From a virus: a stretch of 64,000 nucleotides of DNA. Each line of letters begins with the position of its first letter. Position 1 is the stretch's first letter. The notes beneath the pieces are model-generated. The model was not told where the DNA came from, made no database searches, and saw only the letters and a list, made by a program, of their open reading frames with translations. A program made the position numbers and the translations under genes. Shown here in pieces: positions 1 through 64,000 of the stretch. The stretch lies in the IMG/VR virus record IMGVR_UViG_3300035181_001055, positions 1 to 64,000 of that record; one strand, given 5' to 3'.

Positions 1-54
1 AACGTCGAGCTAAGAAAATGGCGAAGAAAGGTGCTGCGAATAAGGAGAAAATTG

Positions 55-411
55 ATGAGCGTGGAAATTGAATCTGTTTATAATTTTACTGCGAAAGTGA
101 TAAATGTTGTTGATGGCGATACGATCGACGTTGATATCGATCTTGGGTTCGGTATCAGAAAGAAAACGCGATTGCGCCTATATGGCATCAGCGTCCCAGA
201 GAAATCTTCATCAGACCCAAAAGAAAAAGAAGTAGCCGATAAAGTTCGCGAGTATTTGAAATCTCACATTGAGGGGAAAACGGTAGAAATTCAGACACTT
301 AAGGAATATGGCAGATACTTTGCTATTGTATATCTTCAAGGTCTAGGGAGCATCAATCAACTAATGGTTGACAAAGGATACGCTGTGCCATATTTCAGCG
401 ACCATAAATGA
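55..411 (+). CDS. Thermonuclease (SNase-like) family nuclease
   Basis: VINVVDGDTIDVDIDLGF...RLRLYGI.VPE...YGRY...INQLMVDKGYA motifs; ATG at 55 follows AAGGAG. Confidence 0.85.
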   Translation: MSVEIESVYNFTAKVINVVDGDTIDVDIDLGFGIRKKTRLRLYGISVPEKSSSDPKEKEVADKVREYLKSHIEGKTVEIQTLKEYGRYFAIVYLQGLGSINQLMVDKGYAVPYFSDHK

Positions 412-419
412 TTTTCAAT

Positions 420-497
420 CGGTGTGTAGAGCAGTCAGGTAGTCTCGTATGGTTTGGGACCATAAGGTCGTGAGTTCGAATCTCACCACACCGACCA
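420..497 (+). tRNA. tRNA-Pro(UGG)
   Basis: CGGTGTG/CACACCG acceptor, TATGG-ttTGGga-CCATA anticodon arm, GTTCGAATC T-loop, encoded CCA. Confidence 0.95.
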
Positions 498-505
498 ACA
501 AATAA

Positions 506-581
506 GCGCCCATAGCTCAGCGGAGGAGAGCGATGCTCTGATGGAAAGAGCAACAAACTTCATTTTTATGAATAAAAATAC
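506..581 (+). pseudogene. Degenerate tRNA-like duplicate of the adjacent tRNA-Arg
   Basis: First 17 nt identical to 582-598; D-arm and a TGCTCT/AGAGCA stem present; no T-arm or 3' acceptor strand. Confidence 0.55.
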
Positions 582-657
582 GCGCCCATAGCTCAGCGAA
601 GAGAGCAATGGATTTCTAATCCATGGGTCGGAGGTTTGAATCCTCCTGGGCGCGCCA
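582..657 (+). tRNA. tRNA-Arg(UCU)
   Basis: GCGCCCA/TGGGCGC acceptor, ATGGA-ttTCTaa-TCCAT anticodon arm, CCA end. Confidence 0.92.
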
Positions 658-669
658 ATAATATCAAAT

Positions 670-746
670 GCCCCTGTAGCCCAATTGGCAGAGGCAAAGG
701 ACTTAAAATCCTTGTGGTGTGGGTTCGAATCCCTCCAGGGGTACCA
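670..746 (+). tRNA. tRNA-Leu(UAA) with short variable loop
   Basis: GCCCCTG/CAGGGGT acceptor, AAGGA-ctTAAaa-TCCTT anticodon arm, 5-nt variable region, CCA end. Confidence 0.85.
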
Positions 747-757
747 AGAACAATGAC

Positions 758-1309
758 ATGAGAACATCTCAAATCTGGTTCACTAGTGATACTCACTTTT
801 TCCATAGAAATATCATCAAGTATTGTCCCGCAACTCGCGGACAGTTCTCAGATGAAATTCAGATGACTGGATTCATGGTAGAAGCATGGAATTCTCGCGT
901 AAAAGAGGATGACATTGTGTATCACCTAGGAGATGTTGGATTTGGGAAGACGAGCTATTTGGTAGAAGTTATCAATCTTCTAAATGGCAAAAAGATTCTC
1001 GTCAAAGGTAATCACGACAAAAGACATCTCAAATTCAAATCATTCGTCGATGAATGGGAAGAGATTTACGAAGATATACATGAAATAGAAATCAACGGGA
1101 TCTCTATTACTCTTTGCCATCACCCTCTAAAAAAGTGGAATGATATGCAAAATGGCGCATATCATCTTTACGGACACGTCCACGGAAAGCGCATTGGCAT
1201 AGAAAGAGGACGAATGATGGACGTCGGCGTCGATACTAGAAATGATTTAGCGCCTTGGAGTTGGGAAGAAATTGATAACCATTTGAAAAATCGGGAAATT
1301 GTTCTATGA
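758..1309 (+). CDS. Calcineurin-like metallophosphoesterase
   Basis: SDTHF, HLGDVG, GNHD, CHHP, HLYGHVH motifs; the upstream GTG-started extension in the track overlaps the tRNA. Confidence 0.88.
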   Translation: MRTSQIWFTSDTHFFHRNIIKYCPATRGQFSDEIQMTGFMVEAWNSRVKEDDIVYHLGDVGFGKTSYLVEVINLLNGKKILVKGNHDKRHLKFKSFVDEWEEIYEDIHEIEINGISITLCHHPLKKWNDMQNGAYHLYGHVHGKRIGIERGRMMDVGVDTRNDLAPWSWEEIDNHLKNREIVL

Positions 1310-1330
1310 CTGGTTTCATGAGGAACGAAT

Positions 1331-1597
1331 ATGAAAGTGCTCAAGACAATGTATATGCCTGTATCTAAGCAGAACATCATTGATCGAAGATCGCCTCTAA
1401 TCGTGAAAGTGCAATGCTATGAGCACGATTTGGAGCGAAATTGGGTGGAGCTTAGGTCTGGCCGTGTTCTTCTAGAAGGTCACCATGTTTTTAATACATA
1501 TGAAGAAGCTAAGGAGTATCAGAATGCAGTGATTGATTCTATGATTATGCAACTACGGGCTCGTCAAGACAAATTGAATGAAACCAAAGGGGATTGA
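1331..1597 (+). CDS. Hypothetical protein
   Basis: ORF with GAGGAA RBS, in operon context. Confidence 0.6.
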   Translation: MKVLKTMYMPVSKQNIIDRRSPLIVKVQCYEHDLERNWVELRSGRVLLEGHHVFNTYEEAKEYQNAVIDSMIMQLRARQDKLNETKGD

Positions 1598-1600
1598 ACA

Positions 1601-2089
1601 ATGGAAAAGATGGCTAATGTAGTGAAACTCAAATGGTTAGAAATTGAACTGTTGTGCAACGATATCGTGCAGCAGCTGAGAGGAAAATATGATGTCGTGG
1701 TTCCAATTTCTCGCGGTGGTTTGTGCCCAGGAACCATCATTGCGAACATGATCGGGGTTTCGAATGTTCGTCCTATTCGATGGCAAACTCGAGACGGAAA
1801 TTGCAAAGATGAGAGTACTTTGCAAGAAATTGCCCAGACGTATGAAAGAATTCTAATTGTTGACGATCTTCTAGATAGTGGAAAGTGTTTGAAAGAAATT
1901 AGTGAAGCGATACGAAAGGTTAGAGCGCCTCACAAGGATGTGGTAGTTACTTACGCTGTTCTATTGAAAAATATCGCTTACGAACAGCATGTTGACGAAA
2001 TGTACAGCATCGTATACGGTCAACGTTTTGACGGTAGAACTGATAAGAGGTGGATTGTTTTCCCTTGGGAAGCTGATGCTCAAAATTGA
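1601..2089 (+). CDS. Type I phosphoribosyltransferase (purine PRTase-like)
   Basis: VVPISRGGLCPG and ILIVDDLLDSGKC PRPP-binding motif; C-terminal WIVFPWE. Confidence 0.88.
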   Translation: MEKMANVVKLKWLEIELLCNDIVQQLRGKYDVVVPISRGGLCPGTIIANMIGVSNVRPIRWQTRDGNCKDESTLQEIAQTYERILIVDDLLDSGKCLKEISEAIRKVRAPHKDVVVTYAVLLKNIAYEQHVDEMYSIVYGQRFDGRTDKRWIVFPWEADAQN

Positions 2090-2094
2090 TTGAT

Positions 2095-2102
2095 GATAAA
2101 TA
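2095..2102 (+). promoter_or_regulatory. T4-type late promoter variant (GATAAATA)
   Basis: One mismatch to TATAAATA; intergenic, upstream of 2170. Confidence 0.5.
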
Positions 2103-2115
2103 CGAATAGTCAACC

Positions 2116-2157
2116 ATGATACACAATCTTTCTCCTCCTCCTCCTCCTTATTTCTAA
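2116..2157 (+). CDS. Putative leader peptide MIHNLSPPPPPYF
   Basis: ATG at 2116, five in-frame CCT codons at 2134-2148, TAA at 2155; no RBS. Confidence 0.35.
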   Translation: MIHNLSPPPPPYF

Positions 2158-2169
2158 GCCGATAAGAAA

Positions 2170-2649
2170 ATGGACCCTAATTTGACGAATTCTTCATACG
2201 TCATTACTCTAGACTCTCACCAGACAATGGTTGTATTTGGCACAATCATTGCAGCTATTGCTAGCGTGGCATGGCCTATAATACAGACCATAAGAAAGTT
2301 CAGCAGCGATAAAAATGCAGCCTTAAAGAAAAATGAAGCCGAAATTACTCTTTATAATCAATTAAAAGAACAACTAGAAACTTACAAGAAATCTCTAGAT
2401 GAAGCTCGCAATGAAAATCAACATTTATGGGAAATTATTAGAGATCTTGAAAACAGACTTAAAAAGGTTGAGCACATCGAATCTGAAATCGAAATTTTAC
2501 AGAAAAAACTAGAAGAAAAAGATGTTGCCTTATCAAGAAAAGATTCAGAAATATTTCAGTTATCTGCGCAGCTGAAAGAAAAAGAAGAGAAAATAAGAGA
2601 TCTAGAAAAACGCGTTGCTTATCTAGAATCTTTTTATCCGCAACAATGA
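2170..2649 (+). CDS. N-terminal transmembrane + coiled-coil protein (possibly lysis-related)
   Basis: Hydrophobic VVFGTIIAAIASVAWPII followed by a long heptad-rich charged region; late-type promoter upstream. Confidence 0.55.
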   Translation: MDPNLTNSSYVITLDSHQTMVVFGTIIAAIASVAWPIIQTIRKFSSDKNAALKKNEAEITLYNQLKEQLETYKKSLDEARNENQHLWEIIRDLENRLKKVEHIESEIEILQKKLEEKDVALSRKDSEIFQLSAQLKEKEEKIRDLEKRVAYLESFYPQQ

Positions 2650-2677
2650 ATGATTCTATATGAAAATCAAATGAAAA

Positions 2678-2706
2678 GGGGGTCTACAAGACCCCTTAAC
2701 TTTTTG
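2678..2706 (+). terminator. Intrinsic terminator
   Basis: GGGGTC-TACAA-GACCCC hairpin followed by TTAACTTTTT. Confidence 0.65.
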
Positions 2707-2732
2707 ACAGCTTTGCCGTTCTATACTATAAT
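2704..2732 (+). promoter_or_regulatory. Sigma70-type promoter upstream of thyX
   Basis: TTGACA-17 nt-TATAAT. Confidence 0.8.
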
Positions 2733-2756
2733 TGTGTCCTTTCAAAGGAGAATACT

Positions 2757-3626
2757 ATGACGCATCAATCTGAAATTGCTTACGACTCTCGCTATATTCC
2801 CGTTCTCGACTACGGCTTCGTCGGTCTAATTGATATCATGGGAGATGACAAAGCGATCGACGATGCTGCTCGCACTAGTTATGGCGCTGGCACTCGATCA
2901 GTTAATGATATGCGCGGCCTTATTCGCTATCTTGTTCGTAAGCAGCACACATCGCCACTCGAAATGGTGGAGCTCAAGTTCCATCTGAAAATGCCCATTT
3001 TCGTCATGCGGCAGCATGTTAGACATCGAACAGCTAGTCTCAATGAGTATTCTGGTCGATATAGTATCATGACGGACGAGATGTATATGCCTGACCTTGA
3101 TAGGTTCCAAGGTCAGCATCCCGATAATAAGCAAGCGTCGGCTGACTGCCTGGGCGATGATATTGCCATAACACTGGCAAATCGAATGAAAGAAAGCTAT
3201 GATGTTGCTTACACGAACTACCAAAAATCTATCGAAAGTGGGCTAGCGAGGGAACTAGCTCGTATTCAGTTGCCAGTGGCGAATTATACTGAGTTGTATT
3301 GGAAGATTGATTTGAAAAACTTCTTCAATTATGTTCGATTGCGGAATGATCCCAAGCATGCTCAGCACGAGATTGTTTTGTATGCTGATGCAATGTATAA
3401 GTTGGTTAAACCTCACTTGCCTATTACGTGCGAGGCGTTCGAGGATTACTGGCTAAATGGGACGGCAATGTCGAAGATGGAGATGAATTTGCTAACAGAC
3501 CTATTTGACAATTCGAATTGGCTGAGGATGAAGATCCGCCACCAAGACGAGAAAGCATTGGCAGCCTCATATGGGATGAGCGTCAAGGAATTGAAAGAAT
3601 TCAAGGAAAAAATGGGGCTTGAATGA
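2757..3626 (+). CDS. thyX: FAD-dependent thymidylate synthase
   Basis: RQHVRHRTASLNEYSGRY (RHRx7S) signature, HTSPLE, ELARIQLP. Confidence 0.95.
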   Translation: MTHQSEIAYDSRYIPVLDYGFVGLIDIMGDDKAIDDAARTSYGAGTRSVNDMRGLIRYLVRKQHTSPLEMVELKFHLKMPIFVMRQHVRHRTASLNEYSGRYSIMTDEMYMPDLDRFQGQHPDNKQASADCLGDDIAITLANRMKESYDVAYTNYQKSIESGLARELARIQLPVANYTELYWKIDLKNFFNYVRLRNDPKHAQHEIVLYADAMYKLVKPHLPITCEAFEDYWLNGTAMSKMEMNLLTDLFDNSNWLRMKIRHQDEKALAASYGMSVKELKEFKEKMGLE

Positions 3627-4108
3627 ATCGCTGGGATTCTTTGTTCATGGATATCGCAATTCGCATGGCCGAGATGAGTCATGCGAACAAAATGAAAGTT
3701 GGGGCAGTTGCAGTTCGCGATAAACGGGTTATATTATGCGGATTCAATGGCACACCTGAAGGTAAGCCGAATGAATGTGAAAAAAGGGTATATCCGTCAG
3801 TTTCAGATTCTACCGAGGACATCGAGAAAAGGTTCCCATATATAGATGACCAAGGAAATTCTTATTCCTTGGTTACTTTGCCTTCAGTTATGCACGCCGA
3901 AGAAAATATCATTCTGTACAGCAGTAAAAAAGGAATAGCCCTAGAAGGATGTGAAATATTTTGTACACATCAACCCTGTCTAAATTGTGCAAGAATGATA
4001 TATGGCGCTGGATTTAAGCGAGTTGTTTACAAAGAGGATTATCGAAGTAATGAAGGAATTGACTTTCTTCGAGATATGCAAATGTTAGTTGAGAAATATG
4101 TAGGTTGA
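3623..4108 (+). CDS. dCMP deaminase
   Basis: MHAEEN and PCLNC zinc motifs; KVGAV, GFNGTP. Confidence 0.92.
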   Translation: MNRWDSLFMDIAIRMAEMSHANKMKVGAVAVRDKRVILCGFNGTPEGKPNECEKRVYPSVSDSTEDIEKRFPYIDDQGNSYSLVTLPSVMHAEENIILYSSKKGIALEGCEIFCTHQPCLNCARMIYGAGFKRVVYKEDYRSNEGIDFLRDMQMLVEKYVG

Positions 4109-4117
4109 GAGGAACAT

Positions 4118-5938
4118 ATGGAGATTACAAAAAAGGTTAAACATCATACAGGAATTTTGATGGATCTTTCGCGGGATTCGTTTTTTGATGAATTAGGCTT
4201 AAGACGTCTGAAAGATTCTTATATGAGATCAGATGAATCAAGTCCTCAAGAAAGATTTGCATATGTTAGTGCGCAATTTGCATCCGATGCTGAACATGCG
4301 CAGCGCCTATATGAGTACTCAAGCAAACACTGGCTTAGTTACTCAACCCCTATCCTTTCATTCGGTCGAAATGCTAAAGGAATGCCTATTTCATGTTTCT
4401 TGAACTACCTGGAAGATACTGCTGATGGACTAGTTAATAACTTAAGCGAAACCTGCTGGCTTAGTATGATAGGCGGCGGTGTCGGAATCCACGTTGCGAT
4501 TCGCGGATGTGATGAAAAATCGGTAGGCGTCATGCCGCATCTGAAAGTATATGACGCCGCGTCGCTGGCATATAAACAAGGGACCACTCGTCGTGGCAGC
4601 TTTGCCGCTTACTTGCCGATTGACCATCCAGACATTATCCAGTTCATTGAGATGCGCAAACCGACGGGCGATCAAAATATGCGCACTTTGAACCTCAACC
4701 ATGCCATTAGTATTTCCGACAAGTTCATGGAGCTAATTGAGCGCTGCATGCTCGATCCTAATGCTGATGATACATGGGAGCTGATCCAGCCTAATAACGG
4801 AAAGGTCGTTGAAACTGTTTCGGCGCGCGAGCTCTGGCAAAGGATTCTCGAAATCAGAATGCAGACTGGCGAGCCTTACCTATGGTTCAATGATACAGCT
4901 AACCGAGCATTGCCTGACTATCAGAAAGCGAAAGGGCTGAAAATTCATGGCAGCAATCTTTGCTCTGAAATCTCTCTCGTGACTTCTCCAGAAAGAACTG
5001 CTGTTTGCTGCCTCAGTTCAGTTAACCTCGAGTACTGGGACGATTGGAAAGATAATAAGCAATTCCTGCCAGACATCCTTGAAATGCTCGACAATGTTCT
5101 AACATACTTTATTGAAAATGCGCCAGAAACTATTGAAAGAGCGAGATACAGCGCTATGAGAGAGCGAAGCGTAGGCGTCGGTGCACTCGGATTTCATGCT
5201 CTTCTTCAAAAGAAAAACATCGCATTCGAAAGCGTTTTGGCAAAGAGCCTTAACATTCAGATTTTTTCTAATATTCGAACTCAGCTAGACGAGGCCAATG
5301 TTGCTTTGGCGGAAAAACGAGGGCCGTGCCCTGATGCAGCAGATGCAGGCGTCATGAAACGATTGACTCATGTCATGGCAATCGCGCCTAATGCTTCTTC
5401 GAGTATCATTATGGGAAATACATCTCCTAGTATCGAGCCTTATGCAGCAAACGCATATCGCCAGGATACTAGTTCTGGCGCTTACTTGACAAAGAATCGT
5501 TTCTTGGATGAGATCATCAAAAAAGAATCCGCTAAACACGGCGAAGGGTGGTATGAAGATACTTGGGCTAGCATCATCGCAAATGATGGGTCTGTACAAC
5601 ACCTGGATTGGATGGACGAAAATACGAAATGGGTTTACAAGACTGCTTTTGAGATTGACCAACGATGGATTATTGAGCATGCTGCCGACCGTCAGGCTTA
5701 CGTGGATCAGGCGCAAAGTGTAAACCTATTCCTTTTACCAGATGTTAACATAAAGTACCTCCATGCAGTCCATTTCATGGCATGGAAGAAGGGTCTGAAA
5801 TCTCTGTACTACTGCCGAAGCACGAAATTGCGAAAGGCTGACAGAGTTGGGCAAAGTGTAGAGCGCAAGAGAATTGAAGATGAAATTGATATGGCATCTC
5901 TCGCTGAAGGAAACGAATGCATCGCTTGTGAAGGATGA
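4118..5938 (+). CDS. nrdA: Ribonucleotide reductase class Ia alpha subunit
   Basis: ISCFL, GSNLCSEI catalytic motif, IAPNASSS, C-terminal CIACEG redox pair. Confidence 0.96.
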   Translation: MEITKKVKHHTGILMDLSRDSFFDELGLRRLKDSYMRSDESSPQERFAYVSAQFASDAEHAQRLYEYSSKHWLSYSTPILSFGRNAKGMPISCFLNYLEDTADGLVNNLSETCWLSMIGGGVGIHVAIRGCDEKSVGVMPHLKVYDAASLAYKQGTTRRGSFAAYLPIDHPDIIQFIEMRKPTGDQNMRTLNLNHAISISDKFMELIERCMLDPNADDTWELIQPNNGKVVETVSARELWQRILEIRMQTGEPYLWFNDTANRALPDYQKAKGLKIHGSNLCSEISLVTSPERTAVCCLSSVNLEYWDDWKDNKQFLPDILEMLDNVLTYFIENAPETIERARYSAMRERSVGVGALGFHALLQKKNIAFESVLAKSLNIQIFSNIRTQLDEANVALAEKRGPCPDAADAGVMKRLTHVMAIAPNASSSIIMGNTSPSIEPYAANAYRQDTSSGAYLTKNRFLDEIIKKESAKHGEGWYEDTWASIIANDGSVQHLDWMDENTKWVYKTAFEIDQRWIIEHAADRQAYVDQAQSVNLFLLPDVNIKYLHAVHFMAWKKGLKSLYYCRSTKLRKADRVGQSVERKRIEDEIDMASLAEGNECIACEG

Positions 5939-6927
5939 ACGATATGGCAAAAAAGAAACTCAAACTAACTGATGAACGCAACTACTATAAACCTTTCACT
6001 TATCCATGGGCTTTTGAAGCGTTCATGGCAAGTGAGCAGATGCATTGGCTATGGACAGAAGTTCCTATGATTGATGATGTGAGCGACTGGAAGAACAAGC
6101 TGACAGCCGATGAAAAGACATTTTTGACGCACATCCTTCGCTTTTTCACGCAAGGCGATATTGATGTTTCGGGTGCATATGTTAGAAACTATCTGCCTGC
6201 ATTTCCTCAGCCTGAAATTAGAATGATGTTGAGCAGTTTTGCTGCTCGTGAAGCGGTTCACATCGCCGCATACTCGTATCTGATTGAAACGCTGGGTTTA
6301 CCTGAAACGACGTATAACGAATTCTTGCAGTATCAGGAGATGAAAGACAAGCATGAATTCGTTTCTGAGTACGGCAGACAAGATAAAGGGACGATTGCAC
6401 AGCAGATTGCTGTATTCTCTGCTTTCACCGAAGGTATGCAATTGTTCTCGTCCTTTATCATGCTGCTCAACTTTGCACGATTCGGGAAGATGAAAGGCAT
6501 GGGACAAATCATTGCATGGAGCATCGCTGATGAATCGCTGCATTGCGAGTCGATGACTAAACTGTTCCGTGAGTTCATCAAGGAGAATAAAGATATTTGG
6601 ACTGATGATCTCAAGGCACAAATCTACTCCATTGCCGAGAAGATGGTTGACTTGGAAGACAAGTTTATCGACTTGGCATATGGCGTCAACGAGATGGAGG
6701 GCTTGCCGTCGGCTGATGTCAAGAAGTATATTCGTTACATTGCTGACCGACGTTTGATTTCCCTCGGCATGAAAGGCATATTCAAGGTCAAGAAGAACCC
6801 TATGCCTTGGGTCGACGGTATGCTCGGCGCAACCCACACAAACTTCTTTGAGCAACGGGTGGTGGACTACGCCAAGGGCGCGCTAACTGGATCGTGGGAA
6901 GAGATCTGGGCTCAAAAAAACGGTTGA
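5935..6927 (+). CDS. nrdB: Ribonucleotide reductase class Ia beta subunit
   Basis: FFTQGD, EAVHIAAY, EGMQLFSSF, DESLH di-iron ligands. Confidence 0.96.
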   Translation: MNDMAKKKLKLTDERNYYKPFTYPWAFEAFMASEQMHWLWTEVPMIDDVSDWKNKLTADEKTFLTHILRFFTQGDIDVSGAYVRNYLPAFPQPEIRMMLSSFAAREAVHIAAYSYLIETLGLPETTYNEFLQYQEMKDKHEFVSEYGRQDKGTIAQQIAVFSAFTEGMQLFSSFIMLLNFARFGKMKGMGQIIAWSIADESLHCESMTKLFREFIKENKDIWTDDLKAQIYSIAEKMVDLEDKFIDLAYGVNEMEGLPSADVKKYIRYIADRRLISLGMKGIFKVKKNPMPWVDGMLGATHTNFFEQRVVDYAKGALTGSWEEIWAQKNG

Positions 6928-6952
6928 CATGCGAGTAGGGTCATGCTATAAT
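6924..6952 (+). promoter_or_regulatory. Sigma70-type promoter
   Basis: TTGACA-17 nt-TATAAT with TG extended -10; the spacer contains GTAGGGTC. Confidence 0.8.
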
Positions 6953-6977
6953 AATGACATAGAAGAAAGAGATTGTC

Positions 6978-7214
6978 ATGACCCTGCTCGACGCAGTCAA
7001 CGGTGTGATTTTGCTGATGGGTGCGGTTTCTGCGTACTGCATCAGCAGTTCGAATCGAAAAACGAAATTTATCGGATTCTTGGTAGCCGCTTTGAGCGAA
7101 CCATTTTGGCTCTATGCAACTCTTAAGACTGGTGACTGGGGAATTTTTCTCTTGTCGCTTTGGTATCTCGGTTGCAATATTCGAGGGGTAATCAACCATA
7201 GAGGAAACGATTGA
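6978..7214 (+). CDS. Small multi-pass membrane protein
   Basis: Three hydrophobic segments in 78 aa. Confidence 0.65.
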   Translation: MTLLDAVNGVILLMGAVSAYCISSSNRKTKFIGFLVAALSEPFWLYATLKTGDWGIFLLSLWYLGCNIRGVINHRGND

Positions 7215-7972
7215 AAGTAGCAATTGCGAGCGATCTTCATCTGGAGTTTTCGGGTCTGCATGAAAATTTCTTCGGAAATCCAGAAAATGCCGACATTCTG
7301 ATCTTGGCAGGCGATACTGTTGAAAGCAGAAATTTGAGCTATTTCAGCTACGTTTTCAGGCGAATCTCTGAAGATTTTGAAAAAGTTTTCATTGTCTTAG
7401 GTAACCATGAATTCTATTTGAATGAAATTCAGAATAGCGTCAGAGAGATGCTTCATCTCGAAGATGAGTTCGATAACATTCGGATTCTGAATAACAAATC
7501 GTTCATTTTACATGATAAAATCATTTTGGTTGGAGGAACGCTATGGACAAATTACAATAAGCTCGATCCTTTCACTATACATGGTGCGAAGAGTCGCTTG
7601 AATGATTATCGACATATTCGTGTTGGCGATCGGCTTATGATTCCTGAAGATTGCATCGAATGGCATAATGAAACGGTCAATTACATCCAGACGATTGCCA
7701 GGAGCAATCAAGACAAGAAAGTGATTGTTGCAACACATCATGCCCCTACTTTCTTGAGCATCAACTCGATGTATAAAGGAGATTATCACGGGAGCGGGTT
7801 GTTTGCCAGCGACTTGAGCAATCTCATTCTCGATGAAGAGAATATTGTATTATGGGCTCATGGTCATACGCATGATGCATGTGAATATGAAGTAGGAAAT
7901 TGCAAAGTTGTTTGCAACCCCAAAGGATATTCGAAATCTGCTGATTATAAATGCAAGGTGGTCGAGGTATGA
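7211..7972 (+). CDS. Metallophosphoesterase
   Basis: SDLHLEF, LAGD, LGNHEFY, ATHHAP, WAHGHTH motifs. Confidence 0.9.
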   Translation: MKVAIASDLHLEFSGLHENFFGNPENADILILAGDTVESRNLSYFSYVFRRISEDFEKVFIVLGNHEFYLNEIQNSVREMLHLEDEFDNIRILNNKSFILHDKIILVGGTLWTNYNKLDPFTIHGAKSRLNDYRHIRVGDRLMIPEDCIEWHNETVNYIQTIARSNQDKKVIVATHHAPTFLSINSMYKGDYHGSGLFASDLSNLILDEENIVLWAHGHTHDACEYEVGNCKVVCNPKGYSKSADYKCKVVEV

Positions 7973-8100
7973 AAGCAAACAAAATTGCTAAGGACCTGAG
8001 ACATCCTAAGTATCGGATGCGCGTCGTTGTCTCACGCAAAGGCAAAGGCAGCTTCAAGCGAAGGAGCAAGCATGCGAAAAATTTTTCGCTCGATGGTTGA
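7969..8100 (+). CDS. arfA: ArfA-like alternative ribosome rescue factor (43 aa, absent from the ORF track)
   Basis: MKANKIAKDLRHPKYRMRVVVSRKGKGSFKRRSKHAKNFSLDG; KGKGS motif with N-x-IA..L..P..R.RV upstream; GAGG RBS and ATGA overlap. Confidence 0.8.
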   Translation: MKANKIAKDLRHPKYRMRVVVSRKGKGSFKRRSKHAKNFSLDG

Positions 8101-8124
8101 CATGGCTGGCTGTTTTGCTATAAT
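8097..8124 (+). promoter_or_regulatory. Sigma70-type promoter
   Basis: TTGACA-16 nt-TATAAT with TG extended -10. Confidence 0.75.
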
Positions 8125-8153
8125 TATGGCATGTTTGTCCGAGAGGTGTCGTT

Positions 8154-9176
8154 ATGAATGTATCTGGAAGTATCAAAGAACCTGTTTTCAACCCTTTGAC
8201 GTCTGATCGAATTGGTTTGATTAAGGGACTCAACTTCTATTCCAGCAACTACGACTATGCGGAAAGCAAGAAATGGGCGCTCGATTGGGTCAAGAAAAAT
8301 AAGCCCAATATGCTCAGCATACCGTCTGGCTTAAAGGATTCTGATTTCACGAACCTTGGCTTTCTTTGCAGAATGATGGAGCGGGGGTTCTCATTTTCGA
8401 AAGAGGAGATGGAGAAGATTGAAAGGTCTTTTCAAGACCTTTCGAAATTGAAACCCAAGAAGCGAGCGGAATCGGCTGTTCAGGTCAAGCAAAAGACTGC
8501 GTTGCCTAATGTTAAGCCTAACCCTTGCTTGCAGAGCCTGAACGAGGTCATCGATTCTGCAATTGAAGGGAAAGAGCCGCCACCCCTTTCTCTGAACGAC
8601 AAGAAAGACGATGTGAAGAAAATGGTTGAGTATTGCGACCGAACCATTGCAGAAATGACGGAAAGCGAAGAATACTATTCCCCTGACACGATTCGAGTGT
8701 TGCGTCCTCTATTGCGCAAATGCCGAGAACAAGGCATGAACATGCTTAAAGCTCTCGAGCAGAATAAAACTGTCACCATTGCGCCTAAGAAAATCAACCC
8801 TATTGCAATGGTTAAGGGCGTTCGCTTTAAGAAAGAAGAGAAGGCGTTAGGAATCAAATCAGTCCCTGTTACGAGTGTCATCGGCGCTCGCAAGATGTAT
8901 GCATACGATACCCAAACGCGCAAACTTCGTCTATATGTTTCGAATAGCGCCCAAGGGTTCATGTTTTCAGGCACAACTCTGAAGAACTATGACCCCGAGA
9001 AGAGTGTCTGTAAGACGATTCGTAAACCTGAAGCGTTCTTTGCTCAATTTGCTTCTGGTATCACCATGCGTGCAATTAACAATGCCTTCAAAGCCCTTAC
9101 AACTGTCGAGAGCAAAATCGAAAGCGGCGGTCGTTTCAACGAGAATCTCATCATCTTAAAGGTTGCATCAGAATGA
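8154..9176 (+). CDS. Hypothetical protein
   Basis: 340-aa ORF with GAGG RBS downstream of a promoter; no motif recognised. Confidence 0.75.
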   Translation: MNVSGSIKEPVFNPLTSDRIGLIKGLNFYSSNYDYAESKKWALDWVKKNKPNMLSIPSGLKDSDFTNLGFLCRMMERGFSFSKEEMEKIERSFQDLSKLKPKKRAESAVQVKQKTALPNVKPNPCLQSLNEVIDSAIEGKEPPPLSLNDKKDDVKKMVEYCDRTIAEMTESEEYYSPDTIRVLRPLLRKCREQGMNMLKALEQNKTVTIAPKKINPIAMVKGVRFKKEEKALGIKSVPVTSVIGARKMYAYDTQTRKLRLYVSNSAQGFMFSGTTLKNYDPEKSVCKTIRKPEAFFAQFASGITMRAINNAFKALTTVESKIESGGRFNENLIILKVASE

Positions 9177-9670
9177 CATCTAAAATTCCAGCCATACTGA
9201 CCCCTAAGTTCGTTACAGGTGGGAAACCGTCCGACATCACGTTTGCGCCTCGTAAGCCTGGGGTGCCAAACGATGCAGCGACTCCTGCGTTATTGAAGGC
9301 TCAACCGCAGCTAATCCCGTCGGTGTTGAAGAGCCCTCGCAAACATGTTGTTGTGGAGAGTCCTTATGGGACGGAAGATCCTGAAATGAGGGAGAAGTAT
9401 GCGCTGTACTCGAAAAAGTGCACGGAAGACAGCTTGAAGCGGATGGAAGCGCCTTTCAATGCGCAGATGTTCTATGCTTCCATTCTCAATGACAGATTGC
9501 AATCTGAAAAAGATCTGATTCTCATAGCTCACATGAGTTGGATTTCTGCAGCTGAACTTGTTGTTGTTTACACGGACTTCGGCTTGACAGATTCGATGCA
9601 GATGGCAATCAATGTAGCATTGATTAAGCACAAGACAATTGAGTATCGTTCTATCGGAAAGGCTAGCTAA
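9173..9670 (+). CDS. Nucleoside deoxyribosyltransferase-fold protein (DUF4406/DUF7768-like)
   Basis: VVVESPY, C..DSL.R.EAPF, VVVYTDFG.T.SM, IEYRSI pattern. Confidence 0.6.
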   Translation: MTSKIPAILTPKFVTGGKPSDITFAPRKPGVPNDAATPALLKAQPQLIPSVLKSPRKHVVVESPYGTEDPEMREKYALYSKKCTEDSLKRMEAPFNAQMFYASILNDRLQSEKDLILIAHMSWISAAELVVVYTDFGLTDSMQMAINVALIKHKTIEYRSIGKAS

Positions 9671-9673
9671 ATT

Positions 9674-10942
9674 ATGAGCATTCTTGCAATCCTCGAAGAA
9701 TTGGCGGCTGATAACAGCCGAATCTATAAGGAGAGTATTCTCAAACGAGAATACAACAACGAGTTGCTCAGTCGAGTGTTTCGAGCAGCTCTCAATCCTT
9801 ATGTGAACTACTATATTAAGAATATCACCTACAAGCCCATCTGCGCTGGAACTATCAGTTTGGATGAAGCGCTGATTGCATTGGATAAGCTATCCTCGCG
9901 CATTGCGACGGGGAATGAAGCGAGGGATTACCTTTGCAGTGTTCTCGATTCGTGCACCGAAAATGATGCTGAAGTGATCTTTCGTGTCATCGACCGAGAT
10001 CTGAAATGCGGCGTGAATGTCGCGACTGTAAACAAGATTTGGCATAACCTAGTTCCAACATTCGATGTCATGCTGGCTGACACGGATAAGTCGAGGATCG
10101 TTTTCCCTGCTTATGCGCAGATCAAAATGGATGGTGTTCGGTGTCATATCCTTTTTGACGGGGAGTTCGCTCACGCATTCTCACGAAACGGTAAGTTGAT
10201 TGACCACAAGGGTGCGCTTGACAAATCGGCAAGAGCTCTCATGCAGAAGGGAGAAACCTGGGACGGAGAGCTCGTTTGCGTCAATCCCGACATGACGTAT
10301 ATGCCGAGGCAAATTAGCAATGGCATCATCAACAAAGCCATCAAAGGCACCATTACAGAAAAAGAAGCAGAATCAATTACCTTCACCGCATGGGACATTG
10401 TCGATACCACATCGACCATTCCGTATGAGAAACGGTTTAAGAAATTGGAAACCTCGTTTGAGCTGAATGGCGTATTTGCGCCTAAGTTCCGTCTAATCGA
10501 GAATCGAATCGTCTCGAATATGAAGGAAGCGGAAGAATGGTTCAAGGAAGCTCTAATGGAAGGACAAGAAGGCATCATTCTTAAGAACATCCAATCCGTG
10601 TGGCAGCCGAAGCGGGTCAAGGATATGTGTAAGTTCAAGGCCGAGAATGAAGCTGATCTTCGAGTGATTGGATGGGAATATGGCACAGGTAAGAATAAAG
10701 ATCGGTTAGGCAACCTAGTGCTCAGCACAGAAGATGGGTTGCTTACAGTGAGTGTAGGGACTGGATTTTCTGATGCTCAACGAGAAGAGTACACCAAAGA
10801 GATGATGCTTGACAAGATCGTAGCGGTCAAGTATAATATGAAGATTCAGGATGACAATGGCGAGTGGAGTCTATTCTTGCCCAGGTTTGTCGAAATTCGT
10901 TTTGACAAAGAAGAAGCCAATAGTCTAGACGAGCTGCTGTAA
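9674..10942 (+). CDS. lig: ATP-dependent DNA ligase (T4 gp30-like)
   Basis: AQIKMDGVR (KxDG), WDGEL, EGIILK, KFK, SLFLPRF motifs. Confidence 0.95.
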   Translation: MSILAILEELAADNSRIYKESILKREYNNELLSRVFRAALNPYVNYYIKNITYKPICAGTISLDEALIALDKLSSRIATGNEARDYLCSVLDSCTENDAEVIFRVIDRDLKCGVNVATVNKIWHNLVPTFDVMLADTDKSRIVFPAYAQIKMDGVRCHILFDGEFAHAFSRNGKLIDHKGALDKSARALMQKGETWDGELVCVNPDMTYMPRQISNGIINKAIKGTITEKEAESITFTAWDIVDTTSTIPYEKRFKKLETSFELNGVFAPKFRLIENRIVSNMKEAEEWFKEALMEGQEGIILKNIQSVWQPKRVKDMCKFKAENEADLRVIGWEYGTGKNKDRLGNLVLSTEDGLLTVSVGTGFSDAQREEYTKEMMLDKIVAVKYNMKIQDDNGEWSLFLPRFVEIRFDKEEANSLDELL

Positions 10943-10948
10943 AGGACA

Positions 10949-10983
10949 TTTTACATTATAAAAGTGCATTTTATAATGTAAAA
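10949..10983. repeat. Perfect 15-bp inverted repeat that also forms a symmetric promoter
   Basis: TTTTACATTATAAAA-GTGCA-TTTTATAATGTAAAA; TTTACA-16-TATAAT on both strands. Confidence 0.85.
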
Positions 10984-11006
10984 AGCAAAAGAAAGGAAAG
11001 GAAGAA

Positions 11007-11930
11007 ATGAGCAAGAGAAGCACGATGTTTTTGAATTACTTGACATGCGTCGATCATGCGTATATCAATGATAATGGTCAAGTGGTGGGTGGCAGTTATC
11101 ATCCGAATTTTCTCGTGAGTGGTGAAGTAGATGAGCATGAGCAAGTCGTGGTCGACTTCTCGACAGTGAAAAAACAGATCAAAGGTGCAATTGATGACCG
11201 AGAGACGGGATTTGATCATAAGCTATGGATCATTCCGAACTATAGCAAGTGCGAATGGGATATAAAGAATGAGCAGATCAAGATCAGGACACCCGCATGT
11301 GAATTGGAGATGCCAGTGAACGCAGTCAAGATCTTCGACAACAACTTCATCGGCTCGCTGCAAGAAACAACGCAAGTAGCGATTCAGCGGCATGTGTGGA
11401 AAGCGTTAAGTGACCAGCAGCCGAAAGCAAACATCGCAGTCGAATGTGATCTGACAACGCAAATGTTCGTGAGGAATCCGAGCACCATGTTCAAGTTCAC
11501 GTATGTGCACGGACTAAAGAACTCAAGTAGCTGGGGCTGCCAGAATCATAGTCATGGTCACCTATCATGGCTAGAAATCGAGCATGACCAATTCTTCAGC
11601 CCAAGCTGCTCCGACTGCAAGAAAACAATCGAAGACGTATTCAACGCCGTGCAAGACCTGACAGGCGCCATCCTGATCTTCAAAGACAACGTAGTAACGA
11701 ACGACGACGAAAAAGTACAAATCCAATACGCAACCGAAAGAGGCGTATGGAAAGCAACATACTACAAAGCATACAATAAGATCAGAATCCTCGACAAAGA
11801 AACAACAATCGAAAACATCACCGACTGGTTCGTAGAACAGAACATCGGCACACTACTACGAGGGCACGTGAAACGAATCTATATCAGCGAAGGACTAAGC
11901 AAAGGCGCAATGAAAGAACTGAGCTACTGA
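11007..11930 (+). CDS. Two-domain 6-pyruvoyl-tetrahydropterin synthase/QueD-like protein
   Basis: VDHAY, VVDFSTVKK, FDHKL, YVHGL...CQNHSHGH, TTIENI, ISEGLSKGA tunnel-fold motifs. Confidence 0.7.
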   Translation: MSKRSTMFLNYLTCVDHAYINDNGQVVGGSYHPNFLVSGEVDEHEQVVVDFSTVKKQIKGAIDDRETGFDHKLWIIPNYSKCEWDIKNEQIKIRTPACELEMPVNAVKIFDNNFIGSLQETTQVAIQRHVWKALSDQQPKANIAVECDLTTQMFVRNPSTMFKFTYVHGLKNSSSWGCQNHSHGHLSWLEIEHDQFFSPSCSDCKKTIEDVFNAVQDLTGAILIFKDNVVTNDDEKVQIQYATERGVWKATYYKAYNKIRILDKETTIENITDWFVEQNIGTLLRGHVKRIYISEGLSKGAMKELSY

Positions 11931-11940
11931 TAAGAAAGAC

Positions 11941-11969
11941 TTGACAAGCAACGAGCATCATGCTATATT
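11941..11969 (+). promoter_or_regulatory. Sigma70-type promoter opening the early accessory region
   Basis: TTGACA-17 nt-TATATT with TG extension; TCACAAAA/TTTTGTGA inverted repeat downstream (11981-12009). Confidence 0.7.
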
Positions 11970-12042
11970 ATGAGCCTGTGTCACAAAAACTGCGATGAAA
12001 ATTTTGTGATGTAAAATGCCAAAAAAGCAATGAGGTGAGGGA

Positions 12043-12708
12043 ATGAAGAACAAGCAATTCGAAAAGAATGTAGAAACGGCGAAACGGTTTGTGAAGCAGT
12101 GGAAAGCGACGCATCGGCTGACGAAGCGCGGAAATTATGTGCCGCACAGTTATGAAGACGGCGAAAAAGCGCTGAGCTGGTGGGACGACGTCTACTTCCC
12201 GCTAGGGTCGCAACTGGTCATCGTCAACTGGACGCATCCGCGCATGCGCTATCGCGATGCAGTTGCGGACGTGGCATATGACGAAATGGTCAAGCGGCGT
12301 CCGCCGCCGAAGTATGATTCGTTTGAAAAGTCGACGCCAATCTATAAGAAAGTGGGCAATGGCAAGCGCAAGCGAGTCATTGCGCGGCGGCTGGCGCCTT
12401 CATTTTCAAGCTCAGTAAAGGAATGGAATGATGAGTGGCGTCAGCTTAAAAAAGAAATGCTACTCAAATCTGATATTATAATTCGTCCTAGCATGACTGT
12501 CAAGCAGATGTCACATGCTCGCGTCGTCGACATTTGCATGCCAATTGAAGTCAAGAGCCAAGCCGATGTCGAGGATTTGGCTACGTATGTCAGGGCTGTA
12601 TTGACTGGGGTCGCCGCATTCGAGTCATGCTATCCTGCTGACTACAGCTATGGCTGCAATGATTGGGCTCGGGACATGGAATACTTGGACAAGATGCTCG
12701 GGGTGTGA
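12043..12708 (+). CDS. Hypothetical protein
   Basis: 221-aa ORF with GAGG RBS. Confidence 0.75.
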   Translation: MKNKQFEKNVETAKRFVKQWKATHRLTKRGNYVPHSYEDGEKALSWWDDVYFPLGSQLVIVNWTHPRMRYRDAVADVAYDEMVKRRPPPKYDSFEKSTPIYKKVGNGKRKRVIARRLAPSFSSSVKEWNDEWRQLKKEMLLKSDIIIRPSMTVKQMSHARVVDICMPIEVKSQADVEDLATYVRAVLTGVAAFESCYPADYSYGCNDWARDMEYLDKMLGV

Positions 12709-12713
12709 CTATC

Positions 12714-13043
12714 ATGACGTCGAACCTGATTGGCATTGACTATTACAGCTTGCCGAATTTCGATACCGTGGTCAAGCGCGATGATGGCTATGTTCTCATC
12801 GAGTCTAATTGCTTCAGCTTTGGTTCTTTGTTCAAGGTCAAGTTGATGAATGGCGTCTTCTATACTGATTCATTCGAAGATGCGATTGACATGGCGTATG
12901 AGAGTGGTCAGGTAGTCAAGAGCAAGCGTGGAGAGGCGCTTCAGTTGCATGAAATTGAGGAGCTGGTGAAGACGCATGCTATATGGGAGATTGTCATTAT
13001 TGTTGCTGTTATGCTAGCATTGTTCATTCCTGCTTTGATTTGA
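12714..13043 (+). CDS. Hypothetical protein with C-terminal TM helix
   Basis: ATCATG start context; IVIIVAVMLALFIPALI tail. Confidence 0.65.
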   Translation: MTSNLIGIDYYSLPNFDTVVKRDDGYVLIESNCFSFGSLFKVKLMNGVFYTDSFEDAIDMAYESGQVVKSKRGEALQLHEIEELVKTHAIWEIVIIVAVMLALFIPALI

Positions 13044-13357
13044 TGGGTGCACGTATGAAGTGCGACGATTGCATTTACGCTGGCATTGCGATCGTCTTTA
13101 TCGCACTGCTCTTCTTCGCTTCGCCTCTCATTGCTTCAATCGTCATATGCGTGTTCGGCTTGTCTTTAGTTATCGTCACATGCGTGTATGGTGCGCGCTT
13201 GATAATCTACAGCATCTTGTCTCGCATTGCTTTAGGCGAGACTGAACATTTCGTTATCGGTCTCATCATCACTATCATTGCTTCAATCGCCATCGCGGCA
13301 TTCCTCGCTAGTTGTCATCAAGTGCCCATGTTGCTTGTAAGGTTGCTTGACATCTGA
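13043..13357 (+). CDS. Hydrophobic membrane protein
   Basis: Three long hydrophobic stretches. Confidence 0.6.
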   Translation: MGARMKCDDCIYAGIAIVFIALLFFASPLIASIVICVFGLSLVIVTCVYGARLIIYSILSRIALGETEHFVIGLIITIIASIAIAAFLASCHQVPMLLVRLLDI

Positions 13358-13398
13358 TGCTATATTATGCTTCTTCTACACAACCTCGAAAGGACAAT

Positions 13399-13704
13399 AT
13401 GAAAGTTTACACACAAGATGAGTTCAATGCTCTGCGCGTGATCGATGGCGCTCGTCAGTGCCCTACTGGCGATTACACACAAGTGAAGAACTTCGATTGC
13501 TGCACTTTCGCTGACTATTGCATCTTTGGCGATCATCATACATTCGCCGCAGGGACGAAGTTTGGCGCAGAATGCTATTTCGGTTCTCACAATCGCTTTG
13601 GCACTCGCTGTATCTTTGGCCGAAAGAGTCGCGTTGGCAAGGACAATCACTTCGGCGAAGCTTGCGGCTTTGGCGTCGGGTGCATCATCGATAATGCTGC
13701 TTAA
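13399..13704 (+). CDS. CxFGxx hexapeptide-repeat protein (paralogue 1)
   Basis: MKVYTQDEFNAL...RQCPTGDY head plus about 11 six-residue repeats; AAGGA RBS. Confidence 0.8.
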   Translation: MKVYTQDEFNALRVIDGARQCPTGDYTQVKNFDCCTFADYCIFGDHHTFAAGTKFGAECYFGSHNRFGTRCIFGRKSRVGKDNHFGEACGFGVGCIIDNAA

Positions 13705-13706
13705 GT

Positions 13707-13757
13707 AACCATACGCTTTATAGGGTCACTTGACATCTTCCAAGAACCTGCTATAAT
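13707..13757 (+). promoter_or_regulatory. Palindrome-promoter cassette 1
   Basis: AACCATAC-N5-ATAGGGTC, TTGACA 13730, TATAAT 13752. Confidence 0.75.
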
Positions 13758-13797
13758 ATAGTCAACAAGCAACGAAACATTGAGAAGGATCAATATC

Positions 13798-13992
13798 ATG
13801 TTTAACATCATGTCTCATAAGGAAGTTATGAATCGGTTCGTCAACGGCTTGCTCGACTAGCAGTATGCAGACTTCATCCGCAAGAATGCCGAACGCCTTG
13901 GCAACCGTGTCATCAAGACTGATGCTGATGTGGAGCGTGCGATGAATGAAATGTTCCTTGAATTCGAATTCCTCGAAAGCTTGTTCAACTGA
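13798..13992 (+). pseudogene. 64-codon ORF interrupted by in-frame TAG at codon 21
   Basis: ATCATG start after cassette 1; TAG at 13858; frame continues to TGA at 13990. Confidence 0.65.
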
Positions 13993-14003
13993 TGGTTGCC
14001 ATA

Positions 14004-14054
14004 GACCCTACTGCTTGCAGGGTTGCTTGACAGCCTGACAACCCCTGCTATAAT
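14004..14054 (+). promoter_or_regulatory. Palindrome-promoter cassette 2
   Basis: GACCCTAC-TGCTT-GCAGGGTT, TTGACA 14027, TATAAT 14049. Confidence 0.9.
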
Positions 14055-14086
14055 ATACCCAACAAGCAACGGAAAGGAACTACATC

Positions 14087-14605
14087 ATGAAGGTTTTTCG
14101 AGACATCGCTTGCAAGACGGTCGTCGTCATCGACGACTCTGTCTTCTACGGCATCACACGCTACAGCATCGACGAAATTCACAAACTGCAAGAGAAAGGC
14201 TTGCCTCCTAGCGTCATCGAGAAGATCCTTAGATCTTGCACTGGCAAGTCAACTGAGGAAGAAATCCGCGTATTTGCAACTGACGAGGACTTCACTGTTC
14301 GCTATGCCATTGCGAAGAGCGGTCATGCATTGGACATTCTTCTCCACGATGAGTACAGCATGATCCGCGAAGAGGTCGCCAAACATGGCTACGGGCTCGA
14401 CACTCTCGTCAAGGATCCTGTGCCTGGCGTCCGCATTGCTGTCGCCAAACAAGGCTATGGTCTCGATAAGCTGATTAACGATCCTCGCCCTGAAGTCCGC
14501 ATTGCTGTCGCCGAGCAAGGCTACGGTATCGAGACTCTTGCTCTCGATACTGACAAGCACGTCCGTCGAGTTGCAAGGCAGAAGCAAGCAGCCGTGACTG
14601 CCTGA
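14087..14605 (+). CDS. 22-aa HEAT-like repeat protein (paralogue 1)
   Basis: VAK(Q/H)GYGLDxLxxDPxxxVRIA repeats. Confidence 0.8.
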   Translation: MKVFRDIACKTVVVIDDSVFYGITRYSIDEIHKLQEKGLPPSVIEKILRSCTGKSTEEEIRVFATDEDFTVRYAIAKSGHALDILLHDEYSMIREEVAKHGYGLDTLVKDPVPGVRIAVAKQGYGLDKLINDPRPEVRIAVAEQGYGIETLALDTDKHVRRVARQKQAAVTA

Positions 14606-14613
14606 ACGAGAAT

Positions 14614-14665
14614 ATCCCTACGCCTTGTAGGGTTGCTTGACATCTGCAGCGGATTGAGTTATAAT
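14614..14665 (+). promoter_or_regulatory. Palindrome-promoter cassette 3
   Basis: CCCTAC-GCCTT-GTAGGG, TTGACA 14637, TATAAT 14660. Confidence 0.9.
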
Positions 14666-14698
14666 AAACTCATCAGAATCGGAAAAGGAATCTTCATC

Positions 14699-14956
14699 AT
14701 GCGTTACGTGATCTCTCACTACAATCCTCGCTCTGGTCGCACCTACGAGACAGAGCCGATGAGCATCGAAGAGGCTGTCAACTACTTCAGCTACACTCTG
14801 CTGGTTGGTGCTTCTTACGAGCATGAGAAAGGCAACAAGAAGATCAACCAGAATCCGAAGAACATCAAAAGCCTTATCGACAATCTGAATAAGGCAAGCA
14901 AGAACGCGTCCAAAGGTGGCTCGTACAAGGTCTATCGCGCTTACGAAGTGATCTGA
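14699..14956 (+). CDS. Hypothetical early protein
   Basis: ATCATG start after cassette 3. Confidence 0.75.
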   Translation: MRYVISHYNPRSGRTYETEPMSIEEAVNYFSYTLLVGASYEHEKGNKKINQNPKNIKSLIDNLNKASKNASKGGSYKVYRAYEVI

Positions 14957-14985
14957 GCCTGGAAAAGAAGAAAAAGGTGTTTCTC

Positions 14986-15141
14986 GAAAATCGCCGAAAA
15001 CGGTGATTTTCTCACCAATAAAATCAACGGGGTAGCATGGGGAAAACGAGGAAATTTTCCTGTCGTAATAGGTAGGTAGTTGCCCCATGTCTAGAACTCT
15101 CCATCTTTTTGTAACCCGTTGATTTTGATGGCGTTTTTCGG
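14986..15141. other. Non-coding segment with nested inverted repeats
   Basis: GAAAATCGCCG/CGGTGATTTTC hairpin; AAAATCAACGGG 15020-31 vs CCCGTTGATTTT 15115-26; CATGGGG/CCCCATG; CCGAAAA/TTTTCGG. Confidence 0.6.
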
Positions 15142-15181
15142 TTTCCTAGGCAGCCGAGATTTTCCTGGGGCTCGAGCCAAA

Positions 15182-15232
15182 GACCCTACTGGTTGCAGGG
15201 TTGCTTGACATCTTCGCTGGCTGCCTTATAAT
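15182..15232 (+). promoter_or_regulatory. Palindrome-promoter cassette 4
   Basis: GACCCTAC-TGGTT-GCAGGGTT, TTGACA 15205, TATAAT 15227. Confidence 0.9.
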
Positions 15233-15270
15233 ATACCCAAAAAGCAACGGAAAAAGGAAAGGTGGCAAAA

Positions 15271-15615
15271 ATGTTCGACTTCGAGATCATCGCTGAACGC
15301 AAGATCATCGCCAAGGCCAAGAATGGCAAGAAGAAGACTGAGAAGCAAGTCGTCGAGCTGTTCAGCGTCTTGCCTGCTATTGATGACTACGAGGTCGAGA
15401 AGGAGATTGTCAGTGCTGATGATCCTCTCGAAGCGTATGTCGCAGCGCTTGAGATGCAAGCCGATACTGTCGAGTTCGACGAGCCGATCTACAATCGTCA
15501 GTACAAGATCATCGGCACTCGTAAGACCTTCCCTCTGAAGGAGCGTCTTGAAGAGATCATCGAGAAGGTCGGTGCTTACATCGACGATGGCGGGGCTGTT
15601 CGTCTCGTGTACTAA
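15271..15615 (+). CDS. Hypothetical early protein
   Basis: ORF after cassette 4 with GGAAAGG RBS. Confidence 0.75.
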   Translation: MFDFEIIAERKIIAKAKNGKKKTEKQVVELFSVLPAIDDYEVEKEIVSADDPLEAYVAALEMQADTVEFDEPIYNRQYKIIGTRKTFPLKERLEEIIEKVGAYIDDGGAVRLVY

Positions 15616-15630
15616 GTTGAAGGAATTATC

Positions 15631-16014
15631 ATGCGTTATTTTTCTGAAGTGTCGCCGAAAGGCAATAGCTCTTGGAGTGATGTCAGCCAAGCCGAAGCCG
15701 ATGCTCGTCGCAAGGCTCTCGACGATGCTGGATGCGTCGATTGCCTCAACTGTATCAACTGCACCGATTGCGTCAATTGTATCAACTGCACCGACTGCGC
15801 GTCGTGTTCCAACTGCAGCAATTGCGCTAATTGCCTCGACTGTGTCGGGTGCGACGGTTGCTTCGAATGCGACGCTTGCAAGTACTGCGCCAACTGTTTC
15901 AACTGCGTCGGGTGCGACGGTTGCTTCGAATGCGACGCTTGCAAGTACTGCGAAGCCTGCGACGACTGCGACAATCGCGAGAACCTCGTCAATTACATTG
16001 GCTGCGCCGAATAA
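15631..16014 (+). CDS. Cysteine-rich (Cxx)n repeat protein
   Basis: Cys at nearly every third residue over about 75 aa; AAGGA RBS, ATCATG start. Confidence 0.8.
   Translation: MRYFSEVSPKGNSSWSDVSQAEADARRKALDDAGCVDCLNCINCTDCVNCINCTDCASCSNCSNCANCLDCVGCDGCFECDACKYCANCFNCVGCDGCFECDACKYCEACDDCDNRENLVNYIGCAE
15844..15952 (+). repeat. 46-bp exact direct repeat, period 63 nt (21 aa)
   Basis: GTCGGGTGCGACGGTTGCTTCGAATGCGACGCTTGCAAGTACTGCG at 15844 and 15907. Confidence 0.95.
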
Positions 16015-16049
16015 ATATCAAGCTGTGAACTGATTAGCTGTCACACGTT

Positions 16050-16125
16050 GCCACTTTAGCTCAGTTGGTAGAGCAACCGCCTTGTAAGCGGTAGGTCGTC
16101 CGTTCGAGTCGGACAAGTGGCACCA
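16050..16125 (+). tRNA. tRNA-Thr(UGU)
   Basis: GCCACTT/AAGTGGC acceptor, ACCGC-ctTGTaa-GCGGT anticodon arm, CCA. Confidence 0.95.
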
Positions 16126-16130
16126 TATAC

Positions 16131-16206
16131 GCCACCTTAGCTCAATTGGTAGAGCAGTTGCCTTATAAGCGACAGGTTGTAGGTTCGAATCCTGCAGGTG
16201 GAACCA
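16131..16206 (+). tRNA. tRNA with UAU anticodon (Ile-AUA)
   Basis: GTTGC-ctTATaa-GCGAC anticodon arm, GTTCGAATC, CCA; G1-A72 mismatch. Confidence 0.85.
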
Positions 16207-16231
16207 CCGTGAATATGATTCAAGTGAAGAT

Positions 16232-16804
16232 ATGAACCCGAAAACGTTCCGCATCATGATTTATCAGCCCTATGGCCCCGAGACGTGGAGTCTGGTGTCC
16301 AAGAACATGTATTCCTTCAACATCCATGCGTCTGATCTTGATGAGGCGACGAACTGGGTTGCACGTATATTCCCTGGCATCGATGTTCATCAAAAGTCTG
16401 ATAGGAACTACAAGGTAGGATGCGCAGATCCCGTTCACATCATCGATTGCGATGCGATCAAGAAGTATGGGTTTGTGGATGGGAAGCGCGTTCCCATCAA
16501 AACTCCTGAAGGCTACTATCGTCGCACGCCTAAGGAAATCGCGAGGGGTCTGTTCAGGATAATCAGCACGATCAACAAGGACTATACCGAATGCTTGCGC
16601 ATCGCCGATTACTCTTCGCGGATGTATGAGAAGTTCAAGCTCGACCATTACCGTGACCGTGCCGCTGTCGCCAAGAAAGCAGCCCAGCTCGCCTCGCCTT
16701 GGATTGCTAACTTGATGACGGAGTACATAACAATTCAACGAAACATCGCGTCGAGCATCGAAGTCATTGAAAGTGCACACGAACATGAACGCGATCGTAT
16801 TTGA
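16232..16804 (+). CDS. Hypothetical protein
   Basis: 190-aa ORF. Confidence 0.7.
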   Translation: MNPKTFRIMIYQPYGPETWSLVSKNMYSFNIHASDLDEATNWVARIFPGIDVHQKSDRNYKVGCADPVHIIDCDAIKKYGFVDGKRVPIKTPEGYYRRTPKEIARGLFRIISTINKDYTECLRIADYSSRMYEKFKLDHYRDRAAVAKKAAQLASPWIANLMTEYITIQRNIASSIEVIESAHEHERDRI

Positions 16805-16970
16805 TGCTGAGTTGAGTCTGCCGAAAGTCGAGCCGAAAGTCTTGTCTCGTCTAATGAGAGAGGCGAAATTTGACGATGTCGCTGCTGTGCCTATTTCACA
16901 TTCGCTCTTCGAAGTGTTTCGTCGGCTGCACCCTGAATCATACAACGCTGGCCTAGCCACAAACATATGA
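16785..16970 (+). CDS. Hypothetical protein
   Basis: ATG at 16785 overlaps the end of the previous gene. Confidence 0.5.
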   Translation: MNAIVFDAELSLPKVEPKVLSRLMREAKFDDVAAVPISHSLFEVFRRLHPESYNAGLATNI

Positions 16971-17060
16971 TTATGTTCGACACATCTGTTCAAGAGCTAG
17001 AGCATAGCGTCGGTGTCGAAGGTCTGGTGAATCAGCTCAGAGAATGACACGTCATCGAAA

Positions 17061-17111
17061 GACCCTATGATGCGTAGGGGTGCTTGACAGCTCATCAAAT
17101 CCTGCTATAAT
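17061..17111 (+). promoter_or_regulatory. Palindrome-promoter cassette 5
   Basis: GACCCTAT-GATGC-GTAGGGGT, TTGACA 17084, TATAAT 17106. Confidence 0.85.
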
Positions 17112-17133
17112 AACCCCATCAGTAACATGAACA

Positions 17134-17319
17134 TTGGAAGTCAATATCATAGAACTCGATTACAAGACTGTAGAAGACGCCGCTCGCTACCAATTCCTGC
17201 GCGATGGCAATATCAGTCGACTCGAATTCGTGGCTGACGAATATGGAGTCCTCGACTTCTATTCAGGAGATGCGCTCGACCAGGAAGTTGACAATCTCAT
17301 TCTCTCGGCTGCTCGATGA
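17134..17319 (+). CDS. Small phage protein with DAARYQFLRD motif; the expected start codon reads ATA (17149)
   Basis: ATCATAG where sister cassettes have ATCATG; ATA is in frame. Confidence 0.5.
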   Translation: MEVNIIELDYKTVEDAARYQFLRDGNISRLEFVADEYGVLDFYSGDALDQEVDNLILSAAR

Positions 17320-17508
17320 GGCCGAATGCACCAATTGCATTGATTGCATCGATTGTATCAATTGTGATAACTGTGCCAATTGCATTCAATGCTCATACTG
17401 TGCCGATTGTACAAATTGCGTTAACTGTACTAGCACATTCTCATGCGCTAACTGTACTGTACAAACTGCACCAATAGCACGCTATGTGTTAGTAGCTTAA
17501 CTGTCTAA
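17300..17508 (+). pseudogene. Remnant of a second (Cxx)n repeat gene
   Basis: RLLDEAEC resembles KALDDAGC of 15631; Cys periodicity switches frame at about 17456. Confidence 0.6.
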
Positions 17509-17528
17509 CCTTGAATCAGCCCAACATC

Positions 17529-18137
17529 ATGAAAGCATACACTCAAGATGAATTTGACGCATTGCCAATTGTGGATGAAATTCGTCAATGCCCTTCCGGT
17601 GACTATTCAGCAATCCGCGAGTTCAAAGGACAATGTTCTTTCGCGGCTAGGAGCTGCTTTGGCGCAGGAAGTAAATTCGATAACAGGTGCGAATTCGGAA
17701 ATTTTTGTGATTTCGAAAAGGGATGCATATTCGGATATCGTTGCATCTTTGGTGTATGGTGTGACTTCAAAGAACAATGTGTCTTTGATGAGCATTGTTA
17801 CTTCGGAACGAATTGTATGTTTGGCAAAGAATGCAGCTTTGGACCGCGATGTGATTTTGGTTGGTGCATTTTTCATGAAGGGTGCATTTTCAGCGGTCAT
17901 CGTGCAAAGCAAGGGTATCCAATTTTGACTTTGAAAGGCGCAGGATATGCTAACGGAACCATGAATGCTTTTAACACCGAAGGTGGTCCCTGGATAGAAG
18001 CTGAACTTTTCATGGGCGATCTTAAAGCATTTCGTGATTTTGCTAACAGAGAACACAATGAAATAAACTGCACTCAGTACTTGGCATTCGCCGATATAGT
18101 GGCGGCTGCATGGTGCTCTGAAAAGGATGAGGTCTAA
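17529..18137 (+). CDS. CxFGxx hexapeptide-repeat protein (paralogue 2)
   Basis: MKAYTQDEFDAL...RQCPSGDY head, about 15 repeats, C-terminal domain (AFNTEGGP). Confidence 0.85.
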   Translation: MKAYTQDEFDALPIVDEIRQCPSGDYSAIREFKGQCSFAARSCFGAGSKFDNRCEFGNFCDFEKGCIFGYRCIFGVWCDFKEQCVFDEHCYFGTNCMFGKECSFGPRCDFGWCIFHEGCIFSGHRAKQGYPILTLKGAGYANGTMNAFNTEGGPWIEAELFMGDLKAFRDFANREHNEINCTQYLAFADIVAAAWCSEKDEV

Positions 18138-18141
18138 TACC

Positions 18142-18516
18142 ATGAGTAATCTTGCGAAAAATCTTTCTGTATCCGAAACTGGACGGTGCTTTACTGATGT
18201 GCCGCCTCTGTCAACTATGACAGTTGAGGATTCTATTTCGAATGTGTCAAGTAGCACTGCTTACGAGTATCGAATAGAGGCGCGTTTCGGAACTTCGACC
18301 ATGGTGAATAAGACGTTCGCCGAACAGTCGAGCACACACGCAAACGTCTTTACGGATGCCATACGATCGGCGCGTCGAAAGATTGTCGAAGATGTTTTTG
18401 GCGAGTTTCGTCCTCTGATCTATCAGATCAACGAAGCGATTCACACACGCGATTGGGTTGAGGCCAGCAATCTCACTAGGAAGCTGTACCAGCAGATGTT
18501 CGAGGAAGGTCTGTGA
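18142..18516 (+). CDS. Hypothetical protein
   Basis: ORF with GAGG RBS. Confidence 0.7.
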   Translation: MSNLAKNLSVSETGRCFTDVPPLSTMTVEDSISNVSSSTAYEYRIEARFGTSTMVNKTFAEQSSTHANVFTDAIRSARRKIVEDVFGEFRPLIYQINEAIHTRDWVEASNLTRKLYQQMFEEGL

Positions 18517-18536
18517 AGGAAGTGCAGTGCTGCAGA

Positions 18537-18589
18537 GACCCTATGTTGTGTGTGGGGGTGCTTGACATCTTGCCAGAACCTGCTATAAT
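18537..18589 (+). promoter_or_regulatory. Palindrome-promoter cassette 6 (degenerate arms)
   Basis: GACCCTAT...GGGGGT, TTGACA 18562, TATAAT 18584, AAGCAACGGAA leader. Confidence 0.8.
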
Positions 18590-18627
18590 ATACCCAATAA
18601 GCAACGGAACATTGGAAAGGTAGTATC

Positions 18628-19437
18628 ATGCACGTTTTCACTCAAGCAGAGTTCAACTCACTCCCCATCGTCAACGGATATCGTCAGTGTCCGTCTGGCG
18701 ATTATTCTGAAATCGTCACATTCGATAGAAGAAACGTATTCGCTGATGGATGCGTTTTCGCCGAACAATCTGTGTTCGGCGAATATTGCGAGTTTGGGAA
18801 GAACTGCATCTTCTCTGTTTGCTGCGAGTTCGGCTCTGGCTGCATTTTCCGCGCAAATTCCAAGTTCGGCAATTGGTGCGTATTCGCCGACGGATGTGTC
18901 TTTGACCACGACTGCGTGTTTGGCGGCGAGTGCTCGTTTAGTGAATTTTCAAAGTTCGGCGAAGCGTGCGTATTCGGATCGAAGTGCGTATCCGGCAGAG
19001 AGTGCATCTTCGGCGAGCAATGCCGATTCAGCACATCGAATCAATTTGGTGACTTGTGCGAATTTGCGGACGAATGCGTTTTTGGTCAATGGTGTCGATT
19101 CAGCGCATTGTGCAGCTTCGGGCATCAGTGCCAATTTGACAATCATTGCAAGTTCGGGATTGATTCTACTTTCGGTCAGAAATGCGTCTTCAATGGTCGC
19201 GTTGCACGTTCTAGTAACCCTGTAATGGTCTTGTCTTGCATAGGCAGCAACGGCTTAACAATCTATGCATTTGATGTTGAGGGCGGTCCGATCTTCGAGT
19301 TCAACGATTTCACTGGAAACTCAAACGAGTTCCTCGAGGAAGTCACCAAGTGCAGCGATCCTCTAAATCTAGCACAGTGCTTCGGTTTTGTTAGTCTTGT
19401 TGCATCCGTTTGGTTCTCTGAAACAACTCAAAATTGA
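18628..19437 (+). CDS. CxFGxx hexapeptide-repeat protein (paralogue 3)
   Basis: MHVFTQAEFNSL...RQCPSGDY head, about 26 repeats, C-terminal domain (AFDVEGGP). Confidence 0.85.
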   Translation: MHVFTQAEFNSLPIVNGYRQCPSGDYSEIVTFDRRNVFADGCVFAEQSVFGEYCEFGKNCIFSVCCEFGSGCIFRANSKFGNWCVFADGCVFDHDCVFGGECSFSEFSKFGEACVFGSKCVSGRECIFGEQCRFSTSNQFGDLCEFADECVFGQWCRFSALCSFGHQCQFDNHCKFGIDSTFGQKCVFNGRVARSSNPVMVLSCIGSNGLTIYAFDVEGGPIFEFNDFTGNSNEFLEEVTKCSDPLNLAQCFGFVSLVASVWFSETTQN

Positions 19438-19472
19438 AGCTTCTCAATCTCGTTTCAATAAATGAAAAAATC

Positions 19473-19697
19473 ATGAACAATGCAGTCAAATTCAAATGGG
19501 ATGGAACTGTCGAGGACGAATCGGGTCTTGCCACTTACGAAATCGGGACTTCGTCTTACTCGATTCGTTTCCCTGCCTTCCGTTCTGCTAGTCTCGCATA
19601 TATGGCTCTTTCCGATGTGTACCAACAAGGGTACGAGGAAGGCATTCGCAAAGCGAAATCTGAGGTGCAAGCAGCCCTCTCAAAAATTTCAGCTTGA
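19473..19697 (+). CDS. Hypothetical protein
   Basis: ATCATG start context. Confidence 0.6.
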   Translation: MNNAVKFKWDGTVEDESGLATYEIGTSSYSIRFPAFRSASLAYMALSDVYQQGYEEGIRKAKSEVQAALSKISA

Positions 19698-19711
19698 ACT
19701 TAGGCTAGGAT

Positions 19712-19924
19712 ATGATGAATAACGATGAAGAGCTGAAGAATTCGCTGATCAGAAAAAAGCTATATGCTATCATCAATATCTTACTTTTATTGGATGAGTA
19801 TCAGCTCCAATACACCGTCATCGACTTTCTTCTAAAGCGCGCAGCAGACTTGATCGAGCAACTCCCTTCATACGAACAACAATTCTACATCAACACGCTA
19901 CGCAAGCAAACTGGCAACATCTGA
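19712..19924 (+). CDS. Small helical protein family member A
   Basis: AADLIEQLP...QQFYINTLRKQ motif shared with 20031 and 20505. Confidence 0.75.
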   Translation: MMNNDEELKNSLIRKKLYAIINILLLLDEYQLQYTVIDFLLKRAADLIEQLPSYEQQFYINTLRKQTGNI

Positions 19925-19948
19925 CGCGAGGTCGTCGGCGCGTCGAAA

Positions 19949-20000
19949 GACCCTACTAGCAGTAGGGTCGGTTGACATCAGCGTCATCTGGCTCTATAAT
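19949..20000 (+). promoter_or_regulatory. Palindrome-promoter cassette 7
   Basis: GACCCTAC-TAGCA-GTAGGGTC, TTGACA 19972, TATAAT 19995. Confidence 0.92.
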
Positions 20001-20030
20001 AAACCCATCAGCAACGAAAACAGGAGTTAC

Positions 20031-20237
20031 ATGATGAGCAACGTGGAAAAGATGTCGTACTCGCAAGTCCGTGAGGAGCTCACCAAACTGATTGACGGAT
20101 CGGTTGACAAGAACCAGTCCTATATCCCAGCAACCCTCTTCCTCCGAGGGCTCGCCGCTGAGCTGATTGCTCACCTTCCAGCAGACCAGCAACAAGTCTA
20201 CATCAACGCAATCCGCAGTCAAGTCGACTACATCTGA
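20031..20237 (+). CDS. Small helical protein family member B
   Basis: LAAELIAHLP..QQQVYINAIRSQ; CAGGAG RBS. Confidence 0.8.
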   Translation: MMSNVEKMSYSQVREELTKLIDGSVDKNQSYIPATLFLRGLAAELIAHLPADQQQVYINAIRSQVDYI

Positions 20238-20247
20238 CGCACTGAAA

Positions 20248-20298
20248 GACCCTACTGCTAGTAGGGTCGGTTGACAGCTTGACTGACCCTGCTATAAT
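20248..20298 (+). promoter_or_regulatory. Palindrome-promoter cassette 8
   Basis: GACCCTAC-TGCTA-GTAGGGTC, TTGACA 20271, TATAAT 20293. Confidence 0.92.
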
Positions 20299-20329
20299 AT
20301 AGTCAACAGCAACGGAAGAAAGTAACATC

Positions 20330-20491
20330 ATGCAAGGCATGGTTCGGATAATTGTCGGGCTGCTGATCGTCATGGGCGCCGTCGGCACCATCGATGCCGA
20401 CCCTTCTGCGCCTTTGGCTGCGACCGTCTTGGTTTCCGTCATAGGGTTTGCAATCGCAGCCTGGGGCGTTTCTGCAATGAAATCTAAATGA
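20330..20491 (+). CDS. 53-aa two-helix membrane protein (absent from the ORF track)
   Basis: MQGMVRIIVGLLIVMGAVGTIDADPSAPLAATVLVSVIGFAIAAWGVSAMKSK after cassette 8. Confidence 0.75.
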   Translation: MQGMVRIIVGLLIVMGAVGTIDADPSAPLAATVLVSVIGFAIAAWGVSAMKSK

Positions 20492-20504
20492 CTGGAGTTA
20501 TATT

Positions 20505-20696
20505 ATGAGCAACGCGTATGAGAAAGCTCGCAACGAGCTGGTTAAGCTGGTCAACACTTCGTTTGAGAACAATAAGTCTTTTTCTCGAGTCGCAGGCTAC
20601 CTCGAAATGCTTGCTGCGGATCTGATTGCAGACCTTCCTGCTGAAAAGCGTCAGCGCTATATCGATAAGATTCGCAGCCAAATCGGCAAGGTCTAA
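20505..20696 (+). CDS. Small helical protein family member C
   Basis: LAADLIADLP..KRQRYIDKIRSQ; GGAG RBS. Confidence 0.8.
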   Translation: MSNAYEKARNELVKLVNTSFENNKSFSRVAGYLEMLAADLIADLPAEKRQRYIDKIRSQIGKV

Positions 20697-20708
20697 TACA
20701 GGTCAAGT

Positions 20709-20760
20709 AACCTTAGAAGTTGCATGGTCACTTGACCCCCTCAGAAATCTGCTATAGAAT
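20709..20760 (+). promoter_or_regulatory. Degenerate cassette 9
   Basis: AACCTTAG-N5-GCATGGTC, TTGACC 20732, TAGAAT 20755. Confidence 0.55.
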
Positions 20761-20793
20761 ACCCGCTAGCATTGAAACCATTGAGGCATCATT

Positions 20794-20898
20794 ATGCCTT
20801 AAACTATCAAGCTCGCAGCCAACGAACGCATCATTACCATCGTCTTTGAAGAGCGATTTTGCTCTTCTTTTTCAACCACAACGGAGAACACATCATGA
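20794..20898 (+). pseudogene. ORF with TAA at codon 3
   Basis: GAGG RBS, ATG CCT TAA, then in-frame TIKLAANERIITIVFEE to TGA at 20896. Confidence 0.4.
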
Positions 20899-21194
20899 AA
20901 CTTTTCGCAATCCGAAACACTAGCCGAGGTCAGTACGTTTCCGCAATCTATCGGGAAAATGTTAACCACACTCCTCTTTTCCAATATGCTCGCTTGTACT
21001 TTCGCCGAGCCGACGCTTCTCGTCTAGCAAACATTCTGAATGCTAAAGAGGGCAAAGACATTTTCAATATCGTCGAAATCGAAATCACTGAGAAATCTCC
21101 TGGCAAGCGTAAACCAAGCGAAACAGCAAACGAGCTTTCAAGCGCTCGAGCAAGCGCCAATAATCATAAGTCTCAACTCCCACCTCAATCATGA
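20895..21194 (+). CDS. Hypothetical protein
   Basis: GGAG RBS, CATCATG start. Confidence 0.6.
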   Translation: MKLFAIRNTSRGQYVSAIYRENVNHTPLFQYARLYFRRADASRLANILNAKEGKDIFNIVEIEITEKSPGKRKPSETANELSSARASANNHKSQLPPQS

Positions 21195-21368
21195 TGAATG
21201 ACAAAAATTCGAAGCCCTCCTTCCTAATGTAACTTGTAAGAACAACGAAGAGTGCAGCATCGAATGGGTCGAGATTTTCGATACGTATGATGCTGCTCGT
21301 GACCTCGCCGAGAAGCTTAACAACATCATCTATGACGAAAGCGTAGTAATCTGAAAGAGAGACGACCA

Positions 21369-21650
21369 ATGACCAAGCACGAATTCTTATCGATTGTTGA
21401 CAAGCTCGATCGTTATGATTACACAAAGGCAAGTGTAATCTCGATCAAATCTGTCGATGGCGAGATTGTTCTCGCGTCAGAAGATCAAGGCGAGCAATTT
21501 AAGGTCTGCCTGATCAAAGTCGATGGCAGCGGATTCGAACACATCTACACCACGGCTTCTTATGAAGAGGCTCGCCAATTAGTGGATGATCTTAACGACT
21601 GGCTCAGCGAAGAAGATTGGGATCTGACTAAAGAGACTTTTGAGCTCTAA
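21369..21650 (+). CDS. Hypothetical protein (paralogue of 22065)
   Basis: Shared F.V.L.K......E...T...Y.EA.QL.D.L.DWL C-terminal motif. Confidence 0.7.
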   Translation: MTKHEFLSIVDKLDRYDYTKASVISIKSVDGEIVLASEDQGEQFKVCLIKVDGSGFEHIYTTASYEEARQLVDDLNDWLSEEDWDLTKETFEL

Positions 21651-21661
21651 CGGAAAGTTGT

Positions 21662-22030
21662 ATGCCAATCGTCACTCATTTTGCTGAAAGCGAAATACTA
21701 GCATGCACCAAATCAGAGAATCCTGTTATCTCTGAATTGCTCGACGAGGTAAATTCTAAATCGACTGTAAGATGGCTGATTAAAGATTACCTTGTTGCTA
21801 GAAAAAAGAGCAATGGAATTTTCTTCAGACGAAAAAACAAAGAAGTAGCAATGTACCATGAATTGTATGTTGCTACTATCGAGCCCGAATTCCAAGTCAT
21901 CAATTTCTACCAAGAGGGCTCGGAAAGCACTATCAATACAATTGTTCCGTCTGATGTTGTTGTGTCGTACTTGATGGGATTCCTGGCTTCTTTCAATAAA
22001 CGACTGACGAAACAATCGGATTGTTTCTGA
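21662..22030 (+). CDS. Hypothetical protein
   Basis: ORF in co-oriented array. Confidence 0.65.
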   Translation: MPIVTHFAESEILACTKSENPVISELLDEVNSKSTVRWLIKDYLVARKKSNGIFFRRKNKEVAMYHELYVATIEPEFQVINFYQEGSESTINTIVPSDVVVSYLMGFLASFNKRLTKQSDCF

Positions 22031-22064
22031 AAGGCGCAACTCTTTCTCATGAAAGGAGTTAATT

Positions 22065-22358
22065 GTGGAAAACAACAAATTCTTGGCAAAGATTAACGAA
22101 TTCAATCCAAGCGATTACTTCAGAGCTGGGATTGTTCCGCTCTATTACGATTCCGAGAGCGGACTATTTGAGATATCCAAAACGCCAGACGACGGCGATA
22201 TTTTCTTGGTATATCTGGTCAAAAAACATGACGAAGGCGTTGAGTGCGTCGACACCGTGAAAACTTACAAAGAAGCGAAGCAGCTTTTTGACAATCTCAG
22301 GGATTGGCTAATTGAAAATGAGTTTGAAATCTTAATTGATGACGATGAGTGGCGCTGA
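22065..22358 (+). CDS. Hypothetical protein (paralogue of 21369)
   Basis: AAGGAG RBS, GTG start, shared motif. Confidence 0.7.
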   Translation: MENNKFLAKINEFNPSDYFRAGIVPLYYDSESGLFEISKTPDDGDIFLVYLVKKHDEGVECVDTVKTYKEAKQLFDNLRDWLIENEFEILIDDDEWR

Positions 22359-22365
22359 CGAGAAT

Positions 22366-22674
22366 ATGATGAAAATTGATGGCAAAATTGATGACATTGA
22401 CGCGTTTGCTGAAAGTCTTGGAAAAGACCCGTGCATACGTCTGTATATCTTCAAGCACAGAAAAGCCGATTCGGCTCTGTGGTACAAAACCACTGTTGGA
22501 GCATCTTCAGACAGCTATAAAGAGTGCATAATGGTCCTTCCTTATCTAAACGAAGAATGGACTGAAGACAAAATTGCATTTGACACACTCGACAAAGCAA
22601 TTGAGTTTTGCAATTACTTGTCTATAACACTCGAAAGAGACGAGTTTGATAATGCGCGAGAAATGACAGCATAG
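22366..22674 (+). CDS. Hypothetical protein
   Basis: ORF in co-oriented array. Confidence 0.6.
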   Translation: MMKIDGKIDDIDAFAESLGKDPCIRLYIFKHRKADSALWYKTTVGASSDSYKECIMVLPYLNEEWTEDKIAFDTLDKAIEFCNYLSITLERDEFDNAREMTA

Positions 22675-22710
22675 ATATCCGATGAGAATGATTGCGCGAA
22701 AGGAGAGACG

Positions 22711-23019
22711 ATGAATAAGTTAGACACTGTTGTTCAGCAGTTCTTTGTTCTGGCAGAAGAAGCAGCTCGTAATGGCGGGTTTCGTGTTTCTGCCGACGGG
22801 ACGACTGTCAATCAGATTGCTGGCGAGATCAGCAACCAAACTCGTCTCCCTTTCGGCGAAGTCTCGAAGAAACTCGATGAAGTTGGCAAGAAGGTAACCA
22901 AGTCCAAGGATTGGCACAAGTGGCTGCGAGAAATTCAGCCTAAGGATGTTCGCAAGAATGCTCGATTCAGAGCTCGTGATATTGCTCGCGCTGCTTGCAT
23001 CGTTTCAATGAAGGGATAA
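22711..23019 (+). CDS. Hypothetical protein
   Basis: AAGGAG RBS. Confidence 0.75.
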   Translation: MNKLDTVVQQFFVLAEEAARNGGFRVSADGTTVNQIAGEISNQTRLPFGEVSKKLDEVGKKVTKSKDWHKWLREIQPKDVRKNARFRARDIARAACIVSMKG

Positions 23020-23047
23020 TGACAAGCTAGACTTGCTCGCCGTTAGA

Positions 23048-23098
23048 AACCCTGCTCGATGCAGGGTTATTGACATCGGCAGCATAGCCTGCTATAAT
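23048..23098 (+). promoter_or_regulatory. Palindrome-promoter cassette 10
   Basis: AACCCTGC-TCGAT-GCAGGGTT, TTGACA 23070, TATAAT 23093. Confidence 0.9.
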
Positions 23099-23131
23099 AT
23101 TCCTGACAGCAACGGAAACAAGGAGCACATC

Positions 23132-23242
23132 ATGGTTGGTTCCTTGGTTATCGACGAACGCGTTTTCAAGAGCGAAGCTCGATCCATCAGTTTCGCGTCC
23201 GAGATGCAATATCGCGGATTCAAATTTTGCATCGTTGATTGA
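23132..23242 (+). CDS. 36-aa early protein
   Basis: AAGGAG RBS and CATCATG start after cassette 10. Confidence 0.6.
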   Translation: MVGSLVIDERVFKSEARSISFASEMQYRGFKFCIVD

Positions 23243-23286
23243 GTTGAACTTGTAAGCACTAAATGGACTGCTGAGGTAATTATTAT

Positions 23287-23457
23287 ATGCTAGCTCCTGT
23301 CTTTATCGCTCGCAAAGGTTATGTGGTGCTTTGGTCATGGGGCAACTATCGCTATACCATCGACGTTGGGAATCAAGAAACCATGTTGATGGAAAATGTT
23401 GACTTCGAAGATGCATTGAAAATGCTAGAAGAAGTGGCATCTAAGCAAATCCACTGA
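23287..23457 (+). CDS. 56-aa hypothetical protein (absent from the ORF track)
   Basis: GAGG RBS; MLAPVFIARKGYVVLWSWGNYRYTIDVGNQETMLMENVDFEDALKMLEEVASKQIH. Confidence 0.65.
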   Translation: MLAPVFIARKGYVVLWSWGNYRYTIDVGNQETMLMENVDFEDALKMLEEVASKQIH

Positions 23458-23479
23458 GACGAACTCGAAAGGGAATGAG

Positions 23480-23971
23480 ATGAAGCGACGCACGAATGCT
23501 ACTTCTGGATGGGTTAACTTCCCTGTAAATGATCCTGCGTGGACCAGCACTAATGAAGGCGGCATGGTCGTGAAGCTCGTTGTTTTCGGCGACGAAGAGT
23601 TTTACGACAAGTTCGTCATGTGCTGCGGCGCACAGGTTTACGACATTAGCAATGAAGTTCTTGTCGGCGACGATAAACCTTCGAATGCTAAGAATTCTTG
23701 CTCTTATGACGAAGACGATGCATGGATTTCAAATCACTTTCCTCATATATTCGACGGGTTTATTGAAAGCTCGAGCATCGAGAAATACACTTCTCGTGAT
23801 TACTTAGCTGCGATCGTCTTCGGCACTACTGGATGGTCTGGCGCTAAAGATGGCGAGTACTGGAAGTGCACATTCAACGATTTGACTGAGCAAGGCAAAG
23901 TGCTTTACAAGCAGATTGAAGCGCTCTATCCAGGCGCCGAAATCCATCTCTTAACGTACTTGGATACTTAA
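23480..23971 (+). CDS. Hypothetical protein
   Basis: 163-aa ORF. Confidence 0.7.
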   Translation: MKRRTNATSGWVNFPVNDPAWTSTNEGGMVVKLVVFGDEEFYDKFVMCCGAQVYDISNEVLVGDDKPSNAKNSCSYDEDDAWISNHFPHIFDGFIESSSIEKYTSRDYLAAIVFGTTGWSGAKDGEYWKCTFNDLTEQGKVLYKQIEALYPGAEIHLLTYLDT

Positions 23972-23998
23972 GATTCGTTCATTTTGAAAGGAGAGATT

Positions 23999-24349
23999 AT
24001 GAAGACATTTCAAAGCGGAAATGAAACAATCACAATCCCTGACATTTCGGTAATCAAAATCGATAACCCGATCGTATTTCGAATCGAAGAGGGCGAATGG
24101 TCTGGAGTGATGTTCACAATCTCCGACATGCATTTCGATGATGAAAAAGAAAGTTTGCTTCATTACTTTTTCAATATTGTCGATGGCGATCAGCCATCTA
24201 CCGTGACACCCGATGATATCGAGAAAATCGTTGGCAATTTCATTCTGTCAATTATCAACGACCAGGTTATGAAAAAATGCTCCTCCGCCTATGATTGGAA
24301 AATCATTTGCAAAGATGACGAAAACCAAGAAAAGCGCGAAAAGGAATGA
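23999..24349 (+). CDS. Hypothetical protein
   Basis: AAGGAG RBS. Confidence 0.7.
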   Translation: MKTFQSGNETITIPDISVIKIDNPIVFRIEEGEWSGVMFTISDMHFDDEKESLLHYFFNIVDGDQPSTVTPDDIEKIVGNFILSIINDQVMKKCSSAYDWKIICKDDENQEKREKE

Positions 24350-24427
24350 AGATGAAATGATCAAGACGCAAACACAGATGGATCTGATCGTTTGTGCAAT
24401 CGAACTCATTCGTTGAGGAGAGTTAGA

Positions 24428-25123
24428 GTGAAAGTCTTCTTCACCAGCAAAGGCAAAAAAGTCATCATCGTCTATTGCGACATTGTTATTGATAACAAAT
24501 TCTACTTTTACGAGGATATTCACGACCTCGTGAAAAACAAAAAGCTGACAGCTGAAGAATACGACGAGATCATGTCCGCATTTTCAGGTATGCCTGAAAC
24601 TGATGAGACCATCAACGAGTATGCTCGCAGCGAAGACCTTGATGTTCGCCGCATTTTGGCACAACTTGGGTATGCGCCCGAAATTCTGGTCAATGACCCT
24701 GATCATGCGGTTCGAACTGAAGTCGCTAATAATGGAGACTACCTTGAAAAGCTGATTAACGATCCACACCCCGTTGTGCGTTCAAAGGTTGCCGAACTGG
24801 GTTATAGGCTTGATATCTTGGTTAACGATCCAAGCCATATCGTTCGAGAAGTTGTTGCTGAGCAAGAATATGGGCTCGAAAAGCTGGTACACGACCCGTC
24901 ACCTTATGTTCGCGCTGCTGTTGCTGAGCAAGAATATGGGCTCGAAAAGCTGGTACACGACCCGTCACCTTATGTTCGCGCTGCTGTTGCTGAGCAAGAA
25001 TATGGCCTTGACATCCTTAAAAATGATGAACATCCTTATGTTCAAAAGGCAGTAGAGAAAGCGATCTTGAAACAAAAACAAAATAATGTTTCTGAAAATG
25101 AAGAAAGGGATAAAAATGTTTGA
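24428..25123 (+). CDS. 22-aa HEAT-like repeat protein (paralogue 2)
   Basis: GAGGAG RBS + GTG; VAEQEYGLEKLVHDPSPYVRAA repeats; N-terminus resembles 14087. Confidence 0.8.
   Translation: MKVFFTSKGKKVIIVYCDIVIDNKFYFYEDIHDLVKNKKLTAEEYDEIMSAFSGMPETDETINEYARSEDLDVRRILAQLGYAPEILVNDPDHAVRTEVANNGDYLEKLINDPHPVVRSKVAELGYRLDILVNDPSHIVREVVAEQEYGLEKLVHDPSPYVRAAVAEQEYGLEKLVHDPSPYVRAAVAEQEYGLDILKNDEHPYVQKAVEKAILKQKQNNVSENEERDKNV
24853..25005 (+). repeat. Exact 66-bp tandem repeat, about 2.3 copies
   Basis: Identical units starting at 24853, 24919 and 24985. Confidence 0.95.
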
Positions 25124-25730
25124 AAAGATTAGATATGAGGGGCACCACCATATTTCACCAGATGATGCTACTTTACCCTTGCCGAAGGCACGCGATTTGT
25201 TTTTCACCAAGCAAGTCGATCAATCTAGCATTGCTGAGCTCTCACAATCAATCGTCACGATCAACAAGAATGACGAATACCTGCGTAAGTTGTACCCAGT
25301 ATATGACTTAAGCTATAATCCTGCACCGATCAAAATCTATATTGACAGCTACGGCGGTTCCGTATATCAATGCTTCGGTCTCCTTTCCATCATGGATAAC
25401 TCAAAGACGCCGATTCATACCATCGTCACTGGCACAGCTATGTCGTGTGGATTCATGATGGCGATCCATGGACATAAACGGTTCGCCATGCGAAACTCGA
25501 CGTTGATGTTCCATCAAGTCGGTAGCGTGGTTTGGGGAAAGCTGAAAGACATGGAAGAAGAAATTGCTGAGGCACAACGCCTGCAGAAACGACTCATGGA
25601 AATGACCGTGAAGCGCACAAAGATCAGTCTGGCGAAGCTGGAAGAGAATTACAAGACGAAAACGGACTGGTACATGGATGCTGACGAAGCTCTAGCTAAC
25701 GGCGTCATCGACAAGATTCTAGGCGTTTGA
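25116..25730 (+). CDS. clpP: ClpP-like serine protease
   Basis: IKIYIDSYGGSV, AMSCG (Ser), LMFHQ (His), KTDWYMDADEAL..GVIDKI (Asp). Confidence 0.9.
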   Translation: MFEKIRYEGHHHISPDDATLPLPKARDLFFTKQVDQSSIAELSQSIVTINKNDEYLRKLYPVYDLSYNPAPIKIYIDSYGGSVYQCFGLLSIMDNSKTPIHTIVTGTAMSCGFMMAIHGHKRFAMRNSTLMFHQVGSVVWGKLKDMEEEIAEAQRLQKRLMEMTVKRTKISLAKLEENYKTKTDWYMDADEALANGVIDKILGV

Positions 25731-25793
25731 CATGAGCTTGTCGCTCTGATTGACGCGTCGCACGCGCGCACGAAGCTCGCAACATCAAAAAAT

Positions 25794-25844
25794 AACCTTA
25801 CTAGCGGTAAGGTCGGTTGACAGCGGCTGAAAATAGTCTATAAT
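25794..25844 (+). promoter_or_regulatory. Palindrome-promoter cassette 11
   Basis: AACCTTAC-TAGCG-GTAAGGTC, TTGACA 25817, TATAAT 25839. Confidence 0.9.
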
Positions 25845-25882
25845 AAACTCATCAGTAACGGAAACAGTGGAAAGCAAATATC

Positions 25883-26128
25883 ATGAGCTACAAAGTTGTC
25901 CTTACTCATATCAACAACATCGAAATCGGCGACACGGTCGAGATCGACGGCGTGCTGAAAACAGTCGGAAAAGAGGACATCAAGCCCGATTCTTTCCTCG
26001 GTCGCACCCTCTTCGGCGACTGCTTTTCTCTCGGATGTGAACCAGTTCGAAAAGTCATTTTTCCTAACCAACCAAAAAAAGTCACAAAGCCTTCTTCTTT
26101 CAAGCGCATTGTTCATCGTCTGAAGTAA
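25883..26128 (+). CDS. Hypothetical early protein
   Basis: ATCATG start after cassette 11. Confidence 0.7.
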   Translation: MSYKVVLTHINNIEIGDTVEIDGVLKTVGKEDIKPDSFLGRTLFGDCFSLGCEPVRKVIFPNQPKKVTKPSSFKRIVHRLK

Positions 26129-26133
26129 TCATC

Positions 26134-26604
26134 ATGAAAAAAGCAATCTTGACTATCGGCATAAGCGCCAGCGGTAAGTCCACTTGGGCTGCAGAATACT
26201 GCGCCAAAAACGAAGGCACTCAAGAAATCAATCGCGACTATATTCGCAAGTGCCTTTACACCATGGAAACTGGCAAACCGTTCACATGGAGCGAATGGAA
26301 ATGGGAACCTAAAGTCACATTGACTCAGCGCGAAATGATCGAGCGCGCAGCTAAAAGTCAGCGAGTAAAAACTATCATCATTTCCGATACTAACCTCAAT
26401 CTCAACCGCATCAAAGAAATGCGCGAGTGGCTCGAAAGTATCGGATTTGAAGTTGAGTACAAGATTTTTCGCGTCGATTACGAAGAGGCAGTTAAACGAG
26501 ACGCCAAGCGCAACGATAGCGTCGGGTCTCTTGTGATCGAGAGACAGCTCGAACACTTCAACGAACTCATGAAATCGTTCAAAGAACTCGAGGCGGTATC
26601 GTGA
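26134..26604 (+). CDS. Polynucleotide kinase-like P-loop kinase (PseT kinase domain only)
   Basis: ILTIGISASGKSTWA, INRDYIR, IIISDTNLN, EAVKRDAKR. Confidence 0.85.
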   Translation: MKKAILTIGISASGKSTWAAEYCAKNEGTQEINRDYIRKCLYTMETGKPFTWSEWKWEPKVTLTQREMIERAAKSQRVKTIIISDTNLNLNRIKEMREWLESIGFEVEYKIFRVDYEEAVKRDAKRNDSVGSLVIERQLEHFNELMKSFKELEAVS

Positions 26605-26864
26605 ATCTGATCAAATGCAAAGTTTGTGGTGAGGGCTACGTAATCGACTGCGAAGATCAGTTCGAAGCAGACTACATGGGGTTCAAAGAGAATCTGACCT
26701 TGCACTATAAAACATGCGATTTTTGCGACTCCGAATTCGTCGATGAAGAGGATATGCGCAAAAATAAGAAGAAGATGCTCGATTTCAAGCATGATGTTTT
26801 GAAAAGAATTATCATTGATGGAATCAAACCCGCCGCCACTACAAACGATCTAAATCGGAAATGA
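26601..26864 (+). CDS. MqsA/YgiT-type zinc-finger protein lacking the HTH domain
   Basis: CKVC..G...YMG....LH..TCDFC...DEE......F..V spacing matches the MqsA N-terminal domain. Confidence 0.65.
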   Translation: MNLIKCKVCGEGYVIDCEDQFEADYMGFKENLTLHYKTCDFCDSEFVDEEDMRKNKKKMLDFKHDVLKRIIIDGIKPAATTNDLNRK

Positions 26865-26865
26865 A

Positions 26866-27255
26866 ATGGGATACGATTATCACAAAGATGGCACGACGCC
26901 TCTTGATGAGAGCATTTTTGTCTTCGGCAGTAATCTTGCTGGCATACATGGTGCGGGGGCTGCTAAAGTTGCTTTACGGCTCTTTGGCGCTAAGTATGGC
27001 ATTGGGGAAGGGCTAGTCGGCAGATCGTATGCGATCCCGACGAAGGACGAAGAGATCATGACACTCCCTCTTGAAGAGATCTCGAAATCGGTCACTCGTT
27101 TTTCAGATTTCGCTAGATCGAATCCCGAGATGAAATTCTGGGTTACGAAAATCGGATGTGGGCTCGCTGGGTATAATGACGAACAGATTGCCCCTATGTT
27201 CAAAGGAGCACCTAGCAATTGCAACATGCCACTCGATTGGAAGAGGTTTTTATGA
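26866..27255 (+). CDS. A1S_2505-like phage non-structural protein (macrodomain-like)
   Basis: IFVFGSNLAGIHGAGAA, SYAIPTK, VTKIGCGLAGY, IAPMF. Confidence 0.75.
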   Translation: MGYDYHKDGTTPLDESIFVFGSNLAGIHGAGAAKVALRLFGAKYGIGEGLVGRSYAIPTKDEEIMTLPLEEISKSVTRFSDFARSNPEMKFWVTKIGCGLAGYNDEQIAPMFKGAPSNCNMPLDWKRFL

Positions 27256-27455
27256 AAGAGAGCAAGCTGGTCATAAGGACGTATGTGAGCACATGGAGCA
27301 ACGTTATGAAGAAGGTTCGAGAGATCAACAGAATGGCGATGAAGCACAAGCTGAAGGAGAGCTCGGTCATCATCGAAGACGACGTCCAATATGTCCCGAA
27401 CGGAAGGCGGAAGACCATCAAAGGGGCGAAGCTCACATGGGCATACATCGTGTAG
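27252..27455 (+). CDS. Hypothetical protein
   Basis: GAGG RBS, ATGA overlap. Confidence 0.55.
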   Translation: MKESKLVIRTYVSTWSNVMKKVREINRMAMKHKLKESSVIIEDDVQYVPNGRRKTIKGAKLTWAYIV

Positions 27456-27500
27456 GGGTATTTTGAAACGGTTTGTAGCGGCGAAAATCTTGCCTATAAT
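27452..27500 (+). promoter_or_regulatory. Weak cassette-like promoter
   Basis: GTAGGGGT half-site, TATAAT 27495 and CAACGAA leader, poor -35. Confidence 0.4.
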
Positions 27501-27622
27501 ATCCACATGAACAACGAAGGAGAGGGGTCATCCATGAAAGTAATGATCATCCACAAATCCAGAAACGCGGTTACATGGTCCGCGTGTGTCACTACTAAAA
27601 TCCACTGCTTTGAGGTATAAAT

Positions 27623-28201
27623 ATGCGAATCGGATTCACAGGTGCACATCGAACTGGTAAAACTACACTGGCAAAAGATATCGCAGATTCTCTGAAGATC
27701 AAATTCTATCCGACTAAAGTTAGCGAAGCGCCGATTTGGAAAGCAATTCGCTCAAGCCCATCAGACAGCTTCACTTTTGCCGAACGCCTCGAAATTCAAT
27801 CACACTTGGCCCATTACCTGGATGGTCAATATGGAAACATCAAAGAAAAAGCCTATGTCGTGGACAGGACTCCTCTTGACATTCTTGGGTATCTATTTGC
27901 TAATTTGGATAGTACGTGCAGTGATCTATGGACCGCCAAAACGAGATCTTTGATCGAGCAAGTCATCGAATCGTGCGAGAAAAATTTTTCGAAGATCTTT
28001 CTCGTTCAGCCAGGAATCCACGTAAGGGATGACGACGGCAAGAGCGGCAAAACGTTCATGAGCTATCCTTACCAACTGGCGATCAGCAACAACATTCTTG
28101 CTTTCGGACATAAGTACCTAGGAGACGGAAAATTCATCGTCATCCCCGAAGAGATGACCTCGCTTGATGAGCGTGTTCGATATGCGCTAGATTGGATTTA
28201 A
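27623..28201 (+). CDS. AAA_28/dNMP-kinase-like P-loop NTPase
   Basis: IGFTGAHRTGKTTLA Walker A, VVDRTPLD. Confidence 0.75.
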   Translation: MRIGFTGAHRTGKTTLAKDIADSLKIKFYPTKVSEAPIWKAIRSSPSDSFTFAERLEIQSHLAHYLDGQYGNIKEKAYVVDRTPLDILGYLFANLDSTCSDLWTAKTRSLIEQVIESCEKNFSKIFLVQPGIHVRDDDGKSGKTFMSYPYQLAISNNILAFGHKYLGDGKFIVIPEEMTSLDERVRYALDWI

Positions 28202-28206
28202 TCAAC

Positions 28207-28282
28207 GGGCCAGTAGCTTAAAGGTCAGAGCGTCCGACTCATAATCGGTTGGTTGCAGGTTCGAGTCCTGCCTGGCCCACCA
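28207..28282 (+). tRNA. tRNA(CAU), more likely Ile2 than Met
   Basis: GGGCCAG/CTGGCCC acceptor, CCGA-ctCATaa-TCGG arm resembling bacterial Ile2; CCA. Confidence 0.85.
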
Positions 28283-28287
28283 AAAAG

Positions 28288-28310
28288 AAAGCCCTCTTTA
28301 CGAGGGCTTT
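28288..28310. terminator. Bidirectional intrinsic terminator
   Basis: AAAGCCCTC-TTTAC-GAGGGCTTT between convergent transcription units. Confidence 0.8.
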
Positions 28311-28753
28311 GCTATTGCTGATCTTTCTTCTATGCCTCGAACGAGATGACAATGGTGCTTGCCTGATATATTCCCGTTATAGTAGAGCATCTCGCCGTTC
28401 TCGTCGACTTTCTCAAGCACGCCCAGCATATACTGAAGCTTAACTTCCATGTAGTTCACGTCGCGATCTAGCTTATGCAAGCTCAGTATGCGACGTTCGA
28501 ATCTGTCTCCGCCATGCTCTTTGACCAATCGCTTGATCTCGTCACATGAGCTATAGTACTTGCGCCAATCGCTTTCGACTGTCACGCGTCGAGCCTTTCC
28601 TTTGACCTTTCGCTTACTCCAGAAGAACTTCTTGCCTATGTAGCGTTTTCCGTTGACCTTGTCGACTAGCTCGTAAACGAACCCAGCATAGTCGCCGCAA
28701 TCGAGAAAAGGCTCGCCATTGAAAAGCCAAGGGTTATCGTATTCGACTGTCAT
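28298..28753 (-). CDS. GIY-YIG-like putative endonuclease
   Basis: GFVYELVDKVNGKRYIGKK, ESDWRKYYSS. Confidence 0.75.
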   Translation of the reverse strand: MTVEYDNPWLFNGEPFLDCGDYAGFVYELVDKVNGKRYIGKKFFWSKRKVKGKARRVTVESDWRKYYSSCDEIKRLVKEHGGDRFERRILSLHKLDRDVNYMEVKLQYMLGVLEKVDENGEMLYYNGNISGKHHCHLVRGIEERSAIAKPS

Positions 28754-29370
28754 GCGGTTCTGCTCACTGCAGTGTCATTCCCGCTCGAAGCCCAGTACTT
28801 GTAACTAAGAGTAACAGTCACGGTTTGTACAGCATTCATTGTGCTGTAACTCAAATCAACAACGCCGATGTTTATCGGGTAAGCTTCGTATAAGTCAACG
28901 AAATATGCATCGTTCCCTTCGATGTCAATCGTAGTTATTCGAACATCGCTAGTGAATTCATTATAGTAGTTGACAGTATTGCTCCCGATGTTTATCGCAG
29001 CATTCTGCCATATATCAAAATACTCTCTTGTTGAATAATCAGTGTCAGCATAGAAACTGAATGTGACAGGGTCATAGCTTTGAGAATAAGGAACTCTGTA
29101 AGGCGCAGCGAGTTGCTTATGATCGTATGTCAGAAGCGTTCTTTGAGGAAGAGAACAGCTATGGCACATTACATTTATATTCCCATTCCTGTTCAGATTC
29201 GCCTCTTGTGACTTTATATTTGACGCAGCGCTATCGCTATTGACGCCAGGGAGATCAGGGGAAGCATTGAAGCCTTGAGGCAATGAAAATTCAACGCGAT
29301 AACGGCTAGGTCTAGCAAACCCCTTGTTGAATCTCGAAATGAAGGATTTTAAGCTATAGTCTCTGCTCAT
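28750..29370 (-). CDS. gp54: Baseplate tail-tube initiator
   Basis: ARPSRYRVEF, CHSCSLPQRTL, YDPVTFSF, LYEAYPINIG, TLSYKYW; ATGA overlap with gp2. Confidence 0.85.
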   Translation of the reverse strand: MSRDYSLKSFISRFNKGFARPSRYRVEFSLPQGFNASPDLPGVNSDSAASNIKSQEANLNRNGNINVMCHSCSLPQRTLLTYDHKQLAAPYRVPYSQSYDPVTFSFYADTDYSTREYFDIWQNAAINIGSNTVNYYNEFTSDVRITTIDIEGNDAYFVDLYEAYPINIGVVDLSYSTMNAVQTVTVTLSYKYWASSGNDTAVSRTA

Positions 29371-29924
29371 CTTGCATTCCTCCAAACAACATTTGCCGAA
29401 GCTTTCTGGAATTGTTGCGTCGGAAGAAACGCGACATTTTCCCAGCTCTCATAGCTTACTTTGATAATCTTGCTCTTTATATGATTTGTCAAGTATCTCT
29501 TCAAACAAGGTTGGAAAAGTTTTTGCTTTACAGTTCCTTTTAGAATTTTGTAACTAACTCTCATATATGCGCCATTAGTGGTGCTTTCTTCTTTTAGTTT
29601 CAGCAAAGCATCCATTATCTTTGCTCTGAGTTGAGGCGGCAGATAGTGAAGATTTAATGCCAAAAATCCGTCATTATACAAATCAATAGGTATAGCAAGA
29701 GGGAATTTGTCCCAGTAAGGCAATGTGTCTTTCAATTTTGGATCGTAGATGAAATGAAACATTCCGCCGATAAATGGGTCTCTGATAGGGTTGAAAGTAT
29801 TTTCAGGGAATGCGTTCGCAGAGCTCTTTATCTGGTTATAGAACCATTTGAGACTATTGTTGGCAAGTTTTTTTCCATTCCCGCCGCTCTTATTAACCTT
29901 ATCTTCTATCGTTTCCTTTTTCAT
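29367..29924 (-). CDS. gp2: DNA end protector protein
   Basis: GGMFHFIYDPKLKDTLPYWDKFPL, GFLALNLHYLPP, PCLKRYL. Confidence 0.9.
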   Translation of the reverse strand: MKKETIEDKVNKSGGNGKKLANNSLKWFYNQIKSSANAFPENTFNPIRDPFIGGMFHFIYDPKLKDTLPYWDKFPLAIPIDLYNDGFLALNLHYLPPQLRAKIMDALLKLKEESTTNGAYMRVSYKILKGTVKQKLFQPCLKRYLTNHIKSKIIKVSYESWENVAFLPTQQFQKASANVVWRNAR

Positions 29925-30375
29925 TTCGTTTAGCTAATCCCAATTCGTATTCTGTTAAAATGATGAACTCAAATCCGTTCTTCTTAGCCCATTCGCGAGC
30001 AGCTTTCCATTTATCTTGATTGATTTGATATGTCAAACACTCTTGTATATAAGTCTTTTCTTTCTTTCTGCCTCGAATAGGCGCTTGAGTTTGCGAATAA
30101 GGTTTTATTTCTATTGCTAAATTCTGTATTGATCCATCAGCTTTCTTGATTTGGACGAAGAAATCAATGAAGTATCGACGAACTCTCTTATCAACTTCAC
30201 TATAGTATTGAATCGGATATATTTCGCTGCCCCATTTCAGAACACTCGGATTTGTGTCACACCAAACCATGAATTTTCTTTCCCATAGGCTTCTGAACAC
30301 TACATCTTTATAATCACCGACGTATTTTTCTGGATGAAGTACGGCGTATCTGCCTTGATAGTAATTATGCGCCAA
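29899..30375 (-). CDS. gp4: Head completion nuclease (TnsA-like)
   Basis: YQGRY....PEKYVGD, RSLWERKFM.WCD.NP.V.KWGSE, RYFIDF, EIKP. Confidence 0.92.
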   Translation of the reverse strand: MAHNYYQGRYAVLHPEKYVGDYKDVVFRSLWERKFMVWCDTNPSVLKWGSEIYPIQYYSEVDKRVRRYFIDFFVQIKKADGSIQNLAIEIKPYSQTQAPIRGRKKEKTYIQECLTYQINQDKWKAAREWAKKNGFEFIILTEYELGLAKRNEKGNDRR

Positions 30376-30394
30376 TGGAAATTTCCTCTCGCCT

Positions 30395-30429
30395 CATAAA
30401 TATCATGTGAAATTATACAGATATTTATC
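30395..30429. promoter_or_regulatory. Pair of opposed late promoters between divergent gp4 and gp48
   Basis: CATAAATA at 30395 (+) and GATAAATA at 30422-29 (-). Confidence 0.6.
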
Positions 30430-30435
30430 ACAATC

Positions 30436-31191
30436 ATGGCAAACTACAAATACCCAGCAAATGTAGGCGATGATGTTTTCCAGGCTTGCATTCAATTCAG
30501 TGAATGGGAGCGCCAAGATAGAAAATCATCTAAGCCCGCTAACACATACACTCTATATATGCCAGAAAGACTGGTTAACCCGAATACGGTTAGCTGGGAT
30601 GCTGAGAAACTAGGCGTTATAGCAGGGATTGGCACACAGATGTTGCACGGGAAAGAAGGCGCAATGGATGGATTGCGTCAATTGGGCGACGCTGCTATAT
30701 GGAGAGGAGGCTTCAATTTAGCTAGCACTTTGGGGCAAATGCTAGGAAGTGGAGCTTCAGCTGAGACGCTTATGGGCGCAGCAGCCCAGAAGATTCCGAA
30801 CCCCTACTTGACGATGATATTTCGTGGAGTTGATTTCAGAACTTTTGAGTTCTCTTTCAAGCTATATCCGCACAGTCAAGCGGACACGCAAACGATTTAC
30901 GACATGATTAAATCTCTCAGAAAGGCTTCACTCCCGCCAGGAAAAGGCGGAGCCAATGAAGCAATCTTAGGCTATCCAAACGAATTTACGATTGAGTACC
31001 AATTCGAGGGGAAACCTAATAAATGGCTCAATAAATTCAAACGATGCGTTCTTGTTGGGATCGATACAGACTACACAGGGTCTGGCATGTGGAGCATGAC
31101 GCGCGACGGATTCCCAGCAGAGATTTCCCTGAACTTGAGATTCACTGAAATCGAAATCGTCTTGCGAGATGATGTTGAGGAGGGATACTGA
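30436..31191 (+). CDS. gp48: Baseplate tail-tube cap
   Basis: NPYLTMIFRGVDFRTFEFSFKLYP, YPNEF.IEY, KRCVL, F.EIE. Confidence 0.88.
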   Translation: MANYKYPANVGDDVFQACIQFSEWERQDRKSSKPANTYTLYMPERLVNPNTVSWDAEKLGVIAGIGTQMLHGKEGAMDGLRQLGDAAIWRGGFNLASTLGQMLGSGASAETLMGAAAQKIPNPYLTMIFRGVDFRTFEFSFKLYPHSQADTQTIYDMIKSLRKASLPPGKGGANEAILGYPNEFTIEYQFEGKPNKWLNKFKRCVLVGIDTDYTGSGMWSMTRDGFPAEISLNLRFTEIEIVLRDDVEEGY

Positions 31192-31730
31192 TGGCTTTTT
31201 TCAAGTACTTCCCAAGAATAGATTACTCTCTGGACGGTCAGAATAGCCGCGTCGTAAACATATCGACAGCTTTTATGCTGAAAAGAACAAAAATTGATGA
31301 CTCTTTTGTATTCCAAAAATACACAGTCCAAGATGGAGAATTGCCTGAAAGCGTTTCAGAAAATATCTACAAAACGCCGAAATATTACTGGACAATTCTC
31401 TTAGTAAATAATATCGTAGATCCTATGACTGAATGGCTGATGGATAGTACAACACTAGAGAATTTCGTTGAAGCGAAGTACGCAGACGGTTTAACAGGAA
31501 TCCATCACTTTTATGATACCGCCAATAACAGAATATGCGATGATGTTGATGATAAAAATCTAAGATTGTTAGTGGGAACTAGTTCATTTCCGAGCGAAAT
31601 AATGCCAGTAACGAACTATCAATATGAAATCGACATGAATGAGCAGCGAAGACAAATCACTGTTATAACCCCTAAAGCGATTTCTCGATTCGCAGATGAC
31701 TATCAACGCATGCTTGAGAGTAAACAATGA
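31191..31730 (+). CDS. gp53: Baseplate wedge subunit
   Basis: FFKYFPRIDY, YTVQDGELPESVS..IY....YWTILLVNNI.DP..EW. Confidence 0.9.
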   Translation: MAFFKYFPRIDYSLDGQNSRVVNISTAFMLKRTKIDDSFVFQKYTVQDGELPESVSENIYKTPKYYWTILLVNNIVDPMTEWLMDSTTLENFVEAKYADGLTGIHHFYDTANNRICDDVDDKNLRLLVGTSSFPSEIMPVTNYQYEIDMNEQRRQITVITPKAISRFADDYQRMLESKQ

Positions 31731-32947
31731 TAAATGAAAAAAGCTCAATACCAGGAGACTTAGCAAAATTTGAAGTCAAAATTGACGGCAATGACATAAG
31801 CGAATCAGTTGTTAGCGTTACAGTTTTCCAAGACATTTTCAGTCCCACATGGACAGCTTCAATTGACTTGAATGACACAAATAACATGATGATGAATTTG
31901 CCTATAAAACCTGGGAGCGAAGTTTCCGTTTCAGTCAAAACAGACATGAAAAGCGAGACTGATGATGAAAAAACATTCAATTTCATAGTATTCAATATTG
32001 GCAACAAACAATTCGTGAATGCGATGCATCAGACTTATACCATAAGCTGCGTTTCAGAAGATTTCATGAAGAATCAAGGGACTCGCGTTCAGCAAAGCTA
32101 TAAGAATAAGAGTCCAGATCAAATTTGCAGTTCAATGATAAGCGAGTATATAGGCGGATCAGTTGACACAGATGCTGCTGATAATCAAGTTAGCATTATA
32201 ATAAGCAATCTTAGCCCATTTACTGCGGCACATCAACTTTGCAAGGTCGCAATATCGAATGGCGCAGCTGATATGATGTTTTTCATGCAAGACGACGGAA
32301 AATATACTATGAAGAGCATAGAAAAGTTATATAATGAAGATTCTATGTTCAGATTCATAATGAGACCGAACCACAAGCGAGATGACGCGGGTAATCTAGA
32401 AGAAGATTACAATCTGTGCATAACTAATTACCATTTTGAGCATTATGACGCCATGAGCAATATTAGTAGTGGGTTATATGCTAGCAAACTTGTTCAATTC
32501 AACTTCATAGATAAGACATGGACTGAAGAGAAATTCAAATTCGGCGATGATGTGAGCGAAGATGCTGCAAAGAAACCATGGGAAAGTGATATGTTCGAAC
32601 AAGAGAATTCTAATGTTTCATTTTTGCCAAAACACCCAGGATTGACCGATGACGGTGAAACTGTATTTGATAGCGCAAAAAATTGGTCTGGCAGTCGTAA
32701 AAGTAGCCTTATGAAATTAGAGCAAGATAAGCTGATCATCCAGTTGCCAGGAGGTGTTAAGGGATGGAGAGCTCTGGGTCATACTATCGATATAGACTTA
32801 CCTTCTCAGCAAGATTACCAAGACGAAGAACTCGATAAACAGTTCAAAGGTAAATATTTGGTAATCGCAATAAGTCATTATTTCGGTAAGCACGCTTACT
32901 TTATAAATTACGAGCTTATCAAAAAACGCCATGAAGTGAAGATGTAA
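31727..32947 (+). CDS. Baseplate hub protein (gp27-like)
   Basis: Position before gp5; VFQDIFSP, C.SEDF, FKGKYLVIAISH. Confidence 0.65.
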   Translation: MINEKSSIPGDLAKFEVKIDGNDISESVVSVTVFQDIFSPTWTASIDLNDTNNMMMNLPIKPGSEVSVSVKTDMKSETDDEKTFNFIVFNIGNKQFVNAMHQTYTISCVSEDFMKNQGTRVQQSYKNKSPDQICSSMISEYIGGSVDTDAADNQVSIIISNLSPFTAAHQLCKVAISNGAADMMFFMQDDGKYTMKSIEKLYNEDSMFRFIMRPNHKRDDAGNLEEDYNLCITNYHFEHYDAMSNISSGLYASKLVQFNFIDKTWTEEKFKFGDDVSEDAAKKPWESDMFEQENSNVSFLPKHPGLTDDGETVFDSAKNWSGSRKSSLMKLEQDKLIIQLPGGVKGWRALGHTIDIDLPSQQDYQDEELDKQFKGKYLVIAISHYFGKHAYFINYELIKKRHEVKM

Positions 32948-33882
32948 TGAATAATCGTCAATTAAAGAATAATGCTTTTAGCTTCGGTGAATTTGTTTGG
33001 TGGATCGGAGTAGTAGAGGATAGAAAAGACCCCGAAAAACTAGGCAGACTTCGGGTTAGAATCTATGGGTACCACACCGCAGACACAGGCAAGATGCCGA
33101 AAGACGACCTTTTTTGGGCTATGCCTATGCAGCCTATCATAAGCTCAGCTATGAGCGGCATTGGTTTTAGCCCAACAGGAATCGTAGAAGGGACAACAGT
33201 CGTAGGATTCTTTGCTGATGGTCATTTTGCGCAACATCCAATCGTGATTGGAACGCTCGGAGGCAAGCCGCAAGAAAATCAATTAAACGGGGATGGGTTC
33301 AAAGACCCTAATGGCAAGTATCCTAAGTATCCTAAAGGCGAGCAAGATACTAATAGGCTCGCAAGAAATGAGAATATTTCTGAAACCATTGTTCAACAGA
33401 AAAAAGACTCAGTTGAAACTGCCGATGTTGCATTTGGCGGAACATGGAAAGAGCCAGAAACGCCTTATGCTGCAAAATACCCCTATAATCATGTCCGAGA
33501 AAGCGAAAGTGGTCATATCGAAGAATTTGATGATACTGAAGGCGCCGAGCGCATCCATAGATATCATAGAAAAGGCACTTTCGAAGAAGTTCATCCCGAC
33601 GGCACAGTTGTTCACAAAGTAGTAAAAGATCAGTATGAAGTCGTAATGGGCGACGATTACTTGCTCATAAAAGGAGATTGCAAAGTCAATATTGTTGGAA
33701 ATAGCAGTGTTTTGATAAATGGGGATTCCGATATTGAAATAAACGGAGATTGTAAAGAAACTATTCATGGCGATTACAAACTCACTGTTGATGGAGATTG
33801 GAATATCGAAGTTGGCGGAGACCAGACATCCGACACAAGCGGAACTGAAAAGAGGACAGCAAGTTTGATATTGCTGAACTGA
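32947..33882 (+). CDS. gp5: Baseplate central spike without lysozyme domain
   Basis: WWIGVVEDRKDP.KLGR.RVRI OB fold, YPYNHV.ESESGH..EFDDT.GAER, beta-helix repeats. Confidence 0.92.
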   Translation: MNNRQLKNNAFSFGEFVWWIGVVEDRKDPEKLGRLRVRIYGYHTADTGKMPKDDLFWAMPMQPIISSAMSGIGFSPTGIVEGTTVVGFFADGHFAQHPIVIGTLGGKPQENQLNGDGFKDPNGKYPKYPKGEQDTNRLARNENISETIVQQKKDSVETADVAFGGTWKEPETPYAAKYPYNHVRESESGHIEEFDDTEGAERIHRYHRKGTFEEVHPDGTVVHKVVKDQYEVVMGDDYLLIKGDCKVNIVGNSSVLINGDSDIEINGDCKETIHGDYKLTVDGDWNIEVGGDQTSDTSGTEKRTASLILLN

Positions 33883-33886
33883 ACAC

Positions 33887-33894
33887 CATAAATA
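33887..33894 (+). promoter_or_regulatory. Late promoter (CATAAATA)
   Basis: Intergenic, upstream of AAGGAGG RBS of 33926. Confidence 0.6.
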
Positions 33895-33925
33895 TTTCAT
33901 CGCAACCAAATAAGGAGGCACATTT

Positions 33926-34354
33926 ATGCCAAGCGCAACAACAAGTAATTATCTTTACAACAAACAGATGAACTACCTGCTCAAAAATACATCATGGACG
34001 CCTCCTTCTTCTTTGTGGGTGGCTCTTTTCACAACCGTCCCGAGCCTGGATGGGACAGGGGGCGTTGAAGTTTCGACTTCAGGCACAAACTATGGACGAA
34101 TCGAAATCCAGGCTGCTAACGGGTGGCAAGGACCAAGCGGTTCAAACCAAGAGTATAGCAACATCTCGGATTTGACTTTTCAAGTGCCTACAGCGAACTG
34201 GGGAACCATCCAAGGCGCAGGTCTTTATGACGCGCAAACAGGCGGAAATTTGATGTATGTTGCTTATCTAACAACTGCAAAAGTCGTCAACAACGGCGAC
34301 GGCGCGCCGAAGATTCTAGCAGGACAGCTAAGAATTACGCGCGCGACCTGCTAA
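33926..34354 (+). CDS. Conserved virion/tail-fibre-associated protein
   Basis: LWVALFTT.P...G.GG.EV....YGR...F..PT.NWGTI...GLYDA.TGGN pattern. Confidence 0.65.
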   Translation: MPSATTSNYLYNKQMNYLLKNTSWTPPSSLWVALFTTVPSLDGTGGVEVSTSGTNYGRIEIQAANGWQGPSGSNQEYSNISDLTFQVPTANWGTIQGAGLYDAQTGGNLMYVAYLTTAKVVNNGDGAPKILAGQLRITRATC

Positions 34355-34365
34355 CATAAGACTAA

Positions 34366-36210
34366 ATGGCTGGTTATAAACAAACCGTCATAAAAGACGG
34401 GGCTGCAGCGTTCTGGACATTTGACGGCGATATGGTTGATTCGGGGAGCAGAACGCTACTAGCAAATCCCCTCACAATCATCGATGAAATAGACAACCAG
34501 AATCCTGCGATATTGCATGTTCAGAGCGCTTCGGGTCCTCACGGATATCGAATGGGCATGCCTAGCATGATTCAACTAGAGCAGACGGATCAAGCTAGCA
34601 TTTGCTTTGGCTACTATGGGTATCAACCATCTAGTCCCGATTCAGGTTGGGCTAAAGCATTCTTAGAAGTTCCGCATACGAGCACATTTCAATTTCCTCA
34701 TTATGGAAGTTTTACAGTTGAATTCATGCTGCGAAAAGATCCAGAAGACGCATATGCTGCAACTCTCGGATATGATAATTACTCATTTTCACGCCCCATA
34801 CTAAAAAAAGATGGTGTTATAAACATTGATTACTATCTTGCATCAACATGGGAACCAACTGAATATTTCAGGTTCTGGTTTCCCAGTGGCCAGACGCGAA
34901 GCATAAATGCTAGTAGTGGTGGCTGGTTGAGCAGAAATATTCACGTTGTTGTTATTTGGTTGGTTGAGCCGTCAGATCAAGGCTCATATAAAGCAACTGA
35001 AAAAATATTTTTTGATTCTAGGCTTGTTCATACAGCAACAACTACATACTTCGATACATTCCCAAATACGAATATTGCCAGCTCCTGGGAAATTGGCGGA
35101 ACAATAAGCGCACCCACTAGCTTTTGGAATGACAGAAATACATCTCCACTTTATTTAGATCAAATTGCTGTTTATGACGTAGCATTGACATTGGATCAAG
35201 TTGGGAATCACTATAAAAAGATTTATCAATATGATAATATGATCGTAAATGACAGGTCAGTTGACTACTTCCCTATGGACGAGGACGATAGTTTAGTTGA
35301 CTGGACAATTCATAATAGCGCGGGCGGAGCTCCAGGCGAATATATTGGCGACATTCATACTATAAAAAGAGGGTTAGTCGGGCCAGATAATATTCCTTGG
35401 TCAAAATCACCTTACTTCATCGGAAAATCAATTGCATATTTCAGAAGAAATAACTCACCTACTGGATATCCCATTCCTTGGTTCGGGACGAACGGGGACT
35501 ACAGCATCGAATTTTGGTTCAATACACAATCAGCAGACAGAGGCGTTTTGTTCGCGATGCAGCAAGAAAGACCACCCTTCCAAGGTGTTCAGATTTCTAT
35601 AAATTGGGCGAATGGAAATTACAAGAATGGTGCAATCGAATTTAGAGAAAGCGAAAATTTCAATATAATCTCATTAGATCAAGACGAGAATCATATACCT
35701 TATAGATTCAATGACGGTAAATGGCATCACATAGTTGTTCAAAGAGAAGGTACTACATTGAGGTTATGGATTGATAGCATTTTACATGGTGAACTTGACA
35801 ATATCCCCTCTTATGGTGTAGACGTTTCAGGCGTAATGTACTTGCTAGGAAGCAAACCAGGTGATCTATACGTCAATGGATACGCGTGTAAATTTGCTCG
35901 ATACGGATATGCTTTGCAAGAGCAACAAATAAAAGCGCATTATACTTACTCAATCATATTCAAAATTAGAGGGCAAGTTACTTTACAAGGCGTCCCGACA
36001 CAAGCAACGATTAGAGTTTATAAGAATTATACAGGCGAATTAATAAGAGAAATTGAAAGCGACAGTCAAACAGGTAACTATGAGTTAGATTTATTAAATA
36101 ATAGCAAGATTGACTTACTAGTGTTTAATAAAAATGACAGAAGTGTTCGTTATAGAGCTTATGGACCTATAACGCCTAGCGAGTATGATGATATTGCAAT
36201 TCTTGTCTGA
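34366..36210 (+). CDS. Virion protein with two LamG/ConA-like domains
   Basis: FTVEFM, DQIAVY..ALT..QV..HY, YSIEFWF, DGKWHHIVV; C-terminal beta-sandwich. Confidence 0.75.
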   Translation: MAGYKQTVIKDGAAAFWTFDGDMVDSGSRTLLANPLTIIDEIDNQNPAILHVQSASGPHGYRMGMPSMIQLEQTDQASICFGYYGYQPSSPDSGWAKAFLEVPHTSTFQFPHYGSFTVEFMLRKDPEDAYAATLGYDNYSFSRPILKKDGVINIDYYLASTWEPTEYFRFWFPSGQTRSINASSGGWLSRNIHVVVIWLVEPSDQGSYKATEKIFFDSRLVHTATTTYFDTFPNTNIASSWEIGGTISAPTSFWNDRNTSPLYLDQIAVYDVALTLDQVGNHYKKIYQYDNMIVNDRSVDYFPMDEDDSLVDWTIHNSAGGAPGEYIGDIHTIKRGLVGPDNIPWSKSPYFIGKSIAYFRRNNSPTGYPIPWFGTNGDYSIEFWFNTQSADRGVLFAMQQERPPFQGVQISINWANGNYKNGAIEFRESENFNIISLDQDENHIPYRFNDGKWHHIVVQREGTTLRLWIDSILHGELDNIPSYGVDVSGVMYLLGSKPGDLYVNGYACKFARYGYALQEQQIKAHYTYSIIFKIRGQVTLQGVPTQATIRVYKNYTGELIREIESDSQTGNYELDLLNNSKIDLLVFNKNDRSVRYRAYGPITPSEYDDIAILV

Positions 36211-36236
36211 GTAGAGAGCCTGGAGATGAGAAGGAG

Positions 36237-36401
36237 ATGGCAAGCTATTCAAATAATTACATTGCCGCTCCTTCTAAAAGTAGCTATGAATTAGAACATA
36301 ATAGAAGAATCAAGTCAATTCATATAAACCAGCACATGATGCTTATAGCTCAGTGCTGGTTTTATTTTGCTCATGAATTTAAGGGAAAACTAGCCAACTG
36401 A
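36237..36401 (+). CDS. Possible 54-aa ORF
   Basis: AAGGAG RBS; contains the AAACCAGCAC/GTGCTGGTTT inverted repeat. Confidence 0.35.
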   Translation: MASYSNNYIAAPSKSSYELEHNRRIKSIHINQHMMLIAQCWFYFAHEFKGKLAN

Positions 36402-36402
36402 T

Positions 36403-38778
36403 ATGGCATCACAGAATTACACGCCTTCAGCTAACATATCTATTGACTTCAACTGTCAATACAACCCTCCTGTGGGTCTTGTTAGCGTCGATTTCCCAGA
36501 TACGCCTTGCCCCGATCTCGGCGTCATCGGATTCAATGAAGGCTCAGTTATATCGTTTGATTTATCATTTGACAGCTCATATGATGCTAATTCAGGCGAA
36601 TCTTCATTCGTCGAAGTCAACACTTATGCTATTCTTGGCAATTTTAACGGCCAAGATGGTCAAGCACAAATTGTAGACAATCTAGTTATTAGCGTTACTT
36701 TCGACTTGTCTGCAAATGAGGGGGCATCTCTCGATGTAACTATTTCGATTCCACCTTCGGCATACATTGACGCCAACTTTATAGCAGGCGAAAATAATTA
36801 TGCTGATTTGTTGAAATCAACTCTCTTAGCCCCAGACATCCAAAGTGGGGAAGAGTTAACTGTCGTATTCAACACTAATCCGTCCATTGATTTGGGGACA
36901 ATACCCGCATTCAATGGAGAAATTCTCGACGCAAATGTTTATACGTATGCGTTGTTCTACGGCGTCTCTTTAAGCGGAGAAAACTCGCTTGTCGATTTAG
37001 AAGTCGGCGAACCTGGCTTGATATCATCAGACGCATTCGGAGGTGAATGTCATTACTCAGACATTCTAACCGACCCGAGGGTTATTCTAGATAATCTCGG
37101 AGGCGAAAATCTTCTAGCAGATGTTGCTACATCCCCTTCATTCGATTTATCTGCAATCAGCGCCAGATCGGGAGAAATTCTCGAAAGCGTCGATCTAGTA
37201 ACGTATCGCCTTTTCGTCTTAGATTATTTTGCAGGCGAAAATGCAAGTTTCGACATAACTTACATTCAGAATAGTGGGTCGCCTAGCGACGATTTTAGCG
37301 GAGAAACTCTAAGCGCATCGCTCAGTACAACCGATGCTTTGCCGTTCATATCCTATAGCGGCGAAACAGGATCATCAAATTTAAGCACTTCTTATCTGCT
37401 TGATTTCGATGCATATGATGGAAATTCTATTTCTCTTGATATTCAGCTTTTTGCGCCAATTCATTTTGACGCAAGCGGATATTCGGGTGAAATTGTTACC
37501 GTACCGTATATAAACTACTCCACCAATCTAGGCGAATTCGCTTACAGCGGTGAAGTATATTACTGGGATTTAGCGACATATCCAGCAACCGCGCTCCTTT
37601 TTAATTCGAACTCGGGCGATAATGCATCCGCATCTATACAGACATCCGAGCAGATCGGCAGTTTTAACACACAAGATGGACAATCAGTATCAATCGACCA
37701 TCTCGATTCTCTAGAAAACTACAGATTCCCATCAGGTGAGAATCTACTGCTGACTCTTAACACGGAAGTAGTTTTCGAATTGGCGCCGCTTTCAGGCGAA
37801 AATTTAATCCCATCGTTGGAGACGAGGCCGAGTGAAGGTATAGGGAGATTGTTGCCTCTCTCAGGCGAGACGATCACGATTGATGCGCTTAAAACGATTC
37901 AGCATCATAATCTTTATGTAGTGTTCTGGCATGACACATATGTTCAAGTTGATATTGACAGCCAAACATATTTTGACCTTACTGTCGATTCTTGCTGCGG
38001 CGGTCCTAGAGCTCTTAAGGCACAAGAATTTAGAATCGAAATGGACTTTGCTGAGTATCCAGACCAAGTCCATTTCGGCGATCATACAGTATTCCATGTA
38101 GAACTAAGCTGCAGACCCAGGTTCCAGATTGATTTTATAAGCGGCGAAAATTTCAAAACATTTGACAATGTCGTTTATATCGCACAAGATGATTATGATA
38201 ACCCGCAAATGTATTTCAGAAGTGCAGAATCGTTTGCGCTTGTTTCGTTCGAGAGCAAATTCATTCATCGCCTATGTAAGGGATTTTTCATCCCTAATGG
38301 AAACAATATTCAAGTTGAGCTCATGGACGTTCTTGATGAAAGCTGCTATGTCGATCGAATTTATACAGGCGAGAAATTCAGCACAGTTCTGTGCATTACT
38401 TGCAACGCCAGACATATAAATTACTCAGGAGAGACTCTGCTTTTTGACTTCGTTATCGATAGATGGGAGCTATACGCGGTGGGCGGCGAAAGACTTGATT
38501 TTTCTCTTTCGACTACAGTTAGCCTCAAAGGTCTAAATCCTTCAGGCGGATCAAATGTATTTGTTAAGTTCTACGAGCCAGATTGGATAGGCGCTGGCGG
38601 CGAGATTGCAACAGTTTCTTTAGAGCTCGACGTTCAAGTTGAATTCGTCGATGACGGTTGCCTTGAAAATGAATACATATACATGAATGCTGATGGCGAT
38701 CCAATACCTGAAAAATTCACACCAGTACCGATTGAACTGTATCCGTATCAACATGATATAAAAGCAAGGTGTTTCTGA
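36403..38778 (+). CDS. 791-aa acidic repeat protein
   Basis: More than 20 F/Y-x-(S/A)GE-x-L-type repeats at about 20-30 aa spacing. Confidence 0.75.
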   Translation: MASQNYTPSANISIDFNCQYNPPVGLVSVDFPDTPCPDLGVIGFNEGSVISFDLSFDSSYDANSGESSFVEVNTYAILGNFNGQDGQAQIVDNLVISVTFDLSANEGASLDVTISIPPSAYIDANFIAGENNYADLLKSTLLAPDIQSGEELTVVFNTNPSIDLGTIPAFNGEILDANVYTYALFYGVSLSGENSLVDLEVGEPGLISSDAFGGECHYSDILTDPRVILDNLGGENLLADVATSPSFDLSAISARSGEILESVDLVTYRLFVLDYFAGENASFDITYIQNSGSPSDDFSGETLSASLSTTDALPFISYSGETGSSNLSTSYLLDFDAYDGNSISLDIQLFAPIHFDASGYSGEIVTVPYINYSTNLGEFAYSGEVYYWDLATYPATALLFNSNSGDNASASIQTSEQIGSFNTQDGQSVSIDHLDSLENYRFPSGENLLLTLNTEVVFELAPLSGENLIPSLETRPSEGIGRLLPLSGETITIDALKTIQHHNLYVVFWHDTYVQVDIDSQTYFDLTVDSCCGGPRALKAQEFRIEMDFAEYPDQVHFGDHTVFHVELSCRPRFQIDFISGENFKTFDNVVYIAQDDYDNPQMYFRSAESFALVSFESKFIHRLCKGFFIPNGNNIQVELMDVLDESCYVDRIYTGEKFSTVLCITCNARHINYSGETLLFDFVIDRWELYAVGGERLDFSLSTTVSLKGLNPSGGSNVFVKFYEPDWIGAGGEIATVSLELDVQVEFVDDGCLENEYIYMNADGDPIPEKFTPVPIELYPYQHDIKARCF

Positions 38779-40157
38779 TGGCAACATGCTACGAAGAAAT
38801 TTCTAATTTACTTACAACTAAATCGATTGATGATATCGATCAGATATTTCCGAATACAAGGACCAATTTTTCGATTGGGGCTGGTAACAAGCACATTTTT
38901 GTTTTCAAAACATCTAAACAAGATACGGTAAAATTTTCAACTGAGCTATATCCGTCAGGATCAAATACCAGCATAAAAATGATAATTAACATTTTTTCAT
39001 ATGATGAAAACACGAAGTCTCTAATTGATCTAGGATCAACTCTCATTGAAGAGATGTTTCAAGATTTTCAAAAAGACTTAACGGCTGGCACATTCTTTAT
39101 GTGTGTCACAAATTATTTCTCAACCATTGATGCGTATATAACTGGAATATTTTCAGGATTTGAGTCATGGGCTAAAATATCAGCAGTTTTCAGCGAAGGA
39201 TCATCCGTAATAACTACGGTTACACAAAAAAGACCCGAAAGAGTTTGCACTCGACCAATTTTCTATGATTTGATTGATGGCAACTTGCCGCCAGGAATCT
39301 CTCTTCTGAGTACTGGCAGACTTTATGGCACATTGCCTAATCTAGACTGCTGCGATGAAAACGCTAATTTGAGCCCTAGCGCAGATTGGTTTGGACAATA
39401 TCCGACAGGAGAGTGGCATCCATGGGGAAGACAATGGCGCTTCAAAGTTAGAATCACATTGCCTGGATTCCCATTAGCTATTGATGAAAGATGGTTCTGT
39501 ATACGTGTTTATAACAACTGGGATATTGAAAAAGAAAATTTTAAGAAACAGTTGCCATTTAGCAAAACATATGATGTTATAGTTGAGCCTGAAAATGATA
39601 TTGTGTTGGAGAGTCAATGCTTAGAATGCGATATAAAGACGCCTTCAGCAGAGAGAAAAATAATTGAATTGAAGGCTCTATGCGATCCATGCAATCCTGG
39701 ATCGCCTGATGACGCATCATTAGCCACGGGGCTGCAAATACCAGATAAAGATTATGACGAGAGAAATGACGCACAGACTATCAAGATACCTAACGGAATT
39801 GATGTCTCTTCAGATAATCTGATTTCATGGTATATGAAAACAGCACAGAAGAGCCAAAAAGAAATAGACACGCCAACTAAAGAGCTTATGAAAAAGCTCA
39901 TAAATAGTAGAATTTTCATAAATCTTCTTATAAAGAAAAGAATAATAGAAGCAGATTCTGATAAGCTAACTAGACTCGAAAATGTTAGAATCACTTTGCG
40001 AGACAATAAAGGACGCATACAATTGCGTCAGAGCGTTCTATTAGACGGGAGAAACAAGTCTGATATTGATTATGAATTTCTTATGAACGTGAATAAGTTA
40101 AATCAATCGTTGCCTATGGAATTCATTATCTTCTCAGGGGAGTATTCGTGCATATGA
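38778..40157 (+). CDS. Virion protein with putative Ig-like domain
   Basis: LIDGNLPPGISLLSTGRLYGT; Cys clusters. Confidence 0.65.
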   Translation: MATCYEEISNLLTTKSIDDIDQIFPNTRTNFSIGAGNKHIFVFKTSKQDTVKFSTELYPSGSNTSIKMIINIFSYDENTKSLIDLGSTLIEEMFQDFQKDLTAGTFFMCVTNYFSTIDAYITGIFSGFESWAKISAVFSEGSSVITTVTQKRPERVCTRPIFYDLIDGNLPPGISLLSTGRLYGTLPNLDCCDENANLSPSADWFGQYPTGEWHPWGRQWRFKVRITLPGFPLAIDERWFCIRVYNNWDIEKENFKKQLPFSKTYDVIVEPENDIVLESQCLECDIKTPSAERKIIELKALCDPCNPGSPDDASLATGLQIPDKDYDERNDAQTIKIPNGIDVSSDNLISWYMKTAQKSQKEIDTPTKELMKKLINSRIFINLLIKKRIIEADSDKLTRLENVRITLRDNKGRIQLRQSVLLDGRNKSDIDYEFLMNVNKLNQSLPMEFIIFSGEYSCI

Positions 40158-40369
40158 GCTTAAAAGATGAGTGCAAACCATGCACAACTGAAAAAATCAC
40201 AAAAGAATATAAAGAGTTGCCGACGTCTCTTTGTTGCGCGGACGATAAGAAAAATATACAACCAAGTAAACCCGCAATCAAAAAGAAAACTATATATTGC
40301 CTTAGAACATATGTAAGAAATATAACAAATCAGAAGTATTGCTTAGTTCCTCCTCGAGGATGCATATAA
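40154..40369 (+). CDS. Small Cys-rich basic protein
   Basis: ATGA overlap; CKPC, LCC. Confidence 0.5.
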   Translation: MSLKDECKPCTTEKITKEYKELPTSLCCADDKKNIQPSKPAIKKKTIYCLRTYVRNITNQKYCLVPPRGCI

Positions 40370-40372
40370 ATA
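40365..40372 (+). promoter_or_regulatory. Late promoter (TATAAATA)
   Basis: Perfect T4 late consensus upstream of PAAR. Confidence 0.8.
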
Positions 40373-40391
40373 TGAGATAAAGGAGAAAAAG

Positions 40392-40679
40392 ATGGGAATG
40401 CCAGCATGTAGACTCGGCGACATTTGTACAGGACATGGATGTTTTCCGCCTCGCCCTTGTATAAGCGGGAGCGAAAACGTCTTAGTTAACGGCAGACCTC
40501 AGCATAGAGTCGGCGACGCATGGGCTGCTCATTGTTGCCTTCTCTGCCACCCAGGAGCTCTCGCTTCAGGGAGCTCAACAGTAATTGTAAATGGTTTAGG
40601 CGCAGGAAGAATCGGTGACCCTGTTTCATGCGGAAGCATAGTAATGACTGGGTCTGAAAATGTTATCATAGGTGGATAA
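40392..40679 (+). CDS. gp5.4: PAAR spike tip
   Basis: MPACRLGD.CTGHGCFPPR, NGRP.HRVGD, RIGDPVSCG. Confidence 0.92.
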   Translation: MGMPACRLGDICTGHGCFPPRPCISGSENVLVNGRPQHRVGDAWAAHCCLLCHPGALASGSSTVIVNGLGAGRIGDPVSCGSIVMTGSENVIIGG

Positions 40680-41068
40680 TGGAAGAAATCATTCTTTATA
40701 AAGACCTAGATCTTTCTTTAGTTCCTCATCCTTTAACAGGGGATATCTATCCAAAGACGAACGCCGATGCTGTTAAAAGAGCACTACTTCATTTGATGTC
40801 TTGGGAAAAATGGGACGTCCCATTCTCATCTATGCACCACAATCATTTAAGAGAAGATCTCTTCGATCTTCCGAGCAATCCAGTCAAATCAAGCATCCGC
40901 TCTAAAATTGAATGGCTTATAAAGACATTCGAGCCAAGGGTTAAAATTAGTGAAATAGATGTTGAATTATCACAAGATGAAACTTCTTATGTAATAACCA
41001 TAATGTACATAATCCAAAGTTTGCTGATCAATGATAACATTAGCTTCTACATTCAGAGAGTCAGGTAA
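40679..41068 (+). CDS. gp25: Baseplate wedge/sheath initiator
   Basis: YKDLDLS...HP.T.DI, FEPRV. Confidence 0.88.
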   Translation: MEEIILYKDLDLSLVPHPLTGDIYPKTNADAVKRALLHLMSWEKWDVPFSSMHHNHLREDLFDLPSNPVKSSIRSKIEWLIKTFEPRVKISEIDVELSQDETSYVITIMYIIQSLLINDNISFYIQRVR

Positions 41069-42883
41069 ATGAAATCATTTCCCATAGATGGTTTGGATTT
41101 CGACGAAATAAAATCAAATTTCATCGAATTTCTTAAACAAGACGCAGCGTACAAAGATTACAATTTTGACGCTAGCGGAATAAGTTCTCTTATTAACATC
41201 TTCGCCTACAATGCGCATTACATTGGATACTACGTGAAAATGCTTTTGAATGAGAGCTTCATTGATAGCGCAACACAGCGCGAAACATTGCTTAGCAAAG
41301 CGAAGTTGAATGGGTATATCCCGAAAGGTGTAAGAAGCGCTAGAGCTCGTGTCATTCTGACATGCGACGCTGATATCTCGCAAGATCCTGAGAAAAAAAG
41401 CGTCATAATCCCTCGAGGGAGCTATTTCTCAGGTGCAAATACAAATAATGATAGCAGAACATTCTATGTAATCGACGATGTTATATGTTACAATAGAGAA
41501 GAATATAATGGCCCTAATAATGTTCGATTCGTTCGCTATACTTCTCCTGAATTCACTGTTTATGAAGGAGTGATGAAAAAATGGAGATTCGTAGTAAATT
41601 CGTCAGAAATCAATCAGCGATTTATCATAAAAGACGCAACAGTTGATATTGACACACTTCGAATAGACGTATATAATGATTCAAATAGCACAGAAAAAAC
41701 AGAATTCAAGTTAGCTAGCAATCTTTTTGATTTGCAACCTGATAGTAAAGTTTTCTATATAAGCACCAATGAAGACGGTTACTACGAAATATTTTTCGGT
41801 AATGATCAATTTGGAGCTAAATTAGGAAACGGAAATATGATTGAAGCCAGCTACCTTAGCTCAAAAGGAGAATCTGGCAATGGATGCAAAACCATGACGT
41901 ATGTTCAGCCGCCACAGTCCATATACACTAGAAATACCACTGCATTCTTTTCCATATTCTCAACCAATGTGACAGAAGTTAGTAATGGTGGTATGGATGA
42001 AGAAACCATAGATGATTTAAGATTCAATATACCAAATCATTACCGTCGTCAGAATAGAATTGTAACTGAAAGTGATTATAGAAGTATATTGTTAAATGAG
42101 TTTAGAAATATTGATAGCATAAATGTGTGGGGTGGCGAAAAAAATTATACACGAGAATATGGAACTGTTTTTATTTGCATAAAACCAAAGTACGGATTGA
42201 CTCTAAGCGGCTACGCTCGAGAGGAAATTGAGCAGATACTAACGAAATATGGCGTTGTAGGAATTCAGCAAAAGATTGTTGATCCAGAATATTTGAAATT
42301 GGATATAAACCTATTTGTAAAGTATAACTCATCAGTCACGTATAAAAGCATAGGTGAAATCGAAAGTCTGGTATATGATATGGCTGTATCATATGGAAAA
42401 GAAAAACTCGATAAGTTTGACGCAGGGTTAAGTGAAGTTGACTTCTTGGACTATATTCGTCAAAGCGAGCCATCAATAACGAGAATTTACAGCACGAAAA
42501 CGATGTCTAAAGACGTTACAATCATATATCGTGCATCAACTGAACATATAGTTATTTTTGGAAACAAGATTGTTCAAGGAAGTTTGAAGAGCTCAGTGTT
42601 TACTTACGGAATGAACAAATGCAGTATATCTGATGACGGGAGCGGCAGTCTTTGGGTGATGAGCAACGGAGATAAGCTGATTAATAAACCGATCGGGACA
42701 ATTGATTATGAAAACGGGATCGTTAAATTTATACTTGACATCGACATTATTAGCGACACCGATTACAATAAAACTAGAGGGTTGATTGAGTTCACAGCAA
42801 ATCCAGCTCTAAATGATATCGATACTTATTTGAATAATATAATCATATTCAACAATGTCAATGTGAATGTAACTTATGCGTAA
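41069..42883 (+). CDS. gp6: Baseplate wedge subunit
   Basis: LDFDEIK, DYNFDASG, AYNAHY, NESFIDSA, QNRIVT..DY, VWGGE. Confidence 0.93.
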   Translation: MKSFPIDGLDFDEIKSNFIEFLKQDAAYKDYNFDASGISSLINIFAYNAHYIGYYVKMLLNESFIDSATQRETLLSKAKLNGYIPKGVRSARARVILTCDADISQDPEKKSVIIPRGSYFSGANTNNDSRTFYVIDDVICYNREEYNGPNNVRFVRYTSPEFTVYEGVMKKWRFVVNSSEINQRFIIKDATVDIDTLRIDVYNDSNSTEKTEFKLASNLFDLQPDSKVFYISTNEDGYYEIFFGNDQFGAKLGNGNMIEASYLSSKGESGNGCKTMTYVQPPQSIYTRNTTAFFSIFSTNVTEVSNGGMDEETIDDLRFNIPNHYRRQNRIVTESDYRSILLNEFRNIDSINVWGGEKNYTREYGTVFICIKPKYGLTLSGYAREEIEQILTKYGVVGIQQKIVDPEYLKLDINLFVKYNSSVTYKSIGEIESLVYDMAVSYGKEKLDKFDAGLSEVDFLDYIRQSEPSITRIYSTKTMSKDVTIIYRASTEHIVIFGNKIVQGSLKSSVFTYGMNKCSISDDGSGSLWVMSNGDKLINKPIGTIDYENGIVKFILDIDIISDTDYNKTRGLIEFTANPALNDIDTYLNNIIIFNNVNVNVTYA

Positions 42884-44504
42884 TCCATTATACCCTAAGA
42901 TAGAAAGCAGAATTCCTAATTTTATAACAGAGGAATATCCTGCTGCGCATAAATTAATAGTCGATTTTTACAAATGGCTGGAAGAAGACGAAAATTTCGT
43001 TCGCGTCCTAACAGAATTTAGAGAAGGCCAGGAAGTAAACAATCAAATCGAGCCTTACATTGACTATATCATATCTGAGCTAGGATGGATATTTGATCGC
43101 CCGTTAACTATTAGCAAAAGCGCATTAGTTTCATCGCTAAGAGATTTCTATCTGAGTAGAGGAAATGAAAATAGTTTCAAATACCTTTTCAGGGTTTTAT
43201 TTGGAGAAGAAGTAAGCATAAATTACCCAAGAAATCGACTATTCACTCTAAGTGATGCTAACTACAGCATAGATCATTGGATTTTGACATCCGCAAATAA
43301 TCTCGGAACTGCTTTGTTTGATGAAATTGTCGGAGGAGACTCATTAAGCATAACGGTAACAGGTATGAGAAGCGGCACATCGCTTTCAATAGAGAAAGTA
43401 ATTCCGTTCATATATGACAGCAAACAGTATTTGAAAATAATGGTCAATGAAACAAACCTAGATTTCATACCAAATGAAACCGTCGAAATATCTAATGGCG
43501 AAAACTATGTTCTTGAAACAATTTTTGCATGCACAAAAATAAACATCAAGAACTCTGGCACTTTGTATAATCCAGGAGATATTATTTCAGTTCAAGGATC
43601 AGAGATAAAAGGATTTGCTAAAGTAAAGAGCATCTATGGAGGCGGAATATCAAGCGTCTCAATCATTAACCCAGGGTCAGGCTATACTGTAGGCGATCAA
43701 ATAAAAACCAGTTTCGTTGAAGAAGGATGGGGATTCTTCGCGACTGTCAGTGAAGTTGGAGCTAATGGCGAAATACAAGACGTAAAAATATGGAGTCCTG
43801 GCTACGATTATGTCAAGATACCAATTTTAACAATAACGTCGTTAGGCGGTCATGGCGCTTCTATTTCAGCTCATAGCGAAAATATCGGCGGAATAAAAAC
43901 AGCAGATATAATCGATCAATATTGGAAATATAACATACCAAATCCAACAGCTGTAGTTAATAGCGCAACTGGAACAGGAGCAGAAATAGATGTTGACATA
44001 AGCGGTTGTGTGAGCAGAGACACATCATCATATAAGAATACTAATGGATTTCTAGAAACTAACTGTATACTACATGATAGCGATTATTTCCAAAATTTCT
44101 CATATGAAGTTCATAGCAAAGTTGCGTCTGTAAGGTTCAATGATGCAGTAGATGACTTGCTGCACCCAGTAGGTTATAAGAGATACAATGTTTATCTGGA
44201 CGAATTATCAATCGCATTCCCGCAAATTGAAGGGTTTAGCGAAATCATAATAATCAAGAATCTCACACTGCCTTCTCTAAATACACAGGCTCCTCAATCT
44301 TATCTATATGATTGGGCATTTATTGACCAATCGAAGAAAAGCACAATTTTCAGCATAAATAATCTAGAGATGTTGAAATTTTCACCGAATCTAACTTATC
44401 AAAATAGCAATTTCGGTTCATTGACAACAGATGTATTCAACGTGCGGAATGACACAGTTGAATCTAGAACTATTGATCCTGAAATTTCTATCACAACGGT
44501 CTGA
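42876..44504 (+). CDS. Baseplate wedge subunit (gp7-like)
   Basis: FY.SRG.E.SF.YLFR.LFGE, LHDSDYFQNFSY, LLHPVG; position between gp6 and gp8. Confidence 0.7.
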   Translation: MRNPLYPKIESRIPNFITEEYPAAHKLIVDFYKWLEEDENFVRVLTEFREGQEVNNQIEPYIDYIISELGWIFDRPLTISKSALVSSLRDFYLSRGNENSFKYLFRVLFGEEVSINYPRNRLFTLSDANYSIDHWILTSANNLGTALFDEIVGGDSLSITVTGMRSGTSLSIEKVIPFIYDSKQYLKIMVNETNLDFIPNETVEISNGENYVLETIFACTKINIKNSGTLYNPGDIISVQGSEIKGFAKVKSIYGGGISSVSIINPGSGYTVGDQIKTSFVEEGWGFFATVSEVGANGEIQDVKIWSPGYDYVKIPILTITSLGGHGASISAHSENIGGIKTADIIDQYWKYNIPNPTAVVNSATGTGAEIDVDISGCVSRDTSSYKNTNGFLETNCILHDSDYFQNFSYEVHSKVASVRFNDAVDDLLHPVGYKRYNVYLDELSIAFPQIEGFSEIIIIKNLTLPSLNTQAPQSYLYDWAFIDQSKKSTIFSINNLEMLKFSPNLTYQNSNFGSLTTDVFNVRNDTVESRTIDPEISITTV

Positions 44505-44512
44505 GGGACATT

Positions 44513-46072
44513 ATGCCAGCAAAATTTAGTCAAAATATTCGTAGTTTTACAAGCAACAGCTTTTTGAATTCCCTGCGCTCTAAAAAGCCAGACGCATGGG
44601 CTTCAGGTATGACGGTGACTGCTGGAAAAGTAGTCTATTACGACAAAGCAAAGTATGCAGCTACAACTTCAGGGATAACAGGCGGGAATCCCCCAACACA
44701 TCTTAGCGGCATTCAAAGCGACGGCGGCGTTAATTGGGTCTTTGTTGAAGCTATGCCATTCAATAATAGCTTCCAGGGCAATCTATATTTGTTCACTGGC
44801 AAGAAAACCGCATGGCAAGATGAAAATAACCCACCAATTCCTGTAACAACTGATGCGCAAGATTACACAACACTAAATGATATCATTGGACTAAAAGGAA
44901 TTTCGAGCGATAATATCAAATTGGGCGTTGCTAGAAATAACTGGACAAGTGGAGCTGTATACTCACAGTATGACAGTAACAAAGATCCTTTCGATCCTAC
45001 AGCATATACCAATCCATTTTTCGTTGTCACCGATGAGCTCAACATTTACAAATGTCTAAACAATAATAACAATTCGCCATCAACAAGCAAACCGACTGGC
45101 ACTAGCACTTCGATTATAAACCTTTCTGACGGATACTCATGGAAGTACATGGGATCTGTTAGCAGCCAAGATGCTGCTAATTTCTTAACAAGCGATTTCA
45201 TCCCTATTGAATACAAATCATATGACGATGGCTCTGAACAATGGAATGTACAGCAAACCGCAAAAGTAAAGAGTATTAGCACTTTCAAAATTCTATTGCA
45301 AACAGGGACTTTTTCCTCTCCAGTTGTAACTGTTGTAGGCGCAGGGAGCAACGCGAATGCATTCGCAACTAAAACACCAACAAATACAATTAATCAAGTC
45401 TTGCTAACTGATCCTGGAAGCGGGTACGACTCTGAGACTTATGCAGTTGTTGAAGAAAGCGGCTCTAGTGGGTCAGGTGCAATTGTAACAGTTTCGGCGA
45501 TAGATCCCACCACTGGAGCAATCCAAACATTCACTGTCAACAATCCAGGCAGCGGCTATACAAACGGAGCCATCGCTTTAATCACAGGTGATGGGACTGG
45601 CGCGACAGCAACAGCGACAGTTGCCGCTGACGGATCTATTCAATCCGTTAATATAACAAATGGCGGCACTGGTTATACAACAGCTAAAGTGTGGATCATC
45701 CCTGGGAGCGCAGGAGCTGTTGCGAAAGCAGTTTTGGCGCCAATGAATGGGCATGGTAGCAATATCACATGTGAACTAGGAGCATCAACAGCTATCATTA
45801 GTGCAACTCTCGAGAGCGACAGCCCTTATTTCCCAAACGGAGCTTCGAACGCATTTCGTCAAATAGGTATCATAACTGATATTGAGGATTCTTCTGGATT
45901 CGCATACTCTCCTTACTACATAGGACCAGCTCATCCTGATTTCACAAATAACTCTAGCACTCTAAATAAAATTGTTGCTGGGAAAGGGTATATCATTTAC
46001 TTGAGCAATATTATGAGCGTTACTCGAACAGACGGGCAAGAAGAGCATATAAAAGTTGCAATTGTATTCTGA
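44513..46072 (+). CDS. gp8: Baseplate wedge subunit
   Basis: RNNWTSG..Y..YD, NIYKCL.NN, DGYSWKY, RQIGII, YLSN...R. Confidence 0.85.
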   Translation: MPAKFSQNIRSFTSNSFLNSLRSKKPDAWASGMTVTAGKVVYYDKAKYAATTSGITGGNPPTHLSGIQSDGGVNWVFVEAMPFNNSFQGNLYLFTGKKTAWQDENNPPIPVTTDAQDYTTLNDIIGLKGISSDNIKLGVARNNWTSGAVYSQYDSNKDPFDPTAYTNPFFVVTDELNIYKCLNNNNNSPSTSKPTGTSTSIINLSDGYSWKYMGSVSSQDAANFLTSDFIPIEYKSYDDGSEQWNVQQTAKVKSISTFKILLQTGTFSSPVVTVVGAGSNANAFATKTPTNTINQVLLTDPGSGYDSETYAVVEESGSSGSGAIVTVSAIDPTTGAIQTFTVNNPGSGYTNGAIALITGDGTGATATATVAADGSIQSVNITNGGTGYTTAKVWIIPGSAGAVAKAVLAPMNGHGSNITCELGASTAIISATLESDSPYFPNGASNAFRQIGIITDIEDSSGFAYSPYYIGPAHPDFTNNSSTLNKIVAGKGYIIYLSNIMSVTRTDGQEEHIKVAIVF

Positions 46073-46073
46073 G

Positions 46074-46081
46074 AATAAATA
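46074..46081 (+). promoter_or_regulatory. Late promoter variant (AATAAATA)
   Basis: Intergenic, upstream of 46113. Confidence 0.5.
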
Positions 46082-46112
46082 AAATCAAAGTATTTCAGAA
46101 AGTCAGTCAATT

Positions 46113-49100
46113 ATGTCAATAAACGTTAACAAACAACCTTATTTCGATGATTTCGACGGCAACAAGAATTTTGTTAGCATTCTTTTTAAGCCGTCGAAGC
46201 CAGTGCAAACGCGCGAGTTGAATCAAATTCAAAGCATACAACATCATCAGCTCGAAAGATTTGCTGACCATGTTTTCAAGCACGGAGCTCTAATTAACGG
46301 GAATGCCCCTAAGAAGCTCGATACACCTTATGTTACGTTAGAAGCGAATAGCCCGTGGGACAACTCTCCTCTGAACCTCGATAGACTAAACGGAAAAGTT
46401 CTTAGAGGAAGAACTAGCCAAATCGAGGCGATTTTGGTCAAATCTGTCCCGATGACAGGCAATGACCCGAATACAATATATGTCAATTACACTCTAACTG
46501 CAGTTGACCAAAAAACGCATGTTTTCTTGAATGGAGAAGTAATCGACATCGTTGATAATAACGGCATTGTCACATATAGCTGTAAAGTTCGTTGCCCAAC
46601 GTGTGCAGGAAGCAATGATCCTCTTGCAAATTTGCCACCTACTGGAAAAGGGACTCTATGGAGCATACCTGAAAGCACTTACTATGTTAGCGGATATTTC
46701 GTCGATGTTGGACCCGACATCTTAGTAGCGGAAAAATACTCAACCGATAAAGAAAGTTATACTATCGGGTTTGACGTAGTTTTCGATATCGTAACAGCTG
46801 ACGACGATCCTAGTCTATATGATAATGCGCTAGGTTATCCGAATTATTCTGCTAGCGGTGCAGATCGAGCGAGAATTCGTTTGATTCCTGCTGTTCGTTC
46901 AACTAATTATTCAGACGGAGAAAATTTCGTAACGCTTGCTCGAGTCATTAAAGGCATTACCCAATATGTTACAACGAAAACAGATTATGCTGCTCTCATG
47001 GACACGCTTGCCGAAAGAACTTACGACCAAAGTGGGAATTATACTGTAATACCATTCCAAGTAAAATTCTTTGAGCATCTTAAAAAGAGCGCTGACGACC
47101 CTAACGGATATTTCACCGTCGACGAAGGTGGGAATGATAATTTGATGGTTGGAATCGTTAGCCCTGGGAAAGCGTATGTAAAAGGCTATCAAGTAGAACG
47201 AATTTCAGAGTCAATGGTTTTTCTTGACAAGGCAAGAGAAACGAAGAAGCTTCGCAATCAATTCAATAGATTCAGCAGTCTAAACTATGTACTTGTAACC
47301 CTTGACAATAATAGCTCATTTGCTCCAATTGGGTTATCAGGGTCTGGAATTTTCACTAATGAATCTGTTGATCTTTATGATGGAGCTATAAGCGGAAATC
47401 TCCCTACAGGAGCCATCATCGGAAAAATGAAAGTTTATGATGTTGAATATGATTCAACTGTAAGCGGCGTCGATCGTTATCGTCTATATGTCGCTAATAT
47501 TAGTATGAATCCAACAAAGACATATGACATGGTCAAGAGTCTCCATTATACAGGGGCAGTTTATTTTGCAGCATCAACTGTAAATGATGATTTGACAAAT
47601 AACCCCAAAATTTACAATAGTAACTCAACAGCTCTTATTTGGGATATTGGATGCTCTAATGTCAAGAGCTTGCATGACGCTGACAACCCAACAGTTAGCA
47701 GCATAAGTTATACGAGACGTCAGAAATTTAGCGCAACTCTAGATTCATCAGGAAGCTATACATTCAATGCAGGAACAAATGAAGTTTTTGATTCAGCTAA
47801 TCCGACGTATACTCTGTGCGGCGTAGTTGGAAGCAACGGCGCATTTACGAAACTCCCGCTATCAAATCTAACGATAACACCGAGTTCTATTCAAATCAAT
47901 GCCCCTTCGTATGCAGGAAAGACTTTTATACTATTCCATGGCGTCATAACCAGCAATGCAATTGAAAAGACAAAAACGCTGGTTAATAAAGTTGACACGG
48001 GGTTGCATCTAATTCAAGGGGCATTAACTCTGACGAAATCAGACCTATTCAAGTTGACAAGCATAACTACTTACAATCCAAATTCGCCTAACAATAAGAC
48101 AGATGTCACTAATTATTTTACATGGACAACGGGGCAAACCGACGATGCTTATGTGCCTATCGTTGCTACAGCAAATTCAAACGCTCCTAGTTGGGACGCT
48201 AACAATAGATTTGAAGTGACTTATACTTACTACGAACACAGCCCAGGCGATTTCTTTATTGTTGACAGCTACAGAAATATCATCGACGATACAAGCACAG
48301 AATACGGATACGAGGATATCCCTTACTATAAGTCATCATCTGGCGTAACATACGACATGAGGACATCATTTGATTTCCGCCCTCTAATTCTAGACACATC
48401 GCCAGTCGACGCAAAACAGCCTTCATTTAACGGCATCTATAAGGCGGACATTGAATATTATCTCCCGCGTATTGACATGATCGTCATTAACAAAGATGGC
48501 GACATTTTTCAGAAAAAAGGCATTAGTAGCGAATCTCCTGTTCCGCCAAGAATCGAAAGCGGAGACGAAATGGCGATTTACCAAGTTAATATGAAGCCTT
48601 TCGTGTATGATATCAAAAAAGATGTGACAATAAAGTTTATTGAGAATAAACGCTATACGATGCGCGACATTGGTCGGATAGAAGAGCGCATATCAAATAT
48701 TGAGTATCAGACTGTATTCTCTCTCTTAGAGAAACAATCAGCCGATATGTCTATTAAAGACGCAAATGGATTTGATAGATTCAAAAACGGATTCATTGTC
48801 GACAACTTCATGAATTATCAAGCTGCTGATTTAGGCAGCAATGAGTTCAGGGCAGCTCTCGACAGAAAAGCAGCAGAACTTCGCCCATCGTACACTATGT
48901 TCAATACAAAATTTGATCTCGATGAAGCTGTCACTAAAAATGCCAGAGTTCTAGGCACGATAGCATTGATTGATTACGATAGCGTAACTTTGAACGGCCA
49001 GCCATATGCAAGTAAACATATTTCTGTCAACCCATACTCAATATATGAGAAAAAAGGAAAAATGGTCTTGTCGCCAAACAATGATAGCTGGTGCGACGTT

Positions 49101-51899
49101 AATCGTGAACCTAATATGGTTGTCAGCGTTGATACTGGCATCGACGCTATCAATAAGATAGCTCAAAAATCTGGAGTCTTAGGAACGGAATGGGGCGCCT
49201 GGGGCGTGATGAACACGACTATTAGTAGTCGCACAACCTCTGAGCCATGGTCCTCGTCGTCTACAAAAAACTGGACATCTTCATCCATCACAGGAAGTTG
49301 GTCAAATGGCAGCATTGGCGGATATTCTGTACATAATATCGGAGGAACAACGACAACTACAGTTGGAGGGACGCAGACAACTACAGTCACAACAACAACT
49401 CAAGTTCTGAAACGTGACGGCATTCGCACTACATTTGATACGAGAACAAGAGCGTATGATTTAGGAGACAGAGTAACCGATATCAACATTATACCTTATA
49501 TGAGGTCTATAAATGTTGAGTTTCACGCCACTGGAATGAAACCCAATACGAGACTCTATGCTTTCTTTGACGGCGTCGATGTCACAAGCGATTGCAGACC
49601 TCTTTCGAACGGGTCTGAATACGGAAGCAGCTTGGTTGTTGACAGTGACGGGAATGTGTCTGGTGTATTCAGAATCCCTAGCGGTCGTTTCTTCAATGGG
49701 CAGAAAACATTCAGATTAACTAACGATCCTAAGGATAGCCGCGACCCTGATTTGCTAATGACAAGCGCAGAAGCAATTTACTGGGCTGGAGGCGTTGATA
49801 TTAGCAAACAATCAACAACAATGAATGTCATAACGCCGACATTCGTTGACACTGCGGTTTCTGAAACAACTCAGAACGTAAACACAACAGTAAGCACTGC
49901 AAGATCTCAAAATTGGAGCGTAACATCATCAGCAATAGATTGGCAAAATTCCACACAAGTAACGAAACGGACACCGCCTCCTCCGCCTCCTCCGCCTCCA
50001 GCCGTATACCCGCATCCTGGTTTCATTCTTCCTCCGCAGCAGCCGCTACCGATTTCGATCCAGTATTCAATGTTTAGGTGCGCCGACCCGCTAGCACAGA
50101 CATTCCACATTGATGCTGATTGCTTTATAACTGAAGTTGATTTATGGTTCCATTCAGTTTCTGAATCTGATGTCATTTTTGTTCAGATAAAGAACACAGA
50201 GAATGGGTACCCAGGAGAAGTTGTCTTAGGAGAAACTATACTGAATTGGGATAAAATTAATGCAGATACTTCTGGAGTTGCCTCAACTCGTGTAACATTC
50301 CCCTATCCGATTTTTGTCGAAGGTGGGAAAGACTACGCGCTCATAGTCGGCGGAAACACCCCTGATACTAGAGTTTGGATTTCTGTTCTAGGCCAAGAAG
50401 ATGTCACGAGACCAGGATTCATAATTGACAAGCAACCTTCTCTCGGATCTCTTTTCAAATCTCAGAACAACTCAACTTGGACCGCGAGTCAGGATGAGGA
50501 TTTGAAATATGCCATGTATTGTGCATACTTCAAATATGATGAAATGACTCTTGGTCTCAAGAATTCAAAACTACTAGACGAAACTATTGTTTTCAATCCA
50601 TTTGAAACACAGCAAGGAAGCCGAAAAGTTCGAGTACATGCTAATAATCACGGCGCAGCAGTTGGCGATAAAACGAACTTCAAAATTGGCGAGTTCACAT
50701 GGCTCAATGTTTCGCCTACTAGCGGTCAGTTAGTCGAAGGTCAAACGATTGTTTCTGCCACAGGGTCAGCAATAGTAAAAGAAGTTAAAACTAAACAAGA
50801 CAATACCGTCGATTGTGAGCTGTCAGAAATAAAAGGACATTTTGTAGCAGGACAATCTTTTAGCGCTCAGAGCATAACTCCTAAGTTGAATGATGAGTAC
50901 CTCATAACTAACTTCACTCAAATACCTATAAAAATAGGACCTAGCAATGTGGTGAATGGGGTAATAAACCAAGATTTCAATATAGATATAAATGGAATAC
51001 CACTTGATGAATTGAATGATGAATTGACTATTCTCGCTGTTGATAGCGCAGATAGCTTTATAGTTGAAGTTAATACGCCCGCATCATCGACTGGATTTGC
51101 TGGTGGCAATGTCATTATCAACTCGAATCAGCGCTACGAAATGTTCAACGTCAGCGGAAGCTTTATGTCAAATGGAACAGATTATTCATGGAGTTTGAGC
51201 GGCATTGGACACAAATGCAATGGCCTATTCGAATCGCAAGATTACGTTCGACTCGATCCTAAAGTATTTACATTAGGACAAGACGCATTCGTTGGTCAGC
51301 CATACAAATTCGCAAACAGCTTGAATGAAACAAGAAAGCTTGCAGGCGATTCGAGTATAAAGATAACTGGAAATTTCAAAACAAAAAATCCCTTGGTAAG
51401 TCCCGTCATTAATTTAGACACTTTCAATATGGTAGGTGTTGCAAACAGAGTCGAATTTATTGACCCTTCGTCATATTCGGTTGAGCCAAACGCTCTCAAT
51501 CAGCTGGTTCCAGAAACTGACCCGATGAACGGAAGCGAAGCATTCAAATATGTGACACGCACGCTTACACTTCAAAACCCAGCACTTGACGCAAAAATTC
51601 TAGTAGATGCATATAAGCCTGTTGATTCCGACTTTGATATATACGTGAAGGTTCTCAATCCGTGGGAGAGAGTTGACATCGATACGAAGCCGTGGATTCT
51701 AATTGAAAATGTATGGAAAGATTTCATTAGCACGAGCCTGGATGACTTCCGTGAAGTTGAATTCAATATAGCGGACTTGATGCCGACTGTTTTTGGTAGC
51801 AACGAATTCAGCTCATTTAAGGTAAAAATTGTCGGAAGAGCTAAGAACCCTGCTAATCCTCCATTGTTCAAGAACTTCCGCGCATTGGCAGTGACATGA
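46113..51899 (+). CDS. Large virion structural protein, VrlC/DUF4815-like
   Basis: PYFDDFD, KP..PVQ.RELNQ.QSI, PGKAYV.GY, DRFKNGF.VDNF, DPLAQTF. Confidence 0.85.
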   Translation: MSINVNKQPYFDDFDGNKNFVSILFKPSKPVQTRELNQIQSIQHHQLERFADHVFKHGALINGNAPKKLDTPYVTLEANSPWDNSPLNLDRLNGKVLRGRTSQIEAILVKSVPMTGNDPNTIYVNYTLTAVDQKTHVFLNGEVIDIVDNNGIVTYSCKVRCPTCAGSNDPLANLPPTGKGTLWSIPESTYYVSGYFVDVGPDILVAEKYSTDKESYTIGFDVVFDIVTADDDPSLYDNALGYPNYSASGADRARIRLIPAVRSTNYSDGENFVTLARVIKGITQYVTTKTDYAALMDTLAERTYDQSGNYTVIPFQVKFFEHLKKSADDPNGYFTVDEGGNDNLMVGIVSPGKAYVKGYQVERISESMVFLDKARETKKLRNQFNRFSSLNYVLVTLDNNSSFAPIGLSGSGIFTNESVDLYDGAISGNLPTGAIIGKMKVYDVEYDSTVSGVDRYRLYVANISMNPTKTYDMVKSLHYTGAVYFAASTVNDDLTNNPKIYNSNSTALIWDIGCSNVKSLHDADNPTVSSISYTRRQKFSATLDSSGSYTFNAGTNEVFDSANPTYTLCGVVGSNGAFTKLPLSNLTITPSSIQINAPSYAGKTFILFHGVITSNAIEKTKTLVNKVDTGLHLIQGALTLTKSDLFKLTSITTYNPNSPNNKTDVTNYFTWTTGQTDDAYVPIVATANSNAPSWDANNRFEVTYTYYEHSPGDFFIVDSYRNIIDDTSTEYGYEDIPYYKSSSGVTYDMRTSFDFRPLILDTSPVDAKQPSFNGIYKADIEYYLPRIDMIVINKDGDIFQKKGISSESPVPPRIESGDEMAIYQVNMKPFVYDIKKDVTIKFIENKRYTMRDIGRIEERISNIEYQTVFSLLEKQSADMSIKDANGFDRFKNGFIVDNFMNYQAADLGSNEFRAALDRKAAELRPSYTMFNTKFDLDEAVTKNARVLGTIALIDYDSVTLNGQPYASKHISVNPYSIYEKKGKMVLSPNNDSWCDVNREPNMVVSVDTGIDAINKIAQKSGVLGTEWGAWGVMNTTISSRTTSEPWSSSSTKNWTSSSITGSWSNGSIGGYSVHNIGGTTTTTVGGTQTTTVTTTTQVLKRDGIRTTFDTRTRAYDLGDRVTDINIIPYMRSINVEFHATGMKPNTRLYAFFDGVDVTSDCRPLSNGSEYGSSLVVDSDGNVSGVFRIPSGRFFNGQKTFRLTNDPKDSRDPDLLMTSAEAIYWAGGVDISKQSTTMNVITPTFVDTAVSETTQNVNTTVSTARSQNWSVTSSAIDWQNSTQVTKRTPPPPPPPPPAVYPHPGFILPPQQPLPISIQYSMFRCADPLAQTFHIDADCFITEVDLWFHSVSESDVIFVQIKNTENGYPGEVVLGETILNWDKINADTSGVASTRVTFPYPIFVEGGKDYALIVGGNTPDTRVWISVLGQEDVTRPGFIIDKQPSLGSLFKSQNNSTWTASQDEDLKYAMYCAYFKYDEMTLGLKNSKLLDETIVFNPFETQQGSRKVRVHANNHGAAVGDKTNFKIGEFTWLNVSPTSGQLVEGQTIVSATGSAIVKEVKTKQDNTVDCELSEIKGHFVAGQSFSAQSITPKLNDEYLITNFTQIPIKIGPSNVVNGVINQDFNIDINGIPLDELNDELTILAVDSADSFIVEVNTPASSTGFAGGNVIINSNQRYEMFNVSGSFMSNGTDYSWSLSGIGHKCNGLFESQDYVRLDPKVFTLGQDAFVGQPYKFANSLNETRKLAGDSSIKITGNFKTKNPLVSPVINLDTFNMVGVANRVEFIDPSSYSVEPNALNQLVPETDPMNGSEAFKYVTRTLTLQNPALDAKILVDAYKPVDSDFDIYVKVLNPWERVDIDTKPWILIENVWKDFISTSLDDFREVEFNIADLMPTVFGSNEFSSFKVKIVGRAKNPANPPLFKNFRALAVT

Positions 51900-52096
51900 G
51901 AGAAGAAGTCGTAAAAGATAACAGAGACTATGTTCGTATAGACGGCAGTTTTATTGTTAATAGAAACGATAAAGACTACCGCGCAGCTTTGTTGAGAAGA
52001 AAAACGAGCAATAGACTCGAGTCAATCGAAAAGAGAGTTGATAGTTTAGAATCTAAACTAGACCAAATCATCAAACTACTGAGCGAGAAAATCTAA
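51896..52096 (+). CDS. Small coiled-coil virion-module protein
   Basis: IVNRNDKDY...L..IEKRV..LE.KLD.II.LL. Confidence 0.7.
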   Translation: MREEVVKDNRDYVRIDGSFIVNRNDKDYRAALLRRKTSNRLESIEKRVDSLESKLDQIIKLLSEKI

Positions 52097-53100
52097 TGGC
52101 AACTCAAAGAACAGTTTTACCTAGCGATACGTTTAATTCATGGAGATTGACGACTAATCAGATCAGTTCAGATTTGGTTAGCACAGAATCAAATATCAAT
52201 AACAGCATCGGGAATTTAAGTTCTCTAACTACTTTTGTTAAGAGTAGTTTGGTTGATGCAACAAATGAGCTAGTTGCAAATATCGGTTCTCTTTCATCAT
52301 TAACAACTACTAGCAAAAGCAATGTCGTTTCCGCGATAAATGAACTCGTCTCTAGCTTAAATAATCTCAATTCGGTTTTATCTAATGAAATAGGAACATT
52401 ATCTTCGCTCTCAACTAGCGATAAAACCTCTCTGACTGCAGCTATTAACGAAGTTAACACCAATAGCATTTCTCGGGATGGTTCTCTTTCAACATTAAGT
52501 ACCACAGCAAAAGATAATCTAGTAAACGCAATTAATGAAGTCGACGCTCTAGCTTCAAGCACATCAACAAAGGTTGGTGATCTTACTAGCCTCTCTACTA
52601 CAGATAAAACTAGCGTAGTAAATGCGATTAATGAAGTCAACACCAACAGTATTTCTCGGGATGGAACTCTCTCATCTCTGAATACTACAGCTAAAGACAA
52701 TCTCGTGAATGCAATTAACGAAGTTAATACTAACAGCATTTCTCGTGACGGAAGTCTTTCAGCATTAAACACCACAGCTAAAGATAATCTAGTAAACGCA
52801 ATCAATGAAGTTGATTCTTTAGCTTCAAGCACATCAACAAAGGTCGGCGATCTTAGCAATCTATCAACTACAGACAAAACCAGCACAGTTAATGCAATTA
52901 ATGAGGTCAATACTAATAGTATTTCACGCGACGGCTCTCTTTCAACATTAAATACTACAGCAAAAGACAACTTAGTTAATGCAGTAAATGAATTGCTTAG
53001 CAAAATCGGTAACTTGACTTTGCTTCAAACAACTGATAAAAATAATTTGGTTGAAGCTATCAATGAACTGAAAGCAAATCAAACTTCACACGGATGGTAA
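52096..53100 (+). CDS. Fibre/whisker-like protein with 10 stalk repeats
   Basis: SDTFNSWR..TN N-terminus; G.L..L.T..K..LV.AINE x10 joined by VNTNSISR or VDxLASSTSTK linkers. Confidence 0.8.
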   Translation: MATQRTVLPSDTFNSWRLTTNQISSDLVSTESNINNSIGNLSSLTTFVKSSLVDATNELVANIGSLSSLTTTSKSNVVSAINELVSSLNNLNSVLSNEIGTLSSLSTSDKTSLTAAINEVNTNSISRDGSLSTLSTTAKDNLVNAINEVDALASSTSTKVGDLTSLSTTDKTSVVNAINEVNTNSISRDGTLSSLNTTAKDNLVNAINEVNTNSISRDGSLSALNTTAKDNLVNAINEVDSLASSTSTKVGDLSNLSTTDKTSTVNAINEVNTNSISRDGSLSTLNTTAKDNLVNAVNELLSKIGNLTLLQTTDKNNLVEAINELKANQTSHGW

Positions 53101-53104
53101 TTGA

Positions 53105-54502
53105 ATGGCAAAATTTCCTGTCAAATTTTACTACGGCGGCGGAACTTTTTTTGGAACAACCCAAAACGATTACCCTAAGCTGACCAATAGCCCAGGGAGT
53201 TTGATCTCTCTTCTCGACGCTGTTCTTGTTAACGGCTACGGAGACAAGACTGTAACATCATTGGTTGTTGATGCTAATAGAAAAGCAACCATAACAGCAA
53301 CAAATCACGGATATAATGTCCCAGCTCGTTTTGAAATATATGGCGCAGAACAAGCAGACATAAACGGCGAATGGGAAGTTGAATCGGTTCCTGATGCAAA
53401 CACCATTACTTTCACTGCACCTGCGAGTTTAGCGAATACTACCATAACAGGCAATGTGCATATACACGTTCCGCCTCTAGGGTGGGATAAAGTATTCAGT
53501 GACACAAACCGCGCAGTTTATCGCGCGCGAGTTGGGAATGGGCATTTTCTGTATATTGATGATAACGGAACTAATGGCGCATTGCCTGGAGCTTCAAAAG
53601 TTAGGCCATTTGAATATATGGGCAGCATCAACGAAGCTAGCAGCAACAGCTGGATGGCCTATGGGGACAGCTTAAAAAATTCAATCGTATTTACTAATTC
53701 AACTGGATCATCTATTGCTGCAAATCAAGCTGTCTGTTGGATGCATTACATAGACCCGAGTAATCAAGGTCCAACTGGAACATCAACTGACATTGGATGG
53801 ACGATCATTGGGTGCGATAGGTTCTTCTATCTTTATATCCAAAATATGTTCGGAAACAATACCGATCCTCACAGAACGCCATATATGTTTGGAGATTTCC
53901 CAAGTATCAAACTTGATGACAGGAAAAATGTAATCATCAAAGGCGCAGAATGTTTTGATCCCATATGGGCATATAATAATGATTATGGAAGAAAATCTGG
54001 CCGCCACTTTATTTTTCAAAAAGCAATCACAGGAAATTTTCTAGCTAGTGGATTTACACAAAATACTGGAAACAAATACTGGACATTAATGCCGCCAGGA
54101 TATGGGTTTAAAATTAATGATTGGGATTACCCAATAGGCTCATTCGATGGCCCAAGTATTGCACGAGGCCCAAATCCAGCATCAGGTGGCTATATTTTCA
54201 TGGGGCCTTGCTATCTATACGAAGATTATGAAGGGAATGAATTCGCTTCAGGAATGGCTTATTCTGTTCTCAGAGGATTTGCGCCTGGATTATATGTTGT
54301 ACCCACGAATTTTCTGACCACTGATTACACAAAAGCTCTTATTAAGCAAAATCAGCTACTGAATGATTCAAAAAATAGAAGATATATGGCTATGGGGGTT
54401 TACGGCAACTGGGCGAGCAGCTATTACGGCAGAATAGCATTCCATTTCATTAGTGTGGATGAAGATTGGTATGCAATAGACGGGACGGCACAACAACTAT
54501 GA
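53105..54502 (+). CDS. Putative tail fibre/receptor-binding protein 1
   Basis: PKL.N..GSLI..LDAVLVNG, LGW.K.FS.TN.AVYR conserved N-domain. Confidence 0.75.
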   Translation: MAKFPVKFYYGGGTFFGTTQNDYPKLTNSPGSLISLLDAVLVNGYGDKTVTSLVVDANRKATITATNHGYNVPARFEIYGAEQADINGEWEVESVPDANTITFTAPASLANTTITGNVHIHVPPLGWDKVFSDTNRAVYRARVGNGHFLYIDDNGTNGALPGASKVRPFEYMGSINEASSNSWMAYGDSLKNSIVFTNSTGSSIAANQAVCWMHYIDPSNQGPTGTSTDIGWTIIGCDRFFYLYIQNMFGNNTDPHRTPYMFGDFPSIKLDDRKNVIIKGAECFDPIWAYNNDYGRKSGRHFIFQKAITGNFLASGFTQNTGNKYWTLMPPGYGFKINDWDYPIGSFDGPSIARGPNPASGGYIFMGPCYLYEDYEGNEFASGMAYSVLRGFAPGLYVVPTNFLTTDYTKALIKQNQLLNDSKNRRYMAMGVYGNWASSYYGRIAFHFISVDEDWYAIDGTAQQL

Positions 54503-55791
54503 CAGCTTTTCTAATCAAACACTACTGGCATACTCCAGGAATGGGGTCAATGAATGCAAATAAAGCGCCAAAGCTATCAAATAGCGCAGGTAGCCTTATC
54601 ACAGTTCTTGACGCGGTTCTTGTCAACGGCTTCGGCAGCGCGATAGTTTCAATGTCAATCCATCCAACAGACGTTAACAAAGCAGTCATTACTGAAAATA
54701 ACCATGGCTACTCGTTAACAACACGAATAAAGGTGGATGGCTGCGATAACACCGCATTCAATACTGAGTTTGAAATTATTGATATTCCAGACGCAAACAC
54801 ATATGTTATCGACGTGACTGGATTGCATTCGCAAGCTGCTGGGACGCCTGTCACGACGAGTAGCAACATTACTGTGATAATTCCAAGTCTAGGCTGGACC
54901 AAAGAGTTTAGTGGGACAAATTTAGCTGTATATAGAACGAAAGGCGGGAATCGTCGTTATCTTTGGTTAGATGATTCCGAAAGTACAAACGGATTCGCTA
55001 AAGTCCGCGGCGCTTGGGGAGCACAAGGGGCAAATGAAAGTAATTTGATTTCCCCATTCCCGAGCTTCGACCAAGCGGCGTCGGGTTCTCCGCCTAGGTG
55101 GTATCATCGAATTGATTCAGGCAATACAGGGTCTTGGGGCACTACAACCGATATTGGCTGGACAATCATTGGAACAGATAGGTTTTTCTTTCTGAGCACC
55201 CATTACTACAGCGGTCAGAATATTGTATGCAACACCGATTGCTCAAGAAATGTTTATGTATTCGGAGATGTCAACGTTTACAATCAATCTGACACATCGG
55301 CCACAGTGCTAGCTGGCGGTCAGAATTCTCCTCCTGGTGACTGGATCCAAATAAACTACACATCTACCTTCAGCTCTTGGCTTCAAGGCTATGACTATCG
55401 TCAAACTTTTTCAGGGACTTGGGGCAATCTGCAAGCACCGACCCGTTTTAGAATGGCGCCACCTTTCGCTGATTGCGTAAATTGGTCCAATGGCGGTGTT
55501 GGCTTAGGCAGAGGATTATTTAACTTGAATCCTTTTCTCGATCAGATCCCAATTGGTCAACCCGTAATTTTAACGGACGACGTAACTAATAGCATCAGAG
55601 CAGAGTTGCCAGGAATGGCTGTCACACCAGTATACTTGAATGGAATCTATCAGCAAAACAACATCATAAATGTCAATGGCGTAAGATACATGTATATGGC
55701 CACTAAGTATACATCAGGCGCAAACACTGTTGACGGGCATTTTCTTGTTCAGATTGACGGCGATATGCACACATTGAAAGGGACGATGTAA
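54499..55791 (+). CDS. Putative tail fibre/receptor-binding protein 2
   Basis: Same N-domain; ATGA overlap. Confidence 0.75.
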   Translation: MTAFLIKHYWHTPGMGSMNANKAPKLSNSAGSLITVLDAVLVNGFGSAIVSMSIHPTDVNKAVITENNHGYSLTTRIKVDGCDNTAFNTEFEIIDIPDANTYVIDVTGLHSQAAGTPVTTSSNITVIIPSLGWTKEFSGTNLAVYRTKGGNRRYLWLDDSESTNGFAKVRGAWGAQGANESNLISPFPSFDQAASGSPPRWYHRIDSGNTGSWGTTTDIGWTIIGTDRFFFLSTHYYSGQNIVCNTDCSRNVYVFGDVNVYNQSDTSATVLAGGQNSPPGDWIQINYTSTFSSWLQGYDYRQTFSGTWGNLQAPTRFRMAPPFADCVNWSNGGVGLGRGLFNLNPFLDQIPIGQPVILTDDVTNSIRAELPGMAVTPVYLNGIYQQNNIINVNGVRYMYMATKYTSGANTVDGHFLVQIDGDMHTLKGTM

Positions 55792-57062
55792 TGCCACAAG
55801 ACACATCAGTTAAATTCTTCTTCGGAAATCCTTTTTATCGAATTCACACAAATGCCCCTAAACTTTCAATGAATGCAGGCGGTCTAATAGCTATTCTAGA
55901 CGCATGTTTGGTTAACGGATTTGGGCAAGTTACGGCAACGTCCTTGACGATTGACGCATACGGTATCGCAACCTTAACAACTTCAGCTGCACACGGGTAT
56001 CAAAGACCAGAAACTAGAATACTCATACAAGGCGCAGACCAGACTGCACTGAATAGAGAATGGATCATCAAAGACATACCGACGTCAACCACTTTGCGAT
56101 TTGATGCTTCTGGTCTGAATCTAGAGAATAGTACAGCAACAGGAACAATTACTTGCGCGATTGCGCCACTTGGATGGACAAAAGAATATTCTGGAACAAA
56201 TTTAGCCGTTTATCGCGCGAAAGGCGGCAACCGCCCTTATCTCTATATTGACGACACATCATCATTCAGCAGAGTTCGAGGCTATAGGAGCATGACCTCT
56301 TTGACAAACGGAACAGATCCATTTCCGACAGATATTCAAATGAGCGGAGGAGGATATTGGAATCATTTTTGCAATTCTTACTACTACGGCAATTCTAGCT
56401 CTGGGACAGATTTATCATGGCATCTTGTTGGAGATGATAGATTTTTTTATCTAGGATGCACTTTTTATTGTCACGACGGATGCTATGATAAGTATCGTCA
56501 GCAATTATACAGATCATGCTATTTCTTCGGGGAATTTCCTTCATATAAAACAAATGATATCAATAATTTGGCAATTCAACACGCTCGCGGACAAGTTTCT
56601 TCTAACTACGGGAATGCACATGATGGTACAATTCAAGATGAATTTTATTTTTGGGCAAATTATCAAGGAAAACATCTGATAGGAAGAGCTGACAACACTC
56701 CATACTCACAGGCAAGATTCACTCTTTCCGCGCCTCTTGGATATCTTACAAACTCGTCAACAACAAACGATAGCATTGCGAGTCGATATTCAACACTGTC
56801 TAAAAGAAATATAATAACAGGCGGAGGGATTCATTTCGCATATCCAACCGCAATTATTTCAGAGACTGAAGGGATTCGCGGCTATATGCCAGGACTTTAT
56901 TTTTCCGCTCAATCCTGTTACTGGGGAGATTCCGTTTTCTACGAAGATACGATATTCACAGACAGCGCAGGGAGAAAATTTTTCGTGGCACCTCATGCTA
57001 ATGGCTCTTACCAAGGCACATTCTATTTCATAAGAATAGATACGAATTGGAGAAGTATCTGA
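55791..57062 (+). CDS. Putative tail fibre/receptor-binding protein 3
   Basis: Same N-domain (LDACLVNGFG, LGWTKEYSGTNLAVYR). Confidence 0.75.
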   Translation: MPQDTSVKFFFGNPFYRIHTNAPKLSMNAGGLIAILDACLVNGFGQVTATSLTIDAYGIATLTTSAAHGYQRPETRILIQGADQTALNREWIIKDIPTSTTLRFDASGLNLENSTATGTITCAIAPLGWTKEYSGTNLAVYRAKGGNRPYLYIDDTSSFSRVRGYRSMTSLTNGTDPFPTDIQMSGGGYWNHFCNSYYYGNSSSGTDLSWHLVGDDRFFYLGCTFYCHDGCYDKYRQQLYRSCYFFGEFPSYKTNDINNLAIQHARGQVSSNYGNAHDGTIQDEFYFWANYQGKHLIGRADNTPYSQARFTLSAPLGYLTNSSTTNDSIASRYSTLSKRNIITGGGIHFAYPTAIISETEGIRGYMPGLYFSAQSCYWGDSVFYEDTIFTDSAGRKFFVAPHANGSYQGTFYFIRIDTNWRSI

Positions 57063-57071
57063 GGAATTAAC

Positions 57072-59114
57072 ATGAGCATTTCTTTTGCCGCACCATCTCA
57101 AGATAGTCTTCAATCATATGTCTCATTGGAGATTTTATTTGATACGCCATTAAAACTCATCAATTTCTCAAAATATGTTCTCAACAGAGAATATTATAAT
57201 AGCGGGTGTTCATTCGCACCTGGTTTAACTTTTACAACTTCATCCGTATATCAAGGATCAGTCTATTTCGATGGAAATGACGGATTAGGTTTTAATAATT
57301 CGTCGGCTTTTAATTTTGGGTCATCAGATTTCTGTATAGAAGCTTGGGTTAAAGTTGACGCGGGCAGTGGAGGATTTCGCTGTATAGCATCAACTATTAG
57401 AAACACTGCAAATTCTGTTGCAGGAGGAGGAGCTCTTGTAGCGGGAATAGGGGGGTGGGGGAGCTCAGGCGACGAATCAAGTGGGGGCGCTATAACTACC
57501 CCAGGAGATTCAGGAACTCTCGGTCAAGGGGGATCGGGTCATGGATCGCGCGCTGGCGGCGGAGGCGGAGGCGGAGGAGGAGGGTATTATGGCGGCGGCG
57601 CTGGGTGTGCTGGCGGAAGCATATATGGAGGATATTGTTCAGGTGGTGGCGGAGGTGGGTCAAATTTCATTTCAAGCAGTTTTTCAAATGCAATTTCTAA
57701 AAAAGGAAGCGAGTCATTCGCTCTCAGTGACGGTTCAATATCCACAGGAAATCCAGGAGACGGCTATGCTAGAATCACGCGTTCGAGCGATAACACAGTA
57801 ACTAATTTTTCATACACTGGATCACCACAATCTTTCTCAGTTCCAGCTGACGATGATTACACGATTGAAGTATGGGGAGCTCAGGGTGAAGGATCAACCG
57901 CTGTCACACCAGTTGATGGCGGGAAAGGCGGATATTGTTCAGGGAATATTTTTCTCACTGCAAATACAGTCCTAAACATATACGTCGGCGGACAAAATGG
58001 ATACAATGGCGGAGGCGCTGGCGGCCTTTGCAGTGGCAAAAATAGCGGTTCTGAAAGCGGCGGGAATGGCGGCGGCGCGACAGATGTTAGATTAAATGGA
58101 AACGCGCTTTCTGATAGAATTATTGTTGCTGGGGGTGGCGGCGGGACAGGCGGAGCAGGAAGTGTATATATTGCTCAAGGAATCACGCCTATAGGTGCTG
58201 GCGGAGCAGCGGGAGAAAATGGGCATAGTGCGGGTAACCCAAACGGCTGGGCTCTCTTTGTCGATGAGACCGCTAAATGTTTCTGGGCATATATAACATA
58301 TACTGATGGTAGTTATGATATGATAAGAGAGAATGCTGATCAGCTCGACACGTCTGTTTGGAATCATGTAGCCTTAGTTAGGTTTGGGCCAACAATATCA
58401 TTGTACAGAAACGGCATACAAACAGGTAGTGTTTCATGCGGAACAAAATCGTTGATGACAAACTCATCAGGATATTGCTATATTGGGTGTTATAGAGACG
58501 ATGAAGGACAGCAAATCACAGGACTACTCGCTTCACTTAAAGGAAACTTAAACGATGTCCGCATCACAATAGGAAACGCCAGATATACCAGCAATTTCAC
58601 GCCACCTAGTGCTTTCGGAACATCAATCCATACTATCAATCTAAGCATCGGCGATGCCCTAACATATACAGCCCCTTACCCAAATTTCAACCAACAGCAG
58701 AAGCCGTTTGGACAGAAGTTTAAACTATCATATACAGATCCTTATCCGAATCTCAACCCGTATCAATTTACGTCATTTAATCAAAAGTTCATTACAACTA
58801 GAACTGATGAAACGCAATCGTCTCCTAAATCCTCAATTGTCGTAAGCGGAAATAGAGCATCAGGTCCTCAGGATTTTGCTGGATTTGGAAAAATTTATGG
58901 AACTGTTACAGAAACAACATTGCCAATCGCATGCCAACTGAGACTCTATGATAACAGTAGCGGAGCATTGATCGCAGAAACCAAGAGTGACGCAAACGGG
59001 AAATATAATTTTGAGAACTTGAAAATGTCGAAAACATATACGCTGGTGGCATATGATCCAACAAAAAACTATAACAGTATTATAAGAGATTTGATAAAAC
59101 CAGAGAGAATGTAA
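57072..59114 (+). CDS. LamG-domain fibre-associated protein with glycine-rich insertion
   Basis: DFCIEAWVK ... WNHVALVR split by a Gly-rich domain; C-terminal beta-sandwich like that of 34366. Confidence 0.75.
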   Translation: MSISFAAPSQDSLQSYVSLEILFDTPLKLINFSKYVLNREYYNSGCSFAPGLTFTTSSVYQGSVYFDGNDGLGFNNSSAFNFGSSDFCIEAWVKVDAGSGGFRCIASTIRNTANSVAGGGALVAGIGGWGSSGDESSGGAITTPGDSGTLGQGGSGHGSRAGGGGGGGGGGYYGGGAGCAGGSIYGGYCSGGGGGGSNFISSSFSNAISKKGSESFALSDGSISTGNPGDGYARITRSSDNTVTNFSYTGSPQSFSVPADDDYTIEVWGAQGEGSTAVTPVDGGKGGYCSGNIFLTANTVLNIYVGGQNGYNGGGAGGLCSGKNSGSESGGNGGGATDVRLNGNALSDRIIVAGGGGGTGGAGSVYIAQGITPIGAGGAAGENGHSAGNPNGWALFVDETAKCFWAYITYTDGSYDMIRENADQLDTSVWNHVALVRFGPTISLYRNGIQTGSVSCGTKSLMTNSSGYCYIGCYRDDEGQQITGLLASLKGNLNDVRITIGNARYTSNFTPPSAFGTSIHTINLSIGDALTYTAPYPNFNQQQKPFGQKFKLSYTDPYPNLNPYQFTSFNQKFITTRTDETQSSPKSSIVVSGNRASGPQDFAGFGKIYGTVTETTLPIACQLRLYDNSSGALIAETKSDANGKYNFENLKMSKTYTLVAYDPTKNYNSIIRDLIKPERM

Positions 59115-59126
59115 TCCTGTCATTGC

Positions 59127-59134
59127 CATAAATA
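59127..59134 (+). promoter_or_regulatory. Late promoter (CATAAATA)
   Basis: Intergenic, upstream of gp13. Confidence 0.6.
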
Positions 59135-59159
59135 AAAACAAGAATACAAGGATCTAAGT

Positions 59160-59903
59160 ATGGCAATAATATACTCAAGACAACAGTTCGCTGAATACTG
59201 CTTAAGAAAACTTGGCGCGCCAGTCATTGAAATCAACGTCGCCGACGAGCAAGTAGACGATTGCATCGATGATGCGCTGCAAAAATTTTGGGAATTCCAT
59301 GGCGACGGAGCTCAAAGGAATTTCTTAACAGTTACTTTGACTGCTCAGGATATAGCGAACAAGTATATCACTATACCAGATAATATCATAACAATCATTA
59401 AAGTTCTTCCGCTTGACGCAAATGGCCTAAGTAGTGTTAATCTCGAGTATCAGTTCTTCTTGACCGAGATCATGAACGCAAGAAGAATTATGAGCGACGG
59501 CATTAGCGGCTATGTCATAACTGAACAGTATCTTCAAACTATAAACGAGTTCTTCAATCGCGAAAAGATGATTCGTTGGAACAAACATTCCAATCTTCTT
59601 TTTTTGGATACTGACTGGTCGACATTGAAAGTAGGAGACAATATTGTAATTGAAGCATACGCGATTCTCGATCCTGATGATTTCGATGATGTATGGAATG
59701 ATATGTGGCTGAAAGCATATGCAACTGCGCTTATGAAGCGTCAATGGGGTCAGAATATGCTCAAGTACGACGGGTTCCAGTTGCCAGCGGGCATAACACT
59801 GAATGGCAGACAGCTTTTCGATGACGCGAACGCCGAGATTCAAAAACTCGAGGATGATCTGCAAAATATTTGGCAGCTCCCGATTGACTTCATGGTGGGA
59901 TAA
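59160..59903 (+). CDS. gp13: Neck protein
   Basis: YCLRKLGAPVIEINV..EQ.DDCIDDA, WLK.YATAL.KRQWG.N..K..G.QLP.G..LNG. Confidence 0.95.
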   Translation: MAIIYSRQQFAEYCLRKLGAPVIEINVADEQVDDCIDDALQKFWEFHGDGAQRNFLTVTLTAQDIANKYITIPDNIITIIKVLPLDANGLSSVNLEYQFFLTEIMNARRIMSDGISGYVITEQYLQTINEFFNREKMIRWNKHSNLLFLDTDWSTLKVGDNIVIEAYAILDPDDFDDVWNDMWLKAYATALMKRQWGQNMLKYDGFQLPAGITLNGRQLFDDANAEIQKLEDDLQNIWQLPIDFMVG

Positions 59904-60548
59904 ATGGCAACTAATCCATATTTCAACCACCTGAAAAATAAATCTGAACAGTCTTTCTATGAAGACATAGTGATTGAGAGTATCAAGAATGCAGGGATAG
60001 ACGTCTTTTATATTCCTAGAGAATATCTAGAAATTGACCCAGTTCTTGGCGAACCTAACCAATCGAGATTCAATTCTGCATTCAGTATTGAAGTTTATTT
60101 ACAAGAAGTGACTGGTTACGGCGGCGAAGGCGACTTGATGTCGAAATTCGGATTGCAGATGACAGACACTGCTACATTTATGATGAGCAGAAAGAGATTC
60201 AATGACTTGAACATCCCTAATAGAATCAGACCTCGAGAAGGTGATCTGATTTACGTAGGTGACACTGAAAATTCAGGCTATGGCTCATTCACGAACAGCT
60301 TTTTTGAAATAAAGTACGTTGAGCATGAATCGCCTTTTTGGCAATTAGGAAGATACTTTGTGTTTGAATTGAAATGTCAATTGTTCACATACTCGTATGA
60401 GAAATTCAATACTGGTAATTCCGCAATTGATAATCTGAACAATAACGACAACGCAGCCGATCTTTCGGTGGCGATAAACAGTGCTCTTGAAACTAAGAAG
60501 AGCACTCTAATTGATTTCACAGAAAAGAATCCTTTCGGTGACCTATAA
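59904..60548 (+). CDS. gp14: Neck protein
   Basis: G.DV.YIPRE, G..DL.SKFG, RP.EGDLIY, FEIKYVEHE.PF.QLG, EKNPFG. Confidence 0.95.
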   Translation: MATNPYFNHLKNKSEQSFYEDIVIESIKNAGIDVFYIPREYLEIDPVLGEPNQSRFNSAFSIEVYLQEVTGYGGEGDLMSKFGLQMTDTATFMMSRKRFNDLNIPNRIRPREGDLIYVGDTENSGYGSFTNSFFEIKYVEHESPFWQLGRYFVFELKCQLFTYSYEKFNTGNSAIDNLNNNDNAADLSVAINSALETKKSTLIDFTEKNPFGDL

Positions 60549-61273
60549 TGCCACGTCCAGTATTTTATTACAATACAATCAAGAATTTGATTGTCACTTT
60601 TGGAACTGTCTTTGATGACATCAGATTTATCAACGATGAGGGGATCGAAATAAAAGTCCCTATACATTATGCGCCGAAAGAAAAATTCGTTTCATATTTC
60701 ACTGAAAAGCCAGACTTTGACCAACTCGACATTGAAATTCAGTTACCAAGAATGGCATTTGAAATCAGCGGTCTTAATTTTGCATCTAATAGATTCGTCA
60801 ATCCTTTGAGCAGAATTAAGGATCCAACGATAGATGAAAAGAAGTACATGTTCAGCAGAATTCCGTATGATTTTCAATTCAATCTATATGTTGCCACTAA
60901 GAAATTTGAAGATAGCTTGAAAATTGTCGAGCAAATAGTTCCGTTCTTCACACCTGAATTGAATGTGACGATAAAGGATAAAGATGATTTTAGTCTTCAA
61001 ACTGACGTGCCTATCGTTTTGAATAGTGTCAGCTTCGATATCCAATATGAAGGATCTTATGACACGAAAAGAACTATCATGTGGACACTAGGATTCACAC
61101 TCAAAGGATGGCTATACGGAGATGTGAAGCAACAAAATGTCATCAAGGAAACGATAACAAATCTCACGCAGCTTGACATCAACAATAAATTTGAGACTTT
61201 GATAAGTGAAGTTGTGCCTAGAACTGCAAGCGAAAATGATCCGCACGAAATTGTGGATAGAACGGTCGAATGA
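60548..61273 (+). CDS. gp15: Tail sheath terminator
   Basis: FGT.F.DI, VPIHYAPKEK, LPRM.FE, QI.PFF.P, WTL.F. Confidence 0.93.
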   Translation: MPRPVFYYNTIKNLIVTFGTVFDDIRFINDEGIEIKVPIHYAPKEKFVSYFTEKPDFDQLDIEIQLPRMAFEISGLNFASNRFVNPLSRIKDPTIDEKKYMFSRIPYDFQFNLYVATKKFEDSLKIVEQIVPFFTPELNVTIKDKDDFSLQTDVPIVLNSVSFDIQYEGSYDTKRTIMWTLGFTLKGWLYGDVKQQNVIKETITNLTQLDINNKFETLISEVVPRTASENDPHEIVDRTVE

Positions 61274-61746
61274 TGGATAAGATTTCACAAGCGCTAGGAA
61301 CTGCTACTGGTGTAGAAAATGATGTTGAAGCTTCAACAAATGTAGCACCATATGTAAAGAATGAAGTTATAGATTTGCCAGATAAATATCAAGAAATTAA
61401 AAACAATCTAGGTGAAGATTATGACTTTGCGAGAAGTAACTTAAGAAAAGTGCTAGAACATGCGATGTCACTGCTACCTAATGCAATATCATTAGCACGT
61501 GAAGCAGAAAGTCCAAGGATTTACGAAAGCACATCGGTTTTTATTAAAACGATTGCTGATATAAATAAAGATCTGCTTGAAATATCTGAACGTAATTTGA
61601 AACAAGGTTCTGGTAATAATAAAATCAATAGTCCACAAGAACAATCAGGTGTCGTAAATAATAACGCGATATTCGTTGGTACAACTGATGATTTATTCGC
61701 AAAATTACTTCAAGTTAGCAACGTAATTGATGATGGAAGTTTTTAG
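61270..61746 (+). CDS. gp16: Terminase small subunit
   Basis: DYDFAR.NL, ESPR.YE, NNNAIFVG.T.DL. Confidence 0.88.
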   Translation: MMDKISQALGTATGVENDVEASTNVAPYVKNEVIDLPDKYQEIKNNLGEDYDFARSNLRKVLEHAMSLLPNAISLAREAESPRIYESTSVFIKTIADINKDLLEISERNLKQGSGNNKINSPQEQSGVVNNNAIFVGTTDDLFAKLLQVSNVIDDGSF

Positions 61747-61852
61747 ATCTAATAAGAACCTAGACCCTTGCGTCAAATGTTTTTAAAGATCTAGATATTT
61801 CAAGCGATTTAATAGCGTTAGATCTTATCTACACTAGCTAATGTTACAAGTT

Positions 61853-61914
61853 AGCGACTCGCTTCACTCGTCGCTGCGTTCGTTGAATTGACTCGCTTCA
61901 CTCGTCAATTCAAC
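61853..61914. repeat. Two hairpins with an identical 11-nt loop (TCGCTTCACTC)
   Basis: AGCGAC/GTCGCT stem 61853-75; GTTGAATTGAC/GTCAATTCAAC stem 61882-914. Confidence 0.85.
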
Positions 61915-61974
61915 TCACGCATGATTTTTATTTGTGCTAAATTTTATCTAGAATTAATTTAATACATAGTATTC

Positions 61975-62368
61975 CACGGGGAGAGTTACATATCTCTCTG
62001 GCTCCCGTTACCTCGAATGCGCACCAACGCATTCATCGCCTGTGATTCATGATCGACATTCGTTTTGAACGCATGCCTACTGATGAATCCTGCCGTCTCA
62101 ATGTTCTTGACTTTTGCGGATCAGTCTTGAGCATCTACCAGCAAATGCTGTCGGCACCTTTGTCGCCCGTATGGGCCAAGATAAGTAGCAAGAACCAGTA
62201 CTACACTACTTACCTACCGCTTTCTGTCAACAACTGATAACCGTGGTCGTTGATCGCTTAGCTGCTGCCTTAGGCTTACTTGCGGTCTCCCTAATAGGCT
62301 TGTGACTTGAGGGAGTATCACTTAAGCATGATGATCGTACGCGCGTGCGCGCGACTGGTTTGTATCTT
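61975..62368 (-). ncRNA. Candidate large structured non-coding RNA
   Basis: Downstream of a perfect antisense sigma70 promoter; at least seven helices visible by eye; no convincing ORF. Confidence 0.5.
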
Positions 62369-62374
62369 CTTCAT

Positions 62375-62403
62375 ATTATATTGACATCTCTCCGCGATGT
62401 CAA
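62375..62403 (-). promoter_or_regulatory. Antisense sigma70 promoter
   Basis: TTGACA (62403-62398)-17 nt-TATAAT (62380-62375); TTGACATC/GATGTCAA inverted repeat spans the -35 and spacer. Confidence 0.85.
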
Positions 62404-62421
62404 CCTTTTTTTTGCGTCACT

Positions 62422-62429
62422 TATAAATA
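62422..62429 (+). promoter_or_regulatory. Late promoter (TATAAATA)
   Basis: Perfect consensus 30 nt upstream of the gp17 ATG. Confidence 0.8.
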
Positions 62430-62459
62430 CGAAAGTGTTTAACAATTTTCGTGATCACG

Positions 62460-64000
62460 ATGGCCGCTGTTTCTGATGTTCAGATTGATAGGACAGATCT
62501 ATGTTATAACGGGAATATCAAACTAAAGAAATCTGGTGTTAGCATCCCGTTCACGCAAGAACAAGTCGAAGAATATATCCGTTGCAAACGTGATATTGTA
62601 TATTTCATCAAGAATTATGTCAAGATCGTTTCTCTTGATCATGGACTAGTTCCGTTTGAATTGTATGATTTTCAAGAGGAAATGGTCAACACATTTCGAG
62701 ATAATCGTTATGTGATTTGTTTGCTTGCTCGACAGATGGGTAAAACGACAACGGTTGCTGCTTACTTGCTGTATGAGGCCATTTTCAAGAAAAATATGCG
62801 AATGGCGGTTTTAGCTAACAAAGGCGACACTGCTATAGAAATTCTCGATCGAATAAAGAAGATGTTTGAAGAACTGCCGTGGTTCTTAAAGCCAGGAGTT
62901 CAAGAATGGAATAAGAAATCGATTGAATTGAGTAATGGTTCGAAAATCATTTCTGCCGCAACAAGCTCAAGCTCCATTCGCGGTCAATCGATGAACATCA
63001 TATATCTCGATGAGCTTGCGTTCATTCAAAATGACGTCGAGTTCTTTGCTTCAACATACCCTGTCATTTCTTCAGGTAAGACGACTAAGGTTCTTATCAC
63101 ATCTACGCCTAACGGCATGAACCTTTTCTACAAGTTATGGGCTGACGCTGAAGCTGGTCGAAATAGTTTTGTTCCTAGGAAGTACTCTTGGCGTTACCAT
63201 CCGCATAGAGATGAAAAATGGAAAGAAGAAACGCTCAGAAACATTTCTCAGAAACAATTTGATCAAGAATATGAGCTGGAATTTTTTGGCAGCTCGGATA
63301 CACTTATAAGTGGCAACAAACTTCAGCAATTAACATTCATCGATCCTATTAAAACTGATACTATATTCAATGTTTATGAAGAGCCTGTTGAAGGGAAGAG
63401 TTATGTAGTGACAATTGATGTTTCTGAAGGGATTGGGAAAGACTATAGCGTAATCAATGTTTTCGACATTTCAATTCAGCCTTACAAGCAAGTCGCCGTT
63501 TACCGAAACAATATCATACCACCTTTGATGCTCGTTGATGTGGCGTATAAAATTTTGACTATGTATAATGAAGCTTATTGCATAGTTGAGTCGAATAGTA
63601 TCGGCAAAATTGTTGCTGACGGTCTTTACTTCGACCTAGAGTATGAGAATATGCTCACGTCAAAAGCAAAAGACGGAGAGAATGTGGTAAGCATCAGCGG
63701 AGAAGTTGTTGGGTTGAGGCAAACTAAAAAAACGAAGTTGATTGGTTGTAGTGCATTGAAAACTATGATTGAAAGCGGCACATTAGTAGTTACTGACTTC
63801 ATGACTGTGCAAGAACTTAGCACATTTGTTAAGCGTCATCATACATATCAAGCTGAGGACGGCAAAACAGATGACATAGTCATGACTTTGGTTTCGTTTT
63901 GCTGGTTCACCACTCAACCGTATTTCGAAGAACTGACTGATGTTAACGTTCGAGCTCTTATAAAGAGCAATTATATGAAAATGGAAGAAAACAATCATCT
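62460..64000 (+). CDS. gp17: Terminase large subunit (3' end outside the window, so absent from the ORF track)
   Basis: YNGN..LKK, ARQMGKTTT Walker A, YLDELAF Walker B, TSTPNG, DVSEG.GKDYS, DDIVM. Confidence 0.97.
   Translation, partial: MAAVSDVQIDRTDLCYNGNIKLKKSGVSIPFTQEQVEEYIRCKRDIVYFIKNYVKIVSLDHGLVPFELYDFQEEMVNTFRDNRYVICLLARQMGKTTTVAAYLLYEAIFKKNMRMAVLANKGDTAIEILDRIKKMFEELPWFLKPGVQEWNKKSIELSNGSKIISAATSSSSIRGQSMNIIYLDELAFIQNDVEFFASTYPVISSGKTTKVLITSTPNGMNLFYKLWADAEAGRNSFVPRKYSWRYHPHRDEKWKEETLRNISQKQFDQEYELEFFGSSDTLISGNKLQQLTFIDPIKTDTIFNVYEEPVEGKSYVVTIDVSEGIGKDYSVINVFDISIQPYKQVAVYRNNIIPPLMLVDVAYKILTMYNEAYCIVESNSIGKIVADGLYFDLEYENMLTSKAKDGENVVSISGEVVGLRQTKKTKLIGCSALKTMIESGTLVVTDFMTVQELSTFVKRHHTYQAEDGKTDDIVMTLVSFCWFTTQPYFEELTDVNVRALIKSNYMKMEENNH

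Follow-up and report, generated by a model that had tools for sequence, protein, structure and literature searches.

In T4-type phages, promoter-early stem-loops (PeSLs) are known from RB49/phi1, T4/PST, and KVP40/nt-1 (Arbiol et al., 2010, PMC2839356; Comeau et al., 2014, PMC4122927). As published, they consist of a stem-loop that closely precedes a sigma-70 early promoter, then an SD and a start codon, and they lie in an ORFan region; for RB49 the stem-loop has been shown to have terminator activity (PMC2839356, PMC4122927). The array described here is probably a further example of these cassettes and not a new kind of element. The early promoters of phage T4 are strong sigma-70 promoters with A-rich UP-like elements. 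The host-takeover module of Bacillus phage SPO1 is said to be a cluster of small early genes divided among numerous short operons whose promoters and ribosome sites are very strong, and it resembles the present locus in its dense consensus host-type promoters, each placed to drive one or a few small early genes. It is likened here by description only, as it comes from an unrelated phage family, lies in the terminal redundancy, and reportedly has no repeated palindrome abutting the -35.

The window, i.e., the whole stretch of DNA analyzed, comprises positions 1 to 64,000 of IMG/VR record IMGVR_UViG_3300035181_001055, a 126.7-kb, ~75% complete genome of an uncultured and distant T4-like myovirus, which is what makes the comparison with PeSLs apt. 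Its gp6 baseplate wedge is 41–45% identical to the gp6 of T4-like Acidovorax, Xanthomonas, and Stenotrophomonas phages (2049 records cover at least 80% of this gp6-like protein), and baseplate PHROG matches are also present in the genome. The lineage is small, uncultured, and deeply branching within the T4-like phages, its nearest cultured relatives being those that infect these three genera. GenBank phages were searched at the nucleotide level with one cassette, the array, and the structural region as queries, which gave tRNA matches only or none, and Rfam over 12–29 kb detected only tRNAs. No TATAAATA late promoter was found within 13.7–27.6 kb. MotA and AsiA gave no Pfam match in this ~75% complete record, in which the control profiles were likewise unmatched, so that this result carries little weight. 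The cassettes, the block of genes that they head, and the other promoters discussed below are the following:

13357–25730, + strand: hyperplastic block of ~35 small genes, mostly ORFans
13325–13398, + strand: degraded half cassette with right arm, -35, a spacer shortened to 8 nt, and a leader-like stretch
13399, + strand: likely start of the gene after this half cassette (family A)
13707–13800, + strand: cassette C1, weak palindrome, -35 at 13730, -10 at 13752, ATG at 13798
13798–13992, + strand: ORF headed by C1, 64 codons, in-frame TAG at 13858
14004–14089, + strand: cassette C2, -35 at 14027, one A-C mismatch in the stem; heads the HEAT-repeat gene 14087–14605
14614–14701, + strand: cassette C3, -35 at 14637; heads the ORFan 14699–14956
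15182–15273, + strand: cassette C4, -35 at 15205; heads 15271–15615, 15631–16014 (family C), tRNA-Thr, tRNA-Ile, 16232–16804, and 16785–16970
17061–17152, + strand: cassette C5, -35 at 17084; ATA at 17150 replaces the usual ATG, frame open from TTG at 17134
18537–18630, + strand: cassette C6, -35 at 18562, poor hairpin; heads 18628–19437 (family A), 19480–19722, and 19712–19924
19949–20036, + strand: cassette C7, -35 at 19972, 9-bp stem, dG -21.5 with the outer helix; heads the family D gene 20031–20237
20248–20332, + strand: cassette C8, -35 at 20271, 9-bp stem; heads 20330–20491 and the family D gene 20505–20696
20709–20802, + strand: degraded cassette C9 (TTGACC, TAGAAT), followed by a two-codon Met-Pro-stop ORF
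23048–23134, + strand: cassette C10, -35 at 23070, both arms changed with pairing kept; heads 23132–23242 through the ClpP-like gene 25086–25730
25794–25885, + strand: cassette C11, -35 at 25817, both arms changed with pairing kept, 92% identical to its orthologue in the relative L009
27444–27536, + strand: degraded cassette, T-run hairpin, -35 = TTTGTA at 27472, TATAAT at 27495, ATG at 27534
123226–123321 (genome position): intact cassette beyond the window
Gene starts 13399, 17529, and 18628: family A
Gene starts 14087 and 24428: HEAT-repeat family
Gene starts 15631 and 17204: family C
Gene starts 19712, 20031, and 20505: family D
Gene starts 21369 and 22065, plus a remnant near 21240–21358: family E
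6924 and 62403, minus strand: A-run promoters in the window
84889 and 124716 (genome positions): A-run promoters beyond the window

The first-pass annotation had listed eleven palindrome–promoter–leader units, and one is present at each position (11/11), ten of them intact, with a perfect TTGACA, a spacer of 16 or 17 nt and TATAAT, and one (20709) degraded. We have added two degraded copies (13325 and 27444, making three in total) and the intact one beyond the window. The stretch 13.7–25.9 kb holds 11 of 12 cassette copies. The -35 of the 27444 copy has decayed here and is intact in L009. The excess over chance is large: the window contains 17 perfect sigma-70 promoters where shuffles predict 0.02, ten of the 17 carrying palindrome and leader, and the exact palindrome plus -35 pattern has three matches against none expected.

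Arms, -35, -10, and leader are the conserved parts of the unit, while loop and spacer vary. The leader is conserved over ~15 nt, is A/C-rich, comes in two subtypes, and holds GGA or GGAG, the start codon lying 29–42 nt past the -10 in 10 of the 11 copies; an antisense partner for it was sought and none found. The TG that had been reported before the -10 occurs in six of ten copies, and the ATC reported before the ATG is found in 8/11, C5 having ATA instead. Starts preceded by ATC are enriched in the array (6/21 vs. 4/103 elsewhere). A MotA box (TGCTT over the -35 in five copies) was considered and rejected, its distance to the -10 being 18–19 nt rather than ~12, with the other copies devoid of the motif. 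The genome also has a second class of consensus promoters, in which an A-run stands just upstream of the -35 in place of the palindrome. One genome thus holds both an A-tract and a palindrome class of promoters; the former resembles the early promoters of T4, whereas in the cassette class the palindrome's right arm takes the place of the A-run and the shared leader is added.

Most products of the block belong to no Pfam or PHROG family. The paralogy and gene decay noted from the sequence at first reading are both real: five families of paralogues could be confirmed, and broken genes are represented by the in-frame TAG in 13798–13992, the ATA at 17150, the Met-Pro-stop after C9 and the 5'-truncated remnant at ~21240–21358. 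Amber suppression of the in-frame TAG was rejected, there being no suppressor among the 14 tRNAs of the phage.

The resemblance to PeSLs that the first-pass annotation had proposed is borne out by the common layout, the T4-type carrier and the ORFan setting. In both cases a stem-loop directly precedes a consensus or near-consensus sigma-70 promoter, SD and start codon come after it, many copies cluster in a hyperplastic ORFan region, the stem sequence is specific to the lineage, and degraded half copies occur. Some copies here also lie near indels or replacements between relatives, as PeSLs do, but a similar number of such differences fall away from cassettes. The differences are in the details. 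There is no AT-rich spacer here, as the arm ends 2–3 nt from TTGACA and the A-run lies on the side of the stem away from the promoter; the arms have a defined sequence of mixed composition and not a G-run and C-run; a clearly stable hairpin is found in only 6 to 7 of the 11 copies; a T-tract is missing, which makes terminator activity doubtful; and the cassettes share the ~15-nt leader in its two subtypes. Mini-circles formed by recombination between neighboring copies are a published PeSL trait (PMC2839356, PMC4122927).

Overall, the units are probably cassettes of the PeSL type that serve early expression in a T4-like phage. The promoter, of consensus host sigma-70 type, would restart transcription ahead of one to several accessory genes, and the conserved A/C-rich leader, with its GGA/GGAG ribosome site usually followed by ATC-ATG, would set their translation. 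Located directly past the stop codon of the preceding gene, the hairpin may attenuate or insulate read-through, or cap the 3' end of the upstream message. The copies presumably descend from one unit, selection on each functional element keeping them alike.

The palindrome is indeed a part of the units, as had been claimed, with imperfect pairing in C1, C2, C4, and C6. Folding is clearly better than in shuffles for 6 to 7 of the 11 hairpins (dG -5.9 to -21.5 kcal/mol), with short stems of 7–9 bp. Counting against the PeSL reading, hairpin covariation was no better than in column shuffles, and in relatives the region upstream of the promoter folds in only 1/8 and 1/5. In all copies the palindrome ends 2–3 nt before the -35, with a G/C linker; no AT-rich stretch separates stem and -35, and a short A-run (AAAG) sits 5' of the stem. 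The distance from the upstream stop codon is 2–90 nt in all copies, and in having a G+C-containing stem-loop right after a stop codon the cassettes resemble intrinsic (Rho-independent) terminators, from which they differ by the sense-strand T-tract, which is missing, as first noted. No cassette hairpin was called as a terminator on the + strand, the single call being C11 on the minus strand. Canonical terminators made of a hairpin and a T-run do occur elsewhere in the genome (2679, 71657, and 109129), and the lack of such a T-tract makes strong termination by the cassette hairpins doubtful; a function as full terminator is unlikely.

A bidirectional terminator could still be the origin of the palindrome, which would then be a decaying remnant upstream of strong early promoters of shared ancestry, with no special part in recombination and with the plasticity of the region due to non-essential genes and illegitimate or homing-driven events. 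The AAAG run would be what survives left of the stem, the T-run on the right having been replaced by the -35, and several hairpins have decayed. The claim that the arm sequence is peculiar to this phage stands insofar as no GenBank phage carries it, but the arms also adjoin TTGACA in unrelated jumbo-phage contigs, where the full symmetric palindrome has runs on both sides, which speaks for such an origin. We nevertheless consider this account decidedly unlikely. Between C11 and its L009 orthologue the cassette is 92% identical, whereas third codon positions in the genes on either side reach 70–83% (binomial P ~1.5e-4), and the hairpin itself is 95% conserved against the same 70–83% at synonymous sites, which speaks against it.

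Whether sequence or structure is maintained bears on another possibility, in which a dimeric regulator of phage or host would use the palindrome as its DNA operator and switch a subset of early promoters as a separate regulon. Conservation covers the arm sequence but not the loop, the spacing to the -35 hardly varies (2–3 nt), and the dyad is centered near -48, the UP-element position, where the other consensus promoters have the A-tract; in some copies the symmetry even reaches over the -35. In the relative L174 the left arm is kept and the matching right arm is absent, a pattern that looks like conservation of sequence rather than of structure. On the other hand, C10 and C11 have changed symmetrically in both arms and still pair (a pairing that the C11 orthologue keeps), and the relative's counterpart of the C7 site carries a wholly different 8-bp hairpin, so that the structure has been kept there and the sequence has not. 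Four copies are poorly symmetric yet their promoters are perfect, a center at -48 is off-phase for classical activation, and no candidate regulator was found. To our knowledge, the palindrome fits none of the consensus sites of CRP, FNR, LexA, NarL, LuxR-type regulators, OxyR, TrpR, or MqsA. An operator is therefore an unlikely explanation, and we regard as rather unlikely the wider proposal by which the palindrome, being the operator of a dedicated regulator or the target of a structure-specific nuclease and not a terminator remnant, would give fast-evolving accessory genes a regulon of their own, apart from the A-tract promoters, and couple expression to exchange.

The plasticity of the region is evident from its relatives. 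L009, a close one, is collinear. Three relatives have the same promoter-headed gene families in other order and number. A 54.7-kb relative, at a protein identity of only 60–80%, differs at C1, C7, C9, C10, and C11 and also at several cassette-free junctions: the genes flanking the C1 module are direct neighbors in the relative, and exactly at the degraded C9 site the relative has two extra promoter-headed genes. Counting junctions with orthologues on both sides, 3/4 are broken at cassettes vs. 3/8 elsewhere, numbers too few for a test. The homologues P0002–P0004 are 74–85% identical. In IMG/VR, a protein-anchored search starting from the 12043 gene gave no match, nor did a metagenome scan with the 16232 protein alignment, and a metagenome scan with the -10 plus leader pattern returned at least 120 loci, L174 being the sole relative among the matches listed. 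The recombinational role that had been attributed to the unit is thus circumstantial, as several differences fall at cassettes and a similar number away from them, and for the idea that the unit gives birth to genes there is no evidence in support.

The many breakpoints away from cassettes, and non-cassette deletions that leave broken genes (e.g., near 21240–21358), are what ordinary plasticity around a terminator remnant would produce, but degraded copies sit at indel sites and the cassette parts are mosaic. Similarity matrices of hairpin, spacer, and leader are uncorrelated (Mantel r 0.10, p 0.28): C7 and C8 have hairpins 93% identical and leaders 68%, C1 and C6 spacers 88% identical and hairpins 57%. 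The unlinked histories of these three parts hint at exchange within cassettes. Mosaicism, together with a palindrome directly upstream of a consensus promoter, would also suit a DNA-level recombination signal, either a cruciform, extruded where a very strong promoter leaves negative supercoils behind it and cleaved by a nuclease that resolves junctions, or a target site for a dedicated recombinase, with integron-like capture of cassettes, and a recombination protein that binds the stem-loop was suggested as possible by the authors of the PeSL work. However, inspection of the array and its flanks revealed no gene resembling a recombinase or integrase, the stems are only 7–9 bp long, and the crossovers implied by the mosaicism lie between hairpin, spacer, and leader and not at the hairpin, making such a signal very improbable. 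On the PeSL reading, identical blocks of 11–18 bp in the same orientation make the copies substrates for homologous recombination by the phage, which would contribute to the gain, loss, and reordering of the intervening genes; that the longest exact identity between copies is ~18 bp counts against this reading.

The variant found here is compact, its stem touching the -35 and having no T-tract, which calls into question termination as the reason why such stem-loops are retained, and the presence of A-tract and palindrome promoters in one genome makes it a clean reporter test system for that question. The mosaicism of the copies supports, at the level of sequence, an exchange within cassettes. 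What is known of the upkeep and shuffling of accessory genes in T4-type phages is left unchanged, and PeSL-type cassettes are extended to a small, uncultured, and deeply branching T4-like lineage.

Perfect consensus promoters are far more frequent in the window than chance would allow, with 17 found by a consensus scan against 0.02 expected, and ten of these, clustered at 13.7–25.9 kb and all on the + strand, have in common a palindrome 5' of the promoter and a leader 3' of it. This confirms the array of promoter cassettes described in the first-pass annotation, whose left-arm start positions (13707, 14004, 14614, 15182, 17061, 18537, 19949, 20248, 20709, 23048, and 25794, here cassettes C1 to C11) were also correct. 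A profile made from the ten intact copies was used to look for more, and added four sites:

20709, degraded copy (C9)
Genome position 123226, intact copy
13325, partial copy
27444, partial copy

The -35 hexamer begins 2–3 nt after the right arm of the palindrome. The arms, both hexamers, the first base 3' of the -10, and the leader have high information content; the loop and spacer have little. The leader comes in two subtypes. ATC precedes 6 of the array's 21 start codons vs 4 of 103 elsewhere and belongs to the cassette unit. No T4-type late promoter motif was found at 13.7–27.6 kb, which fits the array being an early region. A further perfect consensus promoter, at 12475–12503 on the minus strand, runs antisense within the gene at 12043–12708.

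The window makes up the first 64 kb of a single virus record of 126,753 bp (41.7% G+C), which is classed as linear in IMG/VR with a CheckV completeness of ~75% and has nearly all its genes on the + strand. The record encodes a ribonucleotide reductase, an ATP-dependent ligase, and T4-type baseplate proteins. Its gp6-like wedge protein has 41–45% identity to T4-like phages of Acidovorax, Xanthomonas, and Stenotrophomonas (~31% to cyanophage gp6) and no GenBank phage resembles the record at the nucleotide level, which makes this an uncultured myovirus on a deep T4-like branch. Positions 12000–20000, in the array region, reach 47–50% G+C vs 41.7% for the whole genome and 36–43% in the structural region, and the homologous region of a relative has 38–40%.

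The array heads ~35 small genes and, apart from two HEAT-repeat proteins, a ClpP-like protease, and an AAA_33 kinase-like protein, most of these have no Pfam or PHROG family. Five paralogue families (A, HEAT, C, D, and E) are present, and several items are broken or doubtful: the ORF after C1 has an in-frame TAG, with no suppressor tRNA for it in the genome, the start after C5 is ATA where ATG is expected, the ORF 3' of the degraded C9 has two codons, and a 5'-truncated family E remnant (~21240–21358) corresponds to the 3' portion of a gene that is intact in a relative. Family C genes (15715–15960 and 17318–17495) consist of ~25 tandem 9-bp units encoding Cys-x-x repeats (CxxCxxC...); the one family they match is PHROG 15341, of unknown function. 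Adjoining genes for tRNA-Thr (UGU) and tRNA-Ile (UAU) at 16050–16206 are 78% identical, which suggests a tRNA duplication followed by a change of anticodon; a 54.7-kb relative has two copies of tRNA-Ile (UAU). The 225 non-coding nt that separate the C3 gene from C4 (14957–15181) fold at -75.7 kcal/mol (z -3.66 vs shuffles), with a long-range helix plus a strong hairpin inside the gap; no Rfam match was found, and no counterpart among the relatives compared.

The cassette hairpins have folding energies of -5.9 to -21.5 kcal/mol, clearly better than shuffles in only 6–7 of 11 copies. Over 12 copies 84% of cells pair vs 31–47% with the partner slid, and covariation is not above column shuffles; in C10 and C11 both arms are altered with pairing retained, the C11 state being found also in its orthologue. 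Most stems have a short A-run 5', and several copies form an outer helix between the -35 and sequence 5' of the left arm, though at the DNA level this extension is strong in C9 alone. The earlier claim that the hairpin has no U-tract was borne out, as no copy has a sense-strand T-run 3' of it; canonical hairpin-plus-T terminators occur in the same genome at 2679, 71657, and 109129. We consider it probable that these are PeSL-type cassettes (promoter-early stem-loops of T4-type phages) with an RNA-level attenuator or insulator. The palindrome could instead be a protein operator, which we think unlikely, or a neutral remnant, which seems to us slightly less likely still. Another palindrome, G+C-rich (GACGCG ... 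CGCGTC type), immediately precedes the C7 and C11 hairpins (19922–19946 and 25752–25780), and the one at C11 is also present, in altered form, in the relative L009. Outside the array, the terminator at 2679–2732 (7-bp G/C stem, T-rich tail) is immediately 5' of a perfect promoter, a textbook PeSL-like unit whose stem differs from the cassettes.

The arm sequence is not peculiar to this lineage, as had been supposed, since the same arms adjoin TTGACA in unrelated jumbo-phage contigs (L001–L008, IMG/VR, 19–331 kb), where only a remote gp6 match was found. There the arms often take a symmetric A-run/T-run form resembling a bidirectional terminator, which suggests that the window palindrome descends from such a terminator, its T-run overwritten by the promoter. 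These contigs have dense consensus-promoter arrays with their own conserved leader, and several of the promoters have a 5' hairpin in which the window's arms lie between an A-run and a T-run.

Pairwise identities of hairpin part, spacer, and leader are uncorrelated among copies (Mantel r 0.10, p 0.28). C7 and C8 share 93% of the hairpin, with the leader at 68% and the spacer also not shared, C1 and C6 share 88% of the spacer and only 57% of the hairpin, and C2 and C4 have hairpin and leader in common with the spacer at 44%. Neighboring copies tend to match in hairpin type while leader type alternates, which fits exchange inside cassettes at the invariant hexamers; the segments being very short, convergence may have produced the same pattern.

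A 9-kb IMG/VR contig (L009/L010) is collinear with 23480–31557 at 76–86% nucleotide identity and has C11, 92% identical overall (hairpin 95%, -35 to -10 96%, leader 87%) vs 70–83% at third codon positions in the genes on either side (binomial P ~1.5e-4). This one orthologous pair shows constraint on the whole cassette unit, arms included. In a 4.8-kb metagenome contig (L174) with five cassettes, one gene behind each, the left-arm sequence is retained and pairing mostly lost. The more distant L241 carries a hairpin-promoter-leader unit of another type, whose stem differs, in two near-identical cassettes at 3260–3850 (7-bp hairpin, TTTACA, TATAAT, conserved leader).

Gene order differs in some relatives. 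The 54.7-kb IMG/VR contig (L119, L240, L011; 38–40% G+C, proteins 60–90% identical) has the same gene families with more members and in another order, and L174 has homologues of genes 16232 and 15271, again reordered. Promoters of the 54.7-kb contig have the same design but are weaker, with a related leader and mostly no stable upstream hairpin, although the C7-orthologous site has a different, perfect 8-bp hairpin. In this contig the C1 module is absent between a family A gene and the HEAT-14087 orthologue, two additional promoter-headed genes stand exactly at the position of the degraded C9, homologues of the 13.3–15.6 kb block at that of C10, and divergence is total past the ClpP gene, at C11. 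Differences are also found at cassette-free junctions (after 20895, 23287–23480, and 24428–25086), and therefore the association of cassettes with such differences is suggestive, not demonstrated. The case for a role in recombination is plausible though circumstantial; a dedicated recombination site is a very improbable reading of the palindrome.

Published PeSLs have a stem-loop just 5' of a strong sigma-70-like early promoter, followed by SD and start codon, and cluster in hyperplastic regions with lineage-specific stems, degraded half copies, and indels nearby; in RB49, promoter and terminator activity were measured and mini-circles formed (PMC2839356, PMC4122927). In its sequence, the window array has their anatomical and contextual features, the link with indels being suggestive, which supports the PeSL-like regulatory cassette proposed at first reading, but it lacks their AT-rich stretch 5' of the -35 and their T-tract. 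It is a further PeSL-like array, of a kind already known.

What the first reader, a model, noticed from the sequence alone, without database searches (positions are those of the whole stretch)
61975..62403. Antisense promoter driving a densely structured ~400-nt RNA between gp16 and gp17
The terminase genes are usually adjacent, but here 710 non-coding nt separate them. A perfect TTGACA-17-TATAAT fires leftward. Helices seen by eye (plus coordinates): 62287-92/62310-15; a 10-bp stem 62179-88/62206-15 whose loop (62189-95) is complementary to 62103-09, a possible pseudoknot; 62165-68/62173-76; 62139-43/62146-50; 62044-50/62083-89; 62015-21/62028-34; and 61981-85/61994-98 closed by CGGG/CCCG. 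I cannot assign it to a known RNA class. It could be an ornate phage ncRNA, a replication primer RNA, or an antisense brake on terminase expression.
Basis: partly seen in the sequence, partly recalled or inferred. Interest (0 to 1): 0.8.

Follow-up and report, generated by a model that had tools for sequence, protein, structure and literature searches.

The report
New ornate RNA between terminase genes
The 700-base gap between the two DNA-packaging genes of this uncultured T4-like phage holds, on the opposite strand, a gene for a roughly 390-base, intricately folded RNA of a family found in no RNA catalogue; related phages keep it at the same spot, and its job is still unknown.

Summary
A perfect TTGACA-17-TATAAT promoter (62403..62375, minus strand) drives a ~390-nt RNA (62368..~61977).

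I found nine homologues, one truncated, all next to gp16 in uncultured T4-like phages whose gp16 is 45-100% identical.
- In six, both promoter hexamers are kept while the 17-nt spacer differs completely.
- On a 10-sequence alignment, 89 base pairs in 17 helices are 95.6% paired, and 57 pairs show compensatory changes. No shuffle or slid control comes close.
- Three tertiary pairings also covary: the 5' end with the H7 loop, an H6-H10 kissing loop, and a junction with the 3' hairpin loop.
- G.U pairs outnumber A.C 66 to 6, so the minus strand is the folded one.
- Unpaired positions are more conserved than paired ones.

Nothing matches in Rfam 15, ARAGORN, cultured phages or prokaryote genomes.

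My reading is a stand-alone early gene for a new class of compact, trans-acting RNA (an RNP scaffold, oligomer or ribozyme), not an antisense brake. Function is inferred only. Primer-RNA, packaging-RNA and antisense roles remain open.

The parts
62375..62403 (-). Sigma-70 early promoter: -35 TTGACA 62403..62398, 17-nt spacer, -10 TATAAT 62380..62375. The A-tract upstream (62406-62413 on the minus strand) is UP-element-like.
   Evidence: 12 of 12 matches. Both hexamers are kept in win, L002, L104, L117 and L112 (L110 has TATTAT), and all spacers differ. The genome has 25 such perfect promoters against about 0.05 expected. The overlapping plus-strand terminator-like hairpin is destroyed in L002.
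61977..62368 (-). The structured RNA. The inferred start is about 62368 (7 nt after the -10). The conserved core runs from ACAAACC at 62363 to the end of the 3' hairpin at about 61977 (~390 nt).
   Evidence: Homologues in nine other contigs. Alignment A5: 17 helices, 95.6% paired, 57 of 89 pairs with compensatory changes. Neither end has been mapped experimentally.
62354..62360 (-). PK1 5' arm (AACCAGU). It pairs with the H7 loop at 62193-62199 (ACUGGUU).
   Evidence: Five pair combinations across the homologues, 100% paired, 5 of 7 pairs with changes on both sides.
62287..62315 (-). H3 hairpin (62310-15/62287-92) with an almost invariant 17-nt loop, CAAGUCACAAGCCUAUU.
   Evidence: 4 of 6 pairs covary. 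Loop invariance is seen in A5.
62217..62285 (-). H4 domain. H4 (62282-85/62217-20) encloses H5 (62273-75/62267-69), H5b (62264-65/62256-57) and H6 (62246-53/62227-34).
   Evidence: H4 has 2 of 4 covarying pairs, H6 5 of 8, H5b 1 of 2. All are 100% paired.
62182..62212 (-). H7 hairpin (62206-12/62182-88). Its loop supplies the 3' arm of PK1.
   Evidence: 6 of 7 pairs covary. L110 and L112 are shifted by one column in the MAFFT alignment but form perfect stems when read by eye.
62240..62243 (-). H6 loop arm of a kissing-loop contact with the H10 loop (62117-62120).
   Evidence: The middle pair is G-C, U-A or A-U. A fourth pair is G-C, C-G or U-A in four lineages. Whether the contact is within one molecule or between molecules cannot be told.
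62092..62176 (-). Central region: H8 (62174-76/62165-67), the invariant GACAAAGGYGCCGA, H9 (62147-50/62139-42), H10 (62124-35/62100-11) and the invariant GAGACGGCA.
   Evidence: H10 has 12 of 12 pairs covarying, H8 3 of 3, H9 2 of 4. GCCG may pair with CGGC (62152-55/62092-95) or with GGYG (62037-40). Both options involve bases that do not vary or vary on one side only, so the choice is unresolved.
62011..62087 (-). H11 (62083-87/62046-50, with an AGUA/GAKC loop-E-like internal loop and a variable inner hairpin), the junction UCACAGGYGAUG, H12 (62027-34/62015-22, loop with invariant GG), and the 3' arm of a long-range helix (62011-14, pairing with 62178-81).
   Evidence: H11 has 4 of 5 plus 3 of 3 pairs covarying, and H12 7 of 8. 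The long-range helix has one compensatory pair and three one-sided changes. It competes with the two base pairs at the foot of H7.
61976..62008 (-). H13 3' hairpin (outer 62004-08/61976-80, inner 61994-97/61982-85). Its loop bases 61988-90 pair with the junction at 62041-43 (PK2).
   Evidence: The inner stem has five sequence versions. PK2 switches between A-U and G-C in three sequences.
61916..61975 (-). A/U-rich, poorly conserved linker after the core. It is 55-90 nt long in all homologues.
   Evidence: It may be a processing site, a stretch trimmed after transcription, or a DNA unwinding element. This is inferred.
61854..61914 (-). Two hairpins (61882-61914 and 61854-61874) with the identical 11-nt loop GAGUGAAGCGA in RNA sense. 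The loop reads as tandem sheared G.A pairs, a G-C pair and a 5-nt loop.
   Evidence: The stems covary between win and L002. The same motif follows the RNA in L104 and L117, where the G3-C9 pair becomes A-U. L108, L110 and L112 carry a UGAG-stem-YGAA version. No U-tract follows. The motif makes structural sense only on the minus strand.
62422..62429 (+). TATAAATA, a T4-type late promoter that gives gp17 its own start, divergent from the RNA promoter.
   Evidence: Read from the sequence. CATAAATA is kept in L002. That TATAAATA is the T4 late promoter is established knowledge.

Best explanation
This is a stand-alone gene for a previously uncatalogued family of large, compactly folded non-coding RNA.

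Shown:
- A consensus sigma-70 promoter of the kind this phage uses for its early genes points leftward.
- The ~390 nt behind it are conserved in nine other contigs of one clade of T4-like phages.
- They fold on the minus strand into about 17 helices, tied together by a 5'-end/loop pseudoknot, a loop-loop contact and a junction/loop pseudoknot.
- Unpaired bases are conserved more strongly than paired ones.

Inferred:
- Host RNA polymerase makes the RNA early in infection.
- Both ends are tucked into structure (PK1 at the 5' end; H13 and PK2 at the 3' end), so the RNA is stable.
- The A/U-rich tail is cut or trimmed, or transcription ends at the G.A-motif hairpins.
- The folded particle acts in trans through its invariant exposed loops and junctions. 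It would bind a protein or other copies of itself, as an RNP scaffold or oligomer like ROOL, GOLLD or pRNA, or it would catalyse a reaction. It would not act by base-pairing with terminase mRNA.

Which partner or reaction is involved is unknown.
For: Promoter. Hexamers conserved with a diverged spacer. The genome holds 25 perfect promoters of this type.

Homologues beside gp16.

Structure: 95.6% of cells paired, 57 of 89 pairs with compensatory changes, covariation score 0.533 against 0.226 in shuffles (0 of 500 reach it) and at most 0.127 when partners are slid.

Tertiary pairs: 97% paired, 8 of 14 covarying.

Strand: 66 G.U cells against 6 A.C cells.

Conservation: 89 of 202 unpaired columns are invariant against 49 of 178 paired columns. 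Between win and L002 the RNA is 93% identical, against 90% and 86% for the flanking genes.

The conserved core overlaps neither gp16 nor gp17, and gp17 has its own late promoter. There is one copy per genome.
Against: - There are no expression data. All sequences are metagenomic and the host is unknown.
- The ten sequences represent only about six independent lineages.
- No protein partner was found: no RT, L7Ae or RRXRR gene in the 75%-complete genome.
- The fixed position between terS and terL, the A/T-rich stretch and the repeat arrays next to it could point to a cis role in replication or packaging.
- The L118/L120/L121 subclade lacks the consensus promoter directly upstream.
- The 3' end is undefined and there is no classical terminator.
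Confidence: 0.55

Rival explanations
1. Packaging-linked RNA. The RNA works with the terminase, the portal or a pac site, as phi29 pRNA does. The covarying H6-H10 loop-loop pairing would then be intermolecular and build a ring.
For: The RNA always sits between terS and terL. Arrays of TCTAGA/GATC-type repeats that could be terS sites lie next to it. Earlier scan notes report unrelated antisense RNAs in the same slot of other T4-like phages.
Against: T4-type packaging is reconstituted without RNA (established knowledge). The promoter is early, not late. T4-like core gene order is so stable that position alone is weak evidence. There is no similarity to pRNA.
Confidence: 0.12
2. Replication-origin transcript. 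The promoter fires into an A/T-rich unwinding element and iteron-like repeats. The RNA forms an R-loop that primes DNA synthesis, as with ColE1 RNA II or the T4 oriF/oriG transcripts.
For: A strong promoter is followed by a 55-90-nt, very A/T-rich spacer in every homologue. Beyond it lie tandem or inverted repeats, for example five perfect 26-bp units in L120.
Against: Primer RNAs are not known to need 17 covarying helices, three tertiary contacts and 89 invariant unpaired positions. The repeats differ in sequence, number and orientation between homologues. The A/T-rich part lies after the conserved RNA rather than within a region that the RNA could hybridise to specifically.
Confidence: 0.12
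3. Antisense or transcriptional-interference brake on terminase expression. Early leftward transcription collides with, or pairs with, rightward late transcripts running from gp16 towards gp17.
For: The unit is convergent with gp16 and has no clear terminator, so read-through into gp16 antisense is possible. Any late read-through from gp16 would be fully complementary to the RNA.
Against: The conserved part overlaps no coding sequence. Selection acts on the fold, through compensatory changes, and on unpaired bases. An antisense pairing function does not require either. gp17 has its own late promoter downstream of the unit. The hairpins and the spacer between the RNA and gp16 vary freely.
Confidence: 0.1
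4. RNA component or remnant of a mobile element: an omega-RNA-like guide RNA, or the leader of a homing-nuclease cassette that has lost its nuclease.
For: The locus is a hotspot for selfish elements. L110 has an RRXRR ORF and a DUF559-like ORF, L112 an intein in gp17, and L002 a duplicated terL fragment with a remnant of the RNA gene.
Against: No nuclease gene accompanies the RNA in most homologues or anywhere in the own genome. There is no HEARO match. The 5' end is conserved and paired, so there is no 5' guide. There is one copy per genome, and no ORF remnants in the long spacers.
Confidence: 0.05
5. A very large riboswitch-like sensor that controls read-through into the downstream hairpins and gp16 antisense.
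For: Highly conserved junction nucleotides, a kissing loop and a loop-E-like motif are typical of aptamers. Hairpins follow the RNA.
Against: At about 390 nt and 17 helices it is far larger than known aptamers. No gene lies downstream on that strand. The hairpins lack U-tracts, and no alternative pairing with the core was seen.
Confidence: 0.04

Closest known systems
GOLLD and ROOL RNAs (large ornate RNAs frequent in phages and prophages; PMC12286853)
   Same: A large, many-helix, pseudoknotted non-coding RNA carried by a phage. It has no associated ORF and an unknown function. It has loop-loop contacts that could, as in those RNAs, be intermolecular.
   Different: There is no sequence or structure match. 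It is smaller (~390 nt). It is not next to tRNA genes, the nearest being about 34 kb away. It sits in a fixed slot in the late structural module and has a consensus early promoter.
phi29 packaging RNA (pRNA)
   Same: A phage RNA made from an early promoter and genetically tied to the packaging machinery. It has a short covarying loop-loop pairing.
   Different: There is no match to the Rfam pRNA model. It is about three times larger. The host phage is T4-like, whose packaging motor is known to work without RNA. Oligomerisation is untested.
cabRNA of staphylococcal phages (PMC10686824)
   Same: A roughly 400-nt structured RNA arising at the terS-terL boundary of a phage.
   Different: cabRNA lies within the terS/terL coding region, shows no conservation between phages, and is known only as a trigger of CBASS. 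Here the RNA is an antisense, promoter-driven, intergenic gene with deep structural conservation.
Antisense structured RNAs reported by this scan in the terS-terL gap of Stenotrophomonas T4-like phages (notes e1-5766753, e1-5766761)
   Same: Same slot, same orientation, own promoter, pseudoknotted, absent from Rfam.
   Different: Neither of my two covariance models nor nhmmer finds any similarity in the phage YB07 gap. It is therefore a different family, or one diverged beyond detection.
ColE1 RNA II and T4 oriF/oriG origin transcripts
   Same: A strong promoter producing a structured RNA that runs into an A/T-rich stretch.
   Different: Those RNAs are not conserved as elaborate tertiary folds. 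No R-loop or origin evidence exists here.

Membership tests
Any Rfam 15 family (4227 models) | Covariance-model score at or above the family's gathering threshold | tested here: not met
   Window 61000-63000 at E up to 10 gives only chance snoRNA-like hits of 20 bits or less. Six homologous loci give nothing at gathering thresholds, and nothing recurs at the RNA at E up to 5.
tRNA / tmRNA | ARAGORN detection of a tRNA-like domain and tag reading frame | tested here: not met
   One search finds six tRNAs elsewhere and nothing near 62 kb.
Bacterial RNase P RNA | Match to the RNase P models; 5' and 3' ends paired in P1; P4 long-range helix | tested here: not met
   No Rfam hit. The 5' end pairs with an internal hairpin loop and not with the 3' end. 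Short resemblances such as ACAGAAA and GGUAAC are in the wrong order (by eye).
IscB/IsrB omega-RNA (HEARO) | HEARO model match | tested here: not met
   No hit.
IscB/IsrB omega-RNA (HEARO) | Adjacent IscB/IsrB (RRXRR/RuvC) gene and a variable guide at the 5' end | tested here: not met
   There is no RRXRR gene in the own genome, though the control genomes did not ring either. The gene is present only in L110 and L111, on the other side of gp16. The 5' end is conserved and paired.
GOLLD / ROOL | Model match; size of 500-800 nt; frequent neighbourhood of tRNA genes | tested here: not met
   The size here is ~390 nt.
GOLLD / ROOL | Homo-oligomeric cage assembly | not testable with these tools
   This needs cryo-EM or SEC-MALS. 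A covarying loop-loop pairing exists, but whether it is intra- or intermolecular is unknown.
phi29 pRNA | pRNA model match; 120-174 nt; phi29-like phage | tested here: not met
   The phage is T4-like.
phi29 pRNA | Intermolecular 4-bp loop-loop pairing that covaries | tested here: inconclusive
   The H6-H10 loops pair over 3-4 bp with covariation. Whether this is within or between molecules cannot be told.
cis-antisense regulatory RNA | Transcript overlaps the target mRNA on the opposite strand | tested here: not met
   The conserved RNA (62368..61977) lies entirely between gp16 (ends 61746) and gp17 (starts 62451). Read-through beyond the hairpins is not excluded.
Origin primer RNA (ColE1 RNA II / T4 ori type) | Promoter followed by an A/T-rich unwinding element | tested here: met
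   (sequence features only).
Origin primer RNA (ColE1 RNA II / T4 ori type) | Persistent RNA-DNA hybrid that primes replication | not testable with these tools
   This needs experiments.

The most novel reading that the evidence does not exclude
A new class of large functional RNA machine in T4-like phages. It would be either a ribozyme or a self-assembling or protein-binding particle that takes part in DNA packaging or in takeover of the host. It would be made early, from a dedicated gene kept between the two terminase genes. Other T4-like clades may carry unrelated RNAs in the same slot, which would imply a general, unrecognised RNA requirement at this locus.
Probability: 0.2. Interest if true: 0.95.

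Novelty: categorically new. Interest (0 to 1): 0.78.

Why it matters
Natural RNAs of this size and complexity are rare: 17 helices, three tertiary pairings, and invariant junctions. Almost every such RNA whose function is known is a ribozyme or the core of an RNP, such as RNase P, group I and II introns, tmRNA or omega-RNA. The remaining orphans (OLE, GOLLD, ROOL, raiA) have proved structurally surprising.

This one is a compact, well-defined candidate. It has a clear promoter, a testable secondary and tertiary structure model, and a fixed genomic context in the best-studied phage architecture. If it acts in packaging, replication or host takeover, it would add an RNA player to T4-type biology, where none is known. 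If it is a ribozyme or a cage, it is a new fold. It also shows that the supposedly empty gaps in late operons of uncultured T4-like phages can hide early-expressed RNA genes.

Tried and rejected
- blastn of the gap against 50,697 cultured phage records found no match.
- The hairpin-loop pattern in IMG/VR gave only chance hits in high-GC phages.
- The 3'-domain pattern in JGI metagenome contigs gave one hit, L115, which is a ribosome-binding site and gene start: a chance match.
- Two scans used a mistyped pattern, with 20 N instead of 19, and are void. The corrected viral scan found only L120. Absence from prokaryote genomes therefore rests on one 23-base pattern.
- Homology with the RNA in the same slot of Stenotrophomonas phage YB07 was rejected by nhmmer and by two covariance models. 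A quick fold showed no shared architecture.
- A possible pairing of GUGA (before H3) with UCAC in the H3 loop has one compensatory case, in L108, but is not alignable in L110 and L112. I left it out.
- A helix H2 between H1 and H3 is not consistent across homologues.
- Resemblances to 23S rRNA, SRP and RNase P motifs recalled from memory are short, out of order and unsupported by Rfam. I dismissed them.
- I looked for partner genes (RT, L7Ae, RRXRR) in the own genome and found none.
- I looked for ORF remnants in the long L120 spacer and found none of 45 aa or more inside it.
- The plus-strand terminator reading of 62381-62413 was rejected because the hairpin is not conserved while the promoter hexamers are.

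Full report
**Setting.** The window is the first 64 kb of a 126.7-kb IMG/VR virus record that is about 75% complete. Genes 13, 14, 15, 16 and 17 lie in T4 order on the plus strand. ORF 60548-61273 is gp15 (PF16724, 219 bits). ORF 61270-61746 is the small terminase gp16 (PF11053, 23.4 bits, just under the cut-off, but in the right place). The ORF starting at 62451/62460 is the large terminase gp17 (Terminase_6N and 6C). The nearest cultured relatives by gp17 are Stenotrophomonas T4-like phages at only 54% identity, so this is an uncultured clade. The gap between gp16 and gp17 is 704-713 nt. In 43 other T4-like loci fetched through gp17, the upstream ORF abuts gp17: the median distance is about -32 nt and the maximum 400 nt. 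G+C rises to 0.50 inside it against about 0.36 around it.

**Promoter.** TTGACA-17-TATAAT lies on the minus strand at 62403..62375. It overlaps a plus-strand hairpin followed by a run of T that the scan scored as terminator-like, so strand had to be settled by comparison.
- The closest relative is L002, whose gp16 protein is identical. There both hexamers are intact, the 17-nt spacer is almost wholly different, and the plus-strand hairpin is destroyed.
- The same holds in L104, L117, L110 (TATTAT) and L112. Each has GGTTGACA or TGTTGACA, an unrelated 17-nt spacer and TATAAT, 6-12 nt before the conserved ACAAACC.
- The L108 contig ends just upstream of a TATAAT.
- The genome carries 25 perfect TTGACA-N16-18-TATAAT sites against about 0.05 expected, 23 of them on the plus strand in the early region. 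This is evidently how the phage writes its early promoters.
- gp17 has its own T4-type late promoter, TATAAATA at 62422-62429, divergent from the RNA promoter.
- One subclade (L118, L120, L121) lacks the consensus directly upstream. It has instead a conserved AAGGAUGAYSAGAA leader and promoter-like repeats further up.

**Homologues.** The gap has no match among cultured phages. Searching for gp16 relatives and fetching their contigs gave RNA homologues immediately downstream of gp16 in L104, L108, L110, L112, L117 and L118, and a partial one in L106. A conserved-block pattern added L120 and the truncated L121 from IMG/VR. The gp16 proteins of these phages are 45-69% identical to the window's. 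The RNAs are 60-80% identical, and 93% in L002. Between the window and L002 the RNA (93%) is better conserved at the nucleotide level than the flanking coding DNA: 90.3% for genes 13-16 and 85.6% for gene 17. Two covariance models, for the 5' and 3' domains, find one copy in the phage's own genome. They find none in 97 other T4-like loci. A 23-base pattern finds nothing in one genome for each of 185,579 prokaryote species.

**Structure.** I named a structure of 89 pairs in 17 helices on the ten-sequence alignment A5, which is in RNA sense.
- 95.6% of cells form standard pairs.
- 57 pairs show changes on both sides.
- The covariation score is 0.533. Column shuffles give 0.226, and none of 500 reaches the observed value.
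- Sliding the partners by 1-3 columns gives at most 0.127 and 34-44% pairing.

Individual helices are well supported. H10 covaries at all 12 pairs, H12 at 7 of 8, H6 at 5 of 8, H3 at 4 of 6, and H11 at 7 of 8. H1, H8, H9 and the inner part of H11 change length and loop sequence freely, so they are peripheral.

Three tertiary pairings are also supported.
- PK1 joins the first conserved bases (62354-60) to the H7 loop (62193-99). It has five different sequence versions and no mismatch.
- The H6 and H10 loops pair over 3-4 bp. The central pair is G-C, U-A or A-U.
- The junction after H11 pairs with the H13 loop, switching between A-U and G-C.

A long-range helix (62178-81 with 62011-14) closes the 3' half. 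It has one compensatory pair and competes with two base pairs at the foot of H7. The invariant GGYGCCGA can pair either with ACGGC or with GGYG, and the data do not decide.

G.U cells outnumber A.C cells 66 to 6, so the fold belongs to the minus strand. Of the columns filled in at least nine sequences, 44% of unpaired ones are invariant against 28% of paired ones. That pattern is expected of an RNA whose loops and junctions build a tertiary core or a binding surface. H11 carries an AGUA/GAKC internal loop resembling the loop-E/bulged-G motif, read by eye.

Seven of eight coincide with H3, H7, H8, H9, H11, H12 and H13. The proposed pseudoknot of the H7 loop with 62103-09 is no better than chance. 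Those bases are the 3' strand of H10.

**Ends and surroundings.**
- The start is inferred at about 62368.
- After H13 (about 61977) conservation stops, and a 55-90-nt A/U-rich linker follows in every homologue.
- Then come one or two strong hairpins. In the window these are 61882-61914 and 61854-61874. They share the loop GAGUGAAGCGA and have stems that covary with L002.
- Read in RNA sense, that loop is two sheared G.A pairs, a G-C pair (A-U in one L117 copy) and a small loop. L108, L110 and L112 have a UGAG-stem-YGAA version.
- On the plus strand the motif would be U.C/C.U mismatches, so these hairpins probably belong to the same leftward transcript. They would act as a 3' stabiliser, a terminator without a U-tract, or a protein site.
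- Between them and gp16 lies a variable region rich in AGATCT/TCTAGA-type motifs. In relatives it expands into arrays.
- Many metagenome contigs break here.

**What it is not.**
- No Rfam 15 family matches, in the window or in six homologues. There is no tRNA or tmRNA.
- It is not RNase P-like: the ends do not pair.
- It is not omega-RNA-like: there is no HEARO match, no nuclease gene, and the 5' end is conserved and paired.
- The RNA that earlier notes of this scan describe in the same slot of Stenotrophomonas T4-like phages is not detectably related.
- No conserved ORF lies in the gap. The 62-aa plus-strand ORF of the window is broken in L002.

**How it most likely works.**

Shown: a selected early-type promoter; a selected, strand-specific, knotted fold; stronger conservation of unpaired than of paired bases; no overlap with either terminase gene; a single copy at a fixed position.

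Inferred: early transcription by host polymerase; a stable particle with both ends buried; action in trans through its invariant surfaces. I put about 0.9 on 'a genuine independent structured-RNA gene of a new family' and about 0.55 on the trans-acting reading as a whole.

The rivals are as follows.
- A packaging-linked RNA (0.12) would explain the position, and the loop-loop contact if that contact is intermolecular. But T4-type motors work without RNA and the promoter is early.
- An origin or primer transcript (0.12) would explain the A/T-rich stretch and the repeats, but not the elaborate fold.
- An antisense or interference brake (0.10) is disfavoured, because nothing conserved overlaps a target.
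- A remnant of a mobile element (0.05) and a giant sensor (0.04) are remote.

**Limits.** There are ten sequences from about six lineages, all metagenomic. There are no transcript data, the host is unknown, and the 3' end is undefined. MAFFT misplaces L110 and L112 by one column in H7 and several sequences in H1. Two database scans were wasted on a mistyped pattern.

Noticed in passing
window 61746-61850 and 61945; L120:6408-6538; L108:4112-4710; L104:3458-3720: The spacer between gp16 and the RNA is full of AGATCT/TCTAGA-type motifs. In relatives these expand into arrays: five perfect 26-bp tandem units in L120, seven ~38-nt units in L108, and a ~270-nt palindrome in L104. They could be small-terminase (pac) sites or iterons.
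   Followed up: partly
window 12475-12503 (minus strand): The only other perfect minus-strand TTGACA-N-TATAAT in the genome lies inside the plus-strand ORF 12043-12708, pointing antisense. The other 23 perfect promoters are on the plus strand, mostly between 2.7 and 26 kb.
   Followed up: no
L002:3483-4332: The closest relative carries a truncated second copy of the gp17 N-terminus (250 aa, 62% identical) between the RNA promoter and the true gp17 (95% identical). A ~25-nt remnant of the RNA gene follows it. This is a recombination scar at the locus.
   Followed up: partly
L110:2343-3455 and 5661-6857; L112:5022-7459: Selfish elements cluster around the locus in relatives. L110 has an RRXRR-domain ORF between gp15 and gp16 and a DUF559/MTES_1575-like ORF before gp17. 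L112 has an intein-like insert in gp17.
   Followed up: no
L105, L106, L107, L109, L111, L113, L114, L116, L119, L121: Ten metagenome contigs end 40-600 nt after gp16 or inside the RNA gene. This suggests that repeats or strain-level variation break assemblies here.
   Followed up: no
L118:1842-2180, L120:7230-7500, L121:314-640: One subclade replaces the consensus promoter by a conserved AAGGAUGAYSAGAA leader. Upstream of it are repeated promoter-like units containing TATAAATA.
   Followed up: partly
window 61763-61784: A short hairpin (GAC..GUC; GACGC..GCGUC in L002) followed by a T-run lies just after the gp16 stop on the plus strand. It may end the late gp13-16 transcript before it reaches the RNA gene.
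   Followed up: no
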